Origin: Escherichia phage vB_EcoM_FB
DNA length: 64,000 bases
Sequence record: MT682711.1
Direction: 5' to 3' (one strand)
Shown: positions 1 to 64,000 of the stretch, piece by piece
Layout of the letters: each line of letters starts with the position of its first letter
Numbering within the stretch: the first letter of the stretch is position 1
The notes under the pieces: model-generated
Told to the model about the DNA's origin: nothing
Databases searched by the model: none
What the model saw: only the letters and a program-made list of their open reading frames with translations
Made by a program: the position numbers and the translations under genes

Positions 1-49
1 TGCTCAGCGGAGGTCAAACACTTAATATTGTACATAATATTTCCTTAGA

Positions 50-2261
50 TTAAGCCGCTTCCACGGCTTTCATGAATTTAACAATTTGAGCTACAGAAGC
101 CTCGGTAATGGATGTTCCACGACGATACATGTAGTCCGAAACTAAATGGTAATCAGATTCAAACTGTACAGTCATTTTATCATTGTTGCTTGAAGCATTA
201 TCAGTCAACTTAAAAAAAGTATTGTTACAAATTTTCTTGATAACGGAAAGCTTATCATCAGTGATATAACCATGGAAATTCATATAACGGAATATATCAT
301 AGAAATTACTCAGACGAGTATATGCTTCAGTTACCGGCTTATCACTGAAATACTTGGTCATGAAATTAAGCTGAGGGAACTTAGCAATGATTTCAAGGTA
401 ATACCGAGCTCGAGTATTGCTACCAAGGTAGTCATCAACATCTACCGCGTCTAAGGCTTCAGCATAAGCTTCTAATGTAGCTTCCATCAAGCATTCGCAT
501 TGGCCTAACTTTTTAATCTTTTTGGCAATCTGAGGGCGAATGATATGGAATTCGGTAGCACCAATCAAATTAGCCATACGACACATGGTAGTGGTATTGA
601 TGTCAAAGATACCATAAGCTTCATCCATTCCCATAATATCAGAACGACTGCCAAACAGAACATAACCTGTAATTTCTTCTGCTTCGGCAGCAGTCAAATA
701 CATGGTCTCTTGTTGCCAGCGCCCGTCTTTAATGAACCAACGATAAGCACTCGGTGTTTTAGGACGCGGTTCTGATGAACGGACAGTAACCGGAATCCAT
801 GGCTTAACAATTTTATTCAGTTCAGAGACTTTATAAAAATGAATTGTGTCACCTTTAAAAAGTTCTTTAACCTTTTCAAGTTGTTGCATTTGCAACATTG
901 AATTTGGGTCGACAAAAATAAGGTCAGTTCCGTATTTAGGAATATTGTTCTCTTTAACAATTTTCTTAGCCGAAGCACTGTTGTCCATTGCCAGAGCCCA
1001 AAGACCTCGAACTAATGGCACACGACCTTTTTCATCATCATAAACAACATGGATTTCTTTCTTATTAATGCCTAATAAATTACTAAGTCCTGCTACCGAA
1101 GAAGTATTACCACTTGACTTAATTCGTTTCAAACGTGGGTCTGAAACGACTTCGTAAACCACACCTAAATTAATAAGGTCGTTTTGAAGTGTATAACACT
1201 GGTATAATTTCTCATATGTCAATTTTTCTGTAGTAAACAGGCTAGTTCCACCTTTTTTGGTAAGATAGTCACGAGCACTGTAACCAAGGTTAGAAAGGTC
1301 ACGATAAACATGGCGTGGATTATCAGATTCAACCCATTCCTATGTATCGTTTTTAAAGACCACTGCATCCAGTGCTTCGATACGGGTTGCAATATTTTCC
1401 ATCGTACGTTTATCAAGAGACAACACTTCACGAGAAGGAGCAATATCCAGTGAACCCATAGGGAACTTAATATAAACTACATCATGGCGAGTACGCATCC
1501 ACGTGCCTTTATTATAGGCGGAATCCAATGGATAAACAATACCACCATAAACTGCATAAAGTCCTGAACGTTCGAAGCTGCCATAATTTGTAGTGGTTAC
1601 AGGATGGTAATCGTCAAATTCAGGGAAATAATCAACTTCAACACCGTCTACATCACCAAGACCAATGAAAGGCCGCATGATATAACGAACTTCAGTTTCA
1701 AACTTACGGAAATCTTCTTCATCAACAGGAACCGTGATTTCGATACCTGTTTTATCACCTGGTTTCATAGGTTCTACGAAAGTAGGTTTAATCTGTGGTC
1801 CATCACCATCCATATATGCTACATAACCGCGAACTTCACCGTTATGCCATGAGGTAATATTAAACGTTTCGGTATAACTGAACGGAGATTTTGAACCAAG
1901 GCCAAAGCCACCGATGAAATCGTTAGAAGCCGTTTTGGATGACGCGAAATAAGAGTTGTACAAACCTGTTTCGTTTTCATCACCACGAATTTGGAAATCA
2001 CTCATACCCGGACCGAAGTCACGACATACAAAGCGAGGGTCCAGTTTACCAGGGACCTGTACTTTCCAACGTTCTTTATTACCATTCAGAATATGAGCAT
2101 CAATCATGTTAGTAATCAGTTCACGTACTACAGCAACGTACTTTATTACTATAAAGGTCTGATGACAAAATTTTAAAGACCTTAGGCGATGCCTGGATAG
2201 TAAAGCCTGTGGACTTAGCGCCATTACCAATGATTTGTTCTTTTTCGGTTTCAATAATCAT
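50..2261 (-). pseudogene. rIIA: rIIA-like membrane-associated GHKL ATPase, disrupted: +1 frame change near codon ~40 and an in-frame TAG at 1340-1342
   Basis: ATG at 2261 with upstream GAGAAAAAT gives [14 protein letters not shown]..., then the frame shifts into ORF 1340..2254 carrying the GHKL N-box ([11 protein letters not shown]) and G1 box (RDFGPGMS); amber TAG at 1340-1342 separates it from the in-frame ORF 50..1222; first gene of the T4 map by position. Confidence 0.7.
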
Positions 2262-2268
2262 ATTTTTC

Positions 2269-2472
2269 TCAATTCAGGTTACGTTTAAAAATATTTGCCA
2301 CTTCAAGGAGCTCGTCCTTAGTAGCGATGTCGTTGAGTATTTTATATCTGATTTCTTTAAAGCGTTCTTTAAAATCCTCAGCTGCATTGATATCAAAAAA
2401 TCGCTGGATTAACCGGAATTCTTTATGAACAGCTTTATCAAACAAATCAATATTCACTTTAAAGTTTGTCAT
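2269..2472 (-). CDS. hypothetical protein (rIIA.1 position)
   Basis: 67 aa ORF immediately upstream of rIIA, co-oriented. Confidence 0.5.
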
Positions 2473-2782
2473 TTTTAACTACCTCATGTTGAACATATTC
2501 TCTGGTAGAACCTAGTTCAGCCAGAATTCTTCTCATAGAACCCATTGTACTTTTGTGCTCTCTGTGGCGATACATTATCTCTAAAACCTTTTCCTGGACA
2601 ACAGGAGAGAGCGCCTGGTTATCTTTAATCTTTAAGGCAATAGATTTTACAGCCTTAAGGTATTCAAGTCCCTTACCGCTTGTAGTCACTACTCCTTCGT
2701 CCTTACAGTTACGAATGGCTGTTTCCATAAAGGATAGAGCCAGGTTGTCAGTGTTCACTATACTGTTATCTTGCATAATCAT
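2459..2782 (-). CDS. hypothetical protein
   Basis: 107 aa ORF; AGAGGTGAGA Shine-Dalgarno upstream of ATG. Confidence 0.55.
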   Translation of the reverse strand: MIMQDNSIVNTDNLALSFMETAIRNCKDEGVVTTSGKGLEYLKAVKSIALKIKDNQALSPVVQEKVLEIMYRHREHKSTMGSMRRILAELGSTREYVQHEVVKNDKL

Positions 2783-2785
2783 ATT

Positions 2786-2830
2786 CTCACCTCTTAGAGA
2801 ATCGTATCATACTTTTAATCAGTTGTAAAC
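2786..2830 (-). promoter_or_regulatory. early sigma70-type promoter-like element (GTTTAC -35, TACGAT -10)
   Basis: rc of 2825-2830 is GTTTAC, 18 nt spacer, TACGAT; sits just downstream of terminator hairpin. Confidence 0.4.
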
Positions 2831-2858
2831 CCCGAAAAGGGCCCGAAGGCCCTTATTA
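2831..2858 (-). terminator. intrinsic terminator-like hairpin with UUCG loop
   Basis: aagggcc-cgaa-ggccctt palindrome at 2837-2854; short U tract on minus strand. Confidence 0.45.
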
Positions 2859-2860
2859 GT

Positions 2861-3061
2861 TTAGTTACTTGAATCGACCTTATAGACTTGTCCGCGGGTT
2901 TGGTAAACTTCGCCGTCCCATGTCTCGACTGTAATAGTCACGTATTCTGCAAACTGAGGTCTAGTATCAGTCCAGATATAACCGTATTCACCGGTGACGA
3001 GCGTAACCCAGTACTTTCTCATAAAGTCTCCTTTTGTATGGCACCAATTAGTACCATACAT
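2861..3061 (-). CDS. hypothetical protein
   Basis: 66 aa ORF between gene 39 and terminator. Confidence 0.5.
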   Translation of the reverse strand: MYGTNWCHTKGDFMRKYWVTLVTGEYGYIWTDTRPQFAEYVTITVETWDGEVYQTRGQVYKVDSSN

Positions 3062-3066
3062 ATTTA

Positions 3067-4887
3067 TTACGACATCCAGGCCTTACGGAGTTGAGGGTCA
3101 TTACCAAGGAGCATTTCGAACTGTTCTTTCCAATCTTCAGGTAATTGAACAACATCAAATTTAGGGTCTTGAATCATTCGGCGGTATTCAGCTTTCTCAA
3201 GAGAACCTAGTCCTTTGATATACCGAATAGAATGTTTTGGTAGAGAGTCCTTAGCTTTGGTATAACTAGGAACATCATAGAACCATTCCTGTTCTTTACC
3301 AACCTGAGCAATAATCACCGGAGTTTTACAGAACCGTACTCGGCCTTGTTTGAACAATTCAGGCCATTGGCTAAAGAAGGCTAGCAATGATGGATAAATC
3401 GAACCAGTACCATCCACATCGGCATCAGTCATGATAGCAATATTACGATAGTTGGTTTTCTCTGCAGGTTCACCAATAACTAGTCCAGTGATTGCACAGA
3501 TATCAAATAGTTCTTTGTTCTTCATGATATCAACTGCAGGCATACCCCAGGTATTCATAACCTTACCACGTAATGGATAACCACCTTGAAGGTCTTTATT
3601 ACGGACTTCAATGAATGGACCCATAGCTGAATCGCCTTCGGTCAGGAACAATGTGGTATCAGCATCTTTACCATACATATTCGCCTTGATGTGCTTATGA
3701 ACCTTAGCTTTCAAAGCTTTCTTAGCGGCTTTAGTTTCAGCTGCCTTTTCGGCTGCTAATTTACGTGCTAAAGCAGCTTCGATAATGGGCATCAATACTG
3801 CTTCAGAATTAAGAATGCTTTTGGCCAACTTTTTAGTATCTAACTGAATATGACTACGGATTTCGCCATAAGGGCTAGTCAAACGCTCTTTAGTCTGGGA
3901 ATCAAAACGAAGGTTTTTCATTCCACGGACAAACATCAACATAGTTAGACATTCTTTAACTCGAGCCTTAGTTACTTCGATTTTATATTTCTTTTTAATA
4001 GCTGGAATCAATTCATCACACATATCATCCATTACGCATTCAATGTGATGGCCACCATTTTTAGTATGAATATTGTTCACATAAGTTAAATGACGGAATC
4101 CGTCAGGGCTTCGACCGATTGCAATAGAGCATGTTTCTTGTTCTTGAGTTACAACTTCTTCATCAAACTGCTTAGCATATTTTTTAAACTGGCCTTGAAC
4201 CTTTTTACCATTAAATTTAAATTCTATGTCGGGATAAACCACTGACAAGGTTTGCAAACGGTCTAAAGTAACATCTAAATAGATTTGGTCAAAAGCTGAC
4301 ATTTCAAAGTGGGTAAAATCTGGAATAAATTCAACCTTTGTTCCATTGGCTTTAGATGCTTTGGTTTTCCAAGAAACGTTATCAGCATTATTAGAACAAT
4401 TTACTGATAGCTCATTTTTGCCATCTGAAGTTACACCCGTAAACAACGTAGAGAAAATATTTGTTAAGCTCGAGCCTACACCGTTTTGGCCGCCCGTGAC
4501 CCGTTCTTTATCGTCGCCAAAGTTACCACCTGCCATAGTCTTGGTCCAGGCAGCCACAGGTCCTGGGATTTCTTCACCTTCAGGAGTGATAACCATAGCC
4601 TGCGGAATGCCACGACCATTATCTTCTACAGTAACTTTATTAGTTTTTAAATCAATACCAACTGAGATTTTATTTGCAAATTTAAAATTGGTACGAATGG
4701 CTTCATCAACAGAGTTATCAATGATTTCATCTACTAATTTGAGAACACCTGCAACATAACGAATTTTTTTAAATTCACCAAAGAGAAAACGTTCATGGTC
4801 CTCGAATGATACACTTCCTATGTACATTCCAGGGCGTTTAATAACGTGTTCTTTAATACTAAGCATTTCAATTTTATTATCAATCAT
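3067..4887 (-). CDS. 39: DNA topoisomerase II large subunit (GyrB-like ATPase), single fused 39+60-type polypeptide
   Basis: 606 aa; GHKL motifs IIDNSVDEA and EDNGRGIP; TOPRIM-like C-terminal region; T4 map position. Confidence 0.9.
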   Translation of the reverse strand: MIDNKIEMLSIKEHVIKRPGMYIGSVSFEDHERFLFGEFKKIRYVAGVLKLVDEIIDNSVDEAIRTNFKFANKISVGIDLKTNKVTVEDNGRGIPQAMVITPEGEEIPGPVAAWTKTMAGGNFGDDKERVTGGQNGVGSSLTNIFSTLFTGVTSDGKNELSVNCSNNADNVSWKTKASKANGTKVEFIPDFTHFEMSAFDQIYLDVTLDRLQTLSVVYPDIEFKFNGKKVQGQFKKYAKQFDEEVVTQEQETCSIAIGRSPDGFRHLTYVNNIHTKNGGHHIECVMDDMCDELIPAIKKKYKIEVTKARVKECLTMLMFVRGMKNLRFDSQTKERLTSPYGEIRSHIQLDTKKLAKSILNSEAVLMPIIEAALARKLAAEKAAETKAAKKALKAKVHKHIKANMYGKDADTTLFLTEGDSAMGPFIEVRNKDLQGGYPLRGKVMNTWGMPAVDIMKNKELFDICAITGLVIGEPAEKTNYRNIAIMTDADVDGTGSIYPSLLAFFSQWPELFKQGRVRFCKTPVIIAQVGKEQEWFYDVPSYTKAKDSLPKHSIRYIKGLGSLEKAEYRRMIQDPKFDVVQLPEDWKEQFEMLLGNDPQLRKAWMS

Positions 4888-4935
4888 GTTATTTCCTCAT
4901 GTAGTAGGAGAATATTATCCCATTTCACTTAAAGC

Positions 4936-4958
4936 ATAAAAGGGCCGAAGCCCTTAAT
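4936..4958 (-). terminator. UUCG-loop hairpin (terminator-like)
   Basis: aagggc-cgaa-gccctt at 4940-4955; weak U tract. Confidence 0.35.
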
Positions 4959-5214
4959 CAAATCGAATGGTCGTCTTTTTAAAGAATAACCCAGAACAAA
5001 CAGTTCCTTCAACCCTTTTACCTGTCGGACCTACAGCAATAAAGCCCGTACGTTGGAAATCATCTTCAGAGCAGCCAAATAGGTTGTATCCTGTGATTTG
5101 GATTTGTTCGTAGCCATTTGCATCCAATACACGGGTAGCATTATCGGCATCAGTACATCCAACCAAAGAAACTGCTAATACGAGAGCTGCAATAGAACGA
5201 TTAATATATTTCAT
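4954..5214 (-). CDS. putative lipoprotein
   Basis: 86 aa; N-terminal signal peptide with lipobox LVGC. Confidence 0.55.
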   Translation of the reverse strand: MKYINRSIAALVLAVSLVGCTDADNATRVLDANGYEQIQITGYNLFGCSEDDFQRTGFIAVGPTGKRVEGTVCSGLFFKKTTIRFD

Positions 5215-5220
5215 AATTTC

Positions 5221-5397
5221 TCACTTAGTCAGCAGGTCGTAAAAACCGCCATTAACATGTTTAGGAGCCGAGACTAACCGAACAGCCAGCCGATGGCAAT
5301 CAGGACAAACATCATTATCTCTTTCAGAGATTTTCTTGATTTTTTCGTATTCTTTTGCACAGTCTTCAGATTGGCATTTGTAATCATAAAGTGGCAT
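5221..5397 (-). CDS. small zinc-ribbon protein (FmdB-like CxxC...CxxC)
   Basis: 58 aa ORF below track cutoff, translated by hand: MPLYDYKCQSEDC...CPDCH; TAA of upstream gene abuts its ATG. Confidence 0.5.
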   Translation of the reverse strand: MPLYDYKCQSEDCAKEYEKIKKISERDNDVCPDCHRLAVRLVSAPKHVNGGFYDLLTK

Positions 5398-5398
5398 A

Positions 5399-5806
5399 TT
5401 ATTCCTTAAAGTGAGCTTTCAACATCTGGAAAACTGACCAGGCTTCAGAATTATTAGAGATAGTGATTTTAGTTAAAGGAAAATCACTCGGTTCGAATGG
5501 AGCTGCATCTTCAGACCGGTCTTCGTCTTCACTGTCAACTACAACCATTTCTGTAAAGAATTTACGCTCGCTTGGATATAAAACCATATCAGTGTTATCA
5601 CCATAAGCCAAGTCCACGTTCATCACATAACCTGCCGCTAATCTAACAGGGCAAAAACCTTCAGAATTGACAATGATATCTGCTATAGAAGAATTATTAG
5701 GATTCCTAATATTATGGGAATTCAGCTTACGGAATTCAGCTTCTGCCGCATCATCTTTAAAATAGTACCATTTACCTTTTTCAAATTCAAGTTCTTGATT
5801 AAGCAT
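5399..5806 (-). CDS. hypothetical protein
   Basis: Track ORF 5399..5899 trimmed to internal ATG at 5806, which overlaps the upstream stop (ATGCTTAA). Confidence 0.5.
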   Translation of the reverse strand: MLNQELEFEKGKWYYFKDDAAEAEFRKLNSHNIRNPNNSSIADIIVNSEGFCPVRLAAGYVMNVDLAYGDNTDMVLYPSERKFFTEMVVVDSEDEDRSEDAAPFEPSDFPLTKITISNNSEAWSVFQMLKAHFKE

Positions 5807-6017
5807 TATAAGTTTCCTTCCAGAAGTCGGTGCCTTCAGCAGTGATTTCACGGAACACTGCATAGATAGGGTTTTCATCACCTTGGTTTTCGTATACATA
5901 AACCGACGATAAATGAGAAAACGTATCAGAATGTTCCTTTTGAACCACGATTAAATCAGGGTTGAACAGAACATCTTCAAATTCTTCACGAGTCGAGTTC
6001 ACAGTAACTTTAGCCAT
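5799..6017 (-). CDS. hypothetical protein
   Basis: 72 aa ORF; GAGAGGAAAAT Shine-Dalgarno; promoter upstream. Confidence 0.55.
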   Translation of the reverse strand: MAKVTVNSTREEFEDVLFNPDLIVVQKEHSDTFSHLSSVYVYENQGDENPIYAVFREITAEGTDFWKETYNA

Positions 6018-6035
6018 TTTATTTTCCTCTCATTT

Positions 6036-6076
6036 GTTGATAGGGTAATCTTATCACTACCCTACCATATTGTATA
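6036..6076 (-). promoter_or_regulatory. early promoter-like element with TAAGAT -10 flanked by inverted repeat
   Basis: GTATAC ... TAAGAT ... TACCCTATCAAC; ggtagggta / taccctatc inverted repeat around the -10. Confidence 0.4.
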
Positions 6077-6090
6077 CTGTTTTTTAAACT

Positions 6091-6657
6091 TTATGCAAAA
6101 TGAATATCAGCATACTCGACGATAAAGCTCTCAGGAACAACCTTAAAGGTTCCAAGGAATACGATGTTATAGAGCTTAACGCCTTCTTCAACCCACTGGT
6201 CTGTGATGTAACCGGACATACTAGTGGTTTCATAAGTCGGACCATACTTGCAATTGTATTCAAACGGTTTAGGTGAAACGAAAAAGACACCTTTACCTAA
6301 TTTCCATTTAAAATCAACACCGACATGAGATTGGTCAATAGTTTCAACGTCTTGAGCTACTACGCCACGGATATCATTGCTTTCACATACATATCCATCA
6401 TGGGATTCAACTTCTTCAACTACAGGAGCGATGTATCCGGTAAATTCAGTAGATTCCAAGAATTTAGCACGCACATAACCGAATTGAGTTTCGGTCTGGC
6501 CATTTTTAGGAATGATACGCACTTTTACTTCAGAATTTTCTTCACTGACGCCTTCTTTAAGTTGGATGCTAACAACTTCAACTAAACGGCCCGCAGCTTT
6601 TGAACGAGACTTTTTGGATACACGAACAATACCGCCGATATCGGAAATAGTAATCAT
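6091..6657 (-). CDS. hypothetical protein, paralogue of 6730..7281
   Basis: 188 aa; C-terminal YITDQWVEEGVKLYNIVFLGTFKVVPESFIV matches WVTDQWVEDGVELLNVVHAGDFSVVPRSAVV in the neighbour. Confidence 0.6.
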   Translation of the reverse strand: MITISDIGGIVRVSKKSRSKAAGRLVEVVSIQLKEGVSEENSEVKVRIIPKNGQTETQFGYVRAKFLESTEFTGYIAPVVEEVESHDGYVCESNDIRGVVAQDVETIDQSHVGVDFKWKLGKGVFFVSPKPFEYNCKYGPTYETTSMSGYITDQWVEEGVKLYNIVFLGTFKVVPESFIVEYADIHFA

Positions 6658-6691
6658 AATTTTCTCTCTTGGTTAAAGGATTATTCTCCAT

Positions 6692-6728
6692 GAGAGCCAT
6701 TATAACATGGCTCTCGATAAAGTAAACT
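6692..6728 (-). promoter_or_regulatory. early promoter (GTTTAC -35, 17 nt, TATAAT -10) with the -10 inside an inverted repeat
   Basis: rc 6723-6728 GTTTAC; rc 6699-6704 TATAAT; gagagcc (6692-6698) / ggctctc (6709-6715). Confidence 0.55.
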
Positions 6729-6729
6729 A

Positions 6730-7281
6730 TTAATTCAATACATTAACCACTGCACTACGAGGTACTACACTAAAATCACCTGCATGGACAACGTTCAGAA
6801 GCTCAACACCGTCTTCAACCCATTGGTCTGTTACCCATCCACAGATAGGATTATCAAAAGGACGACGGATAGACACAGCAGCACACAGCAGGTCAGTAGG
6901 GTCTTGTTCGACTTCAACTTCTTGGAACAGGATGAACTCTGCTTCATAAACCAAGATTTTCTCTATTTTGTTATTATCTAATCGACGGCCGTGGATGACG
7001 TAAGATTTAGTAAACCAGTCACTTTTGGTAAATTCTTCAACAATAAATTCGCCTTCGCCAAAAACCTCAGTCAGAGTTTTATGGCCAGAAATCAAGGCCT
7101 TAGTTTTAATTTCAGGTTCAACCAGTTTGTAGGTTTTGCCGATTTCGATAGTCTGAGTATTCATAGCAGGTTCCTTAATTTCCAGTGGTTTAACAGGGCA
7201 TACATAAGTGCTTAAAACATCAAAATCAATCAGTTTAGCTGCCGGATTCGGGGTGTATTTAGGGTTGTAATTAAATTTCAT
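6730..7281 (-). CDS. hypothetical protein, paralogue of 6091..6657
   Basis: 183 aa; shared C-terminal domain with the neighbour. Confidence 0.6.
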   Translation of the reverse strand: MKFNYNPKYTPNPAAKLIDFDVLSTYVCPVKPLEIKEPAMNTQTIEIGKTYKLVEPEIKTKALISGHKTLTEVFGEGEFIVEEFTKSDWFTKSYVIHGRRLDNNKIEKILVYEAEFILFQEVEVEQDPTDLLCAAVSIRRPFDNPICGWVTDQWVEDGVELLNVVHAGDFSVVPRSAVVNVLN

Positions 7282-7787
7282 ATTGTTCTCAATTCAATAA
7301 AATCTACGAGTTCAGCATGGGATTTGCGGAACATTACTTGGCGGCCACCAATGACAACCTCATCTTCAGGGATTTCGTAAACGGCAAGATAGAATCCTTT
7401 AGAAGATAATTCTTCACGCTCTTCACGAGTGAACCAGCGCATCATATCATACTCACTGGCAAAAGCAAAATGGTAGAGATTAACAAACCAACCTGGAATA
7501 TAATCATCACAGCCTTCATAATCAGGCTGGTTCCACTTAGTTCGAATGGTTTTATTAGAATTTTCCACCAACAACTTGTCTTGACCTGGTAGTGGAATAT
7601 TTTTATTATTGGTATGGTGGTGTCTAAAATTAGGTTTGTCGAAACCTACTTCTAATAACCAACCTTCGCTCCATTCATCAAACGAGCCTCTATACGGTGT
7701 TAATTGGCGGCACTGTTGGTGAGTGATTGCTATAACATCGCTGTTATCTAAGATACTGAACGATGACTCCACTCGATAAATTTTCAT
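7278..7787 (-). CDS. hypothetical protein
   Basis: 169 aa ORF; GAGGAGAA Shine-Dalgarno; own promoter. Confidence 0.55.
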   Translation of the reverse strand: MKIYRVESSFSILDNSDVIAITHQQCRQLTPYRGSFDEWSEGWLLEVGFDKPNFRHHHTNNKNIPLPGQDKLLVENSNKTIRTKWNQPDYEGCDDYIPGWFVNLYHFAFASEYDMMRWFTREEREELSSKGFYLAVYEIPEDEVVIGGRQVMFRKSHAELVDFIELRTI

Positions 7788-7810
7788 TTTGTTCTCCTCA
7801 TGTTGATAGG

Positions 7811-7843
7811 GTAGATAATATCATGTCATGAGGAGAAGTAAAC
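7811..7843 (-). promoter_or_regulatory. early promoter (GTTTAC, TATTAT -10) with anti-SD in spacer
   Basis: rc 7838-7843 GTTTAC; rc 7815-7820 TATTAT; catgaggagaa (7827-7837) is the exact reverse complement of the SD region ttctcctcatg (7792-7802). Confidence 0.55.
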
Positions 7844-7847
7844 ACTT

Positions 7848-8522
7848 TTATCGATTTTTTATACTTAATGGGTCAGGATTCTCAGGGACATCTTCCAGAC
7901 CCAAGGCGTATCGTTGGGCATATTTAAGCATCAAGATATCCTTAGCACAGTCATGGATGGAGTCATGAGCAACAAAGCCATTCAATGTTCCGTTAGGCAG
8001 AGGACACATGCTCAATCCACGAGTTAGTGAATATGCTTCAATAGCTGTACGGATGTCACGTTGGTTCCAGAATTTAACCGGTTCTAATTTACTGGTATCA
8101 ATTTCATTCTCAGGAACACCTTCAGAACGATAAGCATCACGGATTAGGTCTACTAAGATAGGAAAGTCAAAGGACATTCCACGGCACCACATCTGAGATT
8201 TCCATTGGTCCACTTCGTTTTTACGGCAGTATTCCAGGAAATTACCGAGACCAATAGAAGTGGACACATCAATTTCAGATGGAGCCAGGTTTTTACGCGC
8301 TTCAGGCCCTTGCTCTTTCCACCACTGCAACGTGCTTTTAGAAAACAGTCGTTTATCACGTTGAGAAGCGAGGTCAAATTTAATACGAAGGCCTCGTTGA
8401 GTAAGCTCTTCAAACGTTTCTACAATCTCTGGATTAGGGTCGTAAGCAATTACGGCTAGGTCGATAACCGCTGCATTTTGAGTAGTGGCAAAGGTTTCAA
8501 AGTCAATAATTATATCTTTCAT
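7848..8522 (-). CDS. dexA: exonuclease A (DEDDh 3'-5' exonuclease)
   Basis: 224 aa; IIDFETF exo motif, HDSIHDCAKD C-terminal motif; T4 map position between 39 and dda. Confidence 0.8.
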   Translation of the reverse strand: MKDIIIDFETFATTQNAAVIDLAVIAYDPNPEIVETFEELTQRGLRIKFDLASQRDKRLFSKSTLQWWKEQGPEARKNLAPSEIDVSTSIGLGNFLEYCRKNEVDQWKSQMWCRGMSFDFPILVDLIRDAYRSEGVPENEIDTSKLEPVKFWNQRDIRTAIEAYSLTRGLSMCPLPNGTLNGFVAHDSIHDCAKDILMLKYAQRYALGLEDVPENPDPLSIKNR

Positions 8523-8758
8523 TTAACGTACCTCATAAGGTCTCGGATTTGGCCAACGGTGTAGTCTTCAATATAAACCGAAGAGATATTGTCGTCCATC
8601 AGATTTTGTACTGCAATAAAATCACTTTCAATCTCTTTAAGAGAGTTCAGGACAGTATGGGCCTTTTGCCTAATGCTGATATTATTTTGGTTGACTTTAA
8701 TAATATGTTCGGTTTCGAATTTCAACTTATAAAATTGGTCTTTAGTTACTTTAATCAT
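8519..8758 (-). CDS. hypothetical protein
   Basis: Track ORF trimmed to ATG at 8758 (MIKVTKDQ...) preceded by GAGGAAAAT, 8 nt after dda stop. Confidence 0.5.
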   Translation of the reverse strand: MIKVTKDQFYKLKFETEHIIKVNQNNISIRQKAHTVLNSLKEIESDFIAVQNLMDDNISSVYIEDYTVGQIRDLMRYVK

Positions 8759-8765
8759 ATTTTCC

Positions 8766-10097
8766 TCAAACGTAGTAGGCGTCAGTACGAGCACGAGTAA
8801 TACTAACATAAGCCAGCTGTGAAGCTAAATTCGCATCAGCCATATGCATGCATGGAGTATAGATGAAACTGTTTTGGACTGTAAGTCCTTGGGATTTATG
8901 AACAGTGCTCACAGGAAGAGCTCGAACCTTACTGAACATTCGCTTGGCTTTCCAGAAATCAGCCCACTTAGGTTTCTTACCACTACCACGCATGGCTTTG
9001 TACTCTGTAGCAACCTTAGCCAAGAAATAATGGAACTTCTCAACTGAAGCCTCATCGATAACCTTTAAATGCTCTACATAGTACTCGTCGTCTTCATCAA
9101 CAGATTCTACTTGCAGGTCCCAGTAATTAATCATTTGACGAGTGCCTACATCCTTAGCAGACAAAAACAACGAGGTATGGTTCACATCCAGAATACGAAC
9201 CATTTGTCCATTATTAAAAATGGTTTCAGAGAATTTCTTACCATCGTATTCAAGTTCCTTCATAAAAGGCTCTTGCATCACTAGGATTTCGCCCTTGATA
9301 TAAGGTGCATCGGTTTCATAAAGCTTTTTACGAATAATGCTATTCAGCTTTTCAACCGATTTATTGGTATAAGCAAACATCCTATTCTCAAACAGGGCAT
9401 CAGCATCTTTTACAATGGAAAAATAATTCATCATAAAATCTTTTAATGCTGTTTGGGATTTAAAACCATGGACACCATGTCCTTCGAATACACAATCTCT
9501 AAACCACCCACCATTACGGATTTCAGTAGCCACCTCAATGATAGGAGCATTACTACGCATCACTTCAGTCAAATGTAATTGTTTGATTTTTGGATGTGTA
9601 AAGAATGGAGACAACTGAGGGCTACCATCACTTCCAGGTTCCACTGGCTGTAGCTGAGCTCTGTCGCCAATCCCTAATACAGTACACCATGGTGGCACGG
9701 AGGATTCAATAATCTTAAACAGCTTACCGTCAATCATCGAGCCTTCGTCAACAACTAGAACATTACATTTGCTCAAGTCAGGAGCTTCGCGTTGTTCAAA
9801 GATGTCCTGGTCTTCGTACGTAGTAGGGTTAATTTTTAGAATTCTATGAATTGTTGATGCTTCTTGACCTGCGAGTTTCGACAATACCTTTTTGGCCGCA
9901 TGAGTAGGCGCAGTCAAAATAACTCCGAGTTCACCATTCTTGACTAGATGGTCAAGAATAAATTTGGTAAGGGTTGTTTTACCTGTACCAGCAGGACCGT
10001 TCAATGTAATCCATTCACCCTTACGTCGTTTAATAGCTTCAATGATTTCTTTAAAGGCCGTCCTCTGGCCGTTGTTCAAGTCTTCAAATGTAATCAT
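8766..10097 (-). CDS. dda: Dda DNA helicase (SF1)
   Basis: 443 aa; Walker A LNGPAGTGKTT; N-terminus and size match T4 Dda. Confidence 0.9.
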   Translation of the reverse strand: MITFEDLNNGQRTAFKEIIEAIKRRKGEWITLNGPAGTGKTTLTKFILDHLVKNGELGVILTAPTHAAKKVLSKLAGQEASTIHRILKINPTTYEDQDIFEQREAPDLSKCNVLVVDEGSMIDGKLFKIIESSVPPWCTVLGIGDRAQLQPVEPGSDGSPQLSPFFTHPKIKQLHLTEVMRSNAPIIEVATEIRNGGWFRDCVFEGHGVHGFKSQTALKDFMMNYFSIVKDADALFENRMFAYTNKSVEKLNSIIRKKLYETDAPYIKGEILVMQEPFMKELEYDGKKFSETIFNNGQMVRILDVNHTSLFLSAKDVGTRQMINYWDLQVESVDEDDEYYVEHLKVIDEASVEKFHYFLAKVATEYKAMRGSGKKPKWADFWKAKRMFSKVRALPVSTVHKSQGLTVQNSFIYTPCMHMADANLASQLAYVSITRARTDAYYV

Positions 10098-10393
10098 GCC
10101 AATTTTACTCGCTTAACATATAAAGTGTCTAAAACTAATTTAAGTTCTCGGGCTCGTTCTTCGGTAGGATATACTGTTTTAGTTTCCCACTTATCAAACC
10201 ACCATTTTCTAGGTGTGCACACCGTTTCAAGGCGTCCAAGCCGAAGATATCTTTTTGTTGACATTTCATAAACGGATAGAGCGGTATCGGCTCCAATCTT
10301 TGTCGAATACAAAGTCACTTCACCGGCCTCTTCTAATGGAATTTCGTACCCGTCTTTGTCCTTGTGAACTAATACGTATGCATAGTACATCAC
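10094..10393 (-). CDS. hypothetical protein (dda.1 position)
   Basis: 99 aa ORF overlapping dda start by 4 nt. Confidence 0.55.
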   Translation of the reverse strand: MMYYAYVLVHKDKDGYEIPLEEAGEVTLYSTKIGADTALSVYEMSTKRYLRLGRLETVCTPRKWWFDKWETKTVYPTEERARELKLVLDTLYVKRVKLA

Positions 10394-10394
10394 G

Positions 10395-11144
10395 TTAACC
10401 TCTAATCAGTGAAAAAATTGAAGCATTCAGCGGAAGACCTTTTTTCAACTTCATTTTGTCAATAAAAGAAAGGTGTTCTAAACGCTCCAGACCTTGAATA
10501 ATTTTATCATACATATCGTAACGCGTTTCTGCTTCAGACAATTTAAACTTGACACGCCAATCAGGCCCACCAATTAAAGATTTAAGACCCTTTTCCATAG
10601 TACCTATTGAAGCGTTAGAACCATGGATACGGGCCTTAACCGCGATGACAGAAGGGGTATTATCAGTGGCTCCTGATTTAATAAGGTCCTTAAGACGTTT
10701 TTCACGCTTTTTAAGACCTCTTTGGGTATCTTTAATATTTTTAACTATTTTACGAATTTTATAATAATTATCTGGGGTAACTTTAAAACTATTAGGCATT
10801 TTAGAACCACCTGAAATACGGGACGCTAAACGAGTCTGTGCACGTTTCAATTCATCTAAAGACAAATCAGCTCGCAACCCGTTGTACTTAACTTTAACCG
10901 GGATTACATTACCTTCGATATAACCTATATCGTTGTTAAAGCGTTCAAACGAAATCTTATCTTTATCTGAATTCTCATCAAAGCGCTCGCCTGAATATGC
11001 ACACACTTTTTGTTCAAGAAGTCTACGAACGTACTTACTAGACAGGTTAAAGTCCTTACCACGTTTTTTGGCAGAGGCTTTAGTGTGTTCGCGACGTTTG
11101 TAAACCTTTAACTCAAATTCATCGTTAGTTTTAATAGTAGGCAT
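10395..11144 (-). CDS. hypothetical basic protein at the T4 srd position
   Basis: 249 aa lysine/arginine-rich ORF between dda.1 and the ART pair; no secure motif. Confidence 0.5.
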   Translation of the reverse strand: MPTIKTNDEFELKVYKRREHTKASAKKRGKDFNLSSKYVRRLLEQKVCAYSGERFDENSDKDKISFERFNNDIGYIEGNVIPVKVKYNGLRADLSLDELKRAQTRLASRISGGSKMPNSFKVTPDNYYKIRKIVKNIKDTQRGLKKREKRLKDLIKSGATDNTPSVIAVKARIHGSNASIGTMEKGLKSLIGGPDWRVKFKLSEAETRYDMYDKIIQGLERLEHLSFIDKMKLKKGLPLNASIFSLIRG

Positions 11145-11174
11145 AATATTTTTCTCATCTTACGGACGATTAGC

Positions 11175-11213
11175 TGATAGGTCTATAGTATCATGTTGCT
11201 CGGTAAAGTAAAC
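11175..11213 (-). promoter_or_regulatory. early promoter (GTTTAC, TACTAT, AGACCTATCA leader)
   Basis: gtaaac at 11208-11213 and atagta at 11185-11190 on plus. Confidence 0.55.
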
Positions 11214-11282
11214 ACTTTTTTGCTTTAAATTTTCGACGGTATAATGAATCAAGGACTTTGCCTTTCAATTAAACCGGGTGGT

Positions 11283-11897
11283 TCAGTAAGAAAGAACGGA
11301 AAGATTCCAAATGGTGTAATTATTCCATTTAGGATTTCTCTCAATAGAGTCTACGCGCAGCGTAGTTCCCGCAGGGAACATCATCTCATCTTCATCATTG
11401 ATTAATTGTAAGTTTGCTACACGGGTAGATTCAGGAAATGCACCTGGGAACTCTTCAGGGGGCGCGGCACATAACATTTTAAAGATTTCTTCCTGATAAT
11501 TGTACACAAATGGTGCATCATTAATACAAAAGATATTAAATGTGCCGTAGAAGTTATAAGATGCGAAGTTACGAGCTACATTGAAATCTTTTGAGAAGCT
11601 CATTACTCGGTCGAATTCAATTACGGCACCTACACACATAGTAGATTCAAGATATGCCATAGTCTTCTTAGAAATCCCACGGTACAACTTGTCAGGCACT
11701 ACAGAAGTCAGGTTCTTACGAATAATTTTGTTCAGAGTTTCCTGGATAGTATCCGGTTTATTTTCCATACACTGCCAGAGGGTACTCTGTTCTAAATCAG
11801 AATACACCTCATCAATTTCTATCTGAGTATTCTCACGGAAATCATCGCATTTGGCATTGTTGATAAATTCTGCTAATTTATGGCTTGGATATAACAT
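11283..11897 (-). CDS. ADP-ribosyltransferase, ModA/ModB-like
   Basis: 204 aa; R-S-E type motifs (LYRG, SFS, E-rich); paralogue of the next gene; T4 modA/modB position. Confidence 0.65.
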   Translation of the reverse strand: MLYPSHKLAEFINNAKCDDFRENTQIEIDEVYSDLEQSTLWQCMENKPDTIQETLNKIIRKNLTSVVPDKLYRGISKKTMAYLESTMCVGAVIEFDRVMSFSKDFNVARNFASYNFYGTFNIFCINDAPFVYNYQEEIFKMLCAAPPEEFPGAFPESTRVANLQLINDEDEMMFPAGTTLRVDSIERNPKWNNYTIWNLSVLSY

Positions 11898-11910
11898 ATT
11901 ATTCTCCTCA

Positions 11911-11952
11911 GTTGATAGAAAGATAGTACCACAAGCTTCCTTGCCTGTAAAC
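11911..11952 (-). promoter_or_regulatory. early promoter (GTTTACA, TACTAT)
   Basis: gtaaac 11947-11952, atagta 11923-11928; leader CTTTCTATCAAC plus GAGGAGA SD. Confidence 0.5.
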
Positions 11953-12521
11953 TAAAAATCCAACATTTTTAAATGAATTGTTTTGTACTCGATTTCGTAC
12001 GGGTCCCTTTTGACGGTTTCGATTTCAACAATCTCAAATCTTGATAGGCTGGAGACCATGAACTCACATTCAGTTTCAACCATATCATAGAGGTCAATAC
12101 GGGTTTCATCTATTTCAAGCTCATCCACATTCCCTGCAAGAACAAGGTCGATAGCATGATTGTAGTAGTCGAAAATGAACGGTGCATTCCTGAGACTTAA
12201 AATGGTTTTGGTTCCATATTCCCATGCCCCTGCGAATTGACGAGCCTGAGAGTATTGTGTACTAAAAGAAGTAACTCGACCAGGAGACCATTGACAACCT
12301 ACTGAAAGGAGCTCTAATTGCTCAAGTTCTCTGGTGGTAATCCCACGATACAACTCTACTGGAACCGCTGAAGTAACATGCTTGCGAACCAGTTTGTCAA
12401 GGTCGTAATGGAAGTTAGGGTCTTTTTTAGCATCCAGACATTTTTCTAAAAGATTCTGTTCGTGTTTTGAGAATTTGGAATTGATTCGGTCTTGATAAAG
12501 ACATTTTTGTTCGATGTTCAT
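11952..12521 (-). CDS. ADP-ribosyltransferase, ModA/ModB-like
   Basis: 189 aa; LYRG...SFST...E motifs; tandem paralogue. Confidence 0.65.
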   Translation of the reverse strand: MNIEQKCLYQDRINSKFSKHEQNLLEKCLDAKKDPNFHYDLDKLVRKHVTSAVPVELYRGITTRELEQLELLSVGCQWSPGRVTSFSTQYSQARQFAGAWEYGTKTILSLRNAPFIFDYYNHAIDLVLAGNVDELEIDETRIDLYDMVETECEFMVSSLSRFEIVEIETVKRDPYEIEYKTIHLKMLDF

Positions 12522-12545
12522 ATGACCTCCAGTGATTTAGAGGTC

Positions 12546-12574
12546 ATTATAACATGAAGGGAGGAGGTGTAAAA
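12546..12574 (-). promoter_or_regulatory. early promoter with extended -10 (TGTTATAAT) abutting a hairpin that covers SD and start codon
   Basis: rc 12546-12551 TATAAT, GTTTTAC at 12568-12574; arms atgacctc (12522-12529) / gaggtcat (12540-12547). Confidence 0.5.
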
Positions 12575-12576
12575 CT

Positions 12577-12765
12577 TTATTTTACCCAAGGAGCCCAGGG
12601 TGGAGGGTCTAAGTAATAAGAAGCTAGGTCACTAAGAACATCTTTAGGCAACTTAAAACCATGCTTCTGTATAATCATATCAAGTTCGTTGACAAGGTCA
12701 ACAGGCGGCTCCTGAGTTGTTTCAGGCTCAGGGTCCGGAATGACAAACATATCAAATAAGTCCAT
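12577..12765 (-). CDS. hypothetical protein
   Basis: 62 aa acidic ORF. Confidence 0.45.
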   Translation of the reverse strand: MDLFDMFVIPDPEPETTQEPPVDLVNELDMIIQKHGFKLPKDVLSDLASYYLDPPPWAPWVK

Positions 12766-13256
12766 TAGTAACCACCGATAGGACCGTAGCCATACATACG
12801 AGCTCGCGCCTTAGCATCGCAAATAGCGTCTTCAGTCATGGTAAAGAGCAATCCAATATCAAAGTGTTTCCAAATCTGACGTTCGACTTCAGTAAGGTCT
12901 TCGGTAGCGGAAATCAAATATGTACGACCTTTAAGACGCTCATTTGCCATTTTATCTCTATCCTTATAGAAAATATCCATGGTTCCTTCGGCGTATGGGT
13001 CCGCCGGATAACGATAACCCTTGATATGTAATGCTTCAGCCAGGCTAAAAGGACAACCCTCAGCAACATCAACATTTTTATTATGATATGCCTTCATTAG
13101 AATATTTTCTGGTGGCTTAATATCTTTTAATCGTGTTTCTAGCTGGGTTATAGAATTCGTACCATTATCGACAAGGATAAGACACGCCGTAGCATCATAA
13201 GGACGCGTTTGTCCGGCAGAATCACGAACAAAGAATTCGAGTTCATAGACTTTCAT
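12765..13256 (-). CDS. hypothetical protein
   Basis: 163 aa ORF; AAGAGGAAAA SD. Confidence 0.6.
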
Positions 13257-13410
13257 TATGTTTTCCTCTTTTTAGTTTACCTACTAAAGGACCCTCCGGA
13301 ATTTTATTTTCTTGGATGTATTTCTCGTTTTCTTCCATCATTTTACTACCAATTTTAAGAAGCAAATCCAGTGCCTCTTTAGCTTGTTTTTCGGCCTCTT
13401 CAGTAGTCAT
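13243..13410 (-). CDS. hypothetical small protein
   Basis: 55 aa ORF translated by hand ([15 protein letters not shown]...); ATGA overlap with upstream stop. Confidence 0.4.
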
Positions 13411-13607
13411 GATTTATCCCCATAGATGTCACGCATAATTCTAAGAGCTTCGCGTTCTAATTTCTTTTCACGTTCCTCACGAACGCCTTTAAGAATCCAT
13501 TCTTCGGATTCACGTTTCATTTCTGCATTGGCTTGGTCTAACCATCCATCATCAAGATAATCGCCAGGACGGTCTAGCCAATCTTTAAGCCACGATAAAG
13601 GTTTCAT
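13407..13607 (-). CDS. hypothetical protein
   Basis: 66 aa ORF. Confidence 0.5.
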
Positions 13608-13930
13608 TAATCACACGAGCCGGACGATGAGTCGCAGCTTCCTGAGTCATAAGATGAATAAGACGAATCACCGGTCCATGAACTAACAGCAGCCGCAACC
13701 ATAATAGGAGTGGTATCAATATGGCTTGTGCGACGAGCTTCTAAATGTTCTTTAAACTTTTTAGAATTCAAAGGAAGGGCACCCAGGCCCACATTACCTG
13801 CTTTTTCAGGTTGCCGTATAACTTCTTCCATCATACCATCGCCCACATAAACATATTCCTTCAGACCTGAGATAGGAACCACCCCTTCACCAGGTTTGGT
13901 CTTGAAAAAATTCTTAAGCCAACGAATCAT
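13607..13930 (-). CDS. hypothetical protein
   Basis: 107 aa ORF with Ser/Cys-rich C-terminus. Confidence 0.5.
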   Translation of the reverse strand: MIRWLKNFFKTKPGEGVVPISGLKEYVYVGDGMMEEVIRQPEKAGNVGLGALPLNSKKFKEHLEARRTSHIDTTPIMVAAAVSSWTGDSSYSSYDSGSCDSSSGSCD

Positions 13931-14172
13931 AGGAAACCTCGTTTAAATTCAACTTTATCAATATCATCAGTCTCGTGACGGATTTCGGCATTAAATTCGA
14001 TAGAACCGTCTTCATGCATCATAAATGAATGGACAATAACTTCGGTATACCAAGGCGTATAGAAGTACTTTTTCAATACATGATTAGCGATAATTTCATC
14101 TAAAGTTTTATTTGGTTTAATCCAACGATTTAACATAGCATTCTCCTCTATAAGATAAGACCATCTTAACAT
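13927..14172 (-). CDS. hypothetical protein
   Basis: 81 aa ORF. Confidence 0.5.
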   Translation of the reverse strand: MLRWSYLIEENAMLNRWIKPNKTLDEIIANHVLKKYFYTPWYTEVIVHSFMMHEDGSIEFNAEIRHETDDIDKVEFKRGFL

Positions 14173-14198
14173 AACCTTCTTAGAAAGTAAACCCTTAA

Positions 14199-14226
14199 AA
14201 CCAAAAAAGGAACCCGAAGGTTCCTT
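14199..14226 (-). terminator. intrinsic terminator (UUCG hairpin plus U6)
   Basis: aaggaacc-cgaa-ggttcctt with rc TTTTTT tract at 14201-14208. Confidence 0.7.
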
Positions 14227-14230
14227 ATAA

Positions 14231-14464
14231 TTAAACTACTGGGGTAGGCGTAAACATCGCCGCGTTCTTAGTTCGCCAATCGGCTGCATCAGTTACTACA
14301 GTAGTGTATGCCGCCTTTTCAGAAGGAAATGTCTGATAGTGTGCATTCGCAATACGATGCTCGTTTGAATAGATTTCAAACGGGACAGATACTTCAACAC
14401 CTTTAACTTCTTTACCTTCACCAGCCGGATGCGTAAAGGTTTTAATATTAACGAAACCACCCAT
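14231..14464 (-). CDS. soc: small outer capsid protein Soc
   Basis: 77 aa; VNIKTF...HYQTFPSEKAAY matches T4 Soc as recalled; late promoter upstream. Confidence 0.85.
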   Translation of the reverse strand: MGGFVNIKTFTHPAGEGKEVKGVEVSVPFEIYSNEHRIANAHYQTFPSEKAAYTTVVTDAADWRTKNAAMFTPTPVV

Positions 14465-14495
14465 AATTAACTCCTTTGTTGTTTAATTACAGGTG

Positions 14496-14503
14496 TATTT
14501 ATA
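14496..14503 (-). promoter_or_regulatory. late promoter TATAAATA
   Basis: rc of tatttata at 14496-14503, about 30 nt upstream of soc ATG. Confidence 0.65.
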
Positions 14504-14505
14504 AC

Positions 14506-15027
14506 TTAATAACCTCGGTCCTGGCGAGCAAAGTTCTCGGCATTTTTCAGGTAATACAGTTTAAAGATTTCTTCAGCAGTCAGTCCAAGACCTTGGAACA
14601 TATTCAGAACAAAGTGCAGAATATCAATCATTTCGAATTTAATTTCGAGCTGGTCTTCAGGAGACAAATCGTTAATCAGGGTTTCACGACGTTCAGCATG
14701 TTGAGCTTTCCAAGGCTTCCATACAGCGCTCGCATCTTTTTCGCCATTGCTCATGCCACCAAGAGAAGTCAGAAGTTCGCGGAATTCATCATCAATATAA
14801 TCTTTCTGATTGCGCAACCAATCAACAACTTCACCTGCAGTAGCCAAGTCATCAGGATGACGGTTATATTCAGGTTTATCTTTAGCCAAACGGACTTGTA
14901 ATGATTTCTGCATATCAAGCATAACCTGCAGAGGGTCTTTATCTTCGTGAATCAGAGCATTAAAATAAGCTTCCTCAGCTTTATCAACACCAGCAATAAG
15001 TTGTGAGCATTCGTTAAAGTGTGCCAT
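14506..15027 (-). CDS. 56: dCTP pyrophosphatase (MazG-like)
   Basis: 173 aa; N-terminus MAHFNECSQLIAGVDKA resembles T4 gp56 as recalled; map position. Confidence 0.8.
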   Translation of the reverse strand: MAHFNECSQLIAGVDKAEEAYFNALIHEDKDPLQVMLDMQKSLQVRLAKDKPEYNRHPDDLATAGEVVDWLRNQKDYIDDEFRELLTSLGGMSNGEKDASAVWKPWKAQHAERRETLINDLSPEDQLEIKFEMIDILHFVLNMFQGLGLTAEEIFKLYYLKNAENFARQDRGY

Positions 15028-15118
15028 TATATTTTTTCCTTTTCAATTCATTAGTAAGTTAGATAATTATAAACTGTTAGATTAAAGCGAATAAATATTA
15101 TTTTAACAGGAGGATAAC

Positions 15119-15319
15119 ATGGGCAGTATTTTTTACCAAATCTGGAAATTGGCCGAAAAGAAAGACAAGAAAATGATGTTAGGTTTTCTTGCGCTAGACG
15201 TATTCCTTTGGAATCTTCTAGTAGTCCCTGTAGCCGCTAGCCAAGGGATAATTTTACCAGCGGTTACAATGGAACACGTATTAAGCATAATTGGATTCTT
15301 TAGCGGAGTTCCTGCCTAA
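15119..15319 (+). CDS. hypothetical small hydrophobic protein (plus strand)
   Basis: 66 aa; strong AGGAGG SD 7 nt upstream of ATG; fills the gap between convergent 56 and 61. Confidence 0.4.
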   Translation: MGSIFYQIWKLAEKKDKKMMLGFLALDVFLWNLLVVPVAASQGIILPAVTMEHVLSIIGFFSGVPA

Positions 15320-16344
15320 ATTTTAGAATATTTTGAAAGTCTCATTTTTGCCATTAAACCTTGGGCTATATTAGCTTTCATATATGCCAGTACATCATTT
15401 ATATCAGCTTTATCTTTCATAATCATATCATTTATATCTTTAGAAGGCCATGGAGCCTTGTCCCAGAATAGAACCCTTTCGCCAGCATCAACTAATCGTT
15501 GCATACGCTTAATTGTGTCAGGATGGCGGGGTTCATTGTCCATTACCCAGGCACGAGTTTCTTTACATGGAACCATAGCCAAGTCCAACGACCCGCCAGT
15601 AATTGCTATTGCATTCGGAACAAACAAAGAGTCAATAGGGCCTTCCATTACCCACACCAACTGACGTTCGTCAACTGTATCCATTCCATATATTTTTGTA
15701 GCTTGGTCATGAGCTTTTATTGTAATATATTTTTGTGGAGCATCTTTACGTAAGGCTCGACCCTGAAAACTTTCAATTTGTTTATTCTTATTGAAAATTG
15801 GAATAACCAAACGAGGCTCAGGCATTTCTTTAGAATAGGTCCCTGGATTGACAGAGTTCACCAATGCCGGCCATTCTTTAGTAAACCATAAGCGATTCCA
15901 TTTGTTTTCAGGAATGCAACGTAGTGTTACATATTTGATAATAGGATGGTCCTTTGGCATTCTATCCAGACGTTCACAGAAATTAAGCTTTTCGATGACA
16001 GGCATCTTGGCTTTAATCTTTTCTGATATCTCCACCTTAGGTGCAGCTTGTCTCCCGAACGATTGCTCTTTATGTTTCTCAAGAATATATTCTCGATATA
16101 AATCAGGCTCATATTCGTATAGATACTTCTTAATTCCTGCTGAATAGTCGCAGTTAAAACAGTGCAGCATTACAGAGCCGTCATTGGCTGGATAGGCCCA
16201 AAAACGAGCTTTGTTTTCATCTTTTAGGGAGTCGCCACATACACGACAACGGCAGTTTAATTTAAAATCACTACCGGTTACTTGTCTGAATTTAGGTTGG
16301 TAATTCAAGGCACGTACAGCAAATTCTCTATCGACATATGACAT
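15316..16344 (-). CDS. 61: DNA primase
   Basis: 342 aa (same as T4 gp61); N-terminal Cys-rich zinc-binding region; TOPRIM-like core. Confidence 0.85.
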   Translation of the reverse strand: MSYVDREFAVRALNYQPKFRQVTGSDFKLNCRCRVCGDSLKDENKARFWAYPANDGSVMLHCFNCDYSAGIKKYLYEYEPDLYREYILEKHKEQSFGRQAAPKVEISEKIKAKMPVIEKLNFCERLDRMPKDHPIIKYVTLRCIPENKWNRLWFTKEWPALVNSVNPGTYSKEMPEPRLVIPIFNKNKQIESFQGRALRKDAPQKYITIKAHDQATKIYGMDTVDERQLVWVMEGPIDSLFVPNAIAITGGSLDLAMVPCKETRAWVMDNEPRHPDTIKRMQRLVDAGERVLFWDKAPWPSKDINDMIMKDKADINDVLAYMKANIAQGLMAKMRLSKYSKI

Positions 16345-16382
16345 TATTTTTCCTTGGGCTCTAAATTAATAGAGCCATTATA

Positions 16383-16544
16383 TCATTCGTTTTCGGATTT
16401 TTCTTTACGCTTTTTAGATGGGATTTGTTCAGGCCCTTTGTTGACGACCGCGCCTGAGGTAGTTCCGGAGGCAATATTAGATGGGTTACCACCTGCATCG
16501 CCTGCGACCATATCTTCGTTCATAACTTCTTTAAAAGATTTCAT
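16383..16544 (-). CDS. hypothetical small protein
   Basis: 53 aa ORF translated by hand (MKSFKEVMNEDMVAGD...); CAGGAG SD. Confidence 0.4.
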   Translation of the reverse strand: MKSFKEVMNEDMVAGDAGGNPSNIASGTTSGAVVNKGPEQIPSKKRKEKSENE

Positions 16545-16557
16545 AGGCTCCTGGCCT

Positions 16558-16565
16558 TATTTATA
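16558..16565 (-). promoter_or_regulatory. late promoter-like TATAAATA
   Basis: rc of tatttata at 16558-16565. Confidence 0.4.
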
Positions 16566-16770
16566 TTACGAAAATAGCTTTATCACCATTCGCATCAGTG
16601 ACTTCATAGGTATCTTCATGATACAGTGGGATAATCCAAGTCACACCATCACCGGCAATAATATGGATAGCTTCTTGGTCCTTTGATACGATTTCATACT
16701 CTTCGAATAATTCGAATACAGAAATCTTAGAGCCCGTACACATTGCACTCATATTGTTCCCTTCTCTCAA
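16561..16770 (-). CDS. hypothetical protein
   Basis: 69 aa ORF. Confidence 0.45.
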   Translation of the reverse strand: MREGNNMSAMCTGSKISVFELFEEYEIVSKDQEAIHIIAGDGVTWIIPLYHEDTYEVTDANGDKAIFVI

Positions 16771-16948
16771 TCAGTTGGCGATGGGCCTTTTTAAGTTTAC
16801 GAAGCTGGCGCTTAGTCGGCCGTGCGACATAAGCTTGAGTAGTTACTCGTCCAAAAACACCATACTTAGGTGAAGGAGAATCGATAAAGACTTCCCACTG
16901 ACAAGAGTAACTATACACGGCTTTAGAGAATTGAGTTAAGACAAACAT
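16727..16948 (-). CDS. hypothetical protein
   Basis: 73 aa basic ORF. Confidence 0.45.
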   Translation of the reverse strand: MFVLTQFSKAVYSYSCQWEVFIDSPSPKYGVFGRVTTQAYVARPTKRQLRKLKKAHRQLIERREQYECNVYGL

Positions 16949-16949
16949 A

Positions 16950-17390
16950 TTAACCTCGATTCATAAAGGCATTAAAAATCTGGTCATCTATTGAATAAAC
17001 CGGAGCTTCCAGAATTTTCAACAGACTGTTTTTGATATACTTGCTAGGGATGTCCATATTAACGCGGTCGTTCAATTCGTTGTCTGGGAGGATGTCTTTA
17101 AATTCGAATCCATCAAACTCAACCTTGTCAGGAATACCTTCGGCGAAAAAATAAACCAATTGGTGCATTGTATTGCGAGAAAATAATTTAGACCTCACCG
17201 CAATAAGTTCTTGCCAATGGTTTAATTCTCTGTTAAGAAGTTTATGAGCCATTGTAATTCGATCATCGCTATCAACAAGAAAATAACCTAGGTATTGGTG
17301 GTCGTCGCTCCAAAACATCCTGTATGCTTGTGCATTTGGATTTTTACAACAAAGTTTTTTGATAACTAAATTTCTGTTAATCTTATTCAC
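16950..17390 (-). CDS. hypothetical protein
   Basis: 146 aa ORF. Confidence 0.55.
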   Translation of the reverse strand: MNKINRNLVIKKLCCKNPNAQAYRMFWSDDHQYLGYFLVDSDDRITMAHKLLNRELNHWQELIAVRSKLFSRNTMHQLVYFFAEGIPDKVEFDGFEFKDILPDNELNDRVNMDIPSKYIKNSLLKILEAPVYSIDDQIFNAFMNRG

Positions 17391-17676
17391 CTGTCACCTC
17401 TTTAACGATATTTTTGTTATCGAAATTGGCATCACAATACAAAACATAGTTATATTGCATAACACCACCTGAAGCTAATTGGTCTGACACTTCTTTAGCC
17501 ATATCAGGGCGGGCACGTTTAGTGATGTTCATGATATCAGCATAAATCTGATGTTCGACTGATTCTTGGTCTGCAGTCATAGACCATTCACAAAGGTCTT
17601 TATCCAATCCGGCAGTTACTGGAGCCGTGCCACATGATGCTACTGTAAGGATTGCTGCGATTAATAACTTTTTCAT
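17383..17676 (-). CDS. sp: Spackle-like periplasmic protein
   Basis: 97 aa with signal peptide (MKKLLIAAILTVASC); size and 61-41 interval position match T4 Sp. Confidence 0.55.
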   Translation of the reverse strand: MKKLLIAAILTVASCGTAPVTAGLDKDLCEWSMTADQESVEHQIYADIMNITKRARPDMAKEVSDQLASGGVMQYNYVLYCDANFDNKNIVKEVTGE

Positions 17677-17695
17677 TTTTAACTCCTCGTTAGTT

Positions 17696-17734
17696 GATAG
17701 GTCTATAGTATCACTACCATAGACCGTTGTAAAC
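17696..17734 (-). promoter_or_regulatory. early promoter (GTTTAC, TACTAT, AGACCTATCAAC)
   Basis: gtaaac 17729-17734, atagta 17705-17710. Confidence 0.55.
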
Positions 17735-17735
17735 T

Positions 17736-17975
17736 TTATTTTAACGAATCTTCCAAATAAATTTTACGGAATTTACGTTTTGTCTGACGAATCTGACGCT
17801 TAGTAGGCTTCACAGGAAAATCGAAGAACTCTACGTATTCTTGTTCATAATCGTTGTGGCCCACTGAAAGAACTAGTTCCCAGTTGTTTACGGTACGTTG
17901 GATAAACATATTATGCTTACCGAAAGATTTATTCCAAAAAGAGCTAGGAGTTGGTTTCATTAAGGTAATATTCAT
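17736..17975 (-). CDS. hypothetical protein
   Basis: 79 aa ORF. Confidence 0.5.
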   Translation of the reverse strand: MNITLMKPTPSSFWNKSFGKHNMFIQRTVNNWELVLSVGHNDYEQEYVEFFDFPVKPTKRQIRQTKRKFRKIYLEDSLK

Positions 17976-18116
17976 TTATTCCTCGCCTTCATGTTTATGA
18001 GCAATTTCTTCGAATTCGCTGTCACAGTCTAAACAGGTTGCGTTGTCCCAAGCATCAAATACTGCCTGGTCTTCACAGACCGAACAACCACATACTACAC
18101 ATTCAAATTCTTCCAT
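17976..18116 (-). CDS. small zinc-ribbon protein
   Basis: 46 aa ORF translated by hand (MEEFECVVCGCSVCED...CLDCD); butt-joined to both neighbours. Confidence 0.45.
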   Translation of the reverse strand: MEEFECVVCGCSVCEDQAVFDAWDNATCLDCDSEFEEIAHKHEGEE

Positions 18117-18311
18117 TTAGATTTCCTCAATACGGGCATCATGTTCATAAACTTCTACGTCGTCGACATACGCCTTAACCAAAATATTATTGACTTCAGC
18201 GAATTGGGTAGTCACCCACACGATATCGTTTTCACGCACTGAAGCTTCTTTGGTAGCGGTATCACCGTTGGCGAAATGGCCGACAAATTTTACTTTAATT
18301 GATTCAGACAT
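18117..18311 (-). CDS. dmd: Dmd antitoxin-like protein (anti-RnlA/LsoA)
   Basis: 64 aa; WVTTQFAEVNNILVKAYVDD resembles T4 Dmd as recalled; sits just downstream of 41 as in T4. Confidence 0.65.
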   Translation of the reverse strand: MSESIKVKFVGHFANGDTATKEASVRENDIVWVTTQFAEVNNILVKAYVDDVEVYEHDARIEEI

Positions 18312-18641
18312 TTAGATTTCCTCACAGAAGGCCCATTCAGCATGATAAACCGTAGCGCCTTTAGTATCATTTAAACAAACCACATCTACCGGAGCAATTA
18401 CACGATAAAGACGAGGTTCTCCTCCCACTGAACGAGCTGCACGTCCAGCATAAATCTTAGCCAAACCGATATCTTCAGTAAAGAACACACGATTTAGGTT
18501 TTTCTTACGACCGGTTTCAGACAGAACTCCTGTTTCCTCAGGAGGACAAAGCATATTACCGATATTAGCGACACTACAACTTCCATGGTAATACACTTTA
18601 TATTCTGCTTTACAGTCGATGGTTTTCATTTTGTTCTCCAA
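18312..18641 (-). CDS. hypothetical protein
   Basis: 109 aa ORF. Confidence 0.55.
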   Translation of the reverse strand: MENKMKTIDCKAEYKVYYHGSCSVANIGNMLCPPEETGVLSETGRKKNLNRVFFTEDIGLAKIYAGRAARSVGGEPRLYRVIAPVDVVCLNDTKGATVYHAEWAFCEEI

Positions 18642-18649
18642 GTTGATAG

Positions 18650-18682
18650 GTCTATAGTATCACGCCTACAGGAGATGTAAAC
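18650..18682 (-). promoter_or_regulatory. early promoter (GTTTAC, TACTAT)
   Basis: gtaaac 18677-18682, atagta 18654-18659. Confidence 0.55.
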
Positions 18683-18690
18683 CCTTAAAA

Positions 18691-18714
18691 ACAAAAAAGG
18701 AGCCGAAGCTCCTT
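18691..18714 (-). terminator. intrinsic terminator (UUCG hairpin plus U tract)
   Basis: aaggagc-cgaa-gctcctt at 18697-18714, A6 on plus at 18693-18698. Confidence 0.7.
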
Positions 18715-20152
18715 AAAATTTGATAGATGCTGCTAAATCGTCCAAATCACTTCTATTAACACGCGTCTGTCGATTGACCTCGGCCTGGCGATTCATCTCA
18801 CCTGTAGCCTCACGAACAGTGTTCACTGGGCCTGGGTTGGAATCATCTTCAACTTCGTACCAACGTTGATTTCCTTTCTTAACGCCAATCTTAAATTTGT
18901 TGTAGTAGCTCTTATCGCCATAACGAGATTTAAGCTGCTTAACCATCTGCATACCCATCTGAGCGAACTCTTCTGTCTCGACCACACCCAACATGAAGTC
19001 TGCAGTATGTGCAATACCAAAGGATTCAGCAATATCGGCCATATCGATTTCGGCTGCAACGTTCGCACCACGAGTAGTCTGGGCTGCAGTCCACAACAGT
19101 AATTTCTTCTCTACTGCAAGTCCACGTAGTTCTTCAGCAACCATCTTAATCAATCCGTAACTGTTTTCAGAGAAAACTTTCGTACGAGACGATGCACAGA
19201 TAGCCAAGTAGTCAACGATAACGACCTGTGGGACAAAGTTTTGTTTGAGCTTGTATTCGTTTAATAATGCACGGAATGTATCGGCATTAGCACCGCCAGT
19301 AGGATACTGTTTAATCTTTAAACGACCTAAAGTAGCAGTTGAACGCCATTTATCCATCTTAGCTTTATATTCAGGCCACGAGACGTGACCATCATCGATA
19401 TCATCCAGCGACACGTCCAGAAGGTTGGCATCGATACGCTTAGCACATACTTCCTCTGCCATCTCCATGGAGATATAAAGAACATCGTAACCAGATTGAA
19501 GATAATCAGCAGCCAATGAACAAAGACCAAGAGACTTACCTACGTTTGTTCCTGCCAACAATACGTTTTCAGTACCAAACTCAGCACCACCCTTGGTAAT
19601 CTTATTCAGAATATTAAGACGGAATGGAACCTTACGTGCTTTATCGGAATAACTTTTGAATCGTTCTTCATAGTCATCCATCCAGTCATGACCTAATTCA
19701 GAATCGAAACAAATCGATAATGCATCACGCATGATATCCGGAATAGCACCAATACCTGGAAGTTTTCTATTTTGTTGCTCAACCGGAAGGTCGGCATTAG
19801 TTTGGATTTCAATGATTTTTGAAGTTGCATTATACATCGCTGCTTTCTGAACGTATTTCTCCGTCTCTTTAACCAACCATTCTTGGTCTTCAGGTCCGGC
19901 ATTCAGTGAACTTAAAAGCTCTTTAGCGCCTTGGTGTTCAACTTCTGAAAGCGTACTGTTATCTAATGCAATGCTCAATGCGTTCTTAGAAGGCACTGCA
20001 TTATATTCATTGACATGTTTTTTAATTTCTTTGAAAAGGGTCTTTGCAGGACCCTGGTCAAAATAAGAATCATTCATATAAGGCCAGACCTTAGTGAAAT
20101 AATCACTATTGCCTAGCAGTTGAGCCAAAATAGTTTCTACCACTTCCACCAC
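18713..20152 (-). CDS. 41: replicative DNA helicase (DnaB family)
   Basis: 479 aa; Walker A GTNVGKS; RecA-like C-terminal domain; T4 position. Confidence 0.85.
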   Translation of the reverse strand: MVEVVETILAQLLGNSDYFTKVWPYMNDSYFDQGPAKTLFKEIKKHVNEYNAVPSKNALSIALDNSTLSEVEHQGAKELLSSLNAGPEDQEWLVKETEKYVQKAAMYNATSKIIEIQTNADLPVEQQNRKLPGIGAIPDIMRDALSICFDSELGHDWMDDYEERFKSYSDKARKVPFRLNILNKITKGGAEFGTENVLLAGTNVGKSLGLCSLAADYLQSGYDVLYISMEMAEEVCAKRIDANLLDVSLDDIDDGHVSWPEYKAKMDKWRSTATLGRLKIKQYPTGGANADTFRALLNEYKLKQNFVPQVVIVDYLAICASSRTKVFSENSYGLIKMVAEELRGLAVEKKLLLWTAAQTTRGANVAAEIDMADIAESFGIAHTADFMLGVVETEEFAQMGMQMVKQLKSRYGDKSYYNKFKIGVKKGNQRWYEVEDDSNPGPVNTVREATGEMNRQAEVNRQTRVNRSDLDDLAASIKF

Positions 20153-20466
20153 CTCTTAGATTTAATTTTATCCAGTTCTTCTTGTATTTGCATTGTAACA
20201 CATTTTTCTACATGAAGCGCCAGCTCTTCTTTTCGGTCTTCGGAAGGTGTTCCGAAATCAACCGACACTTTTCCATCTTTCTCAATAACAATATTCATCA
20301 CATAAACGATGTGAGCAGTGCCATCGGGTAAAGTAAGCATAATTTCCTGCTTAACCGAACCCATTGACTTACGGATTATATCTAACGATTTCTCATAATA
20401 ACGAGGGTCACTAGGACCCTCTTCGGTATCTTTAACAAAATTATCTAAATCAGATAAATCAGTCAT
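20137..20466 (-). CDS. hypothetical protein at the T4 gene 40 position
   Basis: 109 aa ORF between uvsX and 41. Confidence 0.5.
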   Translation of the reverse strand: MTDLSDLDNFVKDTEEGPSDPRYYEKSLDIIRKSMGSVKQEIMLTLPDGTAHIVYVMNIVIEKDGKVSVDFGTPSEDRKEELALHVEKCVTMQIQEELDKIKSKRWWKW

Positions 20467-21631
20467 CTAAATCCATCTCTTCTAAATCGTTTTCGATATC
20501 AGCGGCACTTTGGGTATTGCCACCTAATTTAACAGCAACGTTCTTAGAGACACGAGAGTTAATAAGGTCGTTAACCGCATCGTCCACTTCTTTAATAGAA
20601 TTAATTGCACCAAGCTTATACTTATTCTCGATTGCTTCACGGAACGGGGCATGTTTAAACAGCGGTCCCCAGAACTCAACACAATCAGTAGCTTTAGCAC
20701 GCCATGCTTTTTCTTCTTGAACCATTTCACCCGTGGTTTCGTCAAGGAATGCACGATTATACCAGCCAGCTTTAGGTTTCACGACAAAGCCAATATCAGT
20801 AGCCATTTCAAGCAATCCACTGAATGGATCAATACCACCTTCAAAGTTAACGGTGATAGGGAACGTTGATTTCTCTTTAACCGTACGAGATTTCTCAGCC
20901 TTCAGTGTGAAGTCATAACCAGTGAGCTCAGTACCATCTTTAACCTGACGTTTAGAGATAAAGAACACGGTAGAAGCAGAGTACAGAATACCAGTACCAC
21001 CACCCATAATCTCTTTAGGGTACATTCCACCAATTTCCATAGCAGTGTGGTTAATTGCTACACAAGGGATATCCTTGATGGTCAGATAAGGTGTTACGAT
21101 ACGGAACAGAGATTTCAGTGACTTAGCACGAGTCATATCACCTACAACTTTCTCGTTCAAAGCATCTTCGGTTTCTTTCTTAGAAGCAGTGTTACCAATG
21201 GAGTCGATAAAGATAATAACCTTTTCGCCACGAGTAATTTCTTCTAACTGGTTGGTCATATCAACTTTAAGCTGTTCGACTGACTGGATTGGTGTATGAA
21301 CCACACGTTCCAAATCAACACCCATCGAACGGAAATAAGATTCTGAAGCACCGAACTCAGAGTCATAGAACAAACAAATTGCGTCTGGATATTTCTTCAT
21401 ATATGCCGCAACCATGGTAAGTCCAAACAACGTTTTAAAGTGTTTAGATGGAGCAGCAAAGATTGTCAAACCTGATTGTAAGCCTGCATTCAACGCACCG
21501 CCTAATGCAATATTCAGCATAGGGATACGAGTAGGAACTTCGTCACGACCATTAAACAATTTAGATTTGGTCAGGTCGGCAGTCATTTTAGAAGTAGAAG
21601 CTTTAATCAAACGGGATTTTAAATCAGACAT
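20459..21631 (-). CDS. uvsX: UvsX recombinase (RecA-like)
   Basis: 390 aa; MSDLKSRLIKASTSK N-terminus and overall similarity to T4 UvsX. Confidence 0.9.
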   Translation of the reverse strand: MSDLKSRLIKASTSKMTADLTKSKLFNGRDEVPTRIPMLNIALGGALNAGLQSGLTIFAAPSKHFKTLFGLTMVAAYMKKYPDAICLFYDSEFGASESYFRSMGVDLERVVHTPIQSVEQLKVDMTNQLEEITRGEKVIIFIDSIGNTASKKETEDALNEKVVGDMTRAKSLKSLFRIVTPYLTIKDIPCVAINHTAMEIGGMYPKEIMGGGTGILYSASTVFFISKRQVKDGTELTGYDFTLKAEKSRTVKEKSTFPITVNFEGGIDPFSGLLEMATDIGFVVKPKAGWYNRAFLDETTGEMVQEEKAWRAKATDCVEFWGPLFKHAPFREAIENKYKLGAINSIKEVDDAVNDLINSRVSKNVAVKLGGNTQSAADIENDLEEMDLDD

Positions 21632-21644
21632 TATATTTTTCCAT

Positions 21645-21700
21645 AGGCATCATTATATTTTACTCACGTTTTAAGATAGGGTAATTATATCACTTCACAT
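21645..21700 (-). promoter_or_regulatory. promoter-like region (TATAAT, TACCCTATC leader)
   Basis: gtgaTATAATtaccctatc on minus; -35 imperfect. Confidence 0.3.
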
Positions 21701-21708
21701 TTACAGCG

Positions 21709-22602
21709 TTAAAGGACCACGTCCTCATAACTTGGCATTTCGTGCTCAGAATGGATATGGGCACCGAAATAAATGAATTCAGCCAGACCAGGATGGAATA
21801 CTAAACCGGGATTCTCATGATAAATGATATGTGGTCTTGATTTCAGAATCTGATAATATTCAACCTTACTCGGTTTGAATTTAATAATCTCTACATCAGG
21901 ACGATAGTCTTCGCGCTTAAATGAATCGTTCGGGTCGGTGATGTAAAGACGAGCACCTTCAGCCGCAGCTTGGTCTACAACTCTTTCGAATTGATAGCAT
22001 TTATCTGAGATACGGAACGGATGGAAAATACCATCAATTTTAATAGGCGCTAGACCTTCAGAGTAACGCTCAATTACTGCAGGATTAATTACCTTTTGGT
22101 CTACAAAAATCTTATCAGAGGACGCACCTCGTGACACCAGGACGTCTTTCTGGCATTGATTCAGGACTGTAGTATAAATCGAACGTTCAACTGAAGACAC
22201 GTCGATATCAATGAACTCATCGATATAATAACGAGGAACTTCAGGGTCCATTGTAATGTTAAAGTTGAATTGTACAGTCTGGGTACCATCATAACCTGTG
22301 ATATCGGTTATTAATCCTGAGCAGTCATAGTATTCGATTAACGAATCAACAACGAACTCATTTTCAGACCAAAAATGTTTACGGGTTTCATAAGCATTTT
22401 CTTTATACCAAAGCGGTACAAAATTCAGTTCAGGAAACAATTCAATACATTCTTTGATATCGCTCGAATTTCTAGGATAAGCCAGATAATCACCTGGGCG
22501 AGCACGGTTTAAATGGGGTTGAAAATTACCGTCCTTAAGGACGGCATATTCACCTGTTTCGTAACTACGCATACTGAAAATAGGAACGATAAACAGACTC
22601 AT
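21709..22602 (-). CDS. hypothetical protein at the beta-gt position; candidate DNA sugar transferase
   Basis: 297 aa with no resemblance to T4 beta-glucosyltransferase as recalled; function assigned by position only. Confidence 0.4.
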   Translation of the reverse strand: MSLFIVPIFSMRSYETGEYAVLKDGNFQPHLNRARPGDYLAYPRNSSDIKECIELFPELNFVPLWYKENAYETRKHFWSENEFVVDSLIEYYDCSGLITDITGYDGTQTVQFNFNITMDPEVPRYYIDEFIDIDVSSVERSIYTTVLNQCQKDVLVSRGASSDKIFVDQKVINPAVIERYSEGLAPIKIDGIFHPFRISDKCYQFERVVDQAAAEGARLYITDPNDSFKREDYRPDVEIIKFKPSKVEYYQILKSRPHIIYHENPGLVFHPGLAEFIYFGAHIHSEHEMPSYEDVVL

Positions 22603-23297
22603 TTCAGGAATCCTCGAACGTAGTCAAAATCACGTTCAAACACGTGTGCACTAACCATAGTATGGGAATACGTACCCAGACCAACACCACACTGTTCAGC
22701 AATAAAGGCCATCAGTTTACCCTGCAGATAGAAATCCAGCTGCATAACGATAGCACAGTTCTGTGAACGCATATGAGTGTGTGCATACAGACGTCCATCA
22801 CGAATATAATATGTTACCGAATCGGTACATGGATATTCTAGGGATTCGTCAGAATCAAGGAGGGCTTGGTCTTGTTCTTGGAGAATCTGGAACACAACTC
22901 TTCGCGAGTTAGGCTTTTCTTTAAGCTCTTTAAGTAGGGCTGGGAGTTGGGCCACAATTCGAGGTCCATAGAAAGTGTTGAAGTTTGCAGGCAATACGTC
23001 ACTTTTCGGCTTATCAATGAACTTAGCAACATTAGGGTATTCCTTAAATGCTTCGGCGGCGTCAGTACCACCAGAAATCATAAATTTCCAAAAGGATTCG
23101 GCATAATCATAGTTGATACGATTAATACGAGGGTCGGTGAATTTATAGGTGCTTGCATCCAGTACTTCTACCGAAGCAGAACCAATTTCATAACAACGGC
23201 CGATACGGGAATCAACTGCAAACTGTGGAGCTTCCAGGATTTCTTCGTTCATTTGCTTAAACGCATTTTCAAAACTAACAGCGGTAATGTGTTTCAT
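22599..23297 (-). CDS. 42: dCMP hydroxymethylase (thymidylate synthase family)
   Basis: 232 aa; catalytic-Cys region PCTDSVTYYIRDGRL...HMRSQN resembles the T4 gp42 active-site region as recalled. Confidence 0.7.
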   Translation of the reverse strand: MKHITAVSFENAFKQMNEEILEAPQFAVDSRIGRCYEIGSASVEVLDASTYKFTDPRINRINYDYAESFWKFMISGGTDAAEAFKEYPNVAKFIDKPKSDVLPANFNTFYGPRIVAQLPALLKELKEKPNSRRVVFQILQEQDQALLDSDESLEYPCTDSVTYYIRDGRLYAHTHMRSQNCAIVMQLDFYLQGKLMAFIAEQCGVGLGTYSHTMVSAHVFERDFDYVRGFLK

Positions 23298-23830
23298 TTA
23301 TTCACCTTATTTTCAATATATTCATTCAGTCGTTTTAATTCTACCATATCAACATTAAGCAAATTATTATGGCCGTCGTGATTTAAGATTTTAAACACGT
23401 TTTCAAAACATGTTTCATACTGCCGGATAGTTAGGTTGAACTCATCTTTGGTTAATTTAATAAGGTCATCTTCGAAGTCTTCATCTAATGGATTACGGGT
23501 TAAAATAACCTCAATAATACTGAATTCAGATTTAAACCCTTTCCAATCTTCCAGTTCTACATAAGGGTCCATTTCACCACGAAGGAATCCCGAGTAAACA
23601 ATATTACTTGGATAACCACGGTCAAGGATGTAAACGAAATTAGGGTCTAAAAACTTATATAAGGTTTCGACTAAAGCCTTATCATTATCAGTCCCTATTG
23701 AAATGCACTTACCATTAATCTTTTTAGGAAAATCAATAAGACGATATTTCTTATCAGACAAAAGTGATTCAATTAAAGTAGACTTCCCGGAATTATCCGG
23801 GCCGTCGATAACAATGATTTTTGGTTTCAC
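23294..23830 (-). CDS. P-loop nucleotide kinase-like protein
   Basis: 178 aa; Walker A IDGPDNSGKST near N-terminus. Confidence 0.5.
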   Translation of the reverse strand: MKPKIIVIDGPDNSGKSTLIESLLSDKKYRLIDFPKKINGKCISIGTDNDKALVETLYKFLDPNFVYILDRGYPSNIVYSGFLRGEMDPYVELEDWKGFKSEFSIIEVILTRNPLDEDFEDDLIKLTKDEFNLTIRQYETCFENVFKILNHDGHNNLLNVDMVELKRLNEYIENKVNK

Positions 23831-24201
23831 GGATGATATGCCTTATAGGTTTCAAGAGTTCCTTCACGAACCATTTCTTTAAAGTGGTCAGGACGGATTG
23901 CTCGGTCATCGATGATAAAAGTATAACTCGGCTTATGTGTAAGCAGATTGTGATATTTCAATCCAATCTTTTCAAGGTTCTTAACTAATGCAGGAACTAC
24001 TTCAACCAAGATTCGACCTGGGCCGCATGAAGTCATACCACGGGCAGTGAACAAGGTAATCTCGTACCCTTCATCATAAAGCTTATTAATCATGGACACC
24101 ATTTCGGTGTCCGGTTTAAAGTTTTCGTAATCACGGTCATCTTGCCAGTGAGTAATGGTATTATCGATATCAAAACACAGATGCATTAAATTTTCTTCCA
24201 T
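23827..24201 (-). CDS. HAD-superfamily phosphatase
   Basis: 124 aa; motif I FDIDNT (DxDxT), Thr in FTAR, Lys in HKP, DD in FIIDDRA. Confidence 0.6.
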   Translation of the reverse strand: MEENLMHLCFDIDNTITHWQDDRDYENFKPDTEMVSMINKLYDEGYEITLFTARGMTSCGPGRILVEVVPALVKNLEKIGLKYHNLLTHKPSYTFIIDDRAIRPDHFKEMVREGTLETYKAYHP

Positions 24202-25859
24202 TGTTTGTGGAGTTCGGTAGAACCTGTAGGTTTATATTTTACACCAGTTTCCTGGTCAAGCAAAACCCACTTATCAGGACAACGAGTGATAATTTGAGCC
24301 GTGATAGGGTCACGAACTTCATCGACAAATTCACCTGTAATAAGCTTACGCTTACGAGGATGCCGCTTCAGCAGCACACTCAGTTGGTATAGACCGTTGT
24401 AATAAGCACCTAGAGCTTTCAGAGGATTATTCTTAAAGTAACCTGCCAGTGCCATCCAAATAACGGCAATCCAGAGCTTGTGCTTAAATGTACACATCGG
24501 AATATCATCTAAAGGCATAACCTTTTCAATATCAACGAATACACGAGTTCCGTTACGAGTTAAGCCACCCCATAGAGGGTCAGAGTTAAATTTGTCATAA
24601 CCATCGATAGAATAAAGCACCTTAGCTTCATCATAAATCGCAGGGCCTTTAGAACTATTACCAAAATAACCACGTGGGTCGATGATTTTAATATTACCTT
24701 CGTCCGACAACATAATATTACTGTAGTGCGGGTCGCCATGAATAAGTTGGTACGGTTCTTTATGTTCAGACAGAATTTCTAAGGCGTGACGAAGAAGTTT
24801 TTCTGGGTCGCCTACCTTGAAGTCGTTAACATGGGTAATACCCTGTGGAGCAAAGCCTTCAATCAATCCGGCAATAGAAGCATTACGAATAAGGACCTTG
24901 TCCAATACTTCTTTCTTAACATCAGAATACCATTGCTCATCGGACGGATTATCGATAGTTCCACCGAATGAACGTAATGCACTAATGACCTTATAAACCA
25001 TGAGTACTTTAGTTTCTTTAGACATAAACCGATAGGCATCTGCCATAGTACGACCAAAGATACGTTCCATTTTAATGAATTCACCTGGAGCAAAGTCTAC
25101 AATGCTCGGAACGAATTCAGAATCAATAGAATTATACCAATTGATTTCTTTAGATTGGATTTCTTTACCTAATTCGTTGGTAGGTACTTTAATAGCCAGA
25201 TTCTCAGTGAACTCTAATTTATTAAATTCACGGTTAATTTCGGATTCTTCATGGGCCTTAGCCAGTTTCAATTTGTCACCGACATCAACTACAAAGTCCA
25301 GCTTACGTTCAGTCAAATAGACCATTGAATCCAGGTTATCAGCAAGGTCTTCACCATAATTAGAACGGTCGAAACCTGTCCAATTAGCCACCTGATACAA
25401 GCCAACTACGCCACCACCGGTACCAATTTCACGCAAGTACGGTTCTTCAAATGTAAAACGACAGTCAGTCCCATAGGTATAACAGTAGTCGTTATCCCAC
25501 TCAACTTTATGACCTTCAGGAATAATATCACACCAGTTAAACAAGACATTGTGCCCAATGATATCTTCGGCAATGCAATCGATAGCATGAGCCGAACCAT
25601 TGGCAACATCAACGTTACGAATAGTGAATTTAGGCTTATCACTATTAATCATGTTAATGGATTTAATATAGCCTTTAACGAGGTCGTTAAATTTGCTGTG
25701 AATAACCAGAATAATTTCATCTGATTGATTACTATACAAATCATACAAATGTTTTAATACAGTATGTTGTTTGTAGTTAACCAGTACCTTCGGGATTTCG
25801 TTGGTAATTGGATACAACCGTGAGCCAAGACCCGCGCCTAAAATAACAACCTTTTTCAT
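24186..25859 (-). CDS. bifunctional sugar kinase / sugar-1-phosphate nucleotidyltransferase
   Basis: N-terminal ILGAGLGSRL...PK.L nucleotidyltransferase signature; C-terminal HGDPHYSNIM and IIDPRGY kinase motifs (APH/choline-kinase type); start moved to ATG at 25859 (MKKVVILGAG) with GAGGAA SD. Confidence 0.6.
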   Translation of the reverse strand: MKKVVILGAGLGSRLYPITNEIPKVLVNYKQHTVLKHLYDLYSNQSDEIILVIHSKFNDLVKGYIKSINMINSDKPKFTIRNVDVANGSAHAIDCIAEDIIGHNVLFNWCDIIPEGHKVEWDNDYCYTYGTDCRFTFEEPYLREIGTGGGVVGLYQVANWTGFDRSNYGEDLADNLDSMVYLTERKLDFVVDVGDKLKLAKAHEESEINREFNKLEFTENLAIKVPTNELGKEIQSKEINWYNSIDSEFVPSIVDFAPGEFIKMERIFGRTMADAYRFMSKETKVLMVYKVISALRSFGGTIDNPSDEQWYSDVKKEVLDKVLIRNASIAGLIEGFAPQGITHVNDFKVGDPEKLLRHALEILSEHKEPYQLIHGDPHYSNIMLSDEGNIKIIDPRGYFGNSSKGPAIYDEAKVLYSIDGYDKFNSDPLWGGLTRNGTRVFVDIEKVMPLDDIPMCTFKHKLWIAVIWMALAGYFKNNPLKALGAYYNGLYQLSVLLKRHPRKRKLITGEFVDEVRDPITAQIITRCPDKWVLLDQETGVKYKPTGSTELHKQWKKI

Positions 25860-25919
25860 TATCTGTTCCTCAAGTGAATGTAGGTACATTATACACTATT
25901 TTTAATAAATTGGTATTGC

Positions 25920-26420
25920 TTAAATCTTATCTTTACCGATTTCAATACACTGTTCTATTGCCGCTGGTGCTTTGGTCTTGAGCTTATCGATTTGTTTCTT
26001 ATAATCACGAGCTTTACCGAAGCTCTCGGTTTCGAGCATTTCGTAATAACGAGCCTCGTGGATGGAAATCTGTAGATTGATATGGTTTACGCACATCGCA
26101 TACAGTTTCTGCTTTTTGTACAAATCATCTTGACGCTTCATTTCTGCCTGGTGTTTGGCTAGTACCGCTTCACGCTTGGACTCTTGTTCACGTTGGAATT
26201 CGATTTCTTGTTGAGCATATTTTGCACAGTTATTACCGCATTGATTATTAGCTCGGGTGTACACAAGTCCAGAACCTGCACGGAATTTCATTTCGCCATC
26301 GAATTGTTTCTGTTCAGCTGCGATACGAGCTTTACCAACTTCATCGGCCGAAACTGTATCACCATATTGGACCGCGCAACCTGATAGGAGCATACTCATT
26401 GCGATAATTAACTTTTTCAT
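25920..26420 (-). CDS. putative lipoprotein
   Basis: 166 aa; signal peptide with lipobox LSGC. Confidence 0.55.
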   Translation of the reverse strand: MKKLIIAMSMLLSGCAVQYGDTVSADEVGKARIAAEQKQFDGEMKFRAGSGLVYTRANNQCGNNCAKYAQQEIEFQREQESKREAVLAKHQAEMKRQDDLYKKQKLYAMCVNHINLQISIHEARYYEMLETESFGKARDYKKQIDKLKTKAPAAIEQCIEIGKDKI

Positions 26421-26427
26421 AATATCC

Positions 26428-26565
26428 TCAATTAAAACAGTTATACTTAATTTGTGCTATAAGAATAATCCATCCAATGATGAGTGTCGGAATCATTGGC
26501 GGAATTGCCACTGCCCAATAAATGGTAAAGGCAGTCATTATAAGAAATAAAATAATTATTTTCAT
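26428..26565 (-). CDS. small membrane protein
   Basis: 45 aa hydrophobic ORF translated by hand; ATGA overlap with imm stop. Confidence 0.4.
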   Translation of the reverse strand: MKIIILFLIMTAFTIYWAVAIPPMIPTLIIGWIILIAQIKYNCFN

Positions 26566-26798
26566 TGCTTAACAATAATGATTTGTGCGTTTGATTTACG
26601 TTCAGCGACGATAGCCCAGATTAAAGCCACTACCCAACCAATCATCGTCCAGCCTAACAGGAGATTAAGGAAGAAAATTCCGACATTACTACGAGTGCCT
26701 CGCAGAAGAGCCAGAATCCATGGTAAAAAGTAACCGATGAACATAATAACCAGAGAACCGAATCCTAAAACACCAGCACTAACGATTAAAGCTTCCAT
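26562..26798 (-). CDS. imm: superinfection immunity membrane protein (Imm-like)
   Basis: 78 aa, two TM segments, NLLLGWTMIGWVVALIWA motif; directly downstream of gene 43 as in T4. Confidence 0.55.
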   Translation of the reverse strand: MEALIVSAGVLGFGSLVIMFIGYFLPWILALLRGTRSNVGIFFLNLLLGWTMIGWVVALIWAIVAERKSNAQIIIVKQ

Positions 26799-26824
26799 TG
26801 TAATTTCCTCATGTAGTTGATAGG

Positions 26825-26858
26825 AAGGATACTACCACGTTCCTTGTGGTATGTAAAC
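26825..26858 (-). promoter_or_regulatory. early promoter (GTTTAC, TAGTAT)
   Basis: gtaaac 26853-26858; atacta 26829-26834; CCTATCAAC leader. Confidence 0.5.
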
Positions 26859-26860
26859 AC

Positions 26861-29572
26861 TTAAAAGTCGAACATATCAAATAATGTTGCTTTTTTCTCG
26901 TAGTCGATTTTAGCAGACTCAGTAAAACCGGTCAGAGGTTTGATAAAGGTCTTTTGGAACAGTACGTTGTAGTCCATCCAACGGAGGACTTGGTCACGAA
27001 TCTGAACCGGAAGTTCAATACCTGACGGCCATGCCATACAAGCTTCACCAAACGGGTTGCCTTCTTTAAGTGGCAGTACATATACCTTTTCACCATCAAC
27101 GATACGAGGCATAGTCAAATCACCTGCAGAAGCACGCATGTAAGCTAAGCAACCTTTGATGTGGTATGGACATTTAGAACCCGGGAATCCACCTTCATTA
27201 TATTTCTCGATGTTGTTAGCACTGGATACTGCTGCAATGCTTACATAGTTGAGTTCGTTAAATTCCTTATTAAACTGTTTGAAATATTCTTGCAAAGATG
27301 CCTCGCCTTCCTGAAGCATACGACGGATACATTCCTTCAGAGCTTTCTGAACTGCTTTAGGTGTACTTGATTTCTGAGTTTCAAGGCCCATGATTTTCAA
27401 GTGCGGTTCGGCATAACGAGTACCTTCCATGTCCCAAACGTTCAGTGCATAACGTTTCTTGCCTGTCCAGAATCCACCAAGACCTTTAGAACCAAGTGGA
27501 GGACCTGCGATAGCTTCTCGGTCCATGAACATCAAGTGTTGTTTGTTGTTCATGTATTCGCACATCTCACGGAAGCCTGCATCAATAGCTGGTTCCATAC
27601 GTTCACGTGCAAATTTATCTAAGAAGTCTACCCAGTGGTTAGTATCACGGAATTTATCTTCGCCTACTTTATTGATGATTGCATCTGCCTTAACATAAAT
27701 GGAGTCAGTATCACCGTAGAGCACGAACTTCTGGTTTTCAGTCTTACACACGCTATTCAGATATTCGTTAACCTTACGTTCAATCCATTGGAGGGCCATT
27801 TGACCAAACAATGTGATTGCAGTTGCGTTCCTGAGGTCATAGTAACGGAACCATACGTTACCAAGTGCACCATAAAGGGAGTTGATAAGCAACTTACGGT
27901 TAATCTGAGCCGTGTTACCTGCAACTTCAGTGAGCTCGGCTTTCTTCAACATTTCTCTTAAAGAAGGCGCTGACAGTGCTTTAATCTGGGCTTTGATTTC
28001 GTCAGAGAAGTCAAAACGATAATCGATATCCAGTGGACTATCAACCGAGAGATTAGGATTTTCCAATGCTTCTTTAATTAACTCACCATTACGCTGAGCT
28101 GCAAGCATGTAACCTTTATGTTCTTTACGCTGCAAGAATACCTTGGTGATTTCTGTCGGAATCACACCTTCACGGTCTTTATAATACATCATGCCGTTAG
28201 GAGAGCAACTGTAGGTGTCGCTAGGACGCGGAGCTGTTCCGGCAATATATTCATGTATCGGTGCGTTAGCGAATGTCCCTGCGATGGTCTCTGGGCTTAT
28301 ATTCACTTGTCGAATGATACTCGGGTACAGAGATGTAAGGTCGAAACTCATTACATATTTGTAAGCGTTAGGAATCGGTTCCTTAACGAAAGCACCAGGA
28401 TAAGGTTGGACCACGTGCGAACGAGCTTGTGGAATTACCTTGCCTTGTTCTTTAAGGCTATTAAAGATAATAGCGTCCCAAGTCTTAATTGGACTAAACA
28501 CCGACTGAATCTGCATCTTGGCATAATAACCCATGTCCAAACTCAGAAGAATGAACTGACGCTTCATATCAATCTGCACTACACGATATACGTCGATAAT
28601 GTTATAGGAAATATATCGTTGGTGGTTCGTCTCACGTAACTTGGAGATTGGGCCATCATATTTCAACTTACCTACTTTCAATTCATATTCAGAAACATAA
28701 TCCAGAGAATAAGAAGGCTGGTTGGTAAAGCTGAATTTTTTATACAGGTCGATATAATCCAGAACAGAGATACCGAACAATGTAATGATTTCACGAGCAC
28801 CGTACATGTTCTCGATAACTTTAACACGAGTTTTACGATGTGGGCTTAATCGCTTAGCAGTGTTCTCACCGAACAGATTTTTCAGACGGTTATAAACGTA
28901 TGGTACGTCAAACGACTCAACGTTCCATCCAGTCAAAATCACAGGAGTTTTCTGTTGCCAGAAATTCAAGTACTCAAGCATCATTTCTTCTTCAGAATTA
29001 AACGGAAGATAAACGATTTTGTCAATGATTTCTTGTGGAACTTCGTCACCGCCTTCGTCTTGGAGTTTCTCAGCGATTTTAATCGACCACTCTTCGACAG
29101 TACCATAAGGCGAAACTAAAAGGTCGAATACATAGAATTTATCGTCAATCGAGTCGTAGTGGGTAATGGCATCGATAGGATGTTTAGCCTGAGCTGGTTC
29201 AGGGAATCCATCAGGAGATGTTACCTCGATGTCGAAGTTAGCAATACGAATCTTAGAAGAATCATATTTGATTTCTTTACGATAGGTATCAGACAAATAG
29301 GCTAATTTATAGTCGTCCATACCCAGGGCTTCGAGACCCATATCATCCATACGTTTCATCCATTGGGATGCATCACGCATAGAATCGAATTCTTTCTTAA
29401 CACAACCCTTACCATAGATATCAATGTATTTTACGGCTTGCTCTGGATTAGCATGCATAAACATTGTAGGCTTGTATGGAACTTCACGACTACGTTCGTT
29501 ACCATTTTTATCGATGTAACGTTCGAGAATATTATCACCGATTTGTTCGACTGTCAAATAGAATTCTTGCAT
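26861..29572 (-). CDS. 43: DNA polymerase (family B)
   Basis: N-terminus MQEFYLTVEQIGDNILERYID resembles T4 gp43 as recalled; exo motifs FDIEV and YNIIDV; YGDTDS polymerase motif; start trimmed from the TTG-extended track ORF. Confidence 0.9.
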   Translation of the reverse strand: MQEFYLTVEQIGDNILERYIDKNGNERSREVPYKPTMFMHANPEQAVKYIDIYGKGCVKKEFDSMRDASQWMKRMDDMGLEALGMDDYKLAYLSDTYRKEIKYDSSKIRIANFDIEVTSPDGFPEPAQAKHPIDAITHYDSIDDKFYVFDLLVSPYGTVEEWSIKIAEKLQDEGGDEVPQEIIDKIVYLPFNSEEEMMLEYLNFWQQKTPVILTGWNVESFDVPYVYNRLKNLFGENTAKRLSPHRKTRVKVIENMYGAREIITLFGISVLDYIDLYKKFSFTNQPSYSLDYVSEYELKVGKLKYDGPISKLRETNHQRYISYNIIDVYRVVQIDMKRQFILLSLDMGYYAKMQIQSVFSPIKTWDAIIFNSLKEQGKVIPQARSHVVQPYPGAFVKEPIPNAYKYVMSFDLTSLYPSIIRQVNISPETIAGTFANAPIHEYIAGTAPRPSDTYSCSPNGMMYYKDREGVIPTEITKVFLQRKEHKGYMLAAQRNGELIKEALENPNLSVDSPLDIDYRFDFSDEIKAQIKALSAPSLREMLKKAELTEVAGNTAQINRKLLINSLYGALGNVWFRYYDLRNATAITLFGQMALQWIERKVNEYLNSVCKTENQKFVLYGDTDSIYVKADAIINKVGEDKFRDTNHWVDFLDKFARERMEPAIDAGFREMCEYMNNKQHLMFMDREAIAGPPLGSKGLGGFWTGKKRYALNVWDMEGTRYAEPHLKIMGLETQKSSTPKAVQKALKECIRRMLQEGEASLQEYFKQFNKEFNELNYVSIAAVSSANNIEKYNEGGFPGSKCPYHIKGCLAYMRASAGDLTMPRIVDGEKVYVLPLKEGNPFGEACMAWPSGIELPVQIRDQVLRWMDYNVLFQKTFIKPLTGFTESAKIDYEKKATLFDMFDF

Positions 29573-29628
29573 TTCATTTCCTTTATAGACGAGTGATTGT
29601 CTTTTGTTTGTTGATGAATCATTATACT

Positions 29629-29650
29629 CCAAAAGGGACCGAAGTCCCTT
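29629..29650 (-). terminator. intrinsic terminator (UUCG hairpin) upstream of gene 43 leader
   Basis: aagggac-cgaa-gtccctt at 29633-29650 with A-rich plus flank. Confidence 0.55.
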
Positions 29651-29653
29651 TGC

Positions 29654-29869
29654 TTAAATTTCTATTGTAAAACGTTTAATGGATGGATTGCCATATTCGT
29701 CTTTAGTTCTAATCATAGCCTGGAAGACTTGCTGTCCGGGATGTAATAACTTATGGAGGTCCTTTTGAAATTCTATTTGGAGCTCTTCGGAAAGGTCAAA
29801 AACAGTTTGAGTTGGAGAAAGTCCGTATACCTCTTTAAGACGTTCACACGTTTCAATTTCAAGAATCAT
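29654..29869 (-). CDS. hypothetical protein
   Basis: Track ORF trimmed to ATG at 29869 directly after regA stop (TAATATG). Confidence 0.4.
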   Translation of the reverse strand: MILEIETCERLKEVYGLSPTQTVFDLSEELQIEFQKDLHKLLHPGQQVFQAMIRTKDEYGNPSIKRFTIEI

Positions 29870-29870
29870 A

Positions 29871-30233
29871 TTAATTACCAATGGTGTACTTAGACAGTAG
29901 TTCCCAGTCATTTTTCTGCTTAAAGGAAATGACACGGAAGTTATTGGTGATTTCGAACAGTTCAGAGTCGTCTACGATATCAATCAGTCCCCACTCCTTA
30001 AGAAGCTGGGCAATTGAATCACGACGTTGGTAGTCTTCACCATCGATATCAACTTGGCGGCCATCCATACGCAACATCTCTTTAAAGTGGACGATATAGT
30101 ATAGCCCTTGCTTTTGCAGAATGTGGCAGGATTGATATAGTTTCTTTTCTTTATTATTAGCGATACCCATACGAGTTAGGGTCTCTTTCACTTTCAAGAA
30201 GTCTTCAGGTTGTTTCAGAGTAATTTCAATCAT
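29871..30233 (-). CDS. regA: translational repressor RegA
   Basis: 120 aa; MIEITLKQPEDF N-terminus; T4 position between 62 and 43. Confidence 0.85.
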   Translation of the reverse strand: MIEITLKQPEDFLKVKETLTRMGIANNKEKKLYQSCHILQKQGLYYIVHFKEMLRMDGRQVDIDGEDYQRRDSIAQLLKEWGLIDIVDDSELFEITNNFRVISFKQKNDWELLSKYTIGN

Positions 30234-30239
30234 TTTAAT

Positions 30240-30812
30240 TTACCATTCCAATGCTTTCTTTTTCAAGTCTTTTTGTTCTTTAACATTTTTAGTTACGGAT
30301 TTCAGGAATTCGTCCGTAACCAACCCTTTCATCTTCTTAAGCACTGCCGGAAGATGGCCTTTAATTTTATAAGTCTCGAGATAACGATAAGCGTCATCAT
30401 TATTAATTGAATGGTATTTCATCAATAAACGAGTAATAAAAACTACACTAACTTCATCATCATGGGCCTTAGCCCATTTACCAAACCTCTTACCCTTAGG
30501 AACAGCGTGTAAAAGATAGTTGAAATGACTTTGGTCATCAAGTTTCAGACAGTTAACCATTGCAGCCTGCATAATACAATCCACATGTTGGCTCAAACTA
30601 TTATCGAGCCAAAATTGATTGTAGTTTTCCGACTGAGCCAAGTTACGTTGGTTCTTACCATATGTGATATCGTTCATAATGGCAAACAATTCGTTTTCAG
30701 CCTTTTCTTTAAATGAATCGGCCAAGGCTTGAATAGCGGCATCGTTACGTTGTTTCCAAGCAACTTCATGTTCGTTCAGTTCAACGTCATCATCAAAAAG
30801 ACTTATAGCCAT
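30240..30812 (-). CDS. 62: clamp loader small subunit
   Basis: 190 aa; T4 position; overlaps gp44 stop. Confidence 0.8.
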   Translation of the reverse strand: MAISLFDDDVELNEHEVAWKQRNDAAIQALADSFKEKAENELFAIMNDITYGKNQRNLAQSENYNQFWLDNSLSQHVDCIMQAAMVNCLKLDDQSHFNYLLHAVPKGKRFGKWAKAHDDEVSVVFITRLLMKYHSINNDDAYRYLETYKIKGHLPAVLKKMKGLVTDEFLKSVTKNVKEQKDLKKKALEW

Positions 30813-31762
30813 TGGAGCTCCAGAGCAAGTTGGATGAACAGATAAGTCATGTGAATTTCTGGGTTAGCCGCAATACCGTGGTATTGGTTATTTTCACCGA
30901 CAATTTCATACATTCTAACAATGCTTGGCCCAGGCAATTTACCATAGAGTTCGTTAGCCAGCGCCATAATAAAGTTGGAATAGTCATTGACATGGCGTGG
31001 AGCTAATGCACGGAGTTCTTTAAAGTTTTTATCTTTAAGTGCAGCCACTACTTCATCAATAGGCGAATTGGTATTCATTACAATACTCAAAATGCCTGTA
31101 TCGATTTTACCACTGGATGAGTAACGGTCTAGTTGGTTAACTGTTTTACGGAAGTCAGGAAAGTTTTGTTTAACTAAGGCAGCAATAACTTTAAGGTCTT
31201 CGACTTCGATATTTTCGTTTTTACAGATTGCTACAGCACGATGAATCATTTCTTTCATCATGGATGTTTGGTCGGCCGGAGTGGCTTCACCAAATTTAAT
31301 AACACGACAACGGGATTGAAGTGGACCGATAATACCATCAATATTGTTTGCTGTAATAATTACAGAACAGTTTGAGGAATAGGCTTCTAAGAACGAACGA
31401 AGGTGACGTTGAGCTTCAGCAACACCGGCGCGGTCGAATTCGTCGATAACAATTACCTTACGCTTACCTTCGATAGATTTGGAAGATGCAAAACGAGTAA
31501 GTTCATTACGAACGAAATCAATACGGCAGTCAGAACCGTTAACAAACAACATGTCTGAATTTGTATCAGCACACAATGCTTTAGCTACGGTAGTTTTACC
31601 TGTGCCTGGTGAAGCAGAGACTAGGATAATGTTAGGGATTAGGCCCTTATTAACAATGGCTTGGAGGGTTTCTTTATCATGCGCAGGCAGAATACACTCA
31701 GATAAAGTACCTGGACGATATTTCTGTTCCCACATGAATTCATTATTGTTTACTGTAAGCAT
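30803..31762 (-). CDS. 44: clamp loader ATPase subunit (AAA+)
   Basis: 319 aa (same as T4 gp44); Walker A SPGTGKTT, Walker B VIVIDEFD. Confidence 0.9.
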   Translation of the reverse strand: MLTVNNNEFMWEQKYRPGTLSECILPAHDKETLQAIVNKGLIPNIILVSASPGTGKTTVAKALCADTNSDMLFVNGSDCRIDFVRNELTRFASSKSIEGKRKVIVIDEFDRAGVAEAQRHLRSFLEAYSSNCSVIITANNIDGIIGPLQSRCRVIKFGEATPADQTSMMKEMIHRAVAICKNENIEVEDLKVIAALVKQNFPDFRKTVNQLDRYSSSGKIDTGILSIVMNTNSPIDEVVAALKDKNFKELRALAPRHVNDYSNFIMALANELYGKLPGPSIVRMYEIVGENNQYHGIAANPEIHMTYLFIQLALELQWL

Positions 31763-31799
31763 ATTAATTCCCTCAGGTTTGTTTTACATTATACTCCAA

Positions 31800-31816
31800 G
31801 GGAGGAATTTCCTCCC
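31800..31816 (-). promoter_or_regulatory. perfect palindromic hairpin in the 45-44 intergenic region
   Basis: gggaggaatttcctccc at 31800-31816, between gp45 stop and gp44 SD; no U tract. Confidence 0.45.
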
Positions 31817-31822
31817 TATGCT

Positions 31823-32521
31823 TTAGAACGAGTGGCTTGAGCCTGCTTCCATAGCCAATACATAAGAAGCTTGTGAACCTTCAAACTTGGCTGCGAAACG
31901 AGCGTCCTGGCCTTCACCACGGGCCCATAACAATACATGGTAATCGGCAGGCATCATTTTCATATTAGTTTTGTTGATAATGAATTTGAATTCAGGGCCA
32001 TCATGGTCTGCAACCACTAAGGAATACAATGGACGGGCCAGGTCCTTATCATCAACTTGTTTGTAGCCATTGATTACAATTTTACCATTGTCTACAGTAA
32101 TAGCAAATGTATCAATACTCAGTCCAGAGGACACACGCATCAACTGCTGGTAATCTTCGGCTTTAAGGTCAAAAATAACTTCAGCCACCGGGAACGGAAT
32201 AGCTTTGCTTGGGAATGCAATTGTGCTTGGGTCGGCAATAGGCCACTTAATAGTTGAACGTTGGTCTTTAATAATTAAAGTGGTTTGGTCTTCACTTACC
32301 GAAACTTCAGCACTTTCAGATACCAATGACAGAATACTTAAGAAGCCGTTCAGGTCGTAGATTGCGGCTTCGATATCAAAGGTGTCATTTACAGTAGCTT
32401 CACCATAACTTGCACCCGTTACTGAACGAGTTAGAATAGTGTTACCAGGTTTAAGCATGATACCTGGGTTAATACCGGAGAAGTTTTTCAGAATGTTCAG
32501 AGTTTCTTTAGAGAATTTCAT
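31823..32521 (-). CDS. 45: sliding clamp
   Basis: 232 aa; clear similarity along its length to T4 gp45 as recalled (e.g. LLWA.G...AKFEG). Confidence 0.9.
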   Translation of the reverse strand: MKFSKETLNILKNFSGINPGIMLKPGNTILTRSVTGASYGEATVNDTFDIEAAIYDLNGFLSILSLVSESAEVSVSEDQTTLIIKDQRSTIKWPIADPSTIAFPSKAIPFPVAEVIFDLKAEDYQQLMRVSSGLSIDTFAITVDNGKIVINGYKQVDDKDLARPLYSLVVADHDGPEFKFIINKTNMKMMPADYHVLLWARGEGQDARFAAKFEGSQASYVLAMEAGSSHSF

Positions 32522-32549
32522 AATGTTTCCTTATCAAGTCAAAAATTAA

Positions 32550-33005
32550 TTAAGCAATAACGATCATTTGTTTACGAATGGATTCAGGCAGAGATTCAAT
32601 ATACTCTGGAATCTGGGAAGCAACAATAGCACCAGCTTCAAGCAGTTGTTCGTCAAAATCTACACAATAATCATCTTCGAGACGTTCAGAACCATCACGG
32701 TCGATAACCAGTTTAGCACCTGCGGCCAGTGAATCATTATAGTGGCGACGCATAATTTCTACCCACTTATCGGATACGTCGTTATCAATGATACCGTAGA
32801 GCATGAACTTAGTTTCTTGTGGAAGAGACTGCAGACGACGTGCAGAGTCGGTATCAATATTCAGTACCCATGATTTACGGATACGGTTTTGATTATGTGG
32901 GTTGGAATCAGTACGAATGGTTTTAACTTGGATATCTTTAACAGTAATAGCGTTAGCAAACATAATATTTTCTCTCATTTGGTTGGTAGATGTATTATAA
33001 ATCAA
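32550..33005 (-). CDS. hypothetical protein (rpbA position; true start probably an internal ATG near 32963-32978)
   Basis: Track ORF begins with TTG; internal ATGs follow. Confidence 0.5.
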   Translation of the reverse strand: MIYNTSTNQMRENIMFANAITVKDIQVKTIRTDSNPHNQNRIRKSWVLNIDTDSARRLQSLPQETKFMLYGIIDNDVSDKWVEIMRRHYNDSLAAGAKLVIDRDGSERLEDDYCVDFDEQLLEAGAIVASQIPEYIESLPESIRKQMIVIA

Positions 33006-33023
33006 TATTTTAAAGCACTTAAT

Positions 33024-33218
33024 TTAATCAAAGTATTCATAAACGAACCAGGCAGGATTCCTGTTCGACATGATTCTATCATACTCTGACTTAAAAGCAT
33101 TTCGGAGATAATCTTCAGTAACAAGATGTTCGTCTCCAGAGAAGTTATTAACTAAAACATACCGCTTTAGTTCAGGAACGGCCAACAAATGCTGGCCTGT
33201 TATAAAATTAGAAGCCAT
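33024..33218 (-). CDS. hypothetical protein
   Basis: 64 aa ORF. Confidence 0.45.
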   Translation of the reverse strand: MASNFITGQHLLAVPELKRYVLVNNFSGDEHLVTEDYLRNAFKSEYDRIMSNRNPAWFVYEYFD

Positions 33219-33225
33219 ATAAATA
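33218..33225 (+). promoter_or_regulatory. late promoter TATAAATA on plus strand
   Basis: tataaata at 33218-33225, 37 nt upstream of the HNH gene ATG. Confidence 0.55.
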
Positions 33226-33261
33226 TCTTTATCGGTCGCTGTATCAAATAAGGATTTGATA

Positions 33262-33978
33262 ATGAATTATAAATCAATATACGAAAAGCTTATTCAACGA
33301 GCAGTTAATAGAAATTTAACTACCTATAAAGAACGTCATCACATTATACCACAATGTATGGGTGGAACGGATGACGCTTTAAACTTGGTAGACTTAACAC
33401 CTGAAGAACATTACTTGGCTCATCAGTTGTTAGTTAAAATCCATCCAGATAATGTATCACTAGTCTATGCGGCAAGAATGATGACAATTAGCTCACCAAA
33501 TGCTGATAGGTCTAAAAATAAATTATTTGGATGGCTTCGTCGTAAGAATTCAGAAGTCCAAAAGGATAAAGAATTCTCGGAAGAAACCAGAAAGAAAATG
33601 TCGATTTCTGCTTTAAAAAAGCCTAGAGTTACCTGTCCACACTGTGGTAAAACCGGTTTGGTAGGCAATATGAACAGATGGCATTTTGATAATTGTCCTA
33701 AAGGCCCTAATAAAGTGGTTCATACTATACCAAAAGAACAAAAAGATAAAATATCAAACACTTTTAAGAATAAAGTATTTGAATTGGTTAATTGCCAGTT
33801 TTGTGGTATAGAAGGTAAGAAGAGCGTTATAGTAACCCATCAATATTTTTGCAAATTAAACCCTAACCGTAAAAAGAAAGAGGACCCTAAAATAAAGTGT
33901 CCTCATTGCGATAAAGTAGGAATACCTGCCAATATGAAACGTTGGCATTTTGATAATTGCAAATTAAAGCCTCAATAA
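33262..33978 (+). mobile_element. free-standing HNH homing endonuclease gene with C-terminal zinc-ribbon repeats
   Basis: ERHHIIPQCMGG...NLV.L...EHYLAH HNH motif; three repeats of CPHC.K.G...NM.RWHFDNC; only plus-strand gene in the replication cluster, inserted between 46 and the rpbA-position gene. Confidence 0.7.
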
Positions 33979-33983
33979 GAGGC

Positions 33984-35666
33984 TTATTCCAATACAGTAA
34001 ATCTACCGACCTTCTTCATTTGAAGGTGTTGTCCATACGATTGAGGGTCATGGTCCTTATGAGAAATTATAAAGATATTAGAATCTTCCAAAGAATTTAT
34101 AATATTAGATACACCTTTAATACCCTCTGCATCAAAACTTCCATCAAAAACTTCATCTAAAATTAAAGTGCTTATATGTATTCCCGAGACTCGAGAAGCA
34201 ATATCACGCCATGTAAACAATAAAGCCACATCTATTCTAGACTTTTCACCTTCACTAAATGAAGCATAACTAAAGTCTTCACGTCCACGTGATTTAATCG
34301 TCTCGTTGAATTCTTCGTCTAGGGTAAAGACGTAGTCAGCTTCCATAATCTTCAAATAAGAATTTATCTGCTTATTAAAGATAGGAATGTATTTCTTAAT
34401 AATGGAACCTTTAATACCAGTATCCTTCAACATTTCTGTCAGAATTCCACGATGATATTTTTCCATTACTAAGGACGATTTGGTAGAGACGATTTTATCA
34501 AGCTCTGCTTGAAGCGCGGCAATCTCTTCGGCATTACTTACGAACTCAGCAGCTGCTTGGTCGATTAATACTTTAACTTTTTTAGCTTTCTCTACGGCAG
34601 TAATGGCTTGTTGCTTATGAGTAGCTATCTGAGATTTAATAGCCAGCGCTTTATTACGTTGTTCGGTTACTTGGTCCTTAATGAGCTTGAGTTCTTGGTA
34701 CTGCTCATTAATCTTATCCAAAGATTTTTGAAGTTCAAAGTTCTTATCCTTAATTTTAGTAAGGATGTTTCCATGCTCTTCCAATCCTTGCATACACGTA
34801 GGGCAGTGGCCGCCTGTTTCGTATAATTTCACAACCTTAGTAAAGGTTGCCATATCATTCTTGATTGCAAATCCTTTATTGCTCAGGTCACTCATAGAGT
34901 CGCTAGGGTCATCACCAACGATGACATTGAGTAATTCATCAGTCAGGTTTTCTATATTGCCCTTCGCAGTCCTGGCTTCTTTAACTAGCTCGTCATACAT
35001 TACTTGTAGACGTGCTGCGTTCTCACCGGATAATTTACGCTGACGTTCTTCGTTGTCATTATAAATTTTAATCTGTTGGGTAATAGAATCCTGTTTAACG
35101 TCGATTACTTGGATTTGGCTATTAGTCTCACGAATCAAAGATTTGTTCAACTTATCCATATCCGCTAATACAGAAACCTCTAAGAGGTCTTCCACAAGCT
35201 TTCGGCGCGCAGGGGTCGACAAACCCATGAAAGGGGTATACCCTGCTGTACCAAGTACGACAATCTGTTTGAAACTGGTATATGACATTCCGATAAGCTG
35301 TTCAAATTCTGCTTGGAAGTCTTTACTGCTGGCAGATTCATCAAGACGTTCACCGCCACAAGAGATTTCAAAAATATTGGGTTTTTGCCCGCGCTTGATA
35401 TAGTATTCTTTGCCATCATATTCCATCCACAGTTCGACCAAAAGGTCTTTCTTATTACTTGAGTTAATCAACTGCCCTTTCTTAACATCACGAAAAGGCT
35501 TACCGAACAGAGCAAATGTAACGGCTTCAAGGAACGTAGATTTCCCAGCGCCATTTTTACCGGTGACTAAGGTCTTTTGGACCTTATCAAGTTGGATTGT
35601 AATAGATTGCTGACCTACCGACATAATATTTTTATACGTTACTTTCTTTAACTTAAACGTTTTCAT
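33984..35666 (-). CDS. 46: recombination ATPase (Rad50/SbcC-like)
   Basis: 560 aa (same as T4 gp46); Walker A GKNGAGKST; coiled-coil middle with CPTC zinc hook; C-terminal ILDEVFD. Confidence 0.9.
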   Translation of the reverse strand: MKTFKLKKVTYKNIMSVGQQSITIQLDKVQKTLVTGKNGAGKSTFLEAVTFALFGKPFRDVKKGQLINSSNKKDLLVELWMEYDGKEYYIKRGQKPNIFEISCGGERLDESASSKDFQAEFEQLIGMSYTSFKQIVVLGTAGYTPFMGLSTPARRKLVEDLLEVSVLADMDKLNKSLIRETNSQIQVIDVKQDSITQQIKIYNDNEERQRKLSGENAARLQVMYDELVKEARTAKGNIENLTDELLNVIVGDDPSDSMSDLSNKGFAIKNDMATFTKVVKLYETGGHCPTCMQGLEEHGNILTKIKDKNFELQKSLDKINEQYQELKLIKDQVTEQRNKALAIKSQIATHKQQAITAVEKAKKVKVLIDQAAAEFVSNAEEIAALQAELDKIVSTKSSLVMEKYHRGILTEMLKDTGIKGSIIKKYIPIFNKQINSYLKIMEADYVFTLDEEFNETIKSRGREDFSYASFSEGEKSRIDVALLFTWRDIASRVSGIHISTLILDEVFDGSFDAEGIKGVSNIINSLEDSNIFIISHKDHDPQSYGQHLQMKKVGRFTVLE

Positions 35667-35887
35667 GTATTGTTCTCACGAATTGTTTGTTCAGCATATT
35701 CTAGCATTTCTTCGGAAGAAGCAAACACGTCGTCAAGTTCCATGGCCCATGAAACACCTTCAGAATATTCAGAAGTGACATACATAGTTCCGGTATACCA
35801 AGAACCATCCACGTCCCATTCTACATTACCGAACCAGCCATCGCCAATATGAAAATCATGTTTATACATTTTCATCATTATAAGCAT
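35663..35887 (-). CDS. hypothetical protein
   Basis: 74 aa ORF between 47 and 46. Confidence 0.5.
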   Translation of the reverse strand: MLIMMKMYKHDFHIGDGWFGNVEWDVDGSWYTGTMYVTSEYSEGVSWAMELDDVFASSEEMLEYAEQTIRENNT

Positions 35888-36125
35888 CCTTGATGCATGA
35901 TTCAGCCATATGAATTAATGTTTCTGGAGTATCATCTACCATTACATTAAAGCTAAATTCCACAGCCCAATCAGTAGCAACATAAACTTTAATAAGCTCG
36001 TTGGTATCGCGAGTGCTCACGGCTTCAAACCAGAACTTAATGATATTCGTTTGGTTATCGTCATCAATAACGATGCAGTCGTGTTCTAGTTCAAGGCCTG
36101 ATTTTTTGAATTCATCTAAAGTCAT
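35862..36125 (-). CDS. hypothetical protein
   Basis: 87 aa ORF between 47 and 46. Confidence 0.5.
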   Translation of the reverse strand: MTLDEFKKSGLELEHDCIVIDDDNQTNIIKFWFEAVSTRDTNELIKVYVATDWAVEFSFNVMVDDTPETLIHMAESCIKDAYNDENV

Positions 36126-37144
36126 CGTGTAACCTCATTATAAAGTTGTGCGGCCATAGTCTTAAGGGCTTTAACATCGTCTTCAGTGTGGCCATCAGGA
36201 AGGGCATCGATATAATCATACATCATATCCAAGAGGGACTTAACTTCATCTTCCTCTTCAGAATCATCGATATCAACACTGTTATCTACCTTAGACACAA
36301 TACGTAAAGAGTGAACAACCTTTTCAAGTTCAGATTCGAACTTGGTAAGCCCGTCATCAATTTTATCGACTATAACACGAACCGCAATATTTGTAAAATC
36401 TTTGTAATCGATAGTCGCATTCGGATAATGAATCTTACGATGCCAACAAGTTTCATTGATGATGAAATCCATTTTATGGGTTTCTGTATCGAAAATCCAG
36501 AAGCCACGAGGGTCGTTCTCATCACCTGCAGTCAGGGTCCATGGCGTACCAATATACTTGACGTTTGCTGCATCAGAAATGGTGTGGAAGTGACCAGACC
36601 ATACTTGCTTATACTTCTTAAGGAAATCAGGTTCTAAACCATGTGATTTCATTCCTTTATAGAAATAGAAACCATTTAATTCCCAGTGGCCAATACAGAA
36701 ATCGGCAGTAGTATTTTTGATATGGTCCATGATATCGGTCGTGTTTTCTTCACACATCCATGGAATCAAATCAATTTCTGTACCATCAAAATTAACCGTA
36801 GTAGGTTTCTCAATAACCTTGATATGGTCGTATTTACCCAGAACTTCAGAAGCAGCGTTCGGAGTCAATGTGTTTTTGTAGTGCATATCATGGTTACCAA
36901 CGACCGTATACATGGTAATGCCGTTGGCTTTAAGCAAATCGGAGATTTCGCGAGCGAATTCCATACACTTATGGGTAATTGCTTTACGAACGTCAAAGAT
37001 ATCACCGTATTGAATCCATACAGTAATGCCATTTGCTTTAGAATAATTAATAGCGTCTTGGATACCTTGACGTTGGATATTTTGTACCCACACATCATCG
37101 GCCTTCACTCCAAGGTGCCAGTCACCTGTGTTTAATATTTTCAT
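36122..37144 (-). CDS. 47: recombination nuclease (Mre11/SbcD-like)
   Basis: Phosphoesterase motifs GDWHLG, GDIFD, GNHD; start set to ATG at 37144 (MKILNTGDW), giving 340 aa versus 339 in T4. Confidence 0.9.
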   Translation of the reverse strand: MKILNTGDWHLGVKADDVWVQNIQRQGIQDAINYSKANGITVWIQYGDIFDVRKAITHKCMEFAREISDLLKANGITMYTVVGNHDMHYKNTLTPNAASEVLGKYDHIKVIEKPTTVNFDGTEIDLIPWMCEENTTDIMDHIKNTTADFCIGHWELNGFYFYKGMKSHGLEPDFLKKYKQVWSGHFHTISDAANVKYIGTPWTLTAGDENDPRGFWIFDTETHKMDFIINETCWHRKIHYPNATIDYKDFTNIAVRVIVDKIDDGLTKFESELEKVVHSLRIVSKVDNSVDIDDSEEEDEVKSLLDMMYDYIDALPDGHTEDDVKALKTMAAQLYNEVTR

Positions 37145-37284
37145 AAGCCAAGCGCCGTTATTGCAATGCAAAATAAAATTATTGAAATGAACCCGTCAGG
37201 AGTGGAAAAGAATCCTATCCAACAAGCTCGTGTGAATGTGTAGAATGCCATGAATAACACGACATATCCTAAAAGTAGTTCCAT
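37141..37284 (-). CDS. small membrane protein
   Basis: 47 aa hydrophobic ORF translated by hand; TGAGGAGAA SD; ATGA overlap with gp47 start. Confidence 0.45.
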   Translation of the reverse strand: MELLLGYVVLFMAFYTFTRACWIGFFSTPDGFISIILFCIAITALGL

Positions 37285-37325
37285 ATGTTCTCCTCAGTTG
37301 GTTCATTTTATCATCCAAATATAAA

Positions 37326-37350
37326 GCAAAAAAGGAGCCTAAGCTCCTTT
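37326..37350 (-). terminator. intrinsic terminator (hairpin plus U tract)
   Basis: aaaggagc-ctaa-gctccttt at 37331-37350, A5 on plus flank. Confidence 0.6.
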
Positions 37351-37512
37351 ACCAACTAATACACCGTACAGAGGTTCGTGATTAGACCTGAACTTGATAG
37401 GCTTATAGGTAATAGTACCTTCATTTTCTGCTTTAATACGAGCGGCTTCAAATTGAAGTATCATCTCATTTTTGTCAGATTTAATCTTATCAAAATCCAT
37501 CGAATTCGTCAT
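37339..37512 (-). CDS. hypothetical small protein
   Basis: 57 aa ORF translated by hand; AAGAGG SD; stop lies in terminator hairpin. Confidence 0.4.
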   Translation of the reverse strand: MTNSMDFDKIKSDKNEMILQFEAARIKAENEGTITYKPIKFRSNHEPLYGVLVGKGA

Positions 37513-37570
37513 TCATACAACCTCTTAAACTTTTTCGTATTCGTCTTTCATTAGCCGCCTGTCCACGTTA

Positions 37571-37771
37571 TCATCGTTGCCACCATTTCTTAAGTTGATG
37601 AGAATCTACCCAAACCTTGGCTACGGGCTCAATCCGAAAAATTCCATCGGAATACTGGCCGACCATTTTATATTCGGTTTCGGACTGCTTAATACAGATA
37701 TTACCGTATGAGCGAAGTCTAAAGGCGGCTCCAATAAGAAGCCGTTTAAAGGGTTTATTTACTAGGGCCAT
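37571..37771 (-). CDS. hypothetical protein
   Basis: 66 aa ORF. Confidence 0.45.
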   Translation of the reverse strand: MALVNKPFKRLLIGAAFRLRSYGNICIKQSETEYKMVGQYSDGIFRIEPVAKVWVDSHQLKKWWQR

Positions 37772-38066
37772 TGACGATTTCCCAAATTTGTTTGCGGGTA
37801 GATTCCCACATCAATTGAACAAGTTCATCAGTAACAGGTTGACGGTAAATACCACGTAATTTAATTAAAGCGTACTTATATGCTTCAAAGTTGTTTTCAA
37901 GTACAGCGCCTTGGGCATGGAGATTTAAACGACGGATTTCACGAGCATTCTTCTTAAGAATCTTAGCCGCTTGAGAATTAGCTTCTTTAATATTGTGCTC
38001 TTCTAAACGTTGCTGGGCTTCTTCAATTTGCTCATCAGTCAATTGAGAAATGTCATGGCTTTGCAT
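37755..38066 (-). CDS. hypothetical protein
   Basis: 103 aa ORF. Confidence 0.5.
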   Translation of the reverse strand: MQSHDISQLTDEQIEEAQQRLEEHNIKEANSQAAKILKKNAREIRRLNLHAQGAVLENNFEAYKYALIKLRGIYRQPVTDELVQLMWESTRKQIWEIVNGPSK

Positions 38067-38067
38067 A

Positions 38068-38334
38068 TTAATCCTTTGGAGTCAATTCAATAGTGAAGTA
38101 GAAATTAGCGTTCTCAACATGATAACGATAATCTACGTTATTGTCAGGAGAAGTGAATTCAATATTCCTGACGTTAAGTGGGTCAATATCAATAGGAAGG
38201 CCTTTAACATCCCGTAATATCAATTTAATAAAATAAGGGAGTGCTTCGAAGTCTTCCATTCCATCTAAAAGTGGAGTGATATTAATCTGATGTTCCATAT
38301 AAAAAATCCAGTTCACCAACTTTAGGTTCGGCAC
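38068..38334 (-). CDS. hypothetical protein
   Basis: 88 aa ORF. Confidence 0.5.
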
Positions 38335-38839
38335 TCTTATCAGACCCTGGTGCTTTAGTTAAAGAGGTTTCATACTGAGTCATTTTGTCGTAGATATCTT
38401 GGATAAAGGTTTCATCTGCAATACCTACCATGTCGTCATCATTACTGTCATAGACATTATGGACGAAGTAGCTATATTTCTTTGCCATTTCTTTACGTTC
38501 TTTTTTGATACGCTGAACGAAGGCATTAAAACAAGCCATAGTGATATATGCATGTGGGTTGTCGTATTTTGTTTCGTCGAAATTGTGAAGACCTTTAATC
38601 GAAGCTTCGATTCCATCAGCTATCATTTCCTGCCGCCAAGATTGGGTATATCCTGAGAAGTTGAAACGCTTGCTGAGGCCTTCTGCTATAAGCATAATAG
38701 CCAATCCTATAGTATCATTTTGTCTAATGATTTTATTAGGGTCGGTGTTAGCATATAATTCCTGCTTCCAACTTGTAATAGCTTTAAGAAGCTCCTTGTT
38801 ATTTACATAATTATTTTTTGTTAACTTCACCTGATTCAT
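38282..38839 (-). CDS. 55: late-transcription sigma factor
   Basis: NYVNNKELL...[28 protein letters not shown]...[22 protein letters not shown] matches T4 gp55 as recalled; start set to ATG at 38839. Confidence 0.9.
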
Positions 38840-39506
38840 AAGCCCTCTTAAACCTATCAACTAGTGGTCTAAAATTATTTATCGTATATGGATAACCTAG
38901 TTCACAGCATTTGCGCCAGAATTTAGAATAACTAGGGCGTCCTTCCTTAATCCAAAGTTCATGGAACTCATCATATAATACATATGTTGGATTTTTAGCA
39001 AACTTGGAATAATTCTCTATAGAGTAATATTCTTTGTTCTTTTTACTTTTGGCCTCTCTAACTTCAGGATTAGCATTATACTCTTTATGGATTCGACGCA
39101 TCATTTCTCGATGCTCTTCATTTTCCCAAGACTTTTTAATAGAGTTGGAAACCCGCTCTTTATATTCAGGGTCCTGCCAGCGTTCGGTAACTTCTTTAGA
39201 CTGTTCTTCAAGTCTTTCCGGTGTCGGAGGAGCATAACCACCTATACCACCAGGTTTCATATTGACGCAGTTAGTTATTTCGGACATGGCATTTTCTACC
39301 AAAAGCTCTTCAAATTCAAAAGCAAGCTCACTTGTCTCAAAATAACATAAGGCCTCTATATTAAAAGAGCATTTCCCTGAGGCCTTAGCATCTTCTACGA
39401 ATTTGCCACTACCGACATACCCGTCATCTATAAATCCGGTGTGTTTACCGAAATAGTAATAAGTATCATTTTCGGATTTTATAGTGGTCATATAACAATA
39501 GTGCAT
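38811..39506 (-). mobile_element. GIY-YIG homing endonuclease gene (Seg-like)
   Basis: 231 aa; N-terminal YYYFGKH...GYVGSG GIY-YIG motif; basic C-terminal tail; stop overlaps gp55 start. Confidence 0.6.
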
Positions 39507-39563
39507 AATGATTAATCTTTAATTTAAATAATGAATCTATTATATACCAATTGGCTTAAAGCA

Positions 39564-39827
39564 TCAACGGAGTAAGCAATAAGCCTGAAATACGGTTTCA
39601 AGGATTTGTGTGAACTCGGAATAAGAAATTGTATCAGTACATCCATGTTCAGACATATATCCACAAAATTCTTTAAAAAGACCTGGATATTCGCGATGGT
39701 TGTATTTGGAAATATGAGACTTCCATACTAAAGAAGTCTCACCACAAACAAACTCAACATCCATACAGTTATCTATTAAGAAAAATCCGAGACCTTCGTA
39801 GGCGAGGGTGGTGGATATGGGTTTCAT
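39564..39827 (-). CDS. hypothetical protein
   Basis: 87 aa ORF. Confidence 0.5.
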   Translation of the reverse strand: MKPISTTLAYEGLGFFLIDNCMDVEFVCGETSLVWKSHISKYNHREYPGLFKEFCGYMSEHGCTDTISYSEFTQILETVFQAYCLLR

Positions 39828-40090
39828 TGTAGGAATCGAGCTCCTTCCAAGGCATCATCTAGGTTATCGAACTCGTCGACGTAATCAACACCGCCAACCT
39901 CATCTTTTGCATACAGCCAATACTGTTTAAACTCGTATTCAATAATAAAGTGGTCGCCTTCAATTTGAAGAACCCCATCACCATTAAATTGAACTGCATA
40001 ACCTGTAAAGCGGACATCATTCAAGAGTTCTTCTTTCATAGCAATCATTTCCAAGTTTTTATCGTAATTAGAGAGTTTTATTTTAATCAT
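39824..40090 (-). CDS. hypothetical protein
   Basis: 88 aa ORF. Confidence 0.5.
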   Translation of the reverse strand: MIKIKLSNYDKNLEMIAMKEELLNDVRFTGYAVQFNGDGVLQIEGDHFIIEYEFKQYWLYAKDEVGGVDYVDEFDNLDDALEGARFLQ

Positions 40091-40416
40091 TTCGCTGCCT
40101 TAACAATTTTCAGGTCAACAAATTTTTTCTTACGTTGGTTTTTCATACGACGGATAGTTTTATCAGAGATTTCACCAGGGGCCCAAGCTTTAGATTCTAC
40201 ACCAAAGGCAGCGACATCGAATTCATCGAGGATATATTGAACCAGAATTTCACGAATACCGTTCTTACCAATTTTCTGGTCTTTAGAGTGCATGATAGGT
40301 AACAGTTCAGCAACCCATTGGTCAAGAACCTGAGGAGTTACAAAACCAGTTTTCATCAGTTCGTTTACTTTATCGAAAGCGAAAGAGTTCAGTACGTTTT
40401 TAATAGCTTGTGACAT
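40087..40416 (-). CDS. hypothetical protein
   Basis: Track ORF trimmed to ATG at 40416 (MSQAIKNV...) preceded by TGAGGAAATTATT. Confidence 0.5.
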   Translation of the reverse strand: MSQAIKNVLNSFAFDKVNELMKTGFVTPQVLDQWVAELLPIMHSKDQKIGKNGIREILVQYILDEFDVAAFGVESKAWAPGEISDKTIRRMKNQRKKKFVDLKIVKAAK

Positions 40417-40484
40417 AATAATTTCCTCAGTTTTAAAGTTATAATCCGTAGGACCATTATACTCTGGTCCCAAGAGTTTGTAAA

Positions 40485-40685
40485 CTATTTTTGACTCATT
40501 GCACCTTTCCAGCCTTCGTACATCATTGCGGCGGAAATTAACAAAGCGCCTGAACAACTTGAATATTTGTGATTCCAAAACCAGTTCAGAAAAACTTCGT
40601 CATCAATACCTTGGGCTATCATATTTTCAAAGAACTGACGACGAGCTTCAGCAATTCGCTGTGATAATTTAGATTCAGGATTCAT
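40485..40685 (-). CDS. hypothetical protein
   Basis: 66 aa ORF. Confidence 0.4.
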   Translation of the reverse strand: MNPESKLSQRIAEARRQFFENMIAQGIDDEVFLNWFWNHKYSSCSGALLISAAMMYEGWKGAMSQK

Positions 40686-40813
40686 ATTTTCCAGTTACCG
40701 TTTTCATCAATAAATTTAATCCAGTCATTTACTGACCACTTAGTTGTATCGCCTTTTGGAGCAGAATTTAAAGTGTATAATCCTTGTTTAAAAAGCATTC
40801 GTTTGATATTCAT
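40682..40813 (-). CDS. hypothetical small protein
   Basis: Track ORF trimmed to ATG at 40813 with GAGGAAAAC SD. Confidence 0.35.
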   Translation of the reverse strand: MNIKRMLFKQGLYTLNSAPKGDTTKWSVNDWIKFIDENGNWKI

Positions 40814-40820
40814 GTTTTCC

Positions 40821-41114
40821 TCAGCTGTAACGATAACACTCGTTTGATTTACGTTTTGCAACACGATGAGAAGTATTATAATCCAAATCATCCTCAACGT
40901 ATACATCTTTTTTCAACTGACGAACTTCTTTACGCAGTTGACGATTCATCTCATTCTTGACTTCTGAATCAACGCCACGCATACGCTTCCATTTGTCTGA
41001 ACGGAAGATATTTTCTTCAACTTGTTCCTGACTTACGCCGTCCGGTGCTTTACGACGTCCGGAATAATAAAAATCTTTTACAGACAATTCTTTACGACGA
41101 ATAGTTTTACCCAT
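40821..41114 (-). CDS. hypothetical basic protein
   Basis: 97 aa ORF. Confidence 0.5.
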   Translation of the reverse strand: MGKTIRRKELSVKDFYYSGRRKAPDGVSQEQVEENIFRSDKWKRMRGVDSEVKNEMNRQLRKEVRQLKKDVYVEDDLDYNTSHRVAKRKSNECYRYS

Positions 41115-41116
41115 AG

Positions 41117-41371
41117 TTACCTCAGCAGTTTGTATCCAATAAGATTTTTAATGTATTGGACATCTTTGACATCCAAATCTAACTTAATATCTTTCAGGCG
41201 TTCGGCCAGAGTAAGAAATGATACACGTTTCCAATTCTTAACAGGACAGCAATAAGTTTTCGGGCCATTGGCGATTTCAATATTCTTATCAGTGACGGTG
41301 AGAAAAATCAGGCGCTCATCATCCAGATTAAGGGTGACGACATTTTTCATTGAATGTAATTTCAGGCTCAT
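41117..41371 (-). CDS. hypothetical protein
   Basis: 84 aa ORF. Confidence 0.5.
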   Translation of the reverse strand: MSLKLHSMKNVVTLNLDDERLIFLTVTDKNIEIANGPKTYCCPVKNWKRVSFLTLAERLKDIKLDLDVKDVQYIKNLIGYKLLR

Positions 41372-41550
41372 AATTTGATTTCCTTAGCTATTGAACAAAA
41401 CACGCTACGGTCACATACCATCATTGGAATATTTCTATGGTCCAGTACACGATACCATACGTCTGAATCGCTAGCAGCAATTACACGAACCGCACGCCCA
41501 TTCACCAAATAATACTGGTCGGCTTTAATTTCTTTATCTTGGATAGTCAT
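41368..41550 (-). CDS. hypothetical protein
   Basis: 60 aa ORF with GAGGAGAA SD and own promoter. Confidence 0.5.
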   Translation of the reverse strand: MTIQDKEIKADQYYLVNGRAVRVIAASDSDVWYRVLDHRNIPMMVCDRSVFCSIAKEIKL

Positions 41551-41561
41551 AATGTTCTCCT

Positions 41562-41608
41562 CATGTGTTGATAGGATAGACTATAACACGTGAGGAGAGG
41601 AAGTAAAC
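41562..41608 (-). promoter_or_regulatory. early promoter (GTTTAC, TTATAG) with anti-SD in spacer
   Basis: gtaaac 41603-41608; cacgtgaggaga (41587-41598) complementary to SD region ttctcctcatgtg (41555-41567). Confidence 0.5.
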
Positions 41609-41609
41609 A

Positions 41610-41927
41610 CTAATCTTCAATTAAATCTTGGTCATAACCAAGTTCAATCAAAAGCGATTTGAAGGCAGGAATATTTTCTATTTTCTTATTATCGACAAAT
41701 ATGACAGGATAGCGTATCGCTAAGCTCTTGAAGCCTGCACGTTTGGCCAATGATACTATAAGAGGCTTGTCGTATACTGCGCCTGACGGCGTCTGGTTAA
41801 TCACAGGATAGAAAGTATGTAGGATAGAAAGGGAATTTAGGAGCGATAGAACAGCAATGCACCCTGGACAGCGCATGACTGTCTCAGGGATACCGTAAAT
41901 CTCAATTTTAGTTAACTTTTGGTCCAC
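41610..41927 (-). CDS. glutaredoxin-like protein (NrdH-like)
   Basis: 105 aa; CPGC redox motif. Confidence 0.5.
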   Translation of the reverse strand: MDQKLTKIEIYGIPETVMRCPGCIAVLSLLNSLSILHTFYPVINQTPSGAVYDKPLIVSLAKRAGFKSLAIRYPVIFVDNKKIENIPAFKSLLIELGYDQDLIED

Positions 41928-42204
41928 AGGAAATAACTCCTTGGTAGTCCCAAGTTTTTAGAACTTCGTCTTCATTAGTTCCGTATGGGACGTAAATCTG
42001 GATAAGGAACCCGGTATCATCAAAAGAGAAATAGACAGTAGGTTTAATACCATGAATCTCTGACAGAGCATAGATGTCCTTGAGGTCGTCTTCCTTACCT
42101 TTAAAGAATTCAGGGTTCAGGTCACAGTCATGGAAGTACCAATCATCACCAAACTTGTCCCAAGCGGTCCAATTCAAAGCTACATATTCTTCAAAACGTT
42201 TCAT
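41908..42204 (-). CDS. hypothetical protein
   Basis: 98 aa ORF. Confidence 0.5.
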   Translation of the reverse strand: MKRFEEYVALNWTAWDKFGDDWYFHDCDLNPEFFKGKEDDLKDIYALSEIHGIKPTVYFSFDDTGFLIQIYVPYGTNEDEVLKTWDYQGVISCGPKVN

Positions 42205-42428
42205 TCTTTCACCTTCATCATTTTTGCAATAACACTATGAACAGCCTGGATTCGTTTGTCGAACTCGGACCCTTCAAGACCTTTTTCAGTACTCAGAGCA
42301 CCAATAATCATGAACAGCAATCCAAACGGAATAGCCAGGATTAAAAGGCATACGATAAACAGAACTAATGTAATATTGGCCAAGATATCAGAAACAGCAT
42401 TACGAAATTTGTTCATTAAAGAACCCAC
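42201..42428 (-). CDS. small membrane protein
   Basis: 75 aa with hydrophobic TM segment. Confidence 0.5.
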   Translation of the reverse strand: MGSLMNKFRNAVSDILANITLVLFIVCLLILAIPFGLLFMIIGALSTEKGLEGSEFDKRIQAVHSVIAKMMKVKE

Positions 42429-42557
42429 ATGTTAGTTACAACAAATAACCATTGAGCAGGATACTCAACACCCATACGGCGGATAATATCATTCATAGAT
42501 TCAGCTAGAGCATAGAATGTATAGCCATAAAAATTAATCATTTAAGCGATTTCCTCA

Positions 42558-43631
42558 TTAAGATTTCAAATAAGTTATATAACTTTCCAACCATTCAATC
42601 ATTTCTGATTTTTCGGTGGCAGTCATAGGATTAACTATATCCTTAAAACTGTTAAGCATTACTTGGGACGTAACTTTTGTTTTTTCGGATTTTACCAATT
42701 CAATAGAGCTAAGTTTTTTAATATGCTCTTCTTTGCTTTCGACTACTAATTTAATAGCTCTTCCGTCTTTAATAGCTTTATTAGCCTGTCCACGGGTCAT
42801 ACCATAAAACTCTTCTAACTCAGAATTGGATAAAAATTTTGTGCCTGAAGAAACATCTTGGAATTTATAACGTTGACGAGAAATATCAGGCGGAAGGCCC
42901 CAGCGGCCTTTAATAAGGTCGAGGGTTCCTTGAAGAAGCCTGGTTAGATGGTTGCTACTTAAATCATTATTACGAGCAAACTCGTTTTGATTTAGAACTT
43001 CCACTGCTTTATTTTCTTCATAGTCCCATATAGTAAATTTAGAGCAATTATAGGTAACAGAATGTTTTTCTGTTCTAGAACGGCCTAATTGCCACCCAGA
43101 TTTAATATACTCAGCAACTTCATCGGGTTTAACATACTTAGTTTTCTGGCCGATTTTGTACATCATGGGCCAGGAAACGTGTTCGTTTCCTTTATCAAAT
43201 TCCATCCATCTTGCAATATCATCTTCGGATAAATCGTCAAAGCAGTTAGGGTTGAAATGACCGCCAATTTGTTTGTTGAGCCACATAGGGTCTCGTAAAA
43301 CATCATTGGCTAATTGCATTTCCATTTCGGCCATAAGGGTTTTACCCCAAGTAGGATACCACCCTACAATAAGGTACTCTTTAGGGCTTATACCCTTTTC
43401 TATCATTGCGTTTACTTCATTAGATGATGATGTATAGGTTTTCCAATCAGATTCCTCAAATCCTTTTTTAGGACCACGCTTAAATGTGCATGGCGCGGCT
43501 TTGATTCGTTTCCAAATCTTTTTAGCGCCAACATATTTTTTACCGTCTTCAAAAGTGATTACGTAGACAAACCCGATATGGTTTTTAATATCGGTTTCTT
43601 CAAATACCGCCCAATGACCAAAATCTTGCAT
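42558..43631 (-). mobile_element. GIY-YIG homing endonuclease gene (Seg-like)
   Basis: 357 aa; N-terminal GFVYVITFEDGKKYVGAKK GIY-YIG motif; long basic C-terminal region. Confidence 0.55.
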
Positions 43632-43669
43632 GACCTATACCTTTAATAATAATTAGATATAGGTATTTA

Positions 43670-43855
43670 TTATTTTTCAAATGTGCTATAGAACGAGCGA
43701 TGCAACCGTTTAAATTGGCGAATCATCTTTTTGGTAGGACGAGTATACAATCCTACGCAGGTGGCCATAAACTGGTCAGTAGGACTTCCTTTGATAAGAA
43801 GTTTCCAGACCTTACCACCATTTAACTTTTCGGTATAGACTAATTTAGTTTTCAT
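43670..43855 (-). CDS. hypothetical protein
   Basis: 61 aa ORF. Confidence 0.45.
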   Translation of the reverse strand: MKTKLVYTEKLNGGKVWKLLIKGSPTDQFMATCVGLYTRPTKKMIRQFKRLHRSFYSTFEK

Positions 43856-44028
43856 CAGAACGCCCTATCAGAAAAGCGAAGTTGAGCTTCAAGCCAATGG
43901 ATATAATCTGCCGCGGCAAAAATTAAATCAGATTCTTCATCAGATAACTTACGAGAATCTGAAAGCTCGTAAAGCGAATGTTCAATTAGACGGCCTTTAT
44001 GCCGACCTACTTCAATTTTTGTACTCAT
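43855..44028 (-). CDS. hypothetical small protein
   Basis: 57 aa ORF translated by hand (MSTKIEVGRHKGR...); TGATG overlap with the downstream gene. Confidence 0.4.
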   Translation of the reverse strand: MSTKIEVGRHKGRLIEHSLYELSDSRKLSDEESDLIFAAADYIHWLEAQLRFSDRAF

Positions 44029-44068
44029 ACCCAAACTCTATATCGATTAATTCATTGTTTGAAGGTTC

Positions 44069-44098
44069 ATTATACTCTATTTCGGAATCGTTGTAAAC
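44069..44098 (-). promoter_or_regulatory. early promoter (GTTTAC, 18 nt, TATAAT)
   Basis: gtaaac 44093-44098; rc 44069-44074 TATAAT. Confidence 0.5.
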
Positions 44099-44153
44099 GG
44101 GTTCCTCTGGCTCGGTAGGTTCTATCGTATCCCACCGAGCGACATACCATGGC

Positions 44154-44462
44154 TTAACGGTCACACCACCAACTACTTACTTCAAAATCAGGTTCACCGT
44201 GTTCCCAGTACCAAGGACCGACTGGATGCCAATCACCGTGTTCATCTTCTTCAAATTCTTCAGATTCAAGGCCAACGTATTGCCATTGGACTTCATAAGC
44301 AGTGCCACCGATTACAACGGTGTTCTCGCCATATGGATGAGCTACAGCAAAGTCTACACCTTCTGCTTTAGCCAGCCAAACCATATATTCGTATAGTTTA
44401 TATTCTAGGTCATCTTCGGTACCATCACCTAGAAAAATGGTTTGTTCGTTTAATTCAATCAT
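44154..44462 (-). CDS. hypothetical acidic protein
   Basis: Track ORF trimmed to ATG at 44462 (MIELNEQ...), ATGA overlap with upstream small ORF. Confidence 0.5.
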   Translation of the reverse strand: MIELNEQTIFLGDGTEDDLEYKLYEYMVWLAKAEGVDFAVAHPYGENTVVIGGTAYEVQWQYVGLESEEFEEDEHGDWHPVGPWYWEHGEPDFEVSSWWCDR

Positions 44463-44620
44463 TTGAAGTTCCAGAATGAAGCACCAACCAGAAATAAAGG
44501 CCAACAAATCATAGACGTCAGCCATGAACAAAAGTCACCTGAATCATCTAATTTAGCTAGGGTCTTAGCATAACCAATACCGATGATAAGATACAAAACA
44601 ACCAACATTAATTCAATCAT
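44459..44620 (-). CDS. small membrane protein
   Basis: 53 aa hydrophobic ORF translated by hand; ATGA overlap with nrdC stop. Confidence 0.4.
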   Translation of the reverse strand: MIELMLVVLYLIIGIGYAKTLAKLDDSGDFCSWLTSMICWPLFLVGASFWNFK

Positions 44621-44880
44621 TTGAAATACGCTCGCAGTTGGTCAAAGCCACCAATATGACTTCCATCAGGGGCAAATACTTGCGGCATGGTCAAACCGAT
44701 TTGAGATTCGTGACCAAGCGCAGCCAGGAGTTGAGCAATCTTCTCATCATCAAATACGCCTTTTTCCGGCATCACGTTAATGAATTCGTAAGGTTGTTTC
44801 TTAACATCAAGCAGACGTTTGGCATTATCGCAGAAAACACAACGGTGAATATTTGAATCATAACCATAAACTTTAAACAT
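44617..44880 (-). CDS. nrdC: thioredoxin/glutaredoxin NrdC
   Basis: 87 aa; MFKVYGYDSNIHRCVFCDNAKRLL... closely matches T4 NrdC as recalled, including the CVFC motif. Confidence 0.85.
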   Translation of the reverse strand: MFKVYGYDSNIHRCVFCDNAKRLLDVKKQPYEFINVMPEKGVFDDEKIAQLLAALGHESQIGLTMPQVFAPDGSHIGGFDQLRAYFK

Positions 44881-44881
44881 T

Positions 44882-45118
44882 TTAAATTCCTAATATTTGT
44901 TTGAATGCTTCAGAACGGTCAAGTTCTGTTCCATATTTTTCCATGTGCTCATATTTTAAATTATACACATCAGATAGTATATTATTATACGAGCGAGTTA
45001 AAGCAGATTTCAATACTGAATAACTGTCCGGAAATTTACCATGCTCTTTATAATAAGCTAGAGTAAGTTCTCGGACTGCCTTATCGGCAGCCTCTACATA
45101 TTCTTTACGCTTTGCCAT
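44882..45118 (-). CDS. hypothetical protein
   Basis: Track ORF trimmed to internal ATG (MAKRKEY...). Confidence 0.45.
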
Positions 45119-45416
45119 TTTCGTCTCGCTCAAATCGGTGTTTACAATGGCGGCATTTGTAACGAAGATTACTAGTCCGCCAATGGACCAATTGAACCTG
45201 TTCTGTGCCGCACTTAAGACAGTTAGGAACATTCTTAGAAGCTTGTTCTCGTCGTGCGACCATAGCCATTACAGCATCCCAATTAACGGCATCACCATAA
45301 TCATCACAACCATGAATTTTACCAACCAATTCAACTTCAACATCCTCGGCTTTAATAAATTTCAATAAACCAGTATTAGATGCTGAAGCAATATCTTCAG
45401 CTAAACGTTGTTTCAT
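45105..45416 (-). CDS. zinc-finger protein
   Basis: 103 aa; C-terminal CLKCG...CRHCKH. Confidence 0.5.
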
Positions 45417-46423
45417 TTCAGCAGCTCCAGAGCCTGTTCAAGACGGTCTAAACGATTGGTAGACTCTTCCAAAAGTTTTTTGGCAGCAGTATATTGTCCG
45501 GCCAGTTTTTTGTTGATAGCAAGGGCATCTTTATACGCTTTTTCTAAGGCAACGACTTCTGGTAACTTGGATTTAGTAATTGGTGTAGGGGCCATGATAG
45601 GGCCGTTCAAGTCGTTAATCAAATCTTCTAATGTAGCAGGCTCTTTATCAGTGTTCACAATTTCCTCACATTTTTCTTGGTAAATTTCAGCGTCAGTTTT
45701 TGGAACGGTACATTTGATTTCACGGACTGTTACTAAGACTTCATATCCTTTCCAGCCTAAGTGGTGTTTAACTTCTTGGGTCTCATATTTCTCTACGGTA
45801 TCCATCAGAGCTAAAGCCTGTTCGATAGTATTCAAGGTATCGTAAGCAATATCTTGATACTTTACAACTTCCACATCATCTTTAGGTTTCCTATTAGGTG
45901 ACCAAATAACAGAAATAATAGCTTTTCCTTTATAACTATTTGTTTTAATCATGCAATTAGCCATCGGGTGAATAGTACGACAATCACCGGAAACTATAGT
46001 TTTAGAGGCCGCTTTGAGAATTAATGCAGAGTTAGCCTTGAATTCGCTAACCCAACGTTGCGGAAATAAACTATTAGGGTCCATACCTTTAATTTTGATA
46101 TAACCTTTTATGGTATCACCAAACCATTTGTAGCTAACAACACGGTTGGAACCTGGATATTTCTCTTTGCCAAACTCTGAAAGGATGTCCTTATTGACCA
46201 GTCGCGAAAGCAGTCGAGAACCTTTAAATGTTTTAATGATATCATGAACGCACAAACGGCCTGCAATCTTTTCGATTTCGGCTTTGAAACAGCGCGATAA
46301 TGCATCATCAATTTGGTCGACCCATTTATTGATATTAGAAACTATTACCACATATGGGGTTAATGGAGGGGTATTGGCAGTGATATACGTAGTAAAGGCA
46401 TTAATGTATTCAGTACGAGTCAT
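45413..46423 (-). CDS. hypothetical protein
   Basis: Start moved to ATG at 46423 (GAGGAGAA SD) because the promoter -10 lies between the two candidate ATGs. Confidence 0.55.
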   Translation of the reverse strand: MTRTEYINAFTTYITANTPPLTPYVVIVSNINKWVDQIDDALSRCFKAEIEKIAGRLCVHDIIKTFKGSRLLSRLVNKDILSEFGKEKYPGSNRVVSYKWFGDTIKGYIKIKGMDPNSLFPQRWVSEFKANSALILKAASKTIVSGDCRTIHPMANCMIKTNSYKGKAIISVIWSPNRKPKDDVEVVKYQDIAYDTLNTIEQALALMDTVEKYETQEVKHHLGWKGYEVLVTVREIKCTVPKTDAEIYQEKCEEIVNTDKEPATLEDLINDLNGPIMAPTPITKSKLPEVVALEKAYKDALAINKKLAGQYTAAKKLLEESTNRLDRLEQALELLK

Positions 46424-46450
46424 GATATTCTCCTCAGTAGATTTAAAAAG

Positions 46451-46480
46451 ATTATACTCCATCCATCCTTGGATGTAAAC
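46451..46480 (-). promoter_or_regulatory. early promoter (GTTTAC, TATAAT)
   Basis: gtaaac 46475-46480; rc 46451-46456 TATAAT. Confidence 0.55.
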
Positions 46481-46481
46481 A

Positions 46482-47384
46482 TTATTTTAGAGCTAATACT
46501 GCCGCGCGGAGCTTGTCACGCTGGAGTTCCATGTTCTTGATGCGAATCAATACGTCTTGGATACTCTTTTTCTCATCTTCGATCTGGCCGTTTAAACGGT
46601 GGATTGATTCCTGGAGGTGGTCCTCATGATACTTCTCGATAGGTTTCATCGTAGGGTTAGTAACAACCAAAGAATTATCAGGTTTAATTTTCCAATGATA
46701 CGGTTCAGAATTGAATGGACTCGGTACAGCCGTGGTTTTGAATCTGTCATAGGCTGCATACTGGCCTACGCTGTCACATGATACTGCAGAGATACGACGT
46801 TCCATTTGTGGTTCCTTTTGTTGGGATTGATAAGGGGCATAAGACAAAAGATATTCACGAGTTAGTTTAATATTAAAATAAACTGCATCAGCCCGCTCAA
46901 AACAATCAGCATATTCATCGGTTGTAACTTTATATGATTCTACTGCCTTAATACGGGTCATTGCCTCTCTGAATAAGGTTTCGAATGCTTCACGAAGGGC
47001 CTTATTACCTTTTGAGGTAGGACGGAAACGAACTTGAATACCGTCAGGCAGAATATTAATGACTAGGTTACGAGCCGTAAAATTAATATTCTTGATATTG
47101 ACAGGAACCGTAGAAATACGTCCTGCAGTAGCCAAGAGGTCTTTGATATTAGCTCGTAGTGTTGCACCAAACAGGTGGGCTGGGCTTCGGCAATAATCAT
47201 TTAAAGAACTAATATAAGTCCCTTTACGACCTACACCATAAGTATAATTACCATTACAAATATGGCCAAAGTCTGCCAGCCGATCGATAGCGATGCATTT
47301 AGTTATCTTAGAGTAAAGGAACGGCGAGCAAGAATATTCTTTACGTGTTTTAATGTTCATATCAAAGTCCAAATAATTTTTCAT
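46482..47384 (-). CDS. hypothetical protein
   Basis: 300 aa ORF. Confidence 0.6.
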   Translation of the reverse strand: MKNYLDFDMNIKTRKEYSCSPFLYSKITKCIAIDRLADFGHICNGNYTYGVGRKGTYISSLNDYCRSPAHLFGATLRANIKDLLATAGRISTVPVNIKNINFTARNLVINILPDGIQVRFRPTSKGNKALREAFETLFREAMTRIKAVESYKVTTDEYADCFERADAVYFNIKLTREYLLSYAPYQSQQKEPQMERRISAVSCDSVGQYAAYDRFKTTAVPSPFNSEPYHWKIKPDNSLVVTNPTMKPIEKYHEDHLQESIHRLNGQIEDEKKSIQDVLIRIKNMELQRDKLRAAVLALK

Positions 47385-47562
47385 AGAGTTTAGCTAAAGG
47401 CCAAGTCACAATAGAAACTATTCCAAATAAAGCAAGCACCGGCCAAATAAAGGTAGCGAATACTGCTTCGCCACCTGAGCTAATTTCCATATGTTTGCGG
47501 CCAATCAGAACAGTAATGAATCCTAATGCAAGGTACAGAAGAATAAAACCTGCGATTTCCAT
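47362..47562 (-). CDS. small membrane protein
   Basis: 66 aa, two hydrophobic segments. Confidence 0.5.
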   Translation of the reverse strand: MEIAGFILLYLALGFITVLIGRKHMEISSGGEAVFATFIWPVLALFGIVSIVTWPLAKLYEKLFGL

Positions 47563-47564
47563 AA

Positions 47565-48404
47565 TTAATCCTTAAGAAGATTTAGGATATCGATATATTT
47601 CTGGCGTTCAGCCTTGGCTTTAGCATTCAGACCAGAGAGTCGGAAAATCTCATCATCTTGTTGCTGAATTGTAACATTCAAGCAAGTAAGCAAATTGCTA
47701 AAATACTCGATTTGAGCTTGATGCTTCTCATTGCTGCGCACTGGTACAGGTTCCGGTTTAGGAGCTTCTGAATGACTCTTAACTTCATTACCTGGCTTAA
47801 CAAGTTTAATACGCCAGCCTGTACTGGTATTAACATTATCGAAGGTAAGAATACCGCTACGTTCGAGTTCAGACAAAGCCAATCGAAGATGGAATTTCCA
47901 GTTGTCGTATTGACAACCACTAAAAGTTGAAGTAAGATACTCGTTTTCGTTACCTGGTTGGTTGACAATATTAAAGATAATCCAATCACCTGAGCCATTA
48001 GTCTTAAATGGCATTTGCTTATCTTTACCTAAAGCTAGACGAGCACCTAGTGCTAGTAGACGTCGTTGGTTGGCATGAAGGTCTTGAACCACTTCGTCAA
48101 ATGACATCGCCGGGATTAAACGACCATAGAGGTCGTAGCCTTTGTTATAATTTTTAAGAATAATTTTGGCATTAGCACGAGACAACATACCTGTTTTACG
48201 AAGAGTTTTCATGACCCGGTCTTCTAAGGTAAACGACCTGGTCTTGTCAAAGATTTTAGTGAAGTCATCTTTAACAGTACAAACGTTGAACTTGTCCCAC
48301 ATCATATATAGAACCTTTTCAACCACTTCTTTAGAACTCGGAATACGACCAAATTTAATAACTTTTTTAACTTCAGAACGAATTTGATTAATTGCCTGTG
48401 ACAT
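47565..48404 (-). CDS. hypothetical protein
   Basis: 279 aa ORF; TGAGGAAATTATT SD. Confidence 0.6.
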   Translation of the reverse strand: MSQAINQIRSEVKKVIKFGRIPSSKEVVEKVLYMMWDKFNVCTVKDDFTKIFDKTRSFTLEDRVMKTLRKTGMLSRANAKIILKNYNKGYDLYGRLIPAMSFDEVVQDLHANQRRLLALGARLALGKDKQMPFKTNGSGDWIIFNIVNQPGNENEYLTSTFSGCQYDNWKFHLRLALSELERSGILTFDNVNTSTGWRIKLVKPGNEVKSHSEAPKPEPVPVRSNEKHQAQIEYFSNLLTCLNVTIQQQDDEIFRLSGLNAKAKAERQKYIDILNLLKD

Positions 48405-48467
48405 AATAATTTCCTCAGTAAGTAATTAAGAACCTAGAACCATTATACCATCCTTGGTATAAAGCGT

Positions 48468-48992
48468 TTATGCGAGAACCGTCTTTAAACGCTCTTCAAA
48501 TTTCTGAAGCAGAGCTTGGCGTTCAGCTCGTTGTGATTTGTACTGCTCGATACGACCTGAAGTGAGGGCGTACTGTTCGTTTACTGATTCCCGCATAAAT
48601 TCAGGAATTTCTTTACAAGCTTTGATTTCGACAAACTTGTCAATAACAGCTTGTTGTTCAGCAATCAGATTATCGAAATAAGAGATATCTGATTTAACGT
48701 TTGCCAGGTCAGATTCGGTAGGCATTAAACGTTTGTTACGTTCAGCTTGATAAGCTTGGTTGGTTTCACGACTCCAGTGAAGAGTACGTTTTTTGTTAGT
48801 ATTTTTATAGAGCTCTACAATACCTACTGAATCGATGATAACAATCCAGTTCCAACGGCTTTTGTAAATCTCTCCTCCAGATATGGTAATCTCATTTCCA
48901 CAAGCAGCATCGTTAAAGAACTTGCTTTGTTTTTCAGATTTGAAATTACCGTTATTAAAATTAATCAGTGAAAAAATATCTTTAGCGTTCAT
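48468..48992 (-). CDS. hypothetical protein
   Basis: 174 aa ORF; own promoter. Confidence 0.6.
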   Translation of the reverse strand: MNAKDIFSLINFNNGNFKSEKQSKFFNDAACGNEITISGGEIYKSRWNWIVIIDSVGIVELYKNTNKKRTLHWSRETNQAYQAERNKRLMPTESDLANVKSDISYFDNLIAEQQAVIDKFVEIKACKEIPEFMRESVNEQYALTSGRIEQYKSQRAERQALLQKFEERLKTVLA

Positions 48993-49004
48993 GTTAACCT
49001 CCAG

Positions 49005-49047
49005 TAGTTGATAGGTCTATAGTATCATTCCTACTGGAGATGTAAAC
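49005..49047 (-). promoter_or_regulatory. early promoter (GTTTAC, TACTAT) with anti-SD in spacer
   Basis: gtaaac 49042-49047; ctactggaga (49031-49040) complementary to SD region cctccagtag (48998-49007). Confidence 0.55.
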
Positions 49048-49049
49048 AA

Positions 49050-49391
49050 CTAATAGAAACTTTTTTCGCCGGCTTGTCCGCTAAACCAGGCTGATTGGGT
49101 ATTAGGTTTCCGTTGATGTTCAATACGGGTACGATATTCTTTTCTTATGGCACAGAGGTCATCCTGGAAGTCGCCTGCCAACTTTACCTGCTTACGGTCT
49201 AGATTTATTAAGGCCTGAGTCTTAGCTGCCAAGGCCAGTCTCTTGTAGTCTCCTTCTTCACAATCGGTTTTATAAACTCTATTAGCGTATCCTTCGATAA
49301 ATTCTTTATCATAGTCTTTGATAGACTGTTCCATGGCATTAGAGTACTTCAACTCTGCTTTTATAAGGTCATAACTAAATTGTTCAAACAT
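49050..49391 (-). CDS. hypothetical protein
   Basis: 113 aa ORF. Confidence 0.55.
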   Translation of the reverse strand: MFEQFSYDLIKAELKYSNAMEQSIKDYDKEFIEGYANRVYKTDCEEGDYKRLALAAKTQALINLDRKQVKLAGDFQDDLCAIRKEYRTRIEHQRKPNTQSAWFSGQAGEKSFY

Positions 49392-49400
49392 AATTTACCT

Positions 49401-50396
49401 TTATTTCAGAAGTGTAACTTCGGCAATTTCAGACCAATCATTAGAATCGGTAGCAATGAAATCAGCCAAATAGAGGGCGGTACGCAATGAAACATTACGC
49501 AAACGTGATACATTAGCCTTCATCCATGAGAGTGCCTGGTAAGTCTGAGCGTCAGTCAGACCACGTTTCTGCATCATATCTGTAGACAGAATAACATCTT
49601 CAACACGAACCATAATCTCTTCGTTAGAGTGAACGCCTAAGTCAAGATAAACGGAACGAGATACTAAAGCCTGAAGGTGTGGAGCAAGTTTAGTACCACG
49701 TTCTAATTCACGGTCAATATCAACGTTAGTGATGAATACGATGGTGCCTTCATACTCAAATTCTTTATCGATATTTTTATCATCAAGATAAGAACTTGAA
49801 GTGCTCCAGCATACCTTACGTTTCTCACCGGTGTCCAATGCCGCTTTCAGAAGGTTCAGGATATCCATATCAGAGAATACATCAACATCATCAATAAGAA
49901 GAACACTATTAGGGCCGCGGTTATTCCAAAGCTGCTCGTAAAGACCGATTCCACTAATCTTTCCGTTGATTGATTTATATTCGATAGTTTCATTTTCGTG
50001 GGCATTCTGTAATGCTTTATCCAATGAATATGTTTTACCAATACCTGCTGCACCAGAGATGATAAGGGAACGAATTTTACCATCGATGATTCCATTAGTC
50101 ATCATATTCATTACTTTAAAACGTTTGTTGATGCGGTGTTTCATTTCATCCTGGGATTCGGTTACGACTGCAGGGGTTTCAACACCTTCAGTCTCGATAT
50201 CAGATTTGAACACCCATACACCACGCTCTACGCCATCAATCTGAACAAAGACCTTACCATCGCCGAGGTGGGCTTCTGATTCATGAATTTTATTAGGGAA
50301 CCAGGTTTTACCTGAACTCATGAACGTACCAGAGATTTCATTACCGCGGTAGATGCCTTTGTTGATTTTGATAGTTAACATTTTATTATCCTTCAC
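49401..50396 (-). CDS. AAA-type ATPase
   Basis: 331 aa; Walker A GAAGIGKT, Walker B LLIDDVD. Confidence 0.6.
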   Translation of the reverse strand: MKDNKMLTIKINKGIYRGNEISGTFMSSGKTWFPNKIHESEAHLGDGKVFVQIDGVERGVWVFKSDIETEGVETPAVVTESQDEMKHRINKRFKVMNMMTNGIIDGKIRSLIISGAAGIGKTYSLDKALQNAHENETIEYKSINGKISGIGLYEQLWNNRGPNSVLLIDDVDVFSDMDILNLLKAALDTGEKRKVCWSTSSSYLDDKNIDKEFEYEGTIVFITNVDIDRELERGTKLAPHLQALVSRSVYLDLGVHSNEEIMVRVEDVILSTDMMQKRGLTDAQTYQALSWMKANVSRLRNVSLRTALYLADFIATDSNDWSEIAEVTLLK

Positions 50397-50411
50397 TCAT
50401 TTGTTTTGATA

Positions 50412-50445
50412 GGTCTATCTTAACACGTTTAATCAGGTTGTAAAC
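50412..50445 (-). promoter_or_regulatory. early promoter (GTTTAC, TTAAGAT, AGACCTATCAAAAC)
   Basis: gtaaac 50440-50445; rc 50417-50422 TAAGAT. Confidence 0.5.
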
Positions 50446-50463
50446 AATTTTTTGCACTAAACC

Positions 50464-50488
50464 CAAAAAAGGAACCCGAAGGTTCCTA
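50464..50488 (-). terminator. intrinsic terminator (UUCG hairpin plus U6)
   Basis: aggaacc-cgaa-ggttcct at 50470-50487, A6 at 50464-50470. Confidence 0.7.
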
Positions 50489-50681
50489 AATTGCACTCCA
50501 AAAATTATGGAATCTGATATAGTTTATAGCCAAGTTAACACAGCGTCTTATCTGCTTAGACGTGGGCTTACACACATACTTAAAATTGATTCGCCTACCG
50601 GTTTCTCTACAAACTACTTCAAGATACCAACGGCAGGTTTTATGAGGTCTTCCGTATGACAAGAAGACGTTGACTTCTTCT

Positions 50682-51692
50682 TTAGCGGTAATAAGCGTTG
50701 TGGTTGTCAAGGTATACCTCTTCGACAAATTTGTCCCAGAACTTCATATCTACCTTATCAGGCATACCGTTCTTGGCAGCCCAGACGGCATTGGTTTCGA
50801 CTTCATCGACGATTGCTTCAAGTTCAGCTTGTACATCTTTAAAAGCGTGTAGACCTTGTTTGATTTCAAGGATAAATGGAGCCGTACGTAAAGGATATTG
50901 AAGGTCACCGGTCATATAAATTTCCTTCAACTGGTATCCAGCACGATAAGCATGGCTCAGCGCTTTCCAGTCAATACCTTCGTTAGCTTCGGCCTTACGA
51001 GCGCGTTCACCATATTCGGCGTCCAGTTTATTCAGAGATTGCTTAAGCTCGATTAATGACAAAGTAGTTTGGTATTTGCGACCGAGAACAGTATAGAACG
51101 TCTGTGGACCAGTTTTCTCATGGTTATGGAATACCCATTCGCAGAATTCGTTCTCTGGGAGACGATGCTTAATATCTTCAACTTTAGTGCGACGTTGTTT
51201 AGTCGTACCATCTTCTTGGTAGTCAACCCACTGTTCAGGAATCTGGTTAACAATTGCCAGTACACCACGTAATGCAGCTAAACGAGAACCCTTAACACCA
51301 TACTTAGAAGCTTGCTTGCGGACGTACCCCAAATATGCTTTCATGTTAGTTGTATAAAACCGGGAACGGTTATCCTGGATAAACTTCCATACATCTGGTA
51401 AATCGGATTTGACTACCAGGTTAGCCGGAGTGTGAATCATGTCCAGAGCAACAGTTTCACCGTCAGCGGCCAGTTTAAAGAAATATTTCAGACTATAAAG
51501 TTCATGGTCAACATCGTCTTTAGTGTTTTTGGATGCCGTGTTATTCGTGTTCAAGTTGGTATGGTTCATGGCCGTACCTAACAGAATATTACGCGGATGT
51601 GGAACAAAGATTTCCTTAAAATCGACATCAGATTCCGGAGTACTTGTTCCATAAAGATGGCTACCGAAGTAGCCCTTCATAACTGTTCTCAT
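50682..51692 (-). CDS. polymerase-beta-superfamily nucleotidyltransferase-like protein
   Basis: 336 aa; N-terminal GSHLYGTSTPESDVDF (GS...DxD) signature. Confidence 0.5.
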   Translation of the reverse strand: MRTVMKGYFGSHLYGTSTPESDVDFKEIFVPHPRNILLGTAMNHTNLNTNNTASKNTKDDVDHELYSLKYFFKLAADGETVALDMIHTPANLVVKSDLPDVWKFIQDNRSRFYTTNMKAYLGYVRKQASKYGVKGSRLAALRGVLAIVNQIPEQWVDYQEDGTTKQRRTKVEDIKHRLPENEFCEWVFHNHEKTGPQTFYTVLGRKYQTTLSLIELKQSLNKLDAEYGERARKAEANEGIDWKALSHAYRAGYQLKEIYMTGDLQYPLRTAPFILEIKQGLHAFKDVQAELEAIVDEVETNAVWAAKNGMPDKVDMKFWDKFVEEVYLDNHNAYYR

Positions 51693-52141
51693 TTCTTCGC
51701 CTCAAAATGGATTACCGGACACATCTTAGATTTACGAGCTTTGATATATTGAATGAAAACGTTTTCTTTAGTTTCTCGGCCTTCACGCTCAGCTTTAATT
51801 CGTTCCCATTCTTTTTCTTCTTTACGTAAATCGTACCAGGACCAGAAATTCATTAGAGCATACACTAAACCAAATGCTACCGCCAGAATAAGGGCCATTG
51901 TAGCTAGTCCTAAAATAAACCCCAACCCTAAACCAACAGGAATACTTAATACAAAGAACTGGTCTAATACGCCAGCACCTGCAACAGTTAAGGCGAAGAT
52001 TGTACTACCTACAAGCACAGAACAAATAAAGCAGGCCCATACAATTTTCCAGAAGTAAGCACATAAAGAGTGTGGGCGAGAATAATGGCTATAAAAACGG
52101 TCGTGTAATTTAGTGTGCCAAGAGTTCGTATTGATAATCAT
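51689..52141 (-). CDS. membrane protein
   Basis: 150 aa, multiple hydrophobic segments. Confidence 0.55.
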   Translation of the reverse strand: MIINTNSWHTKLHDRFYSHYSRPHSLCAYFWKIVWACFICSVLVGSTIFALTVAGAGVLDQFFVLSIPVGLGLGFILGLATMALILAVAFGLVYALMNFWSWYDLRKEEKEWERIKAEREGRETKENVFIQYIKARKSKMCPVIHFEAKK

Positions 52142-52151
52142 AATATTTTCC

Positions 52152-52706
52152 TTAAGGGTTCATAGTTGGGATAATAGTGTTCAGGTATTTTACCAGAACT
52201 TTTAATTCGTCTTTAGTGAATACTACTTCAGCTTCACCATCGTGGGTCTGGATGATAGATAACATATCGCGACCTTGATATTGGTAGACACTGAATTCGG
52301 TATTATAATCGCCTTCTTCATCACCTTCAAAGGTTTCGCTTGAATGCATAATAGCATCACAACCAGGGATTTTCCACTCGAGCTCAGGTACACACTCTTC
52401 TTGGAAGAGTTTAAAAATTTTCTCTAAAAATTCTGAACGGTTTTTAATAGATAAACAAGCCCATTCGGTTTCCAGATTAAAGCCATTTTCACCTAGATAC
52501 AACCAGGCCACAACTTCATCGTTAATTTTAAAGACACGATTATGAGTTCGAATATACTGCTCTGCATCAATAACAGACAACTCGTACAGGTTCTGAATAT
52601 CTTGAATGGTCAAAACGACTGTATCATCTTCTTGTTTAAGCACGATTGCATTATCAATTACATCGGCAGTCAGGTCACCAAACAACCCAGATTTTTCAAT
52701 AATCAT
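52152..52706 (-). CDS. hypothetical protein
   Basis: 184 aa ORF. Confidence 0.55.
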   Translation of the reverse strand: MIIEKSGLFGDLTADVIDNAIVLKQEDDTVVLTIQDIQNLYELSVIDAEQYIRTHNRVFKINDEVVAWLYLGENGFNLETEWACLSIKNRSEFLEKIFKLFQEECVPELEWKIPGCDAIMHSSETFEGDEEGDYNTEFSVYQYQGRDMLSIIQTHDGEAEVVFTKDELKVLVKYLNTIIPTMNP

Positions 52707-52718
52707 TTTAATTTCCTC

Positions 52719-53009
52719 TTAACGGTTATGTTTTAAAATACTATAAAGAGCTTCTACTTGGCTTGCATCCAGGTAAATAACATCATCATCTTGCTCAATG
52801 GAAATACCACCAGTATTACCTGCAACAAAATTGCATTCGCACACTTCAACGGGACGGTATACGTCACCAACTGGATGCTCAGGCTCCAGAACAATCACAC
52901 CATTTTCAGAATTACCACTTGGGTCGTATAACATTACAGTTTCCTCGCTAACCATGAAAAGAATAAACCAATTAAAACAGGCCCTACAGCCATTATTAAC
53001 CAAGCCCAA
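52719..53009 (-). CDS. hypothetical protein
   Basis: 96 aa ORF. Confidence 0.45.
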   Translation of the reverse strand: MGLVNNGCRACFNWFILFMVSEETVMLYDPSGNSENGVIVLEPEHPVGDVYRPVEVCECNFVAGNTGGISIEQDDDVIYLDASQVEALYSILKHNR

Positions 53010-53025
53010 GGTTCAAGATAGTAAA

Positions 53026-53283
53026 TCATCTCATGCTCCTGTGCCAACAATTACGTGGCTCACGTTTAAAAATTTCATCATGCATTGATTGACAACCAAC
53101 ACAATATATCACACCCTTGATAGCTTTACGTCGTGCTTCAGGAATCTCTTCATCGCAATCAAAGCAATATTCAGCGGATTCACGTTCAATAGCCACTTGC
53201 TTACGAGCGTGTACAATAGCGGCTTGTACAACCGCTTCCATTTCGAGCTGTTCGGCTCCGTCCTTTGCAAAACCGACAGCCAT
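53026..53283 (-). CDS. TraR/DksA-family C4 zinc-finger protein
   Basis: 85 aa; CFDC-x17-CVGC with EIPEARRKAI between the Cys pairs. Confidence 0.6.
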   Translation of the reverse strand: MAVGFAKDGAEQLEMEAVVQAAIVHARKQVAIERESAEYCFDCDEEIPEARRKAIKGVIYCVGCQSMHDEIFKREPRNCWHRSMR

Positions 53284-53465
53284 TATGCTTTCAACTCATT
53301 AAGATACTCAACCAAGGCTGCTTTAGAGTTAGCCAAATCTCGTTTACATTGCTCTATTCCGGAATATGAATAGCCTTCACAATGTTCTACTGCAATATCA
53401 TAAGAATCACGTTCAATAGCAGTAGCGAGTTTAAGGATTTGTTCAATCTGTTCAGTAGTTAACAT
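53283..53465 (-). CDS. hypothetical protein
   Basis: 60 aa ORF. Confidence 0.45.
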   Translation of the reverse strand: MLTTEQIEQILKLATAIERDSYDIAVEHCEGYSYSGIEQCKRDLANSKAALVEYLNELKA

Positions 53466-53469
53466 ATTA

Positions 53470-53706
53470 TCACCAGTATTTGCTAATGGTAGAAATTAAT
53501 TCTTGGACCTGGGCTGTATTCAGTTTACATCCACAACCCTTTAATGTGTCTTTAAGGAGCCACGGTTCCTTGAGCTCGTCCTTTTCTAGACGAATTCTGT
53601 ATCCTCGATAATCGGCGAAGATACTTCGGTCGTCGAATATCTTAATCTCAAGGATACGACCGTTGATTTCATATTCTAACGAAACCGTAGTACTTGTAAG
53701 TTTCAT
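53470..53706 (-). CDS. hypothetical protein
   Basis: 78 aa ORF with own promoter. Confidence 0.5.
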   Translation of the reverse strand: MKLTSTTVSLEYEINGRILEIKIFDDRSIFADYRGYRIRLEKDELKEPWLLKDTLKGCGCKLNTAQVQELISTISKYW

Positions 53707-53725
53707 TCTGTTCTCCTCATTAGTT

Positions 53726-53763
53726 GATAGGTCTATAGTATCATGTTCCTAGAGGATGTAAAC
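53726..53763 (-). promoter_or_regulatory. early promoter (GTTTAC, TACTAT)
   Basis: gtaaac 53758-53763; atagta 53735-53740. Confidence 0.55.
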
Positions 53764-53771
53764 ACCTAAAC

Positions 53772-53801
53772 GAAAAAAGGTCCCACCGAAGTGAGACCTT
53801 T
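53772..53801 (-). terminator. intrinsic terminator (UUCG-type hairpin plus U tract)
   Basis: aaggtcccac-cgaa-gtgagacctt with A6 on plus flank. Confidence 0.6.
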
Positions 53802-53803
53802 GA

Positions 53804-54190
53804 TTATTCTAACGTTAGCAAATACTTGGTCTGGTAAAAGACACCAGTGATATCGTCCAAAGTCGACTGGATGGCCTTAGGAAGATTTTTGTAGATTTTA
53901 TCAGATGCTTTAATAAGTTCATCAAGAAAATCTATAGGGTCTTTAGGCAGTTCTGAAGCAGACGGCAGTGATGCTTTATATTCTTTGCCACTGAATCCAA
54001 GATATTGCTCACTAAATTGGTCCAGTGGTCCTTGAACTTCTACGTAATAGAAGTCATACGCTTTGTGTCTTGCATAGCTTTTGGTTTCTAAATGGGCTGA
54101 CTTAAAATAGGCTAAAGAAACCAACAGCCAGCCAATATAAGAATCTACTTCAGTCCCTCGACTAAGTACGAAATCATTGAATTTCATCAT
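53804..54190 (-). CDS. hypothetical protein
   Basis: 128 aa ORF. Confidence 0.55.
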   Translation of the reverse strand: MMKFNDFVLSRGTEVDSYIGWLLVSLAYFKSAHLETKSYARHKAYDFYYVEVQGPLDQFSEQYLGFSGKEYKASLPSASELPKDPIDFLDELIKASDKIYKNLPKAIQSTLDDITGVFYQTKYLLTLE

Positions 54191-54467
54191 CTACCTTCAT
54201 TAGTTTAACGTATCGTTCTCCGACCTCCCGACCTTCAATCGAGCAAGACACTATTGTATTGCAATTTGAAAGTTTCCAAGAAGCAGTTAAATAAGCCCAG
54301 TAGTCTTTAGAGGCCTTTACGCTAGGTTTACTCATTTGCGCATAAACTGGCATCGCACTACTAGCAAAGGCATCCATCAATTTAGGATCGGATTTGTTTG
54401 CTAGTGAAACTGTTGGGCTTAAACATCCGATCATAAGGATACAAGCCACTGTACGGAAAATACCCAT
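54174..54467 (-). CDS. secreted or periplasmic protein
   Basis: 97 aa with N-terminal signal peptide. Confidence 0.5.
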   Translation of the reverse strand: MGIFRTVACILMIGCLSPTVSLANKSDPKLMDAFASSAMPVYAQMSKPSVKASKDYWAYLTASWKLSNCNTIVSCSIEGREVGERYVKLMKVDDEIQ

Positions 54468-54556
54468 ACAAAAGTCCTTTGTTGTTTTATACTATTTGCC
54501 TTTCGGCCTTAACCGATAGCGATTACCAAAAGCTAAAGCTCTACGGTTAGTATTAT

Positions 54557-54564
54557 TATTTATA
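54557..54564 (-). promoter_or_regulatory. late promoter-like TATAAATA
   Basis: rc of tatttata at 54557-54564; about 90 nt from the next start, so weak. Confidence 0.3.
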
Positions 54565-54838
54565 GCTTTTTAAGCTTACGACAATAAGAATAGAACACGT
54601 CGTTAAAATTATATTCAACCCAATTCCTCTGTATAGGCGAGGTAATGGAAAGCATATAATGCGCTTTAATTAAATCCATCCCATTTTTATTAGGACATTC
54701 TTTATTATTAGCATTATACGTCGCTGCTACAACCTCTATCTCTCTTTTGTAAGCCACATCATCCATGATAGGCGAAAGAACAATATAAGAAATAGCCACA
54801 GCGAACGCTAGAATTAAAATCTTTGAATTTAGGTCCAT
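54560..54838 (-). CDS. membrane protein
   Basis: 92 aa with N-terminal hydrophobic segment. Confidence 0.5.
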   Translation of the reverse strand: MDLNSKILILAFAVAISYIVLSPIMDDVAYKREIEVVAATYNANNKECPNKNGMDLIKAHYMLSITSPIQRNWVEYNFNDVFYSYCRKLKKL

Positions 54839-54845
54839 AATACCC

Positions 54846-55418
54846 TCAACTCGTTATTTCTATCCAGTGCTTCCTGCACAATGACACGTAAGAATCGTTG
54901 CCACCTATAGAAACTTGGTCACCGTCCTTAATTGCGATACCATTTTGGATACGAGCTGTCATAGTAGCCTTACGTCCACAATGGCACACACCTTTGTACT
55001 CAACGAGTTTATCTGCTGTAGCCAATAATTCAGCAGAGCCAGGAAACAGTTTACCCTGAAAATCAGTTCTTAGACCGTAACACATGACCGGTATATTATA
55101 ATTATCTACTATCTTTGCCAATTGTTTTATTTGCAAAGGTTCTAAGAACTGTGCTTCATCCACAAACACGCAGTGGATATCTTTTTGAGATTCAGCCCAA
55201 CGATAGAACTCGTATAGGTCCATATCCGGAGTCACTGCATTAGCCTCTTGACTAATCCCTATACGAGACGAAATGGTATGGCTTGATTCTCTATTGTCTA
55301 TCGCAGGCTTTAAAAGGAGTACGCTCATACCTCGTTCTTTGTAGTTATGAGCGGCCGTTAGCAATGAAGCAGTCTTCCCGGAATTCATTGCCGCATAGTG
55401 AAAATAAAGTTGAGCCAT
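54846..55418 (-). CDS. tk: thymidine kinase
   Basis: 190 aa; P-loop AMNSGKT, Walker B FVDEAQF, zinc ribbon CHCG...C; T4 position. Confidence 0.85.
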   Translation of the reverse strand: MAQLYFHYAAMNSGKTASLLTAAHNYKERGMSVLLLKPAIDNRESSHTISSRIGISQEANAVTPDMDLYEFYRWAESQKDIHCVFVDEAQFLEPLQIKQLAKIVDNYNIPVMCYGLRTDFQGKLFPGSAELLATADKLVEYKGVCHCGRKATMTARIQNGIAIKDGDQVSIGGNDSYVSLCRKHWIEITS

Positions 55419-55427
55419 ATTACCTTC

Positions 55428-55634
55428 TTAAAGACTATTTACATAAGCAATTAATTCGTTTTCTTTCTCATCAAACCGACTGGCGAATTCTTCCTGGTGT
55501 TCGGCATCTATAGGGCCATATTCATCATAAAAAGAATTTGCTTCTGCATGCTCATCCAAAAGCTCATGGATAAGCTCAAATAATTTATCTTTCTGTTCTT
55601 TACTCAGACTCATAACCATTGCACCTTTAAGCAA
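55428..55634 (-). CDS. hypothetical acidic protein
   Basis: 68 aa ORF. Confidence 0.45.
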   Translation of the reverse strand: MLKGAMVMSLSKEQKDKLFELIHELLDEHAEANSFYDEYGPIDAEHQEEFASRFDEKENELIAYVNSL

Positions 55635-55822
55635 TATTCTTCTACATGCTGTTTACGTTTATTTTTATCTATAAAAGTATATTCAACATATTCGCCGATA
55701 TACCATTTATCGGTGTTGTGTTGACTTTTTATAGGGCATTTAGTTACTCGGGTTTCGGTCCAGCGTCGAATAATTTCCGCTTTGTTTTTAGGGTCAAACG
55801 GATGCGGGTAATGGGCTTTCAT
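55610..55822 (-). CDS. hypothetical protein
   Basis: 70 aa ORF. Confidence 0.45.
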   Translation of the reverse strand: MKAHYPHPFDPKNKAEIIRRWTETRVTKCPIKSQHNTDKWYIGEYVEYTFIDKNKRKQHVEEYCLKVQWL

Positions 55823-56261
55823 AATCTACCACCACTAAATTAATATCAGGAGTAAACAAATTAATCAATTGATAAACCTTGTCCCAATCACCACCGGCAA
55901 TACCACAACCGATGCGAGGAATATAAATTCTGGGTTTAAACAAAAGACCCTTTGCGGTACGGTTTAATTCTATCATACAGTTTACTAAAGCACCATAATC
56001 AAGATTAGGGCCTGGTTCGTATTGGGTGTATAAATTATAGCAAATTTGGCCCTTATTACCTGTGGCTTGAGTAAACGTGCCAAGTTTTTCCAAATTGCCT
56101 AAATAAGTGGTTTTATCAATAGCAAGAATAGGTGGATATGCCTTAGCCAATTGACCTGCTACACCTGAACCCATAGTATGAAAACAGTTACACCCATGAG
56201 CAACGTTATTACCCTGAAGAAACAGGGCGACGATATCGCCCTTAATATAATCAATAATCAT
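55794..56261 (-). CDS. possible macro-domain (ADP-ribose binding/hydrolase) protein
   Basis: 155 aa; Gly-rich GCNCFHTMGSGVAGQL and IGCGIAGGDW segments; assignment tentative. Confidence 0.35.
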   Translation of the reverse strand: MIIDYIKGDIVALFLQGNNVAHGCNCFHTMGSGVAGQLAKAYPPILAIDKTTYLGNLEKLGTFTQATGNKGQICYNLYTQYEPGPNLDYGALVNCMIELNRTAKGLLFKPRIYIPRIGCGIAGGDWDKVYQLINLFTPDINLVVVDYESPLPASV

Positions 56262-56614
56262 TTAGAGTTTAGCCCTCGGTTGTAAGAGTCAACGAGTCTG
56301 TCTACCATAGACGCGCATATTTCTTTGTACTTTTTATCAGACGGAACACATTCAGTAACGTTTAGACGTTGCTCGTATCTTTTAGAAAGGGTTTTCTCTT
56401 TCATTCGACGATGCTCGACGTCATTCTGTCCATCTTTAAAAGCAGCCGTTATTTTTGAACTGAATTCAATAACACATTCAGTATTACTTGGATGACAATA
56501 ATCTTTTGCTGTACGGGTAGCATACTCGACAATTGAATTATTGGTATCATCAACCTGTGACGCTAATACTCCCGGAGCAATCAACATAAGCGCTATAGTC
56601 ATCTGTTTAATCAT
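56258..56614 (-). CDS. secreted protein
   Basis: 118 aa with signal peptide. Confidence 0.5.
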   Translation of the reverse strand: MIKQMTIALMLIAPGVLASQVDDTNNSIVEYATRTAKDYCHPSNTECVIEFSSKITAAFKDGQNDVEHRRMKEKTLSKRYEQRLNVTECVPSDKKYKEICASMVDRLVDSYNRGLNSK

Positions 56615-57178
56615 TTAATATACCGCCTCAAACATCTTTTTAGATTTTAGGTAATTGGCCTTTTCTAGAACTTCCGAAGCATATTTACTACCTGCTTTGA
56701 AATTCCAGCCCGCATTATAAGAAGCAATCGCTTTTCTCAGGTCACCTTTGTGAACATTAATCCAATAAGACAGCTCAATGTAGGCCCAAGAGGCACTGTA
56801 CTGTCGGTTTTGGACCATACGAATTATTTCTTTATCTGACATCTTCCAACCTACCTGTTTAACACGACTTCTTAACGTAGGCAAGTAATTTTGGAACATG
56901 CCATAAGCATGGTGCTTATCTTTATTTAAACCTTGATTAATCCCAGCAGATGATTCCTGCCATAATAATCCAGCCATTATATATCCTAATCCTTTTTGAT
57001 TAGGGGTTTCTTTGAACTTTCCCGACTTTTGGTATTGTTCACCGAAAGCATACGCATAATGTAAATTATCTAGCTGGGTTTCTGTAAATACGGGTTCTGC
57101 TGCACTTACAGAAAACGAACCGCACATAATAGCCGCTATTAAAGAATATTTAAGTTTTTTTAGAAAAATCATAATCAA
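56615..57178 (-). CDS. secreted lytic transglycosylase-like protein
   Basis: 187 aa; signal peptide; LWQESS and AYGMFQ...YNAG SLT-type motifs. Confidence 0.5.
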   Translation of the reverse strand: MIMIFLKKLKYSLIAAIMCGSFSVSAAEPVFTETQLDNLHYAYAFGEQYQKSGKFKETPNQKGLGYIMAGLLWQESSAGINQGLNKDKHHAYGMFQNYLPTLRSRVKQVGWKMSDKEIIRMVQNRQYSASWAYIELSYWINVHKGDLRKAIASYNAGWNFKAGSKYASEVLEKANYLKSKKMFEAVY

Positions 57179-57884
57179 TAAGTCCTCGGTAATCTACATT
57201 AGGGAAGCCATTCTTAATTGCGATTTTACTAAATCTTCCACACTTTGGTTTATTATTATCTACCCATAATTTATATAATTGTGAATACATTGGTTCACGC
57301 CATATAGGAGCCTTTCGCAAAGAGGCCTTTTTCCTTTCTATAGTTTCCTTAGAATTTTGTATGGCTTTAAATTTTTGTCTATTTTCAGGATTTTCAAAAT
57401 ACTTAACCCGTTTTTCAGACATTTTAGCTTTTACTTTTGGCGAATTTAAAATTTCTTTGAGCCGTTCTTTAGAGCCTTCCTTTTCAAAATATTTTATTAA
57501 AGCCTTTGAATGGGCCGCCCTATTTTCATTTTTAGAGAAGAATAAAATTTTATTAATAGATTGCAGTTTTGAAAATGATTCTTTAGCCAACTTATAATTT
57601 TCAGCATCTACAAAATAAGACCTTTGCTTTGAATTTGAAGTAGAGCTCATATTTAGCCAAGCAAAATTCAACCCGTAGTGGTTTGGATTAGCTTTGGCTA
57701 AATACATATGGGCTAAATAGTGTTCGTCAGCATAAAGCTCGACTAAATTGTCTTGGGTGTCAGGACCACCAACACAACTCGGTATTATATGGTGCTTTTC
57801 TGTATAGGCATCATTAGGTGTATCCCTAGATAAGGCAGCATTTATTATTTTATAGTAGTCATATGGATATTTTATAGTTTCCAT
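57150..57884 (-). mobile_element. free-standing HNH homing endonuclease gene
   Basis: 244 aa; EKHHIIPSCVGG...NLV.L...EHYLAH closely matches the plus-strand HNH gene at 33262; basic C-terminal region. Confidence 0.65.
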
Positions 57885-57891
57885 ACTATCC

Positions 57892-58350
57892 TCACAAGTA
57901 AATAACTTTCGTGCTGGTTTTACCTTCTAAACGTTTAGAGTTAACAAATGCCATACGACATTTAAGGGAATATCCTTTATCAGGATGTTTACGGTCTACT
58001 GTCATACCTAGCCATAAGGTTTTATCGGTAATTTCGAGACGCAATGGACGATACACTTTACCAGGGACAATTTCGGATTCTACATCAGGTAGAGGTTCCT
58101 GGATTAAAAATTCATGAATTTCTTTAACATGGTTATGGAGTTGCTTGAATAAAGCAAAAACGTATTTTTCGTCGATTTCACGTTGGATAGCACGGTCCAA
58201 CAAGTGATTAGAGTACTTAATAAAGAAGGCTGGGACTCCGCTCTTGATGGCGGCTTTTTTGATGGACGTATTCAGTTCACGGAATTCGGTTTCGAACTGA
58301 CGACGTAATTTATTGCGGCGGATGAATACTTCTGAATTAATTTCTGACAT
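57892..58350 (-). CDS. regB: RegB site-specific endoribonuclease
   Basis: 152 aa; EVFIRRNKLRR...HLLDRAIQREIDE...LEITD resembles T4 RegB as recalled. Confidence 0.85.
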   Translation of the reverse strand: MSEINSEVFIRRNKLRRQFETEFRELNTSIKKAAIKSGVPAFFIKYSNHLLDRAIQREIDEKYVFALFKQLHNHVKEIHEFLIQEPLPDVESEIVPGKVYRPLRLEITDKTLWLGMTVDRKHPDKGYSLKCRMAFVNSKRLEGKTSTKVIYL

Positions 58351-58365
58351 TTTGTAATCTCCTGT

Positions 58366-58407
58366 AGTTGATAGGTCTATAGTACCACGTCTACAGGAGA
58401 TGTAAAC
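58366..58407 (-). promoter_or_regulatory. early promoter (GTTTAC, TACTAT) with perfect 10-nt anti-SD in spacer
   Basis: gtaaac 58402-58407; ctacaggaga (58391-58400) is the reverse complement of tctcctgtag (58358-58367). Confidence 0.6.
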
Positions 58408-58411
58408 TGCT

Positions 58412-58663
58412 TTATTCTTGGAATGGGGTAAGTTTTCCAGCAGCTGAACAAATTTCTACCAGTACAGGGTAAAACTCTTTCACTTGTTCAAGGCGTTGGG
58501 CTGCATACTGTACTTCACCTTCTTCGAGACAAGCCATTTGGTCGTCAAGCAAGTATTTGTGGTAGCCAGTACAGGCTTCACCGATAATACGCTGGAAATC
58601 TTGTAAACTTTCAATTTTCATCAGTATTTTTCCTCGGGTTGGAAAACGGAACGACACGCCCAC
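58412..58663 (-). CDS. hypothetical protein
   Basis: 83 aa ORF. Confidence 0.5.
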   Translation of the reverse strand: MGVSFRFPTRGKILMKIESLQDFQRIIGEACTGYHKYLLDDQMACLEEGEVQYAAQRLEQVKEFYPVLVEICSAAGKLTPFQE

Positions 58664-58899
58664 ATGCTTGCTTCTTTCAGACGGTCAATTGCATTACGAA
58701 TCTGGGTGATGCGTTCATGAGCCTGGTCTAGTTCTTGTTCATAAACCTCTTCGGTATCTAAGTTCATATAATGAGTAACATGTTCTTCTTCCAGAGCTTT
58801 AAACATTAACCCAAGACGAACTTCAGCATCTTTGATAGCTTTTACTTTACCGATTTTATCGTCGGTATGCGGCTTATAACCCTTGATATCTTCAATCAT
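58621..58899 (-). CDS. hypothetical protein
   Basis: 92 aa ORF. Confidence 0.5.
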   Translation of the reverse strand: MIEDIKGYKPHTDDKIGKVKAIKDAEVRLGLMFKALEEEHVTHYMNLDTEEVYEQELDQAHERITQIRNAIDRLKEASMWACRSVFQPEEKY

Positions 58900-59114
58900 T
58901 TCACTTCCTCGCCAGTTGCGATATCATATTCTACCAAACGAAGGCCTTCAGTCCAACCTTGCACGGAGATATAGGTAGTCGGGTAAATCATTTCTTTACC
59001 ATTCCACCGACCGCCATCCCAGACTTCCAGAAAGTCTTGTTCACCTGGTCCATTAAGCCATTCAACAAATCTTTTCAGAGCTTCTTCAGAACCTTCAATT
59101 GTCAATTTAGACAT
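58896..59114 (-). CDS. hypothetical protein
   Basis: 72 aa ORF. Confidence 0.5.
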   Translation of the reverse strand: MSKLTIEGSEEALKRFVEWLNGPGEQDFLEVWDGGRWNGKEMIYPTTYISVQGWTEGLRLVEYDIATGEEVK

Positions 59115-59403
59115 ATTTTTTCCAATCAGAAATCATATGAATCTCTTGGTCATAAGTCAAGAGACTACGAGCAATAATACCCTTACAAGGCCCTGAGATG
59201 AACTCGAGAGTGAAGTAAGGAACCTGTTTCATTAATCGGATACTAGGAGCATGACATCTAAAACGAGAGCCCTTAAAGGGCCCTGTCATGAATACATATT
59301 CCAATGGGTAGAAATAAGCATATTCGAAATTTGCAGTAAGGTCCTCTCTTCGAACCTTACGTGAGAAATAACAGAACTCAAAAAGTTCTTCATCAGTCAT
59401 CAT
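59107..59403 (-). CDS. hypothetical protein
   Basis: Track ORF trimmed to ATG at 59403, ATGA overlap with upstream stop. Confidence 0.45.
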   Translation of the reverse strand: MMTDEELFEFCYFSRKVRREDLTANFEYAYFYPLEYVFMTGPFKGSRFRCHAPSIRLMKQVPYFTLEFISGPCKGIIARSLLTYDQEIHMISDWKKYV

Positions 59404-59927
59404 TGCATTCCTATCACAAAGAACAGAGGCAAAGGCTTGTCGCCTTGGCACATAAATTTATTAATCATTACCTGGTAAGCTTCATAGAACTTATCCATCG
59501 CTGGAAGGCGCATTGGCTCTTCGATAATAATCAATAATCGAGTAACAGATAGTCCACGATACTTATGGAAATTGTCTTCATCAAGGAAACTGCGCACAGT
59601 ATCATAGACAACAAAACCAGGACCTTCGACTTGGAGATGTGGGTGTGCCTTAGAAACCTGTTTTATTACATTACAAATTTCTCGCGAGCGATGCGAAGAA
59701 CTCGACATAACAATCACATCATTACCCTTGGAAACCCAATCAGCGGCGAACTGGGCAAGGGCACTTGTTTTACCTGTTTGGCGTCCGCCATCAAGTCGAA
59801 GAGTACCAAACTCTTGCATTCTTGAAGCAGGTTCATACCATGTGTATTGGTCTGAGTCTAAACGTTCAATGGCGCGTTCAGCGAAGGCGTGCATTAAGGT
59901 TAGATAAATGGGAGTTAAAAATTTCAT
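59400..59927 (-). CDS. P-loop NTPase-like protein
   Basis: 175 aa; GGRQTGKTS Walker A-like, LLIIIEEP Walker B-like. Confidence 0.5.
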   Translation of the reverse strand: MKFLTPIYLTLMHAFAERAIERLDSDQYTWYEPASRMQEFGTLRLDGGRQTGKTSALAQFAADWVSKGNDVIVMSSSSHRSREICNVIKQVSKAHPHLQVEGPGFVVYDTVRSFLDEDNFHKYRGLSVTRLLIIIEEPMRLPAMDKFYEAYQVMINKFMCQGDKPLPLFFVIGMQ

Positions 59928-60087
59928 AGTAGTCTCTTAGTGGTGGGGCCATTCCTTGGCACATAATTCGTCCATGTATCCGTATGTAAACCCTTTACCG
60001 CACTTGGGCTCGACCTTATTACAGGTAGGGAAAGGTCCATCACTCAGAGGACGCGACGTTCATGAGGAGAGGGCCGGCTTGCCTTTA

Positions 60088-60387
60088 TTAGAAAGAACCA
60101 GAACCTCTAATTGTGTTCTGGCGACCTTTATTTTCTAATTCGGAGTGGTCGATTTCATATGCTTGTGCTACGCCAAAGGCCTTTTTAACTTTAGCTAAAG
60201 AACCTTTAGATGTAACAATATTAAAAGTATTACCTTTGGTAAAATCAACAAAATCGACTTGTACGCCCTGTTTACCGAGGCTTGCTACAATAGCATCAAC
60301 ATATTCTTGGTCTAAATTGCCTTGAACTCCAATTTGAAATGCTTTAGGAGCTTTGGCTTCTGTGATAAATTCTTGATAAGTTTTCAT
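60088..60387 (-). CDS. internal protein (IPII-like) with capsid targeting sequence
   Basis: 99 aa; N-terminal MKTYQEFITE|A resembles the T4 internal-protein capsid targeting sequence as recalled. Confidence 0.65.
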   Translation of the reverse strand: MKTYQEFITEAKAPKAFQIGVQGNLDQEYVDAIVASLGKQGVQVDFVDFTKGNTFNIVTSKGSLAKVKKAFGVAQAYEIDHSELENKGRQNTIRGSGSF

Positions 60388-60430
60388 TGTTATTCCTTAA
60401 GTTGATAGAAGTATTCTATCACGGATTTAA

Positions 60431-60847
60431 TTAAGCGTAAATAGCCTTGCCATAATGTTTGTACCAGGTAGGACGCTGTGCAATTTTTTCATCCAAACGG
60501 GTCTGAGATATAGCAATAGAAGCTTCGTGTGGAGTATAGTCACCACGGAATTCCTGAGGAATGTCACTAATGTCCTGGACAGTAGTATCCTTGATATTAA
60601 AACCACGTTTTAAACATTCGGCTATAAGCTCAATTTGTCGCTTACGTAAAAATTCAAGCTTATCGTAAAAGAATGTAACATGGCCTGTGCCAAGGATAAA
60701 AGTAGGACTGATTTTGAAATCACGGACACGTTTACCATTAGCAACATGCTTACGAACTGCACCGAAAACACGTGGTAATTCACGATATTCAGCCATTAAG
60801 TGTTGGTCAGCCAATTCAGATACTAAGGTAAGGTTGATACGAGTCAT
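60431..60847 (-). CDS. denV: endonuclease V (pyrimidine dimer DNA glycosylase)
   Basis: 138 aa; [29 protein letters not shown] resembles T4 DenV as recalled. Confidence 0.85.
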
Positions 60848-60865
60848 TTTTAATCTCCTGTAGTT

Positions 60866-60903
60866 GATAGGTCTATAGTATCATGACTACAGGAGATGTA
60901 AAC
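60866..60903 (-). promoter_or_regulatory. early promoter (GTTTAC, TACTAT) with perfect 10-nt anti-SD in spacer
   Basis: gtaaac 60898-60903; atagta 60875-60880; ctacaggaga (60887-60896) vs tctcctgtag (60854-60863). Confidence 0.6.
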
Positions 60904-60927
60904 AACTTTTATCAAGTATAGGCTTTA

Positions 60928-61524
60928 TTAATTACCACGGGCTGCATTAGCAACGGCGTAAGCGTACTGAATATTAGCGTCTTTAAACGTACCTTTAGAG
61001 GTATCTATCTCTGCCTTAAAGCCGCCTTTAACCATAACATCAGCAAATTCTTTACGGAAAGTCATTGCATCAAGACCTTTCCATGCGGATTTATGCTTGG
61101 CAAATTCAAGACCGGCGAAGTTAACTGCTTTAGCCAATTTATTATCAATAGTCCATTTACCTGCTTTAGGTACAAACACCGGGCCTTTCTGTTTAGAGAA
61201 CAGTTTTAAATTCCAGCGACGAAGGTCACCGTCAGCTTTAACAAAAGCTGCGTCCAAGTTACTAGCAACAACATCTTGGATATGGGCAAATTTAAGTCCA
61301 TCAGCTTCAATATTTAGGTCGTTACGCCAGCGAAGTCCTTCCCAGGCGAAAGCTTTAAAGTCGGAAGCTTTTGTAGCCAAGTACCGTTCAATAGGAGCTG
61401 TTTTAGCGTCAAAACCGTTTCCTGGGTTGTCAACGCCGTTTCCTTTGTAAGTCCACTCATCTTTATTAATGCCTTGGACCTTTCCTACAGAAGCTTCGGC
61501 GATAAATTCTTTATACGTTTTCAT
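60928..61524 (-). CDS. internal protein (IPIII-like) with capsid targeting sequence
   Basis: 198 aa; MKTYKEFIAE|A N-terminus. Confidence 0.65.
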   Translation of the reverse strand: MKTYKEFIAEASVGKVQGINKDEWTYKGNGVDNPGNGFDAKTAPIERYLATKASDFKAFAWEGLRWRNDLNIEADGLKFAHIQDVVASNLDAAFVKADGDLRRWNLKLFSKQKGPVFVPKAGKWTIDNKLAKAVNFAGLEFAKHKSAWKGLDAMTFRKEFADVMVKGGFKAEIDTSKGTFKDANIQYAYAVANAARGN

Positions 61525-61573
61525 ACGGGTTCCTTAAAGGTAAATATTTTAATTGGTCTGTTCAAGTAACTGT

Positions 61574-61606
61574 AGATATACTATCACAATTCTAGGAGAT
61601 GTAAAC
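61574..61606 (-). promoter_or_regulatory. early promoter (GTTTAC, TAGTAT)
   Basis: gtaaac 61601-61606; atacta 61578-61583. Confidence 0.5.
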
Positions 61607-62005
61607 TTATTTATGGGTCTTCATCCAATTCTTGAACAAAGCCGCGACGTCTTTCTCTTTAACGTTCAGTTTAATGTCCAACATTTTACCACCCGCTGCT
61701 CTGGTTTGGCGAATCTTAGCAGTACCGGTTTCGCCATTCCACTCAACATAATACTGTCCAGTGTTCATTGCAATACCATCACCGTAGTCTTCATTTTTAG
61801 AAGTGGTGAATGCTAGCTTCATAGTCTTAGATACACGAGCCTGCATGCCTGTCTGAAGGGCATTACGAACGCGAATAACCTGAGGAGTGGCCTGGGTCAA
61901 GTTCTCATTCAGTTCTTCAGTGAACTCTTCAGATTCAAACATCGCCAAAAGTTCTTTAGATGCAGGAATTACATTCTCTGCGATAAATTCATTATAAGTT
62001 TTCAT
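61607..62005 (-). CDS. internal protein with capsid targeting sequence
   Basis: 132 aa; [10 protein letters not shown]|N N-terminus; butt-joined to lysozyme gene. Confidence 0.6.
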
Positions 62006-62486
62006 ATGCTTTCCAAGTACCTGTTTTAAATGTTGAAATCACGCGCTTAGCACGATTAGGAGTTTGTTTATACCAACGGGATTGAGCCAGGTTAACTGCC
62101 GCATCGTTCCAACGTTTCTGTTGGAGCATACGTAAAGAGTTAGTGAACCCTGCTACGCCTGCTTCACCCATTTGGAAGACCATGTTAATTAAAGCACAAC
62201 GACGAACTTCGTCCAGTACATCATAAACAGGTTTCAATTTAGGATTACGCAGAATAGCTCTACGAGCATTTTCAACCGATCGATTAAAGAGTTGCTCGGC
62301 TTCAGCCATAGTAATACGACCATTACAAACTCGACCCATAAGCTTATCAAGTTCAGCGCGAGCAACGTCTTTAGATGGGTTCTTGGTAATCAACTGACCA
62401 ATGCCAATAGTCCAATAACCTTCGGTGTCTTTATAAAGATTTAAATCAAGACCTTCGTCTTGACGTAACATATCAAAAATATCCAT
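61992..62486 (-). CDS. e: lysozyme (endolysin e)
   Basis: 164 aa; catalytic E and D in [25 protein letters not shown]; similar along its length to T4 lysozyme as recalled. Confidence 0.95.
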
Positions 62487-62507
62487 AATACCTCCGAGTA
62501 TAGGAGG

Positions 62508-62515
62508 TATTTATA
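62508..62515 (-). promoter_or_regulatory. late promoter TATAAATA followed by anti-SD hairpin
   Basis: rc of tatttata at 62508-62515; tacctcc (62489-62495) / ggaggta (62503-62509) inverted repeat covers the SD. Confidence 0.65.
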
Positions 62516-62965
62516 TCAAAAGAGCGAACTCAAAACTTTATACATCGACGGGCCCATGACATATTCCCATTGCGGACGTTTAATCAAAGCGAACGCATCG
62601 AATTCAGGAATCGTACGGCCGTCAGGGAACGTATGGTAAGCTGTACATTTGCAATCCTTGAACTGCTCGTGTTCCACAGGCACTGTATATAAGAACAGAT
62701 GTAGATTCTTATTGCTTGAATATTTGAACTCACCTAGGTCTTTCAGGAATGCAGGATCGTATGCTGTGAATCCAATCTCTTCTTCGGTTTCGCGCATTGC
62801 CGCTTGAATAGGCTCTTCGCCTGGTTCGACATGACCTTTAGGAATGTCCCATTTATGACGCATGTTCTCTGGATTACGAGAGCCTGTTACACGACCCATG
62901 ACCAGTTCTTTATCAACGGTCATGAACAAAATACCTGCCGATAATTCCTTAGCTTTCTTACCCAT
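62516..62965 (-). CDS. nudE: Nudix hydrolase
   Basis: Nudix box GHVEPGEEPIQAAMRETEEEIGF; start set to ATG at 62965 (MGKKAKE), 149 aa versus 151 in T4 NudE. Confidence 0.8.
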   Translation of the reverse strand: MGKKAKELSAGILFMTVDKELVMGRVTGSRNPENMRHKWDIPKGHVEPGEEPIQAAMRETEEEIGFTAYDPAFLKDLGEFKYSSNKNLHLFLYTVPVEHEQFKDCKCTAYHTFPDGRTIPEFDAFALIKRPQWEYVMGPSMYKVLSSLF

Positions 62966-63194
62966 CGTCTCGTTCCCATGATTGTTTAAAAATATCTTGC
63001 ATAATAATTTGAAGTCTATTTTCTGATGATGGACTTTCACTATCAGACACTTGAAGCATATAGTCACCAATAGGACAGAACATATCCATATCGCTTTCTA
63101 AGTCTTCTTTAATTTTCTCTTCTGATGTTCCAGTATCATAGGAATACAGATAAGAATCACATGACTCAGATTTAATATAAATTGCAATGCTCAT
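62958..63194 (-). CDS. hypothetical acidic protein
   Basis: 78 aa ORF. Confidence 0.5.
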   Translation of the reverse strand: MSIAIYIKSESCDSYLYSYDTGTSEEKIKEDLESDMDMFCPIGDYMLQVSDSESPSSENRLQIIMQDIFKQSWERDDG

Positions 63195-63778
63195 TTACGG
63201 CATTCCTTAATAAAAGAGTTTAATGTATTTTTCTTAGTGATATCGTCATATACCTTTTTAACTTTAGAAATACGAAAAGGTACTTCGATAACAGAGGTCC
63301 ATAAAAATGATGCGATAAGACCTAAGATAGCAGCAGACATCGCTGAAGCGAATACACAAATAGGCAGGTCATTATCTGTTGGCAGGAAAAACCCTAGGAG
63401 TGGGAAAAATAATATACCCATCCAAACATAGAATCTAGAACTCACCAATTTGTCGTATTCATCACTCCAGGCACGGAAGCCGTATTTTTTGCTATAACAA
63501 ATCAATGGGTCTGGAGTCTGTTCTTTATGTGGTTCCGCTTGCCAGCCGTTTACGATGTAGCCCATTTTATATTCCTCAATTAAAAGCTGTTTCATTTCGG
63601 CAGTACAACCTGACCAATCTATTGTACTGGCTGAAAGACCTTCATCACCATCATCAAGATTTCGCCAGGACTTTTTAATAACCATATTTTCACCGCTTGG
63701 TACAATGATTCCGGCGTTTTCAGAACGACGGATGAAGTTTACATCGAGGCCCATACATCCGGGTTCATAAAGGGCCAT
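63191..63778 (-). CDS. membrane protein
   Basis: 195 aa with C-terminal hydrophobic segments. Confidence 0.55.
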   Translation of the reverse strand: MALYEPGCMGLDVNFIRRSENAGIIVPSGENMVIKKSWRNLDDGDEGLSASTIDWSGCTAEMKQLLIEEYKMGYIVNGWQAEPHKEQTPDPLICYSKKYGFRAWSDEYDKLVSSRFYVWMGILFFPLLGFFLPTDNDLPICVFASAMSAAILGLIASFLWTSVIEVPFRISKVKKVYDDITKKNTLNSFIKECRK

Positions 63779-63999
63779 TACCAGCCCTCCATAGGGAATT
63801 CAAGATAAACCTGAGCATTAACACGAATTTCATTGGTAATATTTTTAACACGGTCAGTGTTACGAGATACACGACCAAACCATCGCCATCCATTACTTAC
63901 CGTACGAGAACCAGTATGCCAGGTTTGCCAATCAAACTGCAAGAGCGTACGGTCCGGGGCTTCCCACTGCTTCAATTCACCTGATTCAATTTTAGCCAA
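63778..63999 (-). CDS. hypothetical protein, 5' end beyond the window
   Basis: ORF continues past the window edge. Confidence 0.4.
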   Translation of the reverse strand: MAKIESGELKQWEAPDRTLLQFDWQTWHTGSRTVSNGWRWFGRVSRNTDRVKNITNEIRVNAQVYLEFPMEGW

Positions 64000-64000
64000 G

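Follow-up and report, generated by a model that had tools for sequence, protein, structure and literature searches.

The five genes at positions 21709-25859 of the window from Escherichia phage vB_EcoM_FB probably represent the form that the phage arabinosyl-5-hydroxycytosine pathway takes in Dhakavirus, a genus of T4-like phages. The window analysed here is a 64-kb stretch of this genome (Accession No. MT682711.1) that shows 97.5% identity to published Dhakavirus genomes, such as those of IME540, QL01 and Bp7. The five genes are co-oriented on the minus strand and overlap their neighbours by 1-4 nt in an operon-like arrangement, and the block is flanked by uvsX on one side and by imm/gene 43 on the other (Table 1). 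The ORFs and motifs reported for this region in the initial annotation were all confirmed at the positions given there. Our analysis established homology, folds, motifs, synteny and gene content. Apart from the RB69 genes described below as missing, every RB69 component has a counterpart in the window (E-values from 1e-30 to 6e-129), and the synteny of the cluster is kept in RB69, Marfa and phiP4-3; the link to RB69 suggested earlier is thus confirmed by orthology to RB69 gp45-gp53. Dhakaviruses have already been named in the literature among the genera with a syntenic cluster, and the homology of IME08 gp43 to RB69 ORF53_52c was noted in 2018. The interval separating the fusion gene from imm also holds two small ORFs, one of 166 aa that is lipoprotein-like and one of 45 aa that is homologous to RB69 gp54.

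Table 1. Genes of the predicted arabinosyl-5-hydroxycytosine pathway in the window
Feature	Position	Strand	Basis
gp56 dCTPase/dUTPase	14509..15027	-	RB69 gp56: 92% identity over 173 aa, E 6e-109
GT-B glycosyltransferase, 297 aa, ortholog of RB69 gp46:47	21709..22602	-	66% identity
ThyA homolog, 232 aa; predicted dCMP 5-hydroxylase (5hodCMP synthase)	22599..23297	-	PF00303, PDB, RB69 gp48, D169N
Tmk-fold P-loop kinase, 178 aa, homolog of RB69 gp45	23294..23830	-	IDGPDNSGKST, Tmk fold
Small HAD phosphatase (AfhF / RB69 gp51 type)	23827..24201	-	Motifs, RB69 gp51, PDB 9iqw, TIGR01689
Nucleotidyltransferase + APH-kinase fusion (AfhE / RB69 gp53:52 type), 557 aa	24186..25859	-	Pfam, motifs, RB69 collinearity

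The fusion protein contains both an NTP_transferase domain (E = 2.4e-8, residues 13-110 of the 567-aa ORF) and an APH domain (E = 7.2e-6, residues 356-427 of the same ORF), each above the Pfam cut-off. The motifs GAGLGSRLYPIT, HGDPHYSN and IIDPRGY are present, and the protein exhibits the AfhE-type architecture, namely an N-terminal G-x-G-x-R-L loop (GAGLGSRL) and a C-terminal H-x-D-x4-N motif followed by a downstream Asp (IDPRG), with the catalytic motifs of both domains intact. It is collinear with RB69 gp53 plus gp52, which correspond in Mosigvirus to HY126 AfhE (approximately 45% identity), is 82% identical to the Marfa protein and matches PHROG 4098 over its full length (6.6e-269). The ATG at 25859, which is preceded by the Shine-Dalgarno sequence GAGGAA 6 nt upstream and agrees with the RefSeq annotation of QL01, is the correct start of the 557-aa protein; the start at 25889 given by the mechanical ORF call (567 aa) overlaps a TATAAT-like hexamer and was rejected. 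A PDB search yielded no solved structure of this enzyme (best match, E = 3e-4). For the N-terminal domain of the RB69 protein, the best structural match is reported to be MurU, which is also among the NCBIfam matches of the window protein. [quoted passage not shown]

The small HAD phosphatase carries motifs I-IV (FDIDNT as DxDxT, the Thr in FTARG, the Lys in HKP and the DD in FIIDDRA) and is closely related to the RB69 and HY126 enzymes, with 62% identity to RB69 gp51 and an almost full-length match to PDB 9iqw, a structure of the HY126 series, at an E-value of 2.8e-53 (2.8e-12 against 1xpj), as expected for a member of the AfhF type. Its true start is likely the Met at 24186, which matches the RefSeq annotation of QL01. 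The match is weak in Pfam, and the nearest curated family, TIGR01689 ('capsule biosynthesis phosphatase', E = 1.6e-14), is hit at 53.9 bits against a cut-off of 162. AfhF is characterized in PMC13326640 as a Mg-dependent phosphatase, and by analogy we propose that the window protein may convert arabinofuranose-1,5-bisphosphate to arabinofuranose-1-phosphate. Together with the orthology to RB69/HY126 proteins, the NTP_transferase, APH and HAD matches uphold the earlier proposal of an NDP-sugar module, in this case one for UDP-arabinofuranose, and the domains anticipated for its members, including a glycosyltransferase fold, were detected.

The P-loop protein adopts an NMP-kinase fold, contains both a P-loop and a DR(Y/H) motif, and is 37% identical to RB69 gp45. 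Although its fold is that of a thymidylate kinase (Tmk), it scores below the curated cut-offs (15 versus 27 bits for PF02223 and 18.9 versus 83 for TIGR00041) and does not count as a canonical member of the family. This protein had been taken for the sugar kinase of the module; in the published pathway, however, that function belongs to the APH-type domain of the fusion. Furthermore, RL38J1 encodes a P-loop homolog beside a 5-hydroxycytosine (5hoC) synthase and a glycosyltransferase, and its sugars are galactose and glucose, not arabinose. We infer that the P-loop protein is probably a modified-pyrimidine dNMP kinase rather than a sugar kinase.

The glycosyltransferase belongs to the RB69 gp46:47/DLP3 gp79 family on the basis of orthology, its GT-B fold and the position of its gene directly downstream of that for the 5hodCMP synthase. 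RB69 gp46:47 has been proposed as the base-proximal 'arabinosyltransferase 1', and arabinosylation of DNA in vitro uses UDP-Araf as the sugar donor. By analogy, we propose that the GT-B protein transfers arabinose to 5hoC in the base-proximal position. Lee et al. found single glycosyltransferases inactive on 5hoC-DNA and left undecided whether the nucleotide or DNA is the acceptor (PMC13326640), and one study reported pyrophosphorylase activity instead for the Thanatos homolog. As noticed previously, this protein does not resemble T4 beta-gt in sequence. Homologs of T4 alpha-gt or beta-gt were not detected by tblastn in the window or the whole QL01 genome, and no alpha-gt-sized ORF is present between genes 47 and 55 in the window. 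The combination that defines T4-type hmC glucosylation (an Asp169 hydroxymethylase with alpha-/beta-gt) was not found, in line with the suggestion of a non-glucose DNA modification.

In the initial annotation, the ThyA homolog was regarded as a gp42-type dCMP hydroxymethylase, which would imply that the phage makes hmC whose hydroxymethyl group then receives a sugar other than glucose (arabinosyl-hmC). The protein is a member of the thymidylate synthase family (PF00303, E = 4.8e-14), retains the catalytic Cys that aligns with E. coli C146 and shares with T4 gp42 and RB69 gp48 an Asp at position 177, which specifies cytosine and is replaced by Asn in E. coli ThyA. In the older literature, moreover, the JS98 and RB69 genes were treated as gene 42 alleles and RB69 DNA as arabinosyl-hmC DNA. 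However, the same MAFFT alignment revealed that position 169, an Asp in E. coli ThyA and T4 gp42, is an Asn in RB69 gp48 and the window protein, as in proven hydroxylases; D169N has been proposed as a hydroxylase diagnostic and was tested on nine further homologs (PMC13326640). The window protein, which thus bears the D169N plus Asp177 signature of 5-hydroxy-dCMP synthases, is 79% identical to RB69 gp48, an enzyme whose cofactor was analysed by UV-Vis/HPLC and which incorporates 18O from O2 in 18O2 labelling to yield 5hodC, and only 25% identical to T4 gp42. It also matches PDB 9iqu/9iqc/9ir2 over residues 1-231 (E = 1.5e-125); the neighbouring entry, 9iqz, bears the name 'phage HY126', from which we infer that these structures show the HY126 enzyme. 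Finally, the modification of RB69 DNA has been revised from arabinosyl-hmC to arabinosyl-5-hydroxycytosine (PMC13326640, PMC13390438), and the hmC assignment was explicitly retracted as erroneous. The gp42-type identity was therefore rejected on the basis of Asn169 and the low identity to T4 gp42; the protein is predicted from its sequence to be a flavin/O2-dependent dCMP 5-hydroxylase, the phage is unlikely to make hmC, and an arabinosyl-hmC product is highly improbable.

A different question is whether the sugar added to 5-hydroxycytosine is arabinose. RB69, DLP3 and phiP4-3 carry a phage arabinose-5-phosphate isomerase (API), but no API was found in the Marfa cluster, and no API, U32-like gene or second glycosyltransferase was found in the complete Dhakavirus genome of QL01. 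About one-quarter of the phage records with the fusion are also without API (367 fusion versus 270 API records). Because Dhakavirus and Marfavirus are without API, another sugar phosphate, such as ribose-5-phosphate, may be activated in these phages. The occurrence of 5hoC with other sugars, as in RL38J1, and the 45% identity of the fusion to the RB69 enzyme are consistent with this reading. However, this divergence is not lineage-specific, because the API-positive RB69 and phiP4-3 share just 54% identity in the fusion (and 40% in the Tmk-like protein), and for the HAD and glycosyltransferase partners the identity to their RB69 counterparts reaches 62-66%. In addition, E. coli and Klebsiella constitutively produce arabinose-5-phosphate for Kdo synthesis through KdsD/GutQ. 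A sugar other than arabinose is thus unlikely. It is highly improbable that the module acts not on DNA but on a host or virion glycoconjugate, as a hijacked capsule/LPS-type pathway might. The name of TIGR01689, under which PDB 9iqw was also deposited, and the structural neighbours of the GT-B protein, which are LPS and cell-wall glycosyltransferases, point in that direction, but the HAD score is far under the family cut-off, the genes overlap the dCMP hydroxylase gene within a block of DNA-replication genes, the same cluster explains the arabinose on the virion DNA of RB69, DLP3 and HY126, and UDP-Araf serves for DNA arabinosylation in vitro.

In the arabinosyl-5-hydroxycytosine pathway that we favour, the hydroxylase, AfhE and AfhF activities and UDP-Araf as the donor are drawn from the literature on orthologs. 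The accessory gp56, encoded outside the five-gene block, supplies dCMP and removes dCTP, a role assigned from the T4/RB69 pathway (PMC13326640 Table 1). The dCMP produced by gp56 would be hydroxylated at C5 by the ThyA homolog with flavin and O2 to give 5hodCMP. A gp1-type dNMP kinase, whose gene lies outside the window, would act with host NDK to convert this to 5hodCTP, which gp43 would build into DNA in place of dCTP. The Tmk-fold protein would most likely phosphorylate a modified pyrimidine dNMP rather than a sugar. On the sugar side, D-arabinose-5-phosphate would come from host KdsD/GutQ because a phage isomerase is absent. It would be phosphorylated at C1 by the APH-type domain and lose its 5-phosphate to the HAD phosphatase, after which the N-terminal nucleotidyltransferase domain would form UDP-arabinofuranose and the GT-B enzyme would transfer the arabinose onto the cytosine 5-OH.

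The kinase/distal phosphatase/nucleotidyltransferase logic of the ADP-heptose pathway (GmhA, HldE, GmhB), to which the module had been likened, holds as logic: an isomerase (the host's in the present case), an anomeric kinase yielding a bisphosphate, a distal HAD phosphatase and a nucleotidyltransferase, with the kinase and transferase on a single polypeptide. However, HldE consists of PfkB/ribokinase and cytidylyltransferase domains, whereas the window protein combines APH/choline-kinase and RmlA/MurU types, and neither PfkB nor CTP_transf_like was detected in it with Pfam or NCBIfam; the resemblance is a pathway analogy and not membership. MurU/AmgK similarly pair an APH-family anomeric kinase (for N-acetylmuramate) with a minimal uridylyltransferase (for MurNAc-1-P), but as separate proteins acting on another sugar, without a bisphosphate intermediate or phosphatase step. 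T4 (gp42, alpha-gt, beta-gt) likewise modifies dCMP before replication with a ThyA-superfamily enzyme, excludes dCTP with a dCTPase and adds sugar with GT-B enzymes encoded in an equivalent genomic neighbourhood. In contrast, T4 uses folate-dependent hydroxymethylation and host UDP-glucose, while flavin/O2 hydroxylation and phage-made UDP-arabinofuranose are predicted for the window, in which no sequence related to alpha-gt or beta-gt was detected.

The cluster is real but essentially known already, orthologous systems having been described in 2025-2026. The primary biochemical paper on the arabinosyl-5-hydroxycytosine system is reportedly that of He et al. (Nat Chem Biol 2026). Such clusters comprise RB69 gp45-gp55, HY126 Afh and gp76-83 of Acinetobacter phage DLP3 (Lee et al. 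NAR 2026, PMC13326640), and PMC13326640 cites both He et al. and Mahler et al. (Cell Host Microbe 2025) on them, so that the earlier view of the enzymology as largely undescribed is out of date. RB69, HY126 and DLP3 share with the window the GT-B enzyme, the D169N ThyA-type hydroxylase, the Tmk-like kinase, the small HAD phosphatase and the fusion, as well as the slot between gene 43 and uvsX and the gp56 dCTPase. Unlike RB69, the window cluster is without the isomerase (gp55), the U32-peptidase-like gp50, gp49 and the second arabinosyltransferase (gp3), and its Tmk-like gene is placed, as in Marfa, between those for the HAD phosphatase and the hydroxylase instead of adjoining uvsX.

The Dhakavirus cluster is therefore a minimal version of the pathway. 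The searchable literature yielded no nucleoside data for DNA from any Dhakavirus, so its sugar and base are predictions. With the API missing, arabinose in Dhakavirus would rest on putative host supply, and the single glycosyltransferase in the genome leads us to predict a mono-arabinosyl product rather than a di- or tri-arabinosyl one. The gene content thus predicts that Dhakavirus DNA would carry mono-arabinosyl-5-hydroxycytosine made from host arabinose-5-phosphate.

The cassette of five minus-strand genes, which encodes a GT-B-type glycosyltransferase, a ThyA homolog, a P-loop protein with the Tmk fold, a HAD phosphatase and a nucleotidyltransferase/kinase fusion protein, is orthologous to a system that has been characterised, and its genus, Dhakavirus, has already been listed as a carrier. 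The system is thus already known, and the view of the initial annotation that its enzymology is largely undescribed is out of date, the relevant work having been published in 2018 and 2025–2026. All of the ORFs and motifs quoted in that annotation were present where it had placed them, and the domains that it anticipated were detected as well: NTP_transferase and APH in the fusion by Pfam, and HAD matches in the phosphatase (TIGR01689 at 1.6e-14 and PDB 9iqw at 2.8e-53). The block is packed between uvsX and imm/gene 43, with neighbouring genes sharing 1–4 nt. The start of the 557-aa fusion is supported both by a Shine-Dalgarno sequence (GAGGAA) 6 nt upstream and by agreement with the RefSeq annotation of the Dhakavirus QL01. 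A scan of the block for promoters and terminators yielded a number of sites not above that in shuffled controls, and the base composition of the block was not distinguishable from that of its flanks. Reference proteins of RB69 and T4, taken from annotated records, were compared with the window by tblastn. A sequencing error has divided one RB69 gene into gp46 and gp47 (PMC13326640), and gp53 and gp52 are likewise a single gene (PMC6024577).

Features of the window, with identities to RB69 and T4 proteins
Feature	Coordinates	Strand	Product	Reference protein (identity)
rIIA	50-2254	-		
gp56 dCTPase homolog	14509-15027			RB69 gp56 (92%)
uvsX (flank of the block)	20459-21631			
ORF at the beta-gt position	21709-22602	-	297 aa	RB69 gp46 and gp47 (64-69%)
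Thymidylate-synthase homolog	22599-23297	-	232 aa; Pfam PF00303	RB69 gp48 (79%); T4 gp42 (25%)
P-loop protein	23294-23830	-	178 aa	RB69 gp45 (37%)
HAD protein	23827-24201	-	124 aa; 119 aa counted from the second Met	RB69 gp51 (62%)
Fusion protein	24186-25859	-	557 aa; Pfam NTP_transferase + APH	RB69 gp53 and gp52 (41-44%)
Small gene	25920-26420	-	166 aa	
Small gene	26428-26565	-	45 aa	RB69 gp54 (58%)
imm (other flank)	26562-26798			
Gene 43 (other flank, beyond imm)	26861-29632			
Gene 46-47-55 region	33984-38860			

Megablast detected the 4.5-kb region at 95–97.5% identity in 51 phage genomes, including IME540, LHE83, QL01, WG01, Bp7, MX01 and IME08. QL01 is classified as a Dhakavirus, and its first 64 kb are collinear with the window, both beginning at rIIA. 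In the window, rIIA is broken by an in-frame TAG at 1340-1342 on the minus strand (ACA TAG GAA versus ACA CAG GAA in QL01), leaving ORF fragments 304 and 390 aa long; the stop codon may reflect an amber mutation, natural variation or an error in sequencing. The gene 46-47-55 region lies several hundred bases out of register with its QL01 counterpart (33262-38567), and the HNH endonuclease gene located just upstream of gene 47 in QL01 is missing from the window at a 100-aa ORF threshold. These differences point to homing-endonuclease indels.

Two small genes separate the cassette from imm. The 166-aa product carries a lipoprotein-type signal (MKKLIIAMSMLLSGC), matches PHROG 1754 and, as judged by eye, resembles T4 Imm.1 at its N-terminus, and the other product is a hydrophobic peptide; neither gene is obviously connected with the modification pathway. 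The fusion, HAD, Tmk-like and hydroxylase proteins (within 22599-25859) show 82–85% identity to those of Klebsiella phage Marfa and only 37–78% to those of RB69, whereas the flanking gp43 is closer to RB69 (83.5%) than to Marfa (69%), and the flanking UvsX shows 90% identity to that of RB69. The glycosyltransferase is nearly equidistant from Marfa and RB69 (68% and 66%, respectively). The mosaic appearance of 22599-25859 relative to its flanks (20459-21631 and 26861-29572) suggests an exchange of the cassette between lineages.

The initial annotation regarded the ThyA homolog as the gp42 hydroxymethylase and the modified base as hmC. This model fails, because in an alignment of E. coli ThyA, T4 gp42, RB69 gp48 and the window protein, the last two have Asn at position 169 and the first two have Asp, and because the window protein is 79% identical to RB69 gp48 versus 25% to T4 gp42. 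All four proteins keep Cys146, and the three from phages have Asp at position 177. 5hodCMP synthase activity is marked by Asn where E. coli ThyA has Asp169 (PMC13326640). The window protein also matches PDB entries 9iqu, 9iqc and 9ir2 over its entire length (E = 1.5e-125); we infer that these represent the phage HY126 enzyme, because the adjacent entry 9iqz is titled 'phage HY126 glycosyltransferase'. The DNA of RB69 and DLP3 contains mono- and poly-arabinofuranosyl 5-hydroxycytosine, in which the sugar is ether-linked straight to C5 (Lee et al. NAR 2026, PMC13326640), and the ThyA homolog of this pathway synthesises 5hodCMP, contains flavin and uses O2 as its oxygen source (PMC13326640). The former assignment of arabinosyl-hmC to RB69 has been called erroneous in an independent paper (PMC13390438), and comparative genomics places the pathway in Dhakaviruses as well as in other genera (PMC13326640). 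Our analysis predicts arabosyl-5-hydroxycytosine in Dhakavirus DNA, whereas older reviews and present database annotation assume hmC. Petrov et al. (2010) described JS98 as having a gene-42 allele and lacking a glucosyltransferase. The proposal that the modification is not glucose was borne out, as no homologs of T4 alpha-gt or beta-gt were detected by tblastn (E<1) in the window or in the full 170.5-kb QL01 genome, which is 97.4% identical.

The sugar-activation logic of the initial annotation was also right. As He et al. [quoted passage not shown] Thomas et al. (2018) named gp43 of IME08 as homologous to the RB69 fusion over its full length. PDB sequence searches with the fusion yielded nothing useful. 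Public names of the cassette genes are misleading and behind the literature: the HAD phosphatase (23827-24201) is called 'phosphoheptose isomerase' (RefSeq QL01, Marfa and RB69; PHROG 1238), and in RefSeq and PHROGs the hydroxylase is called 'thymidylate synthase', the label 'thymidylate kinase' also occurs among the cassette genes, and the glycosyltransferase and fusion are 'hypothetical' or unknown. Nucleotidyltransferase/kinase fusions with 24–28% identity are also present in the large Vibrio phages D481 and F86 and in Chryseobacterium phage MA9V-2, where the gene adjoins a KpsF/GutQ isomerase. No homologs of the hydroxylase, glycosyltransferase, HAD or Tmk-like proteins were detectable at the Vibrio D481 and Chryseobacterium loci examined, and the fusion may serve other glycosylation targets in these phages.

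Searches of the window and the complete QL01 genome (tblastn, E<1) detected no homologs of RB69 gp55 (isomerase), gp50 (U32-like), gp49 or gp3 (second arabinosyltransferase), and nine large QL01 ORFs that lack annotation, when scanned with Pfam, showed neither a hidden glycosyltransferase nor a hidden SIS domain. Because QL01 lacks the isomerase, the U32-like protein and the second glycosyltransferase found in other phages, the Dhakavirus gene set is the smallest seen.

Core and additional pathway genes in the phages compared (API, arabinose-5-phosphate isomerase; GT, glycosyltransferase)
Phage	Five core genes	U32-like	API	Second GT
Window / QL01 (Dhakavirus)	yes	no	no	no
Marfa	yes	yes	not in locus examined	
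phiP4-3	yes	yes	yes	
RB69	yes	yes	yes	yes

In the phage collection, the isomerase occurred in 270 records versus 367 for the fusion. In the simplest reading, host KdsD/GutQ would supply arabinose-5-phosphate, and one arabinose would be attached. Shewanella phage Thanatos, which has a single arabinosyltransferase, is mono-arabinosylated (Lee et al., PMC13326640). Our literature search found no nucleoside analysis of any Dhakavirus.

The U32-peptidase-family protein (Pfam E 7e-11; extracted-locus coordinates L002:6493-7662 for RB69 gp50, L010:7817-8977 for Marfa and L011:7826-8992 for phiP4-3) is the best-conserved cluster protein in the other genera (83–89% identity) and is absent from the Dhakavirus genome. 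Those U32 proteins that have been characterised (RlhA, TrhP and UbiU/V) are O2-independent hydroxylases. Therefore, the U32-like protein could provide an anaerobic route to 5-hydroxycytosine, one without counterpart in the window phage. Lee et al. labelled it a 'sugar or heterocycle reductase' (PMC13326640).

A sugar other than arabinose on the 5-hydroxycytosine is compatible with the computational results. The fusion shares 45% identity with that of RB69, but such divergence also occurs outside the isomerase-less lineage, RB69 and phiP4-3 themselves sharing only 54%. Because the fusion and Tmk-like families diverge equally fast between RB69 and phiP4-3, we ruled out their low identity to RB69 as a sign of changed specificity. 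That the sugar module acts on a target other than DNA is unlikely, since the genes overlap and lie within the block of replication genes, and in view of the chemistry published for orthologous clusters.

The P-loop protein was read in the initial annotation as the sugar kinase, which we do not retain as the main reading. It falls far under the curated Tmk cut-offs of Pfam and NCBIfam and thus has the Tmk fold without being a canonical Tmk. This fold is common to gluconate- and shikimate-type sugar kinases, so the fold alone is insufficient against a sugar-kinase role. A Tmk-like kinase also adjoins the glycosyltransferase and 5hoC synthase in a phage with galactose and glucose as its sugars, Rhizobium phage RL38J1 (PMC13326640). 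Together with the sufficiency of the fusion and HAD protein, this co-occurrence indicates that the Tmk-like kinase goes with the base or with the first transfer rather than with arabinose activation; a role as the sugar kinase is improbable. The pair of GT-B and Tmk-fold proteins accompanies the hydroxylase even in phages with other sugars. The family of the 297-aa glycosyltransferase comprises 115 clusters, with named members all from phages and no Pfam domain; an AlphaFold model from a 36-sequence alignment had a pLDDT of 94.5, and a PDB sequence search with the family profile yielded nothing useful.

A gp1-type dNMP kinase already phosphorylates 5hodCMP, and single glycosyltransferases were inactive on 5hoC-DNA, Lee et al. 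leaving undecided whether the substrate of the first arabinosylation is the nucleotide or DNA (PMC13326640). A Thanatos study reported UDP-xylose pyrophosphorylase activity for a homolog of this glycosyltransferase. The latter two observations leave room for a nucleotide-level step involving the Tmk-fold kinase. It is conceivable, but in our judgement improbable, either that 5hodCMP is arabinosylated and then phosphorylated by a kinase dedicated to the bulky product, with the polymerase rather than a post-replicative step bringing the sugar into DNA, or that the isomerase-less Dhakavirus and Marfavirus attach another pentose. If either were true, the minimal five-gene cassette would be a distinct pathway variant.

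What remains of interest in the cassette is its minimal gene content and the nucleoside chemistry predicted for Dhakavirus DNA. Which modified base is present determines how visible the phage is to host defences (restriction enzymes, type IV enzymes such as GmrSD/BrxU, CRISPR nucleases and DNA glycosylases), and it also influences the behaviour of the DNA in sequencing and engineering. Dhakaviruses are frequent candidates in phage therapy against E. coli. Their gene set, the smallest seen, lacks a phage isomerase and a U32-like protein and has one transferase; it is therefore a convenient system in which to define the components truly required.

Follow-up and report, generated by a model that had tools for sequence, protein, structure and literature searches.

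A probable mobile cassette at the 46/45.2 junction of Escherichia phage vB_EcoM_FB, with a gene for a Mob-type HNH homing endonuclease

Positions 33218-33983 (plus strand) of the window, i.e., the whole 64,000-nt stretch of Escherichia phage vB_EcoM_FB DNA that was analysed (record MT682711.1), very probably form a self-contained mobile cassette with a gene for a Mob-type HNH homing endonuclease, which we presume to be active. From left to right, it is made up of a late-promoter box, a leader, the gene for the 238-aa endonuclease and a terminal stem-loop, and it is located between genes 46 and 45.2, both of which are encoded on the opposite strand. The annotation as a Mob-type homing endonuclease gene is settled, with close relatives already labelled in this way, and the gene itself, which codes for a free-standing HNH homing endonuclease, is an unremarkable representative of a familiar type of selfish gene. 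This agrees with the first-pass annotation, which had proposed a free-standing mobile HNH endonuclease on the opposite strand of the 46-45 block with a late promoter of its own, a proposal that homology and empty sites in relatives now support. The phage itself is a Dhakavirus (a JS98-like T4-type phage) with a WG01-like background. Gene 46 (33984..35666, minus strand), which is convergent with the endonuclease gene, encodes a Rad50/SbcC-like recombination nuclease subunit according to the annotations in relatives, and gene 45.2 (33024..33218, minus strand) matches phrog_1045 (E 3e-30).

The endonuclease open reading frame (ORF) spans 33262..33978 on the plus strand (238 aa plus stop) and is identified by its matches to phrog_655 and MobE and by annotated orthologues. 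The ORF list starts it at a TTG (33256..33978, plus strand); the true start is likely the ATG at 33262, which has a Shine-Dalgarno sequence, AAGGA (33250-33254), seven nt upstream and yields 238 aa, equal to the annotated lengths of the Bp7 and KIT01 genes. The protein matches phrog_655 (“homing endonuclease”) with an E-value of 2.6e-66, has 4065 database relatives, and shares 47% identity with T4 MobE over residues 1-116 (120 columns, BLASTP E 5e-31) and 61% with RB32 ORF054w (“similar to mobB”), while the orthologues at the same site in Bp7 and KIT01 are already annotated as “homing endonuclease”. The top match among GenBank phage proteins reaches 81.5%, and a 99% match was found only on an 841-bp ENA contig. 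With the window protein alone as query, solved structures yielded no meaningful sequence match, and a literature search found no paper on this orthologue. Spurious plus-strand ORFs of 90-170 aa are numerous in the AT-rich window, and one could accordingly suppose that this ORF arose by chance or is an antisense annotation artefact of real genes; we consider the probability of this negligible, given that no minus-strand gene overlaps the ORF, that 4065 homologues exist, that the structure model has a mean pLDDT of 92, and that the ribosome-binding site is good and the catalytic residues conserved. It is the sole plus-strand ORF of at least 90 aa that has a family match and lies outside longer minus-strand ORFs, and the earlier description of it as the only sizeable plus-strand gene holds in the sense that no other plus-strand ORF of that length has homology support.

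The HNH catalytic core (33331..33423, plus strand; residues 24-54) follows the pattern E-x-HH-IIP...GG-D...N-L...H-x3-H and is recognized by its invariant residues and a McrA profile match. Both halves of the motif that the first-pass annotation had read here are present, HHIIPQCMGG at residues 26-35 and EHYLAH at residues 49-54, and the key residues E24, H26, H27, P30, G35, N41, H50, and H54 are invariant across 63 homologues. The family profile aligns residues 21-50 with the McrA HNH domain (E 6.8e-4) and also matches Cas8-HNH, group II maturase and IscB HNH. The window protein by itself remains under the Pfam cut-off (PF01844: E 0.14, 12.8 bits vs. 21.4; HNH_5: E 0.13), whereas PF01844 (HNH) matches 37 of the 63 aligned homologues at E ≤ 0.01 (best 3.1e-6). 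In the structure model the region forms two strands (24-27 and 42-45) followed by a helix (47-60), and the window protein is thereby predicted to present a His general base, an Asn and a metal-binding His in the order H...N...H on a beta-beta-alpha core, as enzymes of the HNH (beta-beta-alpha-metal) nuclease superfamily do.

C-terminal to the nuclease, the protein carries a first NUMOD3-like helix (33574..33618, plus strand; SEETRKKMSISALKK; predicted helix at residues 107-119) and three modules that are predicted to be beta-beta-alpha C2HC zinc fingers, zinc binding and fold being read from the ligand pattern and the models. Finger 1 (33628..33696, plus strand) has the invariant ligands C125, C128, H141, and C145 and a beta-beta-alpha prediction with pLDDT above 90, finger 2 (33787-33852, plus strand) the ligands C178, C181, H193, and C197, and finger 3 (33892-33960, plus strand) the ligands C213, C216, H229, and C233. 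All three modules have the spacing C-x2-C-x11/12-H-x3-C, they are modelled as beta-beta-alpha with pLDDT of about 90, and the 12 predicted metal ligands are all invariant in 19 sequences. The region had been described as three repeats of CPHC.K.G...NM.RWHFDNC, which is true of repeats 1 (residues 125-145) and 3 (213-233), while the middle one (residues 178-197, CQFCGIEGKKSVIVTHQYFC) retains only the metal ligands in their C-x2-C...H-x3-C skeleton. On the predictions, C2HC fingers replace the label “zinc ribbon”: a ribbon would have two beta-hairpin knuckles that each supply two ligands, and both models place the H-x3-C pair at the ends of helices (134-144, 187-196, and 222-232); the weak Pfam zinc-ribbon matches span only the first CxxC knuckle, e.g., residues 118-131. 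The top Foldseek matches of the finger region are finger arrays (TRAF6, Cep104, CTCF, and RNF125 C2HC), at E-values of only 0.012-0.1 and none at 1e-3 or better. Nor is the architecture, which had been called unusual, exceptional within its clade: the three-finger array is standard there, being present in 28 of the 28 closest database homologues as well as in RB32, and more distant relatives mostly have a single finger. For NUMOD3 (PF07460), the window protein has no match even at E up to 1; the Pfam domain is found in 36 of 63 aligned homologues (best E 1.7e-29), and the window segments aligned to it, SEETRKKMS and PKEQKDKIS, are predicted helices.

On the left, the cassette begins with TATAAATA (33218..33225, plus strand), an exact match to the −10 consensus of T4 late promoters, which overlaps the opposite-strand start codon of gene 45.2. 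A promoter motif 37 nt upstream of the gene had been claimed, and the exact box is indeed there, with 37 nt from its last base to the A of the ATG at 33262. It is the sole plus-strand copy in the 64 kb; overall, the window has no excess of the motif (5 copies vs. 7.0 expected), and its significance therefore comes from its position and its conservation in relatives rather than from its frequency. The box is kept at −41 to −53 in Bp7, KIT01, RB32, and a20, and DK-13 has CATAAATA at this position. Among 80 loci of distant homologues, 11 have TATAAATA within 100 nt upstream, compared with about 0.55 expected (about 20-fold), and these copies cluster at −26 to −49. We infer that the box is a late-type promoter of the endonuclease gene, which would place its expression late in infection.

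Between the box and the gene is a 5′ leader (33226..33261, plus strand) with two features, the element TATC..GTCGCTGTATCAAATAAGG, which is conserved across four genera, and the Shine-Dalgarno AAGGA. Hairpins that sequester the ribosome-binding site are known from I-TevI and Aeh1 mobE, and a search for such a hairpin in this leader gave no significant RNA structure (z = +0.48). Target mimicry by the leader element in the style of I-TevI was also considered and rejected, the best match in WG01 being 14/20 in the stretch coding for VFDSATD (p about 0.06 by shuffling). In segG and mobB, promoters are embedded on the antisense strand; on the antisense strand of the cassette (33219-33983) no sigma-70-like or MotA-type promoters were found. 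Two MotA-box matches are located further downstream, at 33078-33099 and 32994-33017.

A comparison of the site in relatives had been proposed beforehand as a check on mobility, and empty alleles were found in WG01, QL01, JS98, IME08, JS10, and others, in which gene 46 and gene 45.2 share a 4-nt overlap (ATGA in WG01 and JS98). The insert measures 765 bp and is placed precisely between the two genes; it altered the start of gene 45.2 (MASNF vs. MSDF, with heterology from 33209), which has lost its ATGA coupling to gene 46 in the window. On the 45.2 side (31.3-33.2 kb), identity to WG01 is 98-100% in each 100-nt bin, and 100% over 32550-33208. On the other side, gene 46 beyond 34.26 kb is mostly 94-100% identical (34259-35000: 96%, a single 100-nt bin falling to 89%), and in between is a heterologous 3′ end of gene 46 (33984..34258, minus strand) of 275 bp that covers the last ~90 codons, including Walker B and the His-loop. 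This tract is 68% identical to WG01, 85.8% to UGJNEcP3 and 79.6% to T4, and its differences from WG01 are mostly synonymous recoding (47 synonymous and 20 non-synonymous codon differences). A divergent gene 46 tract adjoins the insert in three comparisons, i.e., the window against WG01, Bp7/KIT01 against WG01, and RB32 against T4. Together, the insert and its heterologous flank fit intronless homing with co-conversion, and these marks look like a recent invasion; the 275-bp tract is a putative co-conversion tract that probably also carries a cleavage-resistant form of the target. Co-conversion would be invisible on the 45.2 side, where donors and recipients are identical, and for the same reason the apparent asymmetry of the flanks gives no location for the cut. 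In a sample of nine gene 46 sequences (three empty and five HNH-occupied alleles, plus UGJNEcP3, with a GIY-YIG gene, for reference) no position inside the gene separated all occupied from all empty alleles.

The site is occupied in Bp7, KIT01, RB32, a20, and DK-13 and empty in T4, T2, and T6, and among roughly 500 Tequatrovirus records about 60 have an occupied site. The position and orientation of the gene are repeated in Dhakavirus, Tequatrovirus, Mosigvirus, Gaprivervirus, a Klebsiella phage and metagenome contigs. A 55-nt spacer between 45.2 and 46 in T4 was considered as a scar of the cassette and showed no homology to it. The same distribution could in principle reflect a gene that is ancestral at the locus and was deleted from the empty relatives, with ordinary recombinational mosaicism behind the divergence of gene 46. 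Mosaicism is indeed pronounced in T4-like genomes (over 25 kb, records reach at most ~98% identity at 88% coverage), and the nearest relatives of the gene 46 tract differ from those of the endonuclease gene; even so, we regard this history as highly improbable. The empty sites of Dhakaviruses have a clean 4-nt translational-coupling overlap without a scar, an arrangement that deletions occurring independently would not recreate; in three lineages the insert is directly flanked by the divergent part of gene 46; and in Dhakavirus as in RB32 the cassette edge coincides with the promoter box that it carries.

Several known systems resemble the cassette that we propose. T4 MobE is a free-standing HNH homing endonuclease encoded between nrdA and nrdB that nicks T2 nrdB near its own insertion site, while polymorphisms in its host protect the carrier genome (Wilson & Edgell 2009, PMC2790892), and the T4 Mob proteins combine HNH with a C-terminal zinc finger (PMC10448857). 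MobE shares with the window protein the N-terminal HNH domain and the first NUMOD3-like helix, both genes are free-standing between conserved genes, and in both cases polymorphisms in the flanking genes tell carrier from non-carrier genomes. However, T4 MobE has 141 aa and none of the three zinc fingers, and its gene is promoterless and co-oriented with its neighbours, whereas in the window the gene runs against its neighbours and has a TATAAATA box to itself. Homology to Mob proteins, presence/absence variation outside an intron or intein, and heterology of the flank are all found for the window gene, which would make it Mob-type. Its orthologues are RB32 ORF054w and the genes of Bp7, KIT01, MX01, IME281, a20, and DK-13 (“homing” or “mob-like endonuclease”), which have in common with it the 45.2|46 site, the opposite orientation, the 238-aa three-finger architecture, the promoter box and, in most, the terminal hairpin; the window allele differs from them in being recombinant and linked to a different gene 46 3′ tract. 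As in I-HmuI, a comparison system for modular HNH enzymes (PMC2790892), and in the HNH or GIY-YIG endonucleases with NUMOD modules, an N-terminal nuclease is followed by a string of small DNA-binding modules. PDB searches gave no sequence match to I-HmuI, and the HNH core of the window protein aligns with McrA/Cas-type HNH. The C-terminal module of I-HmuI is a helix-turn-helix, unlike the predicted Cys2-His-Cys fingers of the window protein.

By analogy with T4 MobE, SegG and I-HmuI, on which we model the activity, the choice between nick and double-strand cut, the position of the target and the late timing, the protein would act late in a mixed infection, binding the gene-free DNA of a co-infecting relative through its NUMOD3-like helices and three C2HC fingers. 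The tethered N-terminal HNH domain would then nick or cut either close to the 46/45.2 junction or within the 3′-terminal part of gene 46, and T4-type recombinational repair would copy the cassette, with adjoining donor DNA, into the broken molecule. Alternatively, the gene could encode a homing-endonuclease homologue that is no longer an active homing element and persists as a passenger or has been reused, e.g., in phage exclusion, as an autorepressor or regulator, or in defence against the GIY-YIG rival described below. T4 itself offers precedents among its endonuclease genes, some defective or uncharacterised (I-TevIII is defective and mobA activity is listed as “not determined”; PMC2988022), the leader sequence conserved across genera could be an operator, and a competing endonuclease gene uses the same site. 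We nevertheless judge loss of activity to be unlikely, because the ORF is intact, all of its HNH residues and 12 metal ligands persist in homologues with as little as 38% identity, and the patchy distribution together with a very recent-looking insertion in a WG01-like background is what active mobility predicts. The window phage and WG01 make up a near-isogenic pair, the cassette and the 275-bp flank being the main differences over the ~5 kb compared, and thus a ready system for mapping a Mob-family target site, which is hard even for MobE.

The identity profile along the gene indicates that it is itself a mosaic with exchanged fingers 2-3. The part upstream of 33717 shows 96.8% identity to the Bp7 gene, and residues 1-152 match the Bp7 type at 97-100%, whereas downstream of 33717 no full-length match exceeds about 76% at the nucleotide level, and residues 153-238 have 52% identity to the Bp7 type and 73% to P0003. 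The swapped 3′ segment (33717..33983, plus strand) comprises NUMOD3-like helix 2, fingers 2 and 3, and the terminal hairpin. A donor search of 50,697 phage records found none above 75% over the full 33700-34300, the gene 46 tract alone having matches of up to 87%, and the DNA of metagenome contigs with P0003 or P0005 was no closer to the swapped half or to the gene 46 tract. In the Dhakaviruses UGJNEcP3, UGJNEcP4, and UP19, the 46|45.2 junction is occupied by a Seg-like gene for a GIY-YIG endonuclease; the GIY-YIG-like domain was read from the sequence, with Pfam giving NUMOD3 only and phrog_314 (“homing endonuclease”) matching at E 2.7e-50. Its product has NUMOD3, where the window protein has NUMOD3-like helices, and a C-terminal C2HC finger that is 67% identical to the predicted window finger 3 (78% at the DNA level). 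The nearest relative of the window tract of gene 46 is the tract of these carriers (about 86-87%). The GIY-YIG gene differs in its nuclease domain, in having one finger where the window protein has three, and in lying on the same strand as its neighbours. The gene 46 tract, being closest to that of the GIY-YIG carriers, may have arrived in a separate event.

A broader and more speculative reading, which we consider doubtful yet worth stating, is that 46|45.2 is a contested site at which genes of two unrelated nuclease families, HNH and GIY-YIG, on opposite strands draw on an interchangeable C2HC finger module, so that the array would be a swappable recognition code and the window allele a step of retargeting or immunity. 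The window allele would on this reading combine exchanged fingers 2-3 with a tract of gene 46 acquired from the GIY-YIG lineage, and the three-finger array would be to phages what C2H2 arrays are to eukaryotes. Natural alleles that differ by a finger swap (window type vs. Bp7 type) could test whether C2HC fingers are specificity determinants, and the locus could show how HNH and GIY-YIG genes contend for a single site in an essential gene of recombination.

At its right end the cassette closes with a stem-loop, AAGCCTC-AATAA-GAGGCTT (33967..33985; dG −10.5 kcal/mol, z −3.3), that holds the endonuclease stop codon in its loop and also spans the stop codon of gene 46. It was rejected as an intrinsic terminator, the plus-strand tail AUUCCAAU having no U-tract and a terminator scan making no call; the minus-strand tail, UUUAAUUUG, is U-rich only in part. 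The structure is missing from empty-site alleles and is also present in a20 and DK-13, and RB32 has a different hairpin in the same place.

The window comes from a Dhakavirus (a JS98-like T4-type coliphage) with the gene order gp44, gp45, RpbA, gp45.2, insert, gp46, 46.1, 46.2 and gp47, the insert (33218-33983) lying precisely at the boundary between genes 46 and 45.2. The homing endonuclease ORF is listed at 33256..33978 on the plus strand; its likely start, as read from the sequence, is the ATG at 33262, 7 nt after an AAGGA (33250-33254), giving a protein of 238 aa, the very length that its orthologues have in the Bp7 and KIT01 annotations. The first-pass annotation had described it as the only sizeable plus-strand gene, and this was borne out: the other plus-strand ORFs of at least 90 aa are nested in longer minus-strand ORFs, with two exceptions (16354-16686 and 53089-53373) that have no PHROG match and overlap small minus-strand ORFs. 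Genes 46 and 45.2 of the Dhakavirus relatives WG01 and JS98 share an ATGA overlap with no intervening sequence. The first heterologous position in the alignment is 33209 (45.2 N-terminus MASNF vs. MSDF), and the pure insertion ends at 33983, one base ahead of the gene 46 stop codon. The insertion costs the host genome the ATGA coupling of gene 45.2 to gene 46. Downstream of the insert there are MotA-box-like promoter matches for rpbA and gene 45. Minus-strand middle-promoter matches of this kind lie inside gene 45.2 (33078-33099) and just upstream of rpbA (32994-33017); TGCTT-N11-13-TAnnnT occurs 20 times in the window (11 expected).

The protein matched phrog_655, ‘homing endonuclease’ (E 2.6e-66), and has 4065 relatives in a large protein database, many with Pfam NUMOD3. 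Both parts of the proposed HNH motif were found, HHIIPQCMGG at residues 26-35 and EHYLAH at 49-54. The window protein itself stays under the Pfam HNH cut-offs (E 0.14), and it is assigned to HNH because its aligned homologues match PF01844 (37/63; NUMOD3, 36/63), the H-N-H residues are invariant across the 63-homologue alignment, and the family, searched as a profile, aligns with HNH cores from McrA (E 6.8e-4), Cas8-HNH, a group II maturase and IscB. A confident AlphaFold model (63 sequences, mean pLDDT 92) has a beta-beta-alpha nuclease core, a helical linker and three helix, beta-hairpin and helix repeats. T4 MobE, for which alone among Mob proteins there is in vivo evidence of nicking and mobility (PMC2790892), shares 47% identity over residues 1-116 (E 5e-31) but lacks the three C-terminal fingers, whereas RB32 ORF054w (‘similar to mobB’) is 61% identical over its full length and carries the same three modules. 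The window gene is a new allele of an already annotated kind of element, the Mob-type free-standing HNH homing endonuclease gene. The reading of a mobile HNH endonuclease inserted in the 46-45 block is supported, with corrections concerning the modules and the promoter motif; its nuclease activity is predicted, and both activity and target position are putative.

Three CPHC.K.G...NM.RWHFDNC repeats had been proposed at the C-terminus; modules 1 and 3 fit this pattern, while the middle one (CQFCGIEGKKSVIVTHQYFC) keeps only the ligand skeleton. Ligand spacing is C-x2-C-x11/12-H-x3-C in every module, and all 12 ligands are invariant in 19 three-finger homologues with identity down to 38%. In both models the CxxC sits on a beta-hairpin followed by an alpha-helix whose C-terminal end bears the His and the last Cys, so that the label ‘zinc ribbon’ gives way to a predicted classical beta-beta-alpha finger topology with C2HC ligands. 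The best Foldseek PDB matches are all finger arrays (TRAF6, Cep104, CTCF and RNF125 C2HC), at E values of only 0.012-0.1, and this fold class is suggested rather than proven. Nor is the triple array, previously called unusual, peculiar to the window: of the top 120 homologues, 71 carry a single finger, 14 two and 32 three (none, four and five occur once each), and all 28 of the closest have three, which makes the array a hallmark of the orthologue clade. Since the middle finger of more distant three-finger relatives still reads CPHC...RWHFDNC, the modules are duplicates, of which the middle one diverged in the window’s clade.

Comparison of the 46-45.2 region in relatives, as had been recommended, revealed empty-site alleles in WG01, QL01, JS98, JS10, IME08 and many other Dhakaviruses, while Bp7, KIT01, MX01, IME281 and 04086 are occupied. 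In Tequatrovirus the site is filled in about 60 of ~500 records but not in T4, T2 or T6. Mosigvirus a20, Gaprivervirus DK-13, a Klebsiella phage and metagenome contigs have the gene at the identical site, likewise in opposite orientation. In T4 (locus L009, 888-942) a 55-nt spacer separates 45.2 and 46, as opposed to the Dhakavirus ATGA overlap; it has its own inverted repeat (AGAGATTAT...ATAATCTCT) and no homology to the cassette.

Flank identity to WG01, computed in 100-nt bins, is 98-100% on the 45.2 side (31300-33208; 100% over 32550-33208). The 3′ end of gene 46 (33984-34258) falls to 55-80% per bin and 68% overall, beyond which identity is mostly 94-100% (34259-36650; 96.2% over 34259-35000, one bin at 89%). 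This divergent tract takes in the Rad50-like protein’s Walker B and His-loop regions, and 47 synonymous and 20 non-synonymous codons differ of ~90; a divergent tract lies at the matching place in Bp7 and KIT01 vs. WG01 and in RB32 vs. T4. The pattern is that described for SegG and MobE, where flanking DNA is co-converted and the polymorphisms shield the carrier genome (PMC2790892, PMC2988022), and the window flanks look like those of a fresh invasion. As the 45.2 side is near-identical in all Dhakavirus donors and recipients, a co-converted tract there would be invisible, and the apparent one-sidedness of the heterology therefore cannot place the cut. vB_EcoM_FB and WG01 form a near-isogenic pair, the best system for testing activity, target position and timing.

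Segment-wise BLAST shows that the allele is itself a mosaic. The promoter, HNH domain and finger 1 (33219-33716) best match Bp7 (96.8%), whereas helix 2, fingers 2-3 and the hairpin (33717-33983) have no full-length match above ~76%; in the protein, residues 1-152 share 97-100% identity with the Bp7 type, and residues 153-238 only 52%, against 73% with the metagenomic variant P0003. The gene 46 tract (33984-34258) is closest to UGJNEcP3 (85.8%; T4 79.6%, WG01 68%). At the very same junction UGJNEcP3 (L010, OV876907; 1708-2391, minus strand), UGJNEcP4 and UP19 harbour a distinct endonuclease gene, co-oriented with its neighbours where the window gene is opposed to them, with a GIY-YIG-like N-terminus (read from sequence), NUMOD3 (Pfam E 8e-8) and one C2HC finger. 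The latter shares 67% protein and 78% DNA identity (opposite strand) with window finger 3, and the gene 46 3′ tract of these phages is the nearest relative of the window tract (~86-87%). Module shuffling is known in principle for NUMOD-type endonucleases. With the shared finger, two nuclease families at one site have DNA-binding modules in common, a neat local case of such shuffling between HNH and GIY-YIG-like genes, and 46|45.2 would be a contested site. The interest of the finding is modest; what goes beyond routine is limited to the mosaic of the DNA-binding end and the putative rivalry of HNH and GIY-YIG genes for a single site.

The proposed T4-type late-promoter octamer, TATAAATA, is present at 33218-33225, its last base 37 nt ahead of the ATG, and overlaps the gene 45.2 start codon on the other strand; it marks the cassette’s left edge in Dhakavirus as well as in RB32. 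The window has no excess of it (5 copies, 7.0 expected), and the four further exact boxes, all on the minus strand of this mostly early-gene region (14496-14503, 16558-16565, 54557-54564 and 62508-62515), are candidate late promoters for minus-strand genes. The box is kept at -41 to -53 in Bp7, KIT01, RB32 and a20, with one mismatch in DK-13 (CATAAATA) and no exact match in Klebsiella phage phi1_146002; of 80 loci of distant homologues in IMG/VR, 11 have it within 100 nt upstream (~0.55 expected), mostly grouped at -26 to -49. There is no plus-strand source of early transcripts upstream, and no inhibitory hairpin was found in the leader; late-only expression from this box would be the simplest reading. 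Both neighbours lie on the opposite strand in 11/76 family loci, a minority state for which segD is the T4 precedent (PMC2988022).

Within the leader (33226-33261) an element, TATC..G.TGCTGTATCAAA(T)AAGG, is kept in Dhakavirus, RB32, a20 and DK-13 against a coding-region identity of just 60-75%. It is a possible operator or RNA element; its match to the VFDSATD codons of WG01 gene 46 is weak (14/20, p about 0.06). A 7-bp stem-loop (33967-33985; dG -10.5 kcal/mol, z -3.3) accompanies the cassette and is kept in a20 and DK-13, with another hairpin at that place in RB32. Because no plus-strand U-tract follows it, the notion that it acts as a barrier separating convergent transcripts is only conjecture.

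Elsewhere in the region, comparison of window 35663-35887 with KIT01 (L004, 4356-4369) shows that KIT01 has no gene 46.1, which the window shares with WG01 and JS98; the 74% coverage in three pieces of several other Dhakaviruses may reflect the same indel. Gene 46 of Bp7 (L001, HQ829472; 2839-4339) is split into two or three parts in the annotation, with a 3′ tract that falls 4 nt short of those in relatives, either a frameshifted gene beside the endonuclease gene or a sequencing error. No phage-collection record matches 21001-46000 throughout (best ~96-98% identity at 87-94% coverage); the source phage is therefore a new Dhakavirus mosaic that resembles WG01 only in the neighbourhood of the cassette.

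What the first reader, a model, noticed from the sequence alone, without database searches (positions are those of the whole stretch)
37145..38281. No alpha-glucosyltransferase gene in the 47-55 interval
In T4 a ~400 aa alpha-gt gene lies between 47.1 and 55. Here the interval holds only four small ORFs (57 to 103 aa) and a terminator. This is independent support that the phage does not use T4-type glucosylation.
Basis: partly seen in the sequence, partly recalled or inferred. Interest (0 to 1): 0.4.

Follow-up and report, generated by a model that had tools for sequence, protein, structure and literature searches.

The report
No alpha-glucosyltransferase gene; arabinose-type DNA modification instead
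This T4-like (JS98-type) phage has no alpha- or beta-glucosyltransferase gene and instead carries the RB69-type genes for sugar-coated 5-hydroxycytosine, a pattern already published for this phage group, so the finding is correct but ordinary.

Summary
Between gene 47 and gene 55 (37145-38281) no frame has an ORF above 103 aa. The interval holds five small minus-strand genes, orthologues of T4 47.1, a-gt.2, a-gt.3, a-gt.4 and a-gt.5, and one terminator hairpin. T4's a-gt and mobB (about 2 kb) are missing exactly at the 47.1/a-gt.2 junction.

The window is the first 64 kb of a Dhakavirus (JS98-like) genome, so it covers both T4 glucosyltransferase loci. tblastn with T4 a-gt, T4 b-gt and T2-type ba-gt finds nothing. 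The rest of the related LHE83 genome is also negative.

At the b-gt position lies the RB69-type module:
- a thymidylate-synthase homologue, 79% identical to RB69 gp48, with the D169N signature of 5-hydroxy-dCMP synthases;
- a 297-aa GT-B-fold protein, 69% and 63% identical to the two annotated halves of RB69 gp46:47;
- a Tmk-like kinase, a HAD phosphatase, and a fused kinase/nucleotidyltransferase.

None of this is new. Petrov 2010 noted that JS98 lacks glucosyltransferases, and Lee 2026 places Dhakaviruses in the arabinosylation group. No nucleoside chemistry for a Dhakavirus turned up in the papers I searched.

The parts
36122..37144 (-). Gene 47 (SbcD/Mre11-like recombination nuclease subunit); left border of the interval.
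   Evidence: 66% identical to RB69 gp47 over 341 aa. Pfam Metallophos. Annotated as gene 47 in JS98 and LHE83.
37141..37284 (-). 47.1 orthologue, a 47-aa predicted membrane protein.
   Evidence: 78% identical to T4 gp47.1, E 6e-26.
37305..37328 (-). Match to the T4 MotA-type middle promoter (TGCTTTA, 11-nt spacer, TAAAAT) in front of 47.1, 47 and 46.
   Evidence: Pattern search: 10 matches in the window against 2.2 expected, with 0 of 100 shuffles reaching 10. The element is conserved in RB69, JS98 and T4 junctions. Function is inferred, not shown.
37331..37350 (-). Intrinsic-terminator-like hairpin (8-bp stem, UUAG loop, U run) at the end of a-gt.2.
   Evidence: the local fold is -16 kcal/mol, z -1.65, so weak as statistics. 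The hairpin is conserved in position in RB69, JS98 and T4.
37339..37512 (-). a-gt.2 orthologue, 57 aa, DUF5486.
   Evidence: 57% identical to T4 a-gt.2, E 3e-22. Pfam DUF5486, E 2e-19.
37571..37771 (-). a-gt.3 orthologue, 66 aa.
   Evidence: 46% identical to T4 a-gt.3, E 5e-19.
37755..38066 (-). a-gt.4 orthologue, 103 aa, DUF2654.
   Evidence: 41% identical to T4 a-gt.4, E 5e-25. Pfam DUF2654, E 4e-23.
38068..38298 (-). a-gt.5 orthologue, 76 aa from its ATG, DUF5491.
   Evidence: 41% identical to T4 a-gt.5, E 2e-18. Pfam DUF5491, E 1.8e-14.
38282..38839 (-). Gene 55 (late sigma factor); right border of the interval.
   Evidence: 82% identical to RB69 gp55. Annotated as gene 55 in JS98 and LHE83.
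21709..22602 (-). 297-aa GT-B-fold protein in the position T4 gives to b-gt. Candidate first DNA arabinosyltransferase (orthologue of RB69 gp46:47).
22599..23297 (-). Thymidylate-synthase homologue, predicted 5-hydroxy-dCMP synthase. It is not a T4-type dCMP hydroxymethylase.
   Evidence: 79% identical to RB69 gp48 but only 25% to T4 gp42. Aligned residues: C146, L143E, N177D and D169N, the published signature; T4 gp42 keeps D169 (PMC13326640).
23294..23830 (-). Thymidylate-kinase-like nucleotide kinase (RB69 gp45 homologue).
   Evidence: 37% identical to RB69 gp45, E 2e-35. PHROG 761, thymidylate kinase.
23827..24201 (-). HAD-type phosphatase (RB69 gp51 / HY126 AfhF homologue).
   Evidence: 62% identical to RB69 gp51, E 6e-64. 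A DxDxT motif is visible in the sequence.
24186..25859 (-). Fused sugar-1-phosphate nucleotidyltransferase (N-terminal) and APH-type kinase (C-terminal). Homologue of RB69 gp52:53 / HY126 AfhE; predicted maker of the activated pentose.
   Evidence: Pfam NTP_transferase (E 2.4e-8) and APH (E 7e-6). 44% and 41% identical to RB69 gp53 and gp52.
14506..15027 (-). Gene 56 dCTPase, which removes dCTP and supplies dCMP.
   Evidence: 92% identical to RB69 gp56 over 173 aa.

Best explanation
The window comes from a JS98-type (Dhakavirus) T4 relative. Its 47-55 interval is the short form of this region: 47.1, one terminator-plus-middle-promoter spacer, then a-gt.2 to a-gt.5.

The a-gt gene, with its mobB homing endonuclease, is a separate cassette. 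In T4 it sits between two copies of that same spacer module. Here, as in JS98 and RB69, there is only one copy and no cassette.

The phage does not need a-gt because it modifies cytosine by a different route:
1. gp56 turns dCTP into dCMP.
2. A thymidylate-synthase homologue with the D169N signature hydroxylates dCMP to 5-hydroxy-dCMP.
3. Kinases raise it to the triphosphate, which is built into DNA.
4. A fused kinase/nucleotidyltransferase and a HAD phosphatase make an activated pentose, most likely UDP-arabinose from host arabinose 5-phosphate.
5. The single 297-aa GT-B enzyme, in the place where T4 has b-gt, transfers it to the 5-hydroxyl in DNA.

What is shown here: the gene content, the homologies, the fold and the signature residues. 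What is inferred: the chemistry, taken from RB69, DLP3 and HY126. The cassette gain or loss by recombination between the repeated spacer modules is also inferred.
For: Identity of the phage:
- 91-99% DNA identity to LHE83, WG01, QL01, IME08 and JS98, all Dhakavirus.

The interval:
- The five small ORFs are the T4 47.1 and a-gt.2-a-gt.5 orthologues.
- The JS98 annotation shows the same layout, and RB69 lacks a-gt in the same place, with a-gt.2-a-gt.5 directly next to gene 47.
- T4 has a-gt and mobB between 47.1 and a-gt.2.
- Alignment of the junctions shows one hairpin/TGCTTTA/TAAAAT module in the window, JS98 and RB69, and two in T4 on either side of a-gt and mobB.

Absence of T4-type enzymes:
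- No a-gt, b-gt or ba-gt hit in the window or in the rest of LHE83.
- T4 a-gt homologues in 50,697 phage records fall in three identity bands: T4-like at 90% or more, a Klebsiella-phage group near 66%, and 10 distant records. No Dhakavirus appeared among the 40 rows sampled across the ranking.

The alternative pathway:
- RB69 homologues are present for gp48 (79%), gp46:47 (69% and 63%), gp51 (62%), gp52:53 (41-44%), gp45 (37%) and gp56 (92%).
- The ThyA homologue carries D169N, N177D, L143E and C146.
- The 297-aa protein has a GT-B fold.

Literature:
- Petrov 2010 (PMC2993671) states that RB69 and JS98 have genes 42 and 56 but no glucosyltransferases.
- Lee 2026 (PMC13326640) shows RB69 gp48 makes 5hodCMP and lists Dhakaviruses among phages with the syntenic cluster.
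Against: - No chemical analysis of a Dhakavirus genome turned up in the paper searches I ran.
- RB69 gp55 (arabinose-5-phosphate isomerase), gp50 and gp3 (second arabinosyltransferase) have no homologue in the window or in the rest of LHE83. The pathway is therefore a reduced version and would depend on the host's own isomerases (KdsD and GutQ, from my own knowledge).
- The sugar-activating enzyme is only 41-44% identical to RB69's, so the sugar is not certain.
- A paper on Shewanella phage Thanatos reports that its 300-aa GT-fold protein, TH1_063, acted as a UDP-xylose pyrophosphorylase in vitro (PMC12838424). I take TH1_063 to be the counterpart of the 297-aa protein from its size, fold and position only; I ran no sequence comparison. 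If so, this clashes with the transferase role.
- Only 64 kb of this phage was seen.
Confidence: 0.85

Rival explanations
1. The phage makes hydroxymethylcytosine as T4 does and leaves it unglycosylated. It would rely on anti-restriction proteins instead of sugars. This was the open possibility for JS98 and RB69 in 2010.
For: Petrov 2010 (PMC2993671) listed a gene 42 allele in JS98-type phages and left this option open. T4 gp42 does match the 232-aa ORF (E 2e-9).
Against: The match to T4 gp42 is only 25%, against 79% to RB69 gp48, which was shown to make 5hodCMP (PMC13326640). The D169N signature is present. A GT-B enzyme and a sugar-activation pair lie in the same operon-like block.
Confidence: 0.04
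2. The a-gt gene exists but has moved outside the 64-kb window, so the empty 47-55 interval says nothing about the modification.
For: About 106 kb of this phage was not available. T4-type genomes do shuffle accessory genes.
Against: The parts of the LHE83 genome outside the window (95-99% identical to the window where they overlap) have no a-gt, b-gt or ba-gt hit. Glucosyl transfer by a-gt needs hmC, which the D169N enzyme is not expected to make. Published surveys found a-gt only in T-even-type phages (PMC2993671).
Confidence: 0.02
3. The phage glycosylates 5-hydroxycytosine with a sugar other than D-arabinose, for example another pentose. It lacks the phage arabinose-5-phosphate isomerase, and its sugar-activating enzyme is diverged.
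For: No homologue of RB69 gp55 was found. The fused enzyme is only 41-44% identical to RB69 gp52:53. Lee 2026 shows that 5hoC carries different sugars in different phages. The Thanatos paper describes the sugar only as a pentose of unknown configuration and found UDP-xylose-forming activity (PMC12838424).
Against: E. coli makes arabinose 5-phosphate itself for KDO synthesis (my own knowledge), so a phage isomerase is dispensable. The transferase is 69% and 63% identical to the halves of RB69 gp46:47, and the HAD enzyme is 62% identical to gp51. Lee 2026 groups Dhakaviruses with the arabinosylating phages and describes Thanatos, which has a single transferase, as mono-arabinosylated.
Confidence: 0.09

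Closest known systems
JS98 / JS10 / IME08 / LHE83 (genus Dhakavirus), 47-55 interval
   Same: Same gene order: 47, 47.1, a-gt.2, a-gt.3, a-gt.4, a-gt.5, 55. Same spacer sequence, with no a-gt. DNA identity is 91-99%.
   Different: This phage, like LHE83, has an extra 231-aa homing-endonuclease-like ORF just upstream of gene 55. JS98, WG01 and MX01 lack it.
RB69 (Mosigvirus), arabinosylated 5-hydroxycytosine system (Thomas 2018, PMC6024577; Lee 2026, PMC13326640)
   Same: The 47-55 interval likewise has no a-gt. Homologues of gp45, gp46:47, gp48, gp51, gp52:53 and gp56 lie between gene 43 and uvsX. The D169N signature is present.
   Different: No homologue of gp3 (second arabinosyltransferase), gp50 or gp55 (arabinose-5-phosphate isomerase). 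The gene order inside the block differs: the Tmk-like gene lies between the synthase and the HAD gene rather than next to uvsX. With one transferase, a mono- rather than di-arabinosyl base is expected (inference).
T4 alpha-glucosyltransferase locus (47.1 | a-gt | mobB | a-gt.2)
   Same: Flanking genes are orthologous on both sides. The hairpin plus MotA-box module is the same.
   Different: T4 has about 2 kb more: a-gt (400 aa) and mobB, bounded by two copies of the module. The window has one copy and neither gene.
Shewanella phage Thanatos cluster (PMC12838424)
   Same: A ThyA homologue, a ~300-aa GT-fold protein and a ~560-aa fused nucleotidyltransferase/kinase. One transferase only. The paper never uses the word 'isomerase'.
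   Different: Different host and phage lineage. I did not compare the sequences directly. Its authors assign the 300-aa protein a sugar-nucleotide pyrophosphorylase activity.

Membership tests
T4-type DNA alpha-glucosyltransferase (a-gt) | A ~400-aa ORF with sequence homology to T4 a-gt, located between 47.1 and a-gt.2. | tested here: not met
   The longest ORF in the interval is 103 aa. The best tblastn hit for T4 a-gt is E 0.019 over 36 aa, inside the HAD gene. No AGT Pfam hit in the cluster proteins or in the uncharacterised ORFs of 190 aa or more.
T4-type DNA beta-glucosyltransferase (b-gt) | A ~350-aa ORF homologous to T4 b-gt, next to gene 42. | tested here: not met
   The best tblastn hit is E 0.25 over 39 aa, with none in the rest of LHE83. 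The slot next to the gene-42 homologue holds a 297-aa protein with no sequence match to b-gt (blastp E 3.7).
[quoted passage not shown] | A ~280-aa ORF homologous to RB14/T2 ba-gt, next to gene 42. | tested here: not met
   The best tblastn hits are E 0.034 (35 aa) and 0.056 (73 aa), inside unrelated genes.
T4-type dCMP hydroxymethylase (gp42) | A thymidylate-synthase fold with Asp at the positions of E. coli ThyA N177 and D169. | tested here: not met
   N177D is present, but position 169 is Asn, as in RB69 gp48; T4 gp42 has Asp there. Only 25% identity to T4 gp42.
5-hydroxycytosine arabinosylation system (RB69 / DLP3 / HY126 type) | A 5hodCMP synthase: a ThyA homologue with C146, L143E, N177D and D169N. 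| tested here: met
   79% identical to RB69 gp48. All four residues match. The signature is defined in PMC13326640.
5-hydroxycytosine arabinosylation system (RB69 / DLP3 / HY126 type) | A first DNA arabinosyltransferase with GT-B fold, syntenic with the synthase. | tested here: met
5-hydroxycytosine arabinosylation system (RB69 / DLP3 / HY126 type) | A fused sugar kinase / NDP-sugar pyrophosphorylase (AfhE-like) together with a HAD phosphatase (AfhF-like). | tested here: met
   Pfam NTP_transferase and APH. 41-44% identical to RB69 gp52:53 and 62% to gp51.
5-hydroxycytosine arabinosylation system (RB69 / DLP3 / HY126 type) | A phage-encoded arabinose-5-phosphate isomerase (RB69 gp55 / DLP3 gp83). 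| tested here: not met
   No tblastn hit at E of 1 or below in the window or the rest of LHE83. I do not know whether this gene is obligatory for the family. I believe the host has KdsD and GutQ (my own knowledge).
5-hydroxycytosine arabinosylation system (RB69 / DLP3 / HY126 type) | Arabinosyl-5-hydroxy-deoxycytidine replaces dC in virion DNA. | not testable with these tools
   This needs LC-MS or NMR of nucleosides. No such data for a Dhakavirus were found in the paper searches.

The most novel reading that the evidence does not exclude
Dhakaviruses carry a stripped-down version of the RB69 module: one transferase, no phage isomerase, no gp50, and a sugar-activating enzyme only about 42% identical. 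No nucleoside chemistry for them turned up in my searches. The evidence does not exclude that they carry a cytosine derivative not yet described. It could be a mono-pentosyl-5-hydroxycytosine with a sugar or linkage different from RB69's, which would give a distinct pattern of sensitivity to defence nucleases that recognise modified DNA.
Probability: 0.1. Interest if true: 0.45.

Novelty: already known. Interest (0 to 1): 0.12.

Why it matters
The finding matters little as a discovery. It matters for annotation and for practical use of such phages.

Records of JS98-like phages still label these genes 'hypothetical protein'. LHE83, for example, leaves the whole modification block unnamed. Earlier comparative work also lists the thymidylate-synthase homologue as an allele of T4 gene 42, the dCMP hydroxymethylase. 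Reading the empty a-gt site together with the 21.7-25.9 kb block gives a better prediction: the DNA is probably 5-hydroxycytosine carrying a pentose.

That prediction bears on which restriction enzymes, CRISPR nucleases, type IV systems and sequencing chemistries will work on this phage. It also identifies an untested genus for anyone mapping the chemistry of 5hoC glycosylation.

Tried and rejected
- **Wrong coordinate mapping.** I first mapped the window onto LHE83 by a fixed offset taken from the 36-39.6 kb match, and so expected rIIB at the window start. This was wrong. The window ends do not match LHE83 at that offset. The window is a mosaic relative, 95-96% identical to QL01 and LHE83 over 1-24 kb and about 92% over 40-64 kb. 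It starts at rIIA.
- **Weak a-gt hits from an over-sensitive tblastn run.** The first, E 0.019, lies at 23953-24060, inside the HAD gene. The second, E 0.047, lies at 49872-50189, inside a 331-aa AAA-type ATPase ORF. I rejected both as chance, and the second disappears under default settings.
- **Checked for a second arabinosyltransferase between rIIA.1 and gene 39, where RB69 keeps gp3.** Nothing was found; QL01 annotates only two small ORFs there.
- **Pfam on the 297-aa and HAD proteins gave nothing.** Their assignment rests on RB69 homology, PHROGs and the predicted fold.
- **Whole-genome search workaround.** Loci reached the script machine only one per script call. I re-fetched pieces of LHE83 to get round this.
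- **No T4 late promoter (TATAAATA) lies in the interval.**

Full report
**What the window is.** Megablast of 36000-39600 against 50,697 phage records gives 99.1% identity over the full length to Escherichia phage LHE83. It gives 91-98% to WG01, MX01, QL01, IME08, JS98 and JS10, all genus Dhakavirus. Other parts of the window match the same group less closely. Positions 1-24000 are 96.4% identical to QL01 and 95.4% to LHE83. Positions 40000-64000 reach about 92% at best. The source is therefore a mosaic Dhakavirus that is not itself in the collection. The matches start at position 1 to 35 of QL01, WG01 and IME08. The window is thus the first 64 kb of the genome in the T4 convention, from rIIA onwards. 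It covers both places where T4 keeps glucosyltransferase genes. Nearly all genes are on the minus strand.

**The observation.** Gene 47 ends its reading frame at 37144 and gene 55 stops at 38282, so the finding's coordinates are exactly the space between them. In all six frames the longest ORF inside is 103 aa. The interval holds five genes, not four:
- 47.1: 37141-37284, 47 aa
- a-gt.2: 37339-37512, 57 aa
- a-gt.3: 37571-37771, 66 aa
- a-gt.4: 37755-38066, 103 aa
- a-gt.5: 38068-38298, 76 aa from its ATG

Each is the orthologue of the T4 gene of that name, at 78, 57, 46, 41 and 41% identity, with E-values from 6e-26 to 2e-18. Three belong to Pfam families of unknown function made of these phage proteins. 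JS98 is annotated with exactly this order. In T4 the order is 47, 47.1, a-gt (400 aa), mobB, a-gt.2-a-gt.5, 55. What is missing here is a-gt and its neighbouring homing endonuclease, about 2 kb, at the 47.1/a-gt.2 junction.

**The junction.** The 54-nt spacer (37285-37338) and the end of a-gt.2 carry three elements. The first is an 8-bp G+C-rich hairpin followed by a U run (37331-37350). The a-gt.2 stop codon lies in its loop. The second, directly after it, is a match to the T4 middle-promoter pattern: TGCTTTA, an 11-nt spacer, then TAAAAT (37305-37328). The third is a GAGGAG ribosome-binding site and the 47.1 start. The promoter pattern occurs 10 times in the window against 2.2 expected, and no shuffle out of 100 reached 10.

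Aligning the junctions shows where this hairpin-plus-promoter module occurs. It is present once in the window, in JS98 and in RB69. It is present twice in T4: once after a-gt.2 in front of mobB, and once after a-gt in front of 47.1. T4's a-gt and mobB therefore sit as a cassette between two copies of a short regulatory module. I infer that the cassette was gained or lost by recombination at these repeats. From memory, this resembles the 'promoter stem-loop' shuffling described for T4-type phages by Arbiol and co-workers (2010). I did not check that paper.

**Is a glucosyltransferase hiding elsewhere?** I ran tblastn with T4 a-gt, T4 b-gt and the T2-type ba-gt of RB14 against two targets. The first was the window. 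The second was the parts of LHE83 that the window does not cover: 1-50000, 49500-60500 and 123001-170464. The best hits were E 0.02-0.06 over 35-73 residues, inside unrelated genes. Pfam scans of the modification-cluster proteins and of the otherwise uncharacterised ORFs of 190 aa or more found no glycosyltransferase family. The remaining large ORFs are T4/RB69 core genes, identified by homology to RB69 or from the annotation of related phages.

In the whole phage collection, T4 a-gt has homologues in 657 records. They fall in three identity bands: 504 at 80% or more, almost all above 90% and T4-like; 143 near 66%, a Klebsiella-phage group; and 10 distant. No Dhakavirus appeared among the 40 rows sampled across the ranking.

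**What the phage has instead.** Between gene 43 (26861-29632) and uvsX (20459-21631), T4 has imm.1, imm, 42, b-gt and segA. The window has, in order:
- an Imm homologue;
- a 166-aa lipoprotein-like ORF;
- a fused nucleotidyltransferase/kinase (24186-25859; Pfam NTP_transferase and APH);
- a 124-aa HAD-type phosphatase;
- a 178-aa thymidylate-kinase-like protein;
- a 232-aa thymidylate-synthase homologue;
- a 297-aa protein with no Pfam family.

These are homologues of RB69 gp52:53 (41-44%), gp51 (62%), gp45 (37%), gp48 (79%) and gp46:47 (69% and 63%). The gp56 dCTPase is 92% identical to RB69's.

Lee and co-workers (2026, PMC13326640) showed that RB69 DNA carries arabinose joined directly to 5-hydroxycytosine. 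They showed that gp48 makes 5-hydroxy-dCMP with oxygen from O2 and a flavin. They proposed that Asn at the position of E. coli ThyA D169 marks such enzymes. In my alignment the window protein has Cys146, Glu143, Asp177 and Asn169, as RB69 gp48 does, whereas T4 gp42 keeps Asp169. It is only 25% identical to T4 gp42.

**How this version differs from RB69.** RB69 gp3 (second arabinosyltransferase), gp50 and gp55 (arabinose-5-phosphate isomerase) have no homologue in the window or in the rest of LHE83. With one transferase I expect a single sugar per base. Lee 2026 states this for Shewanella phage Thanatos, which also has one transferase. Arabinose 5-phosphate would have to come from the host, which makes it for KDO synthesis (my own knowledge).

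Two points keep the chemistry uncertain. First, no nucleoside analysis of a Dhakavirus turned up in the library. Second, the Thanatos authors report that their 300-aa GT-fold protein made UDP-xylose in vitro (PMC12838424). I take that protein to be the counterpart of the 297-aa protein from its size, fold and position only. If so, the result does not fit a pure transferase role.

**Comparison with what is known.** That JS98 and RB69 have alleles of genes 42 and 56 but no glucosyltransferase genes was stated by Petrov and co-workers in 2010. Their table assigns a-gt to 'T-even type phages only' (PMC2993671). Thomas 2018 already named IME08 gp43 as a homologue of the RB69 sugar-activating enzyme (PMC6024577). 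Lee 2026 lists Dhakaviruses among the genera that share the syntenic arabinosylation cluster. The finding is a correct rediscovery.

**Verdict.** Novelty: already known. Interest: low. The only open point of some value is the untested chemistry of the reduced Dhakavirus module.

Noticed in passing
window 1340-1342 (minus strand), within rIIA 50-2254: rIIA is interrupted by an in-frame TAG. QL01 has CAG (Gln) at this codon, and the surrounding 120 nt are identical. This is a single C-to-T change giving an rIIA amber mutant, or a sequencing error.
   Followed up: partly
window 33256-33978 (+), with TATAAATA at 33218-33225 (+): A 240-aa homing-endonuclease ORF lies on the opposite strand, between 45.2 and gene 46 (PHROG 655, E 2e-66). 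It is preceded by a T4 late-promoter match. LHE83 and JS98 have nothing annotated at this place.
   Followed up: partly
window 38811-39506 (-): A 231-aa homing-endonuclease-like ORF (PHROG 314, E 6.5e-20; no Pfam hit) lies immediately upstream of gene 55 and overlaps its start. It is present in LHE83 but absent from JS98, WG01 and MX01, which is why those cover only 74-80% of the 3.6-kb query.
   Followed up: partly
window 42558-43631 (-): A 357-aa SegE-like GIY-YIG endonuclease (Pfam E 4.8e-34). With the two ORFs above, this makes at least three homing-endonuclease genes in 64 kb. JS98 and JS10 were reported to have none (PMC2993671, Table 5).
   Followed up: no
window 37282-37356; T4 L003 36582-36632 and 38677-38738; RB69 L005 39989-40068: A ~45-nt module (hairpin, T run, TGCTTTA, 11-12 nt, TAAAAT) occurs once in the window, JS98 and RB69. 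It occurs twice in T4, where the two copies bracket a-gt and mobB. This suggests cassette gain or loss at repeated regulatory modules.
   Followed up: partly
window 25920-26420 (-): A 166-aa ORF with a lipoprotein-like N-terminus (LLSGC) lies between imm and the sugar-activation gene, roughly where RB69 has its arabinose-5-phosphate isomerase. It belongs to PHROG 1754, function unknown.
   Followed up: no
window 39500-64000: No ORF of 400 aa or more lies in this stretch. The nrdG-mobC-nrdD block that T4 has between 55.8 and gene 49 is absent, as in the JS98 annotation, where 55.8 is followed directly by 49.
   Followed up: no
window 21709-22602 (literature conflict): The ~300-aa GT-fold family is called the first arabinosyltransferase by Lee 2026. 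The Thanatos study reports UDP-xylose pyrophosphorylase activity for its apparent member, TH1_063; I did not check its homology to the window protein by sequence. All database homologues of the window protein are still named 'hypothetical protein'.
   Followed up: no
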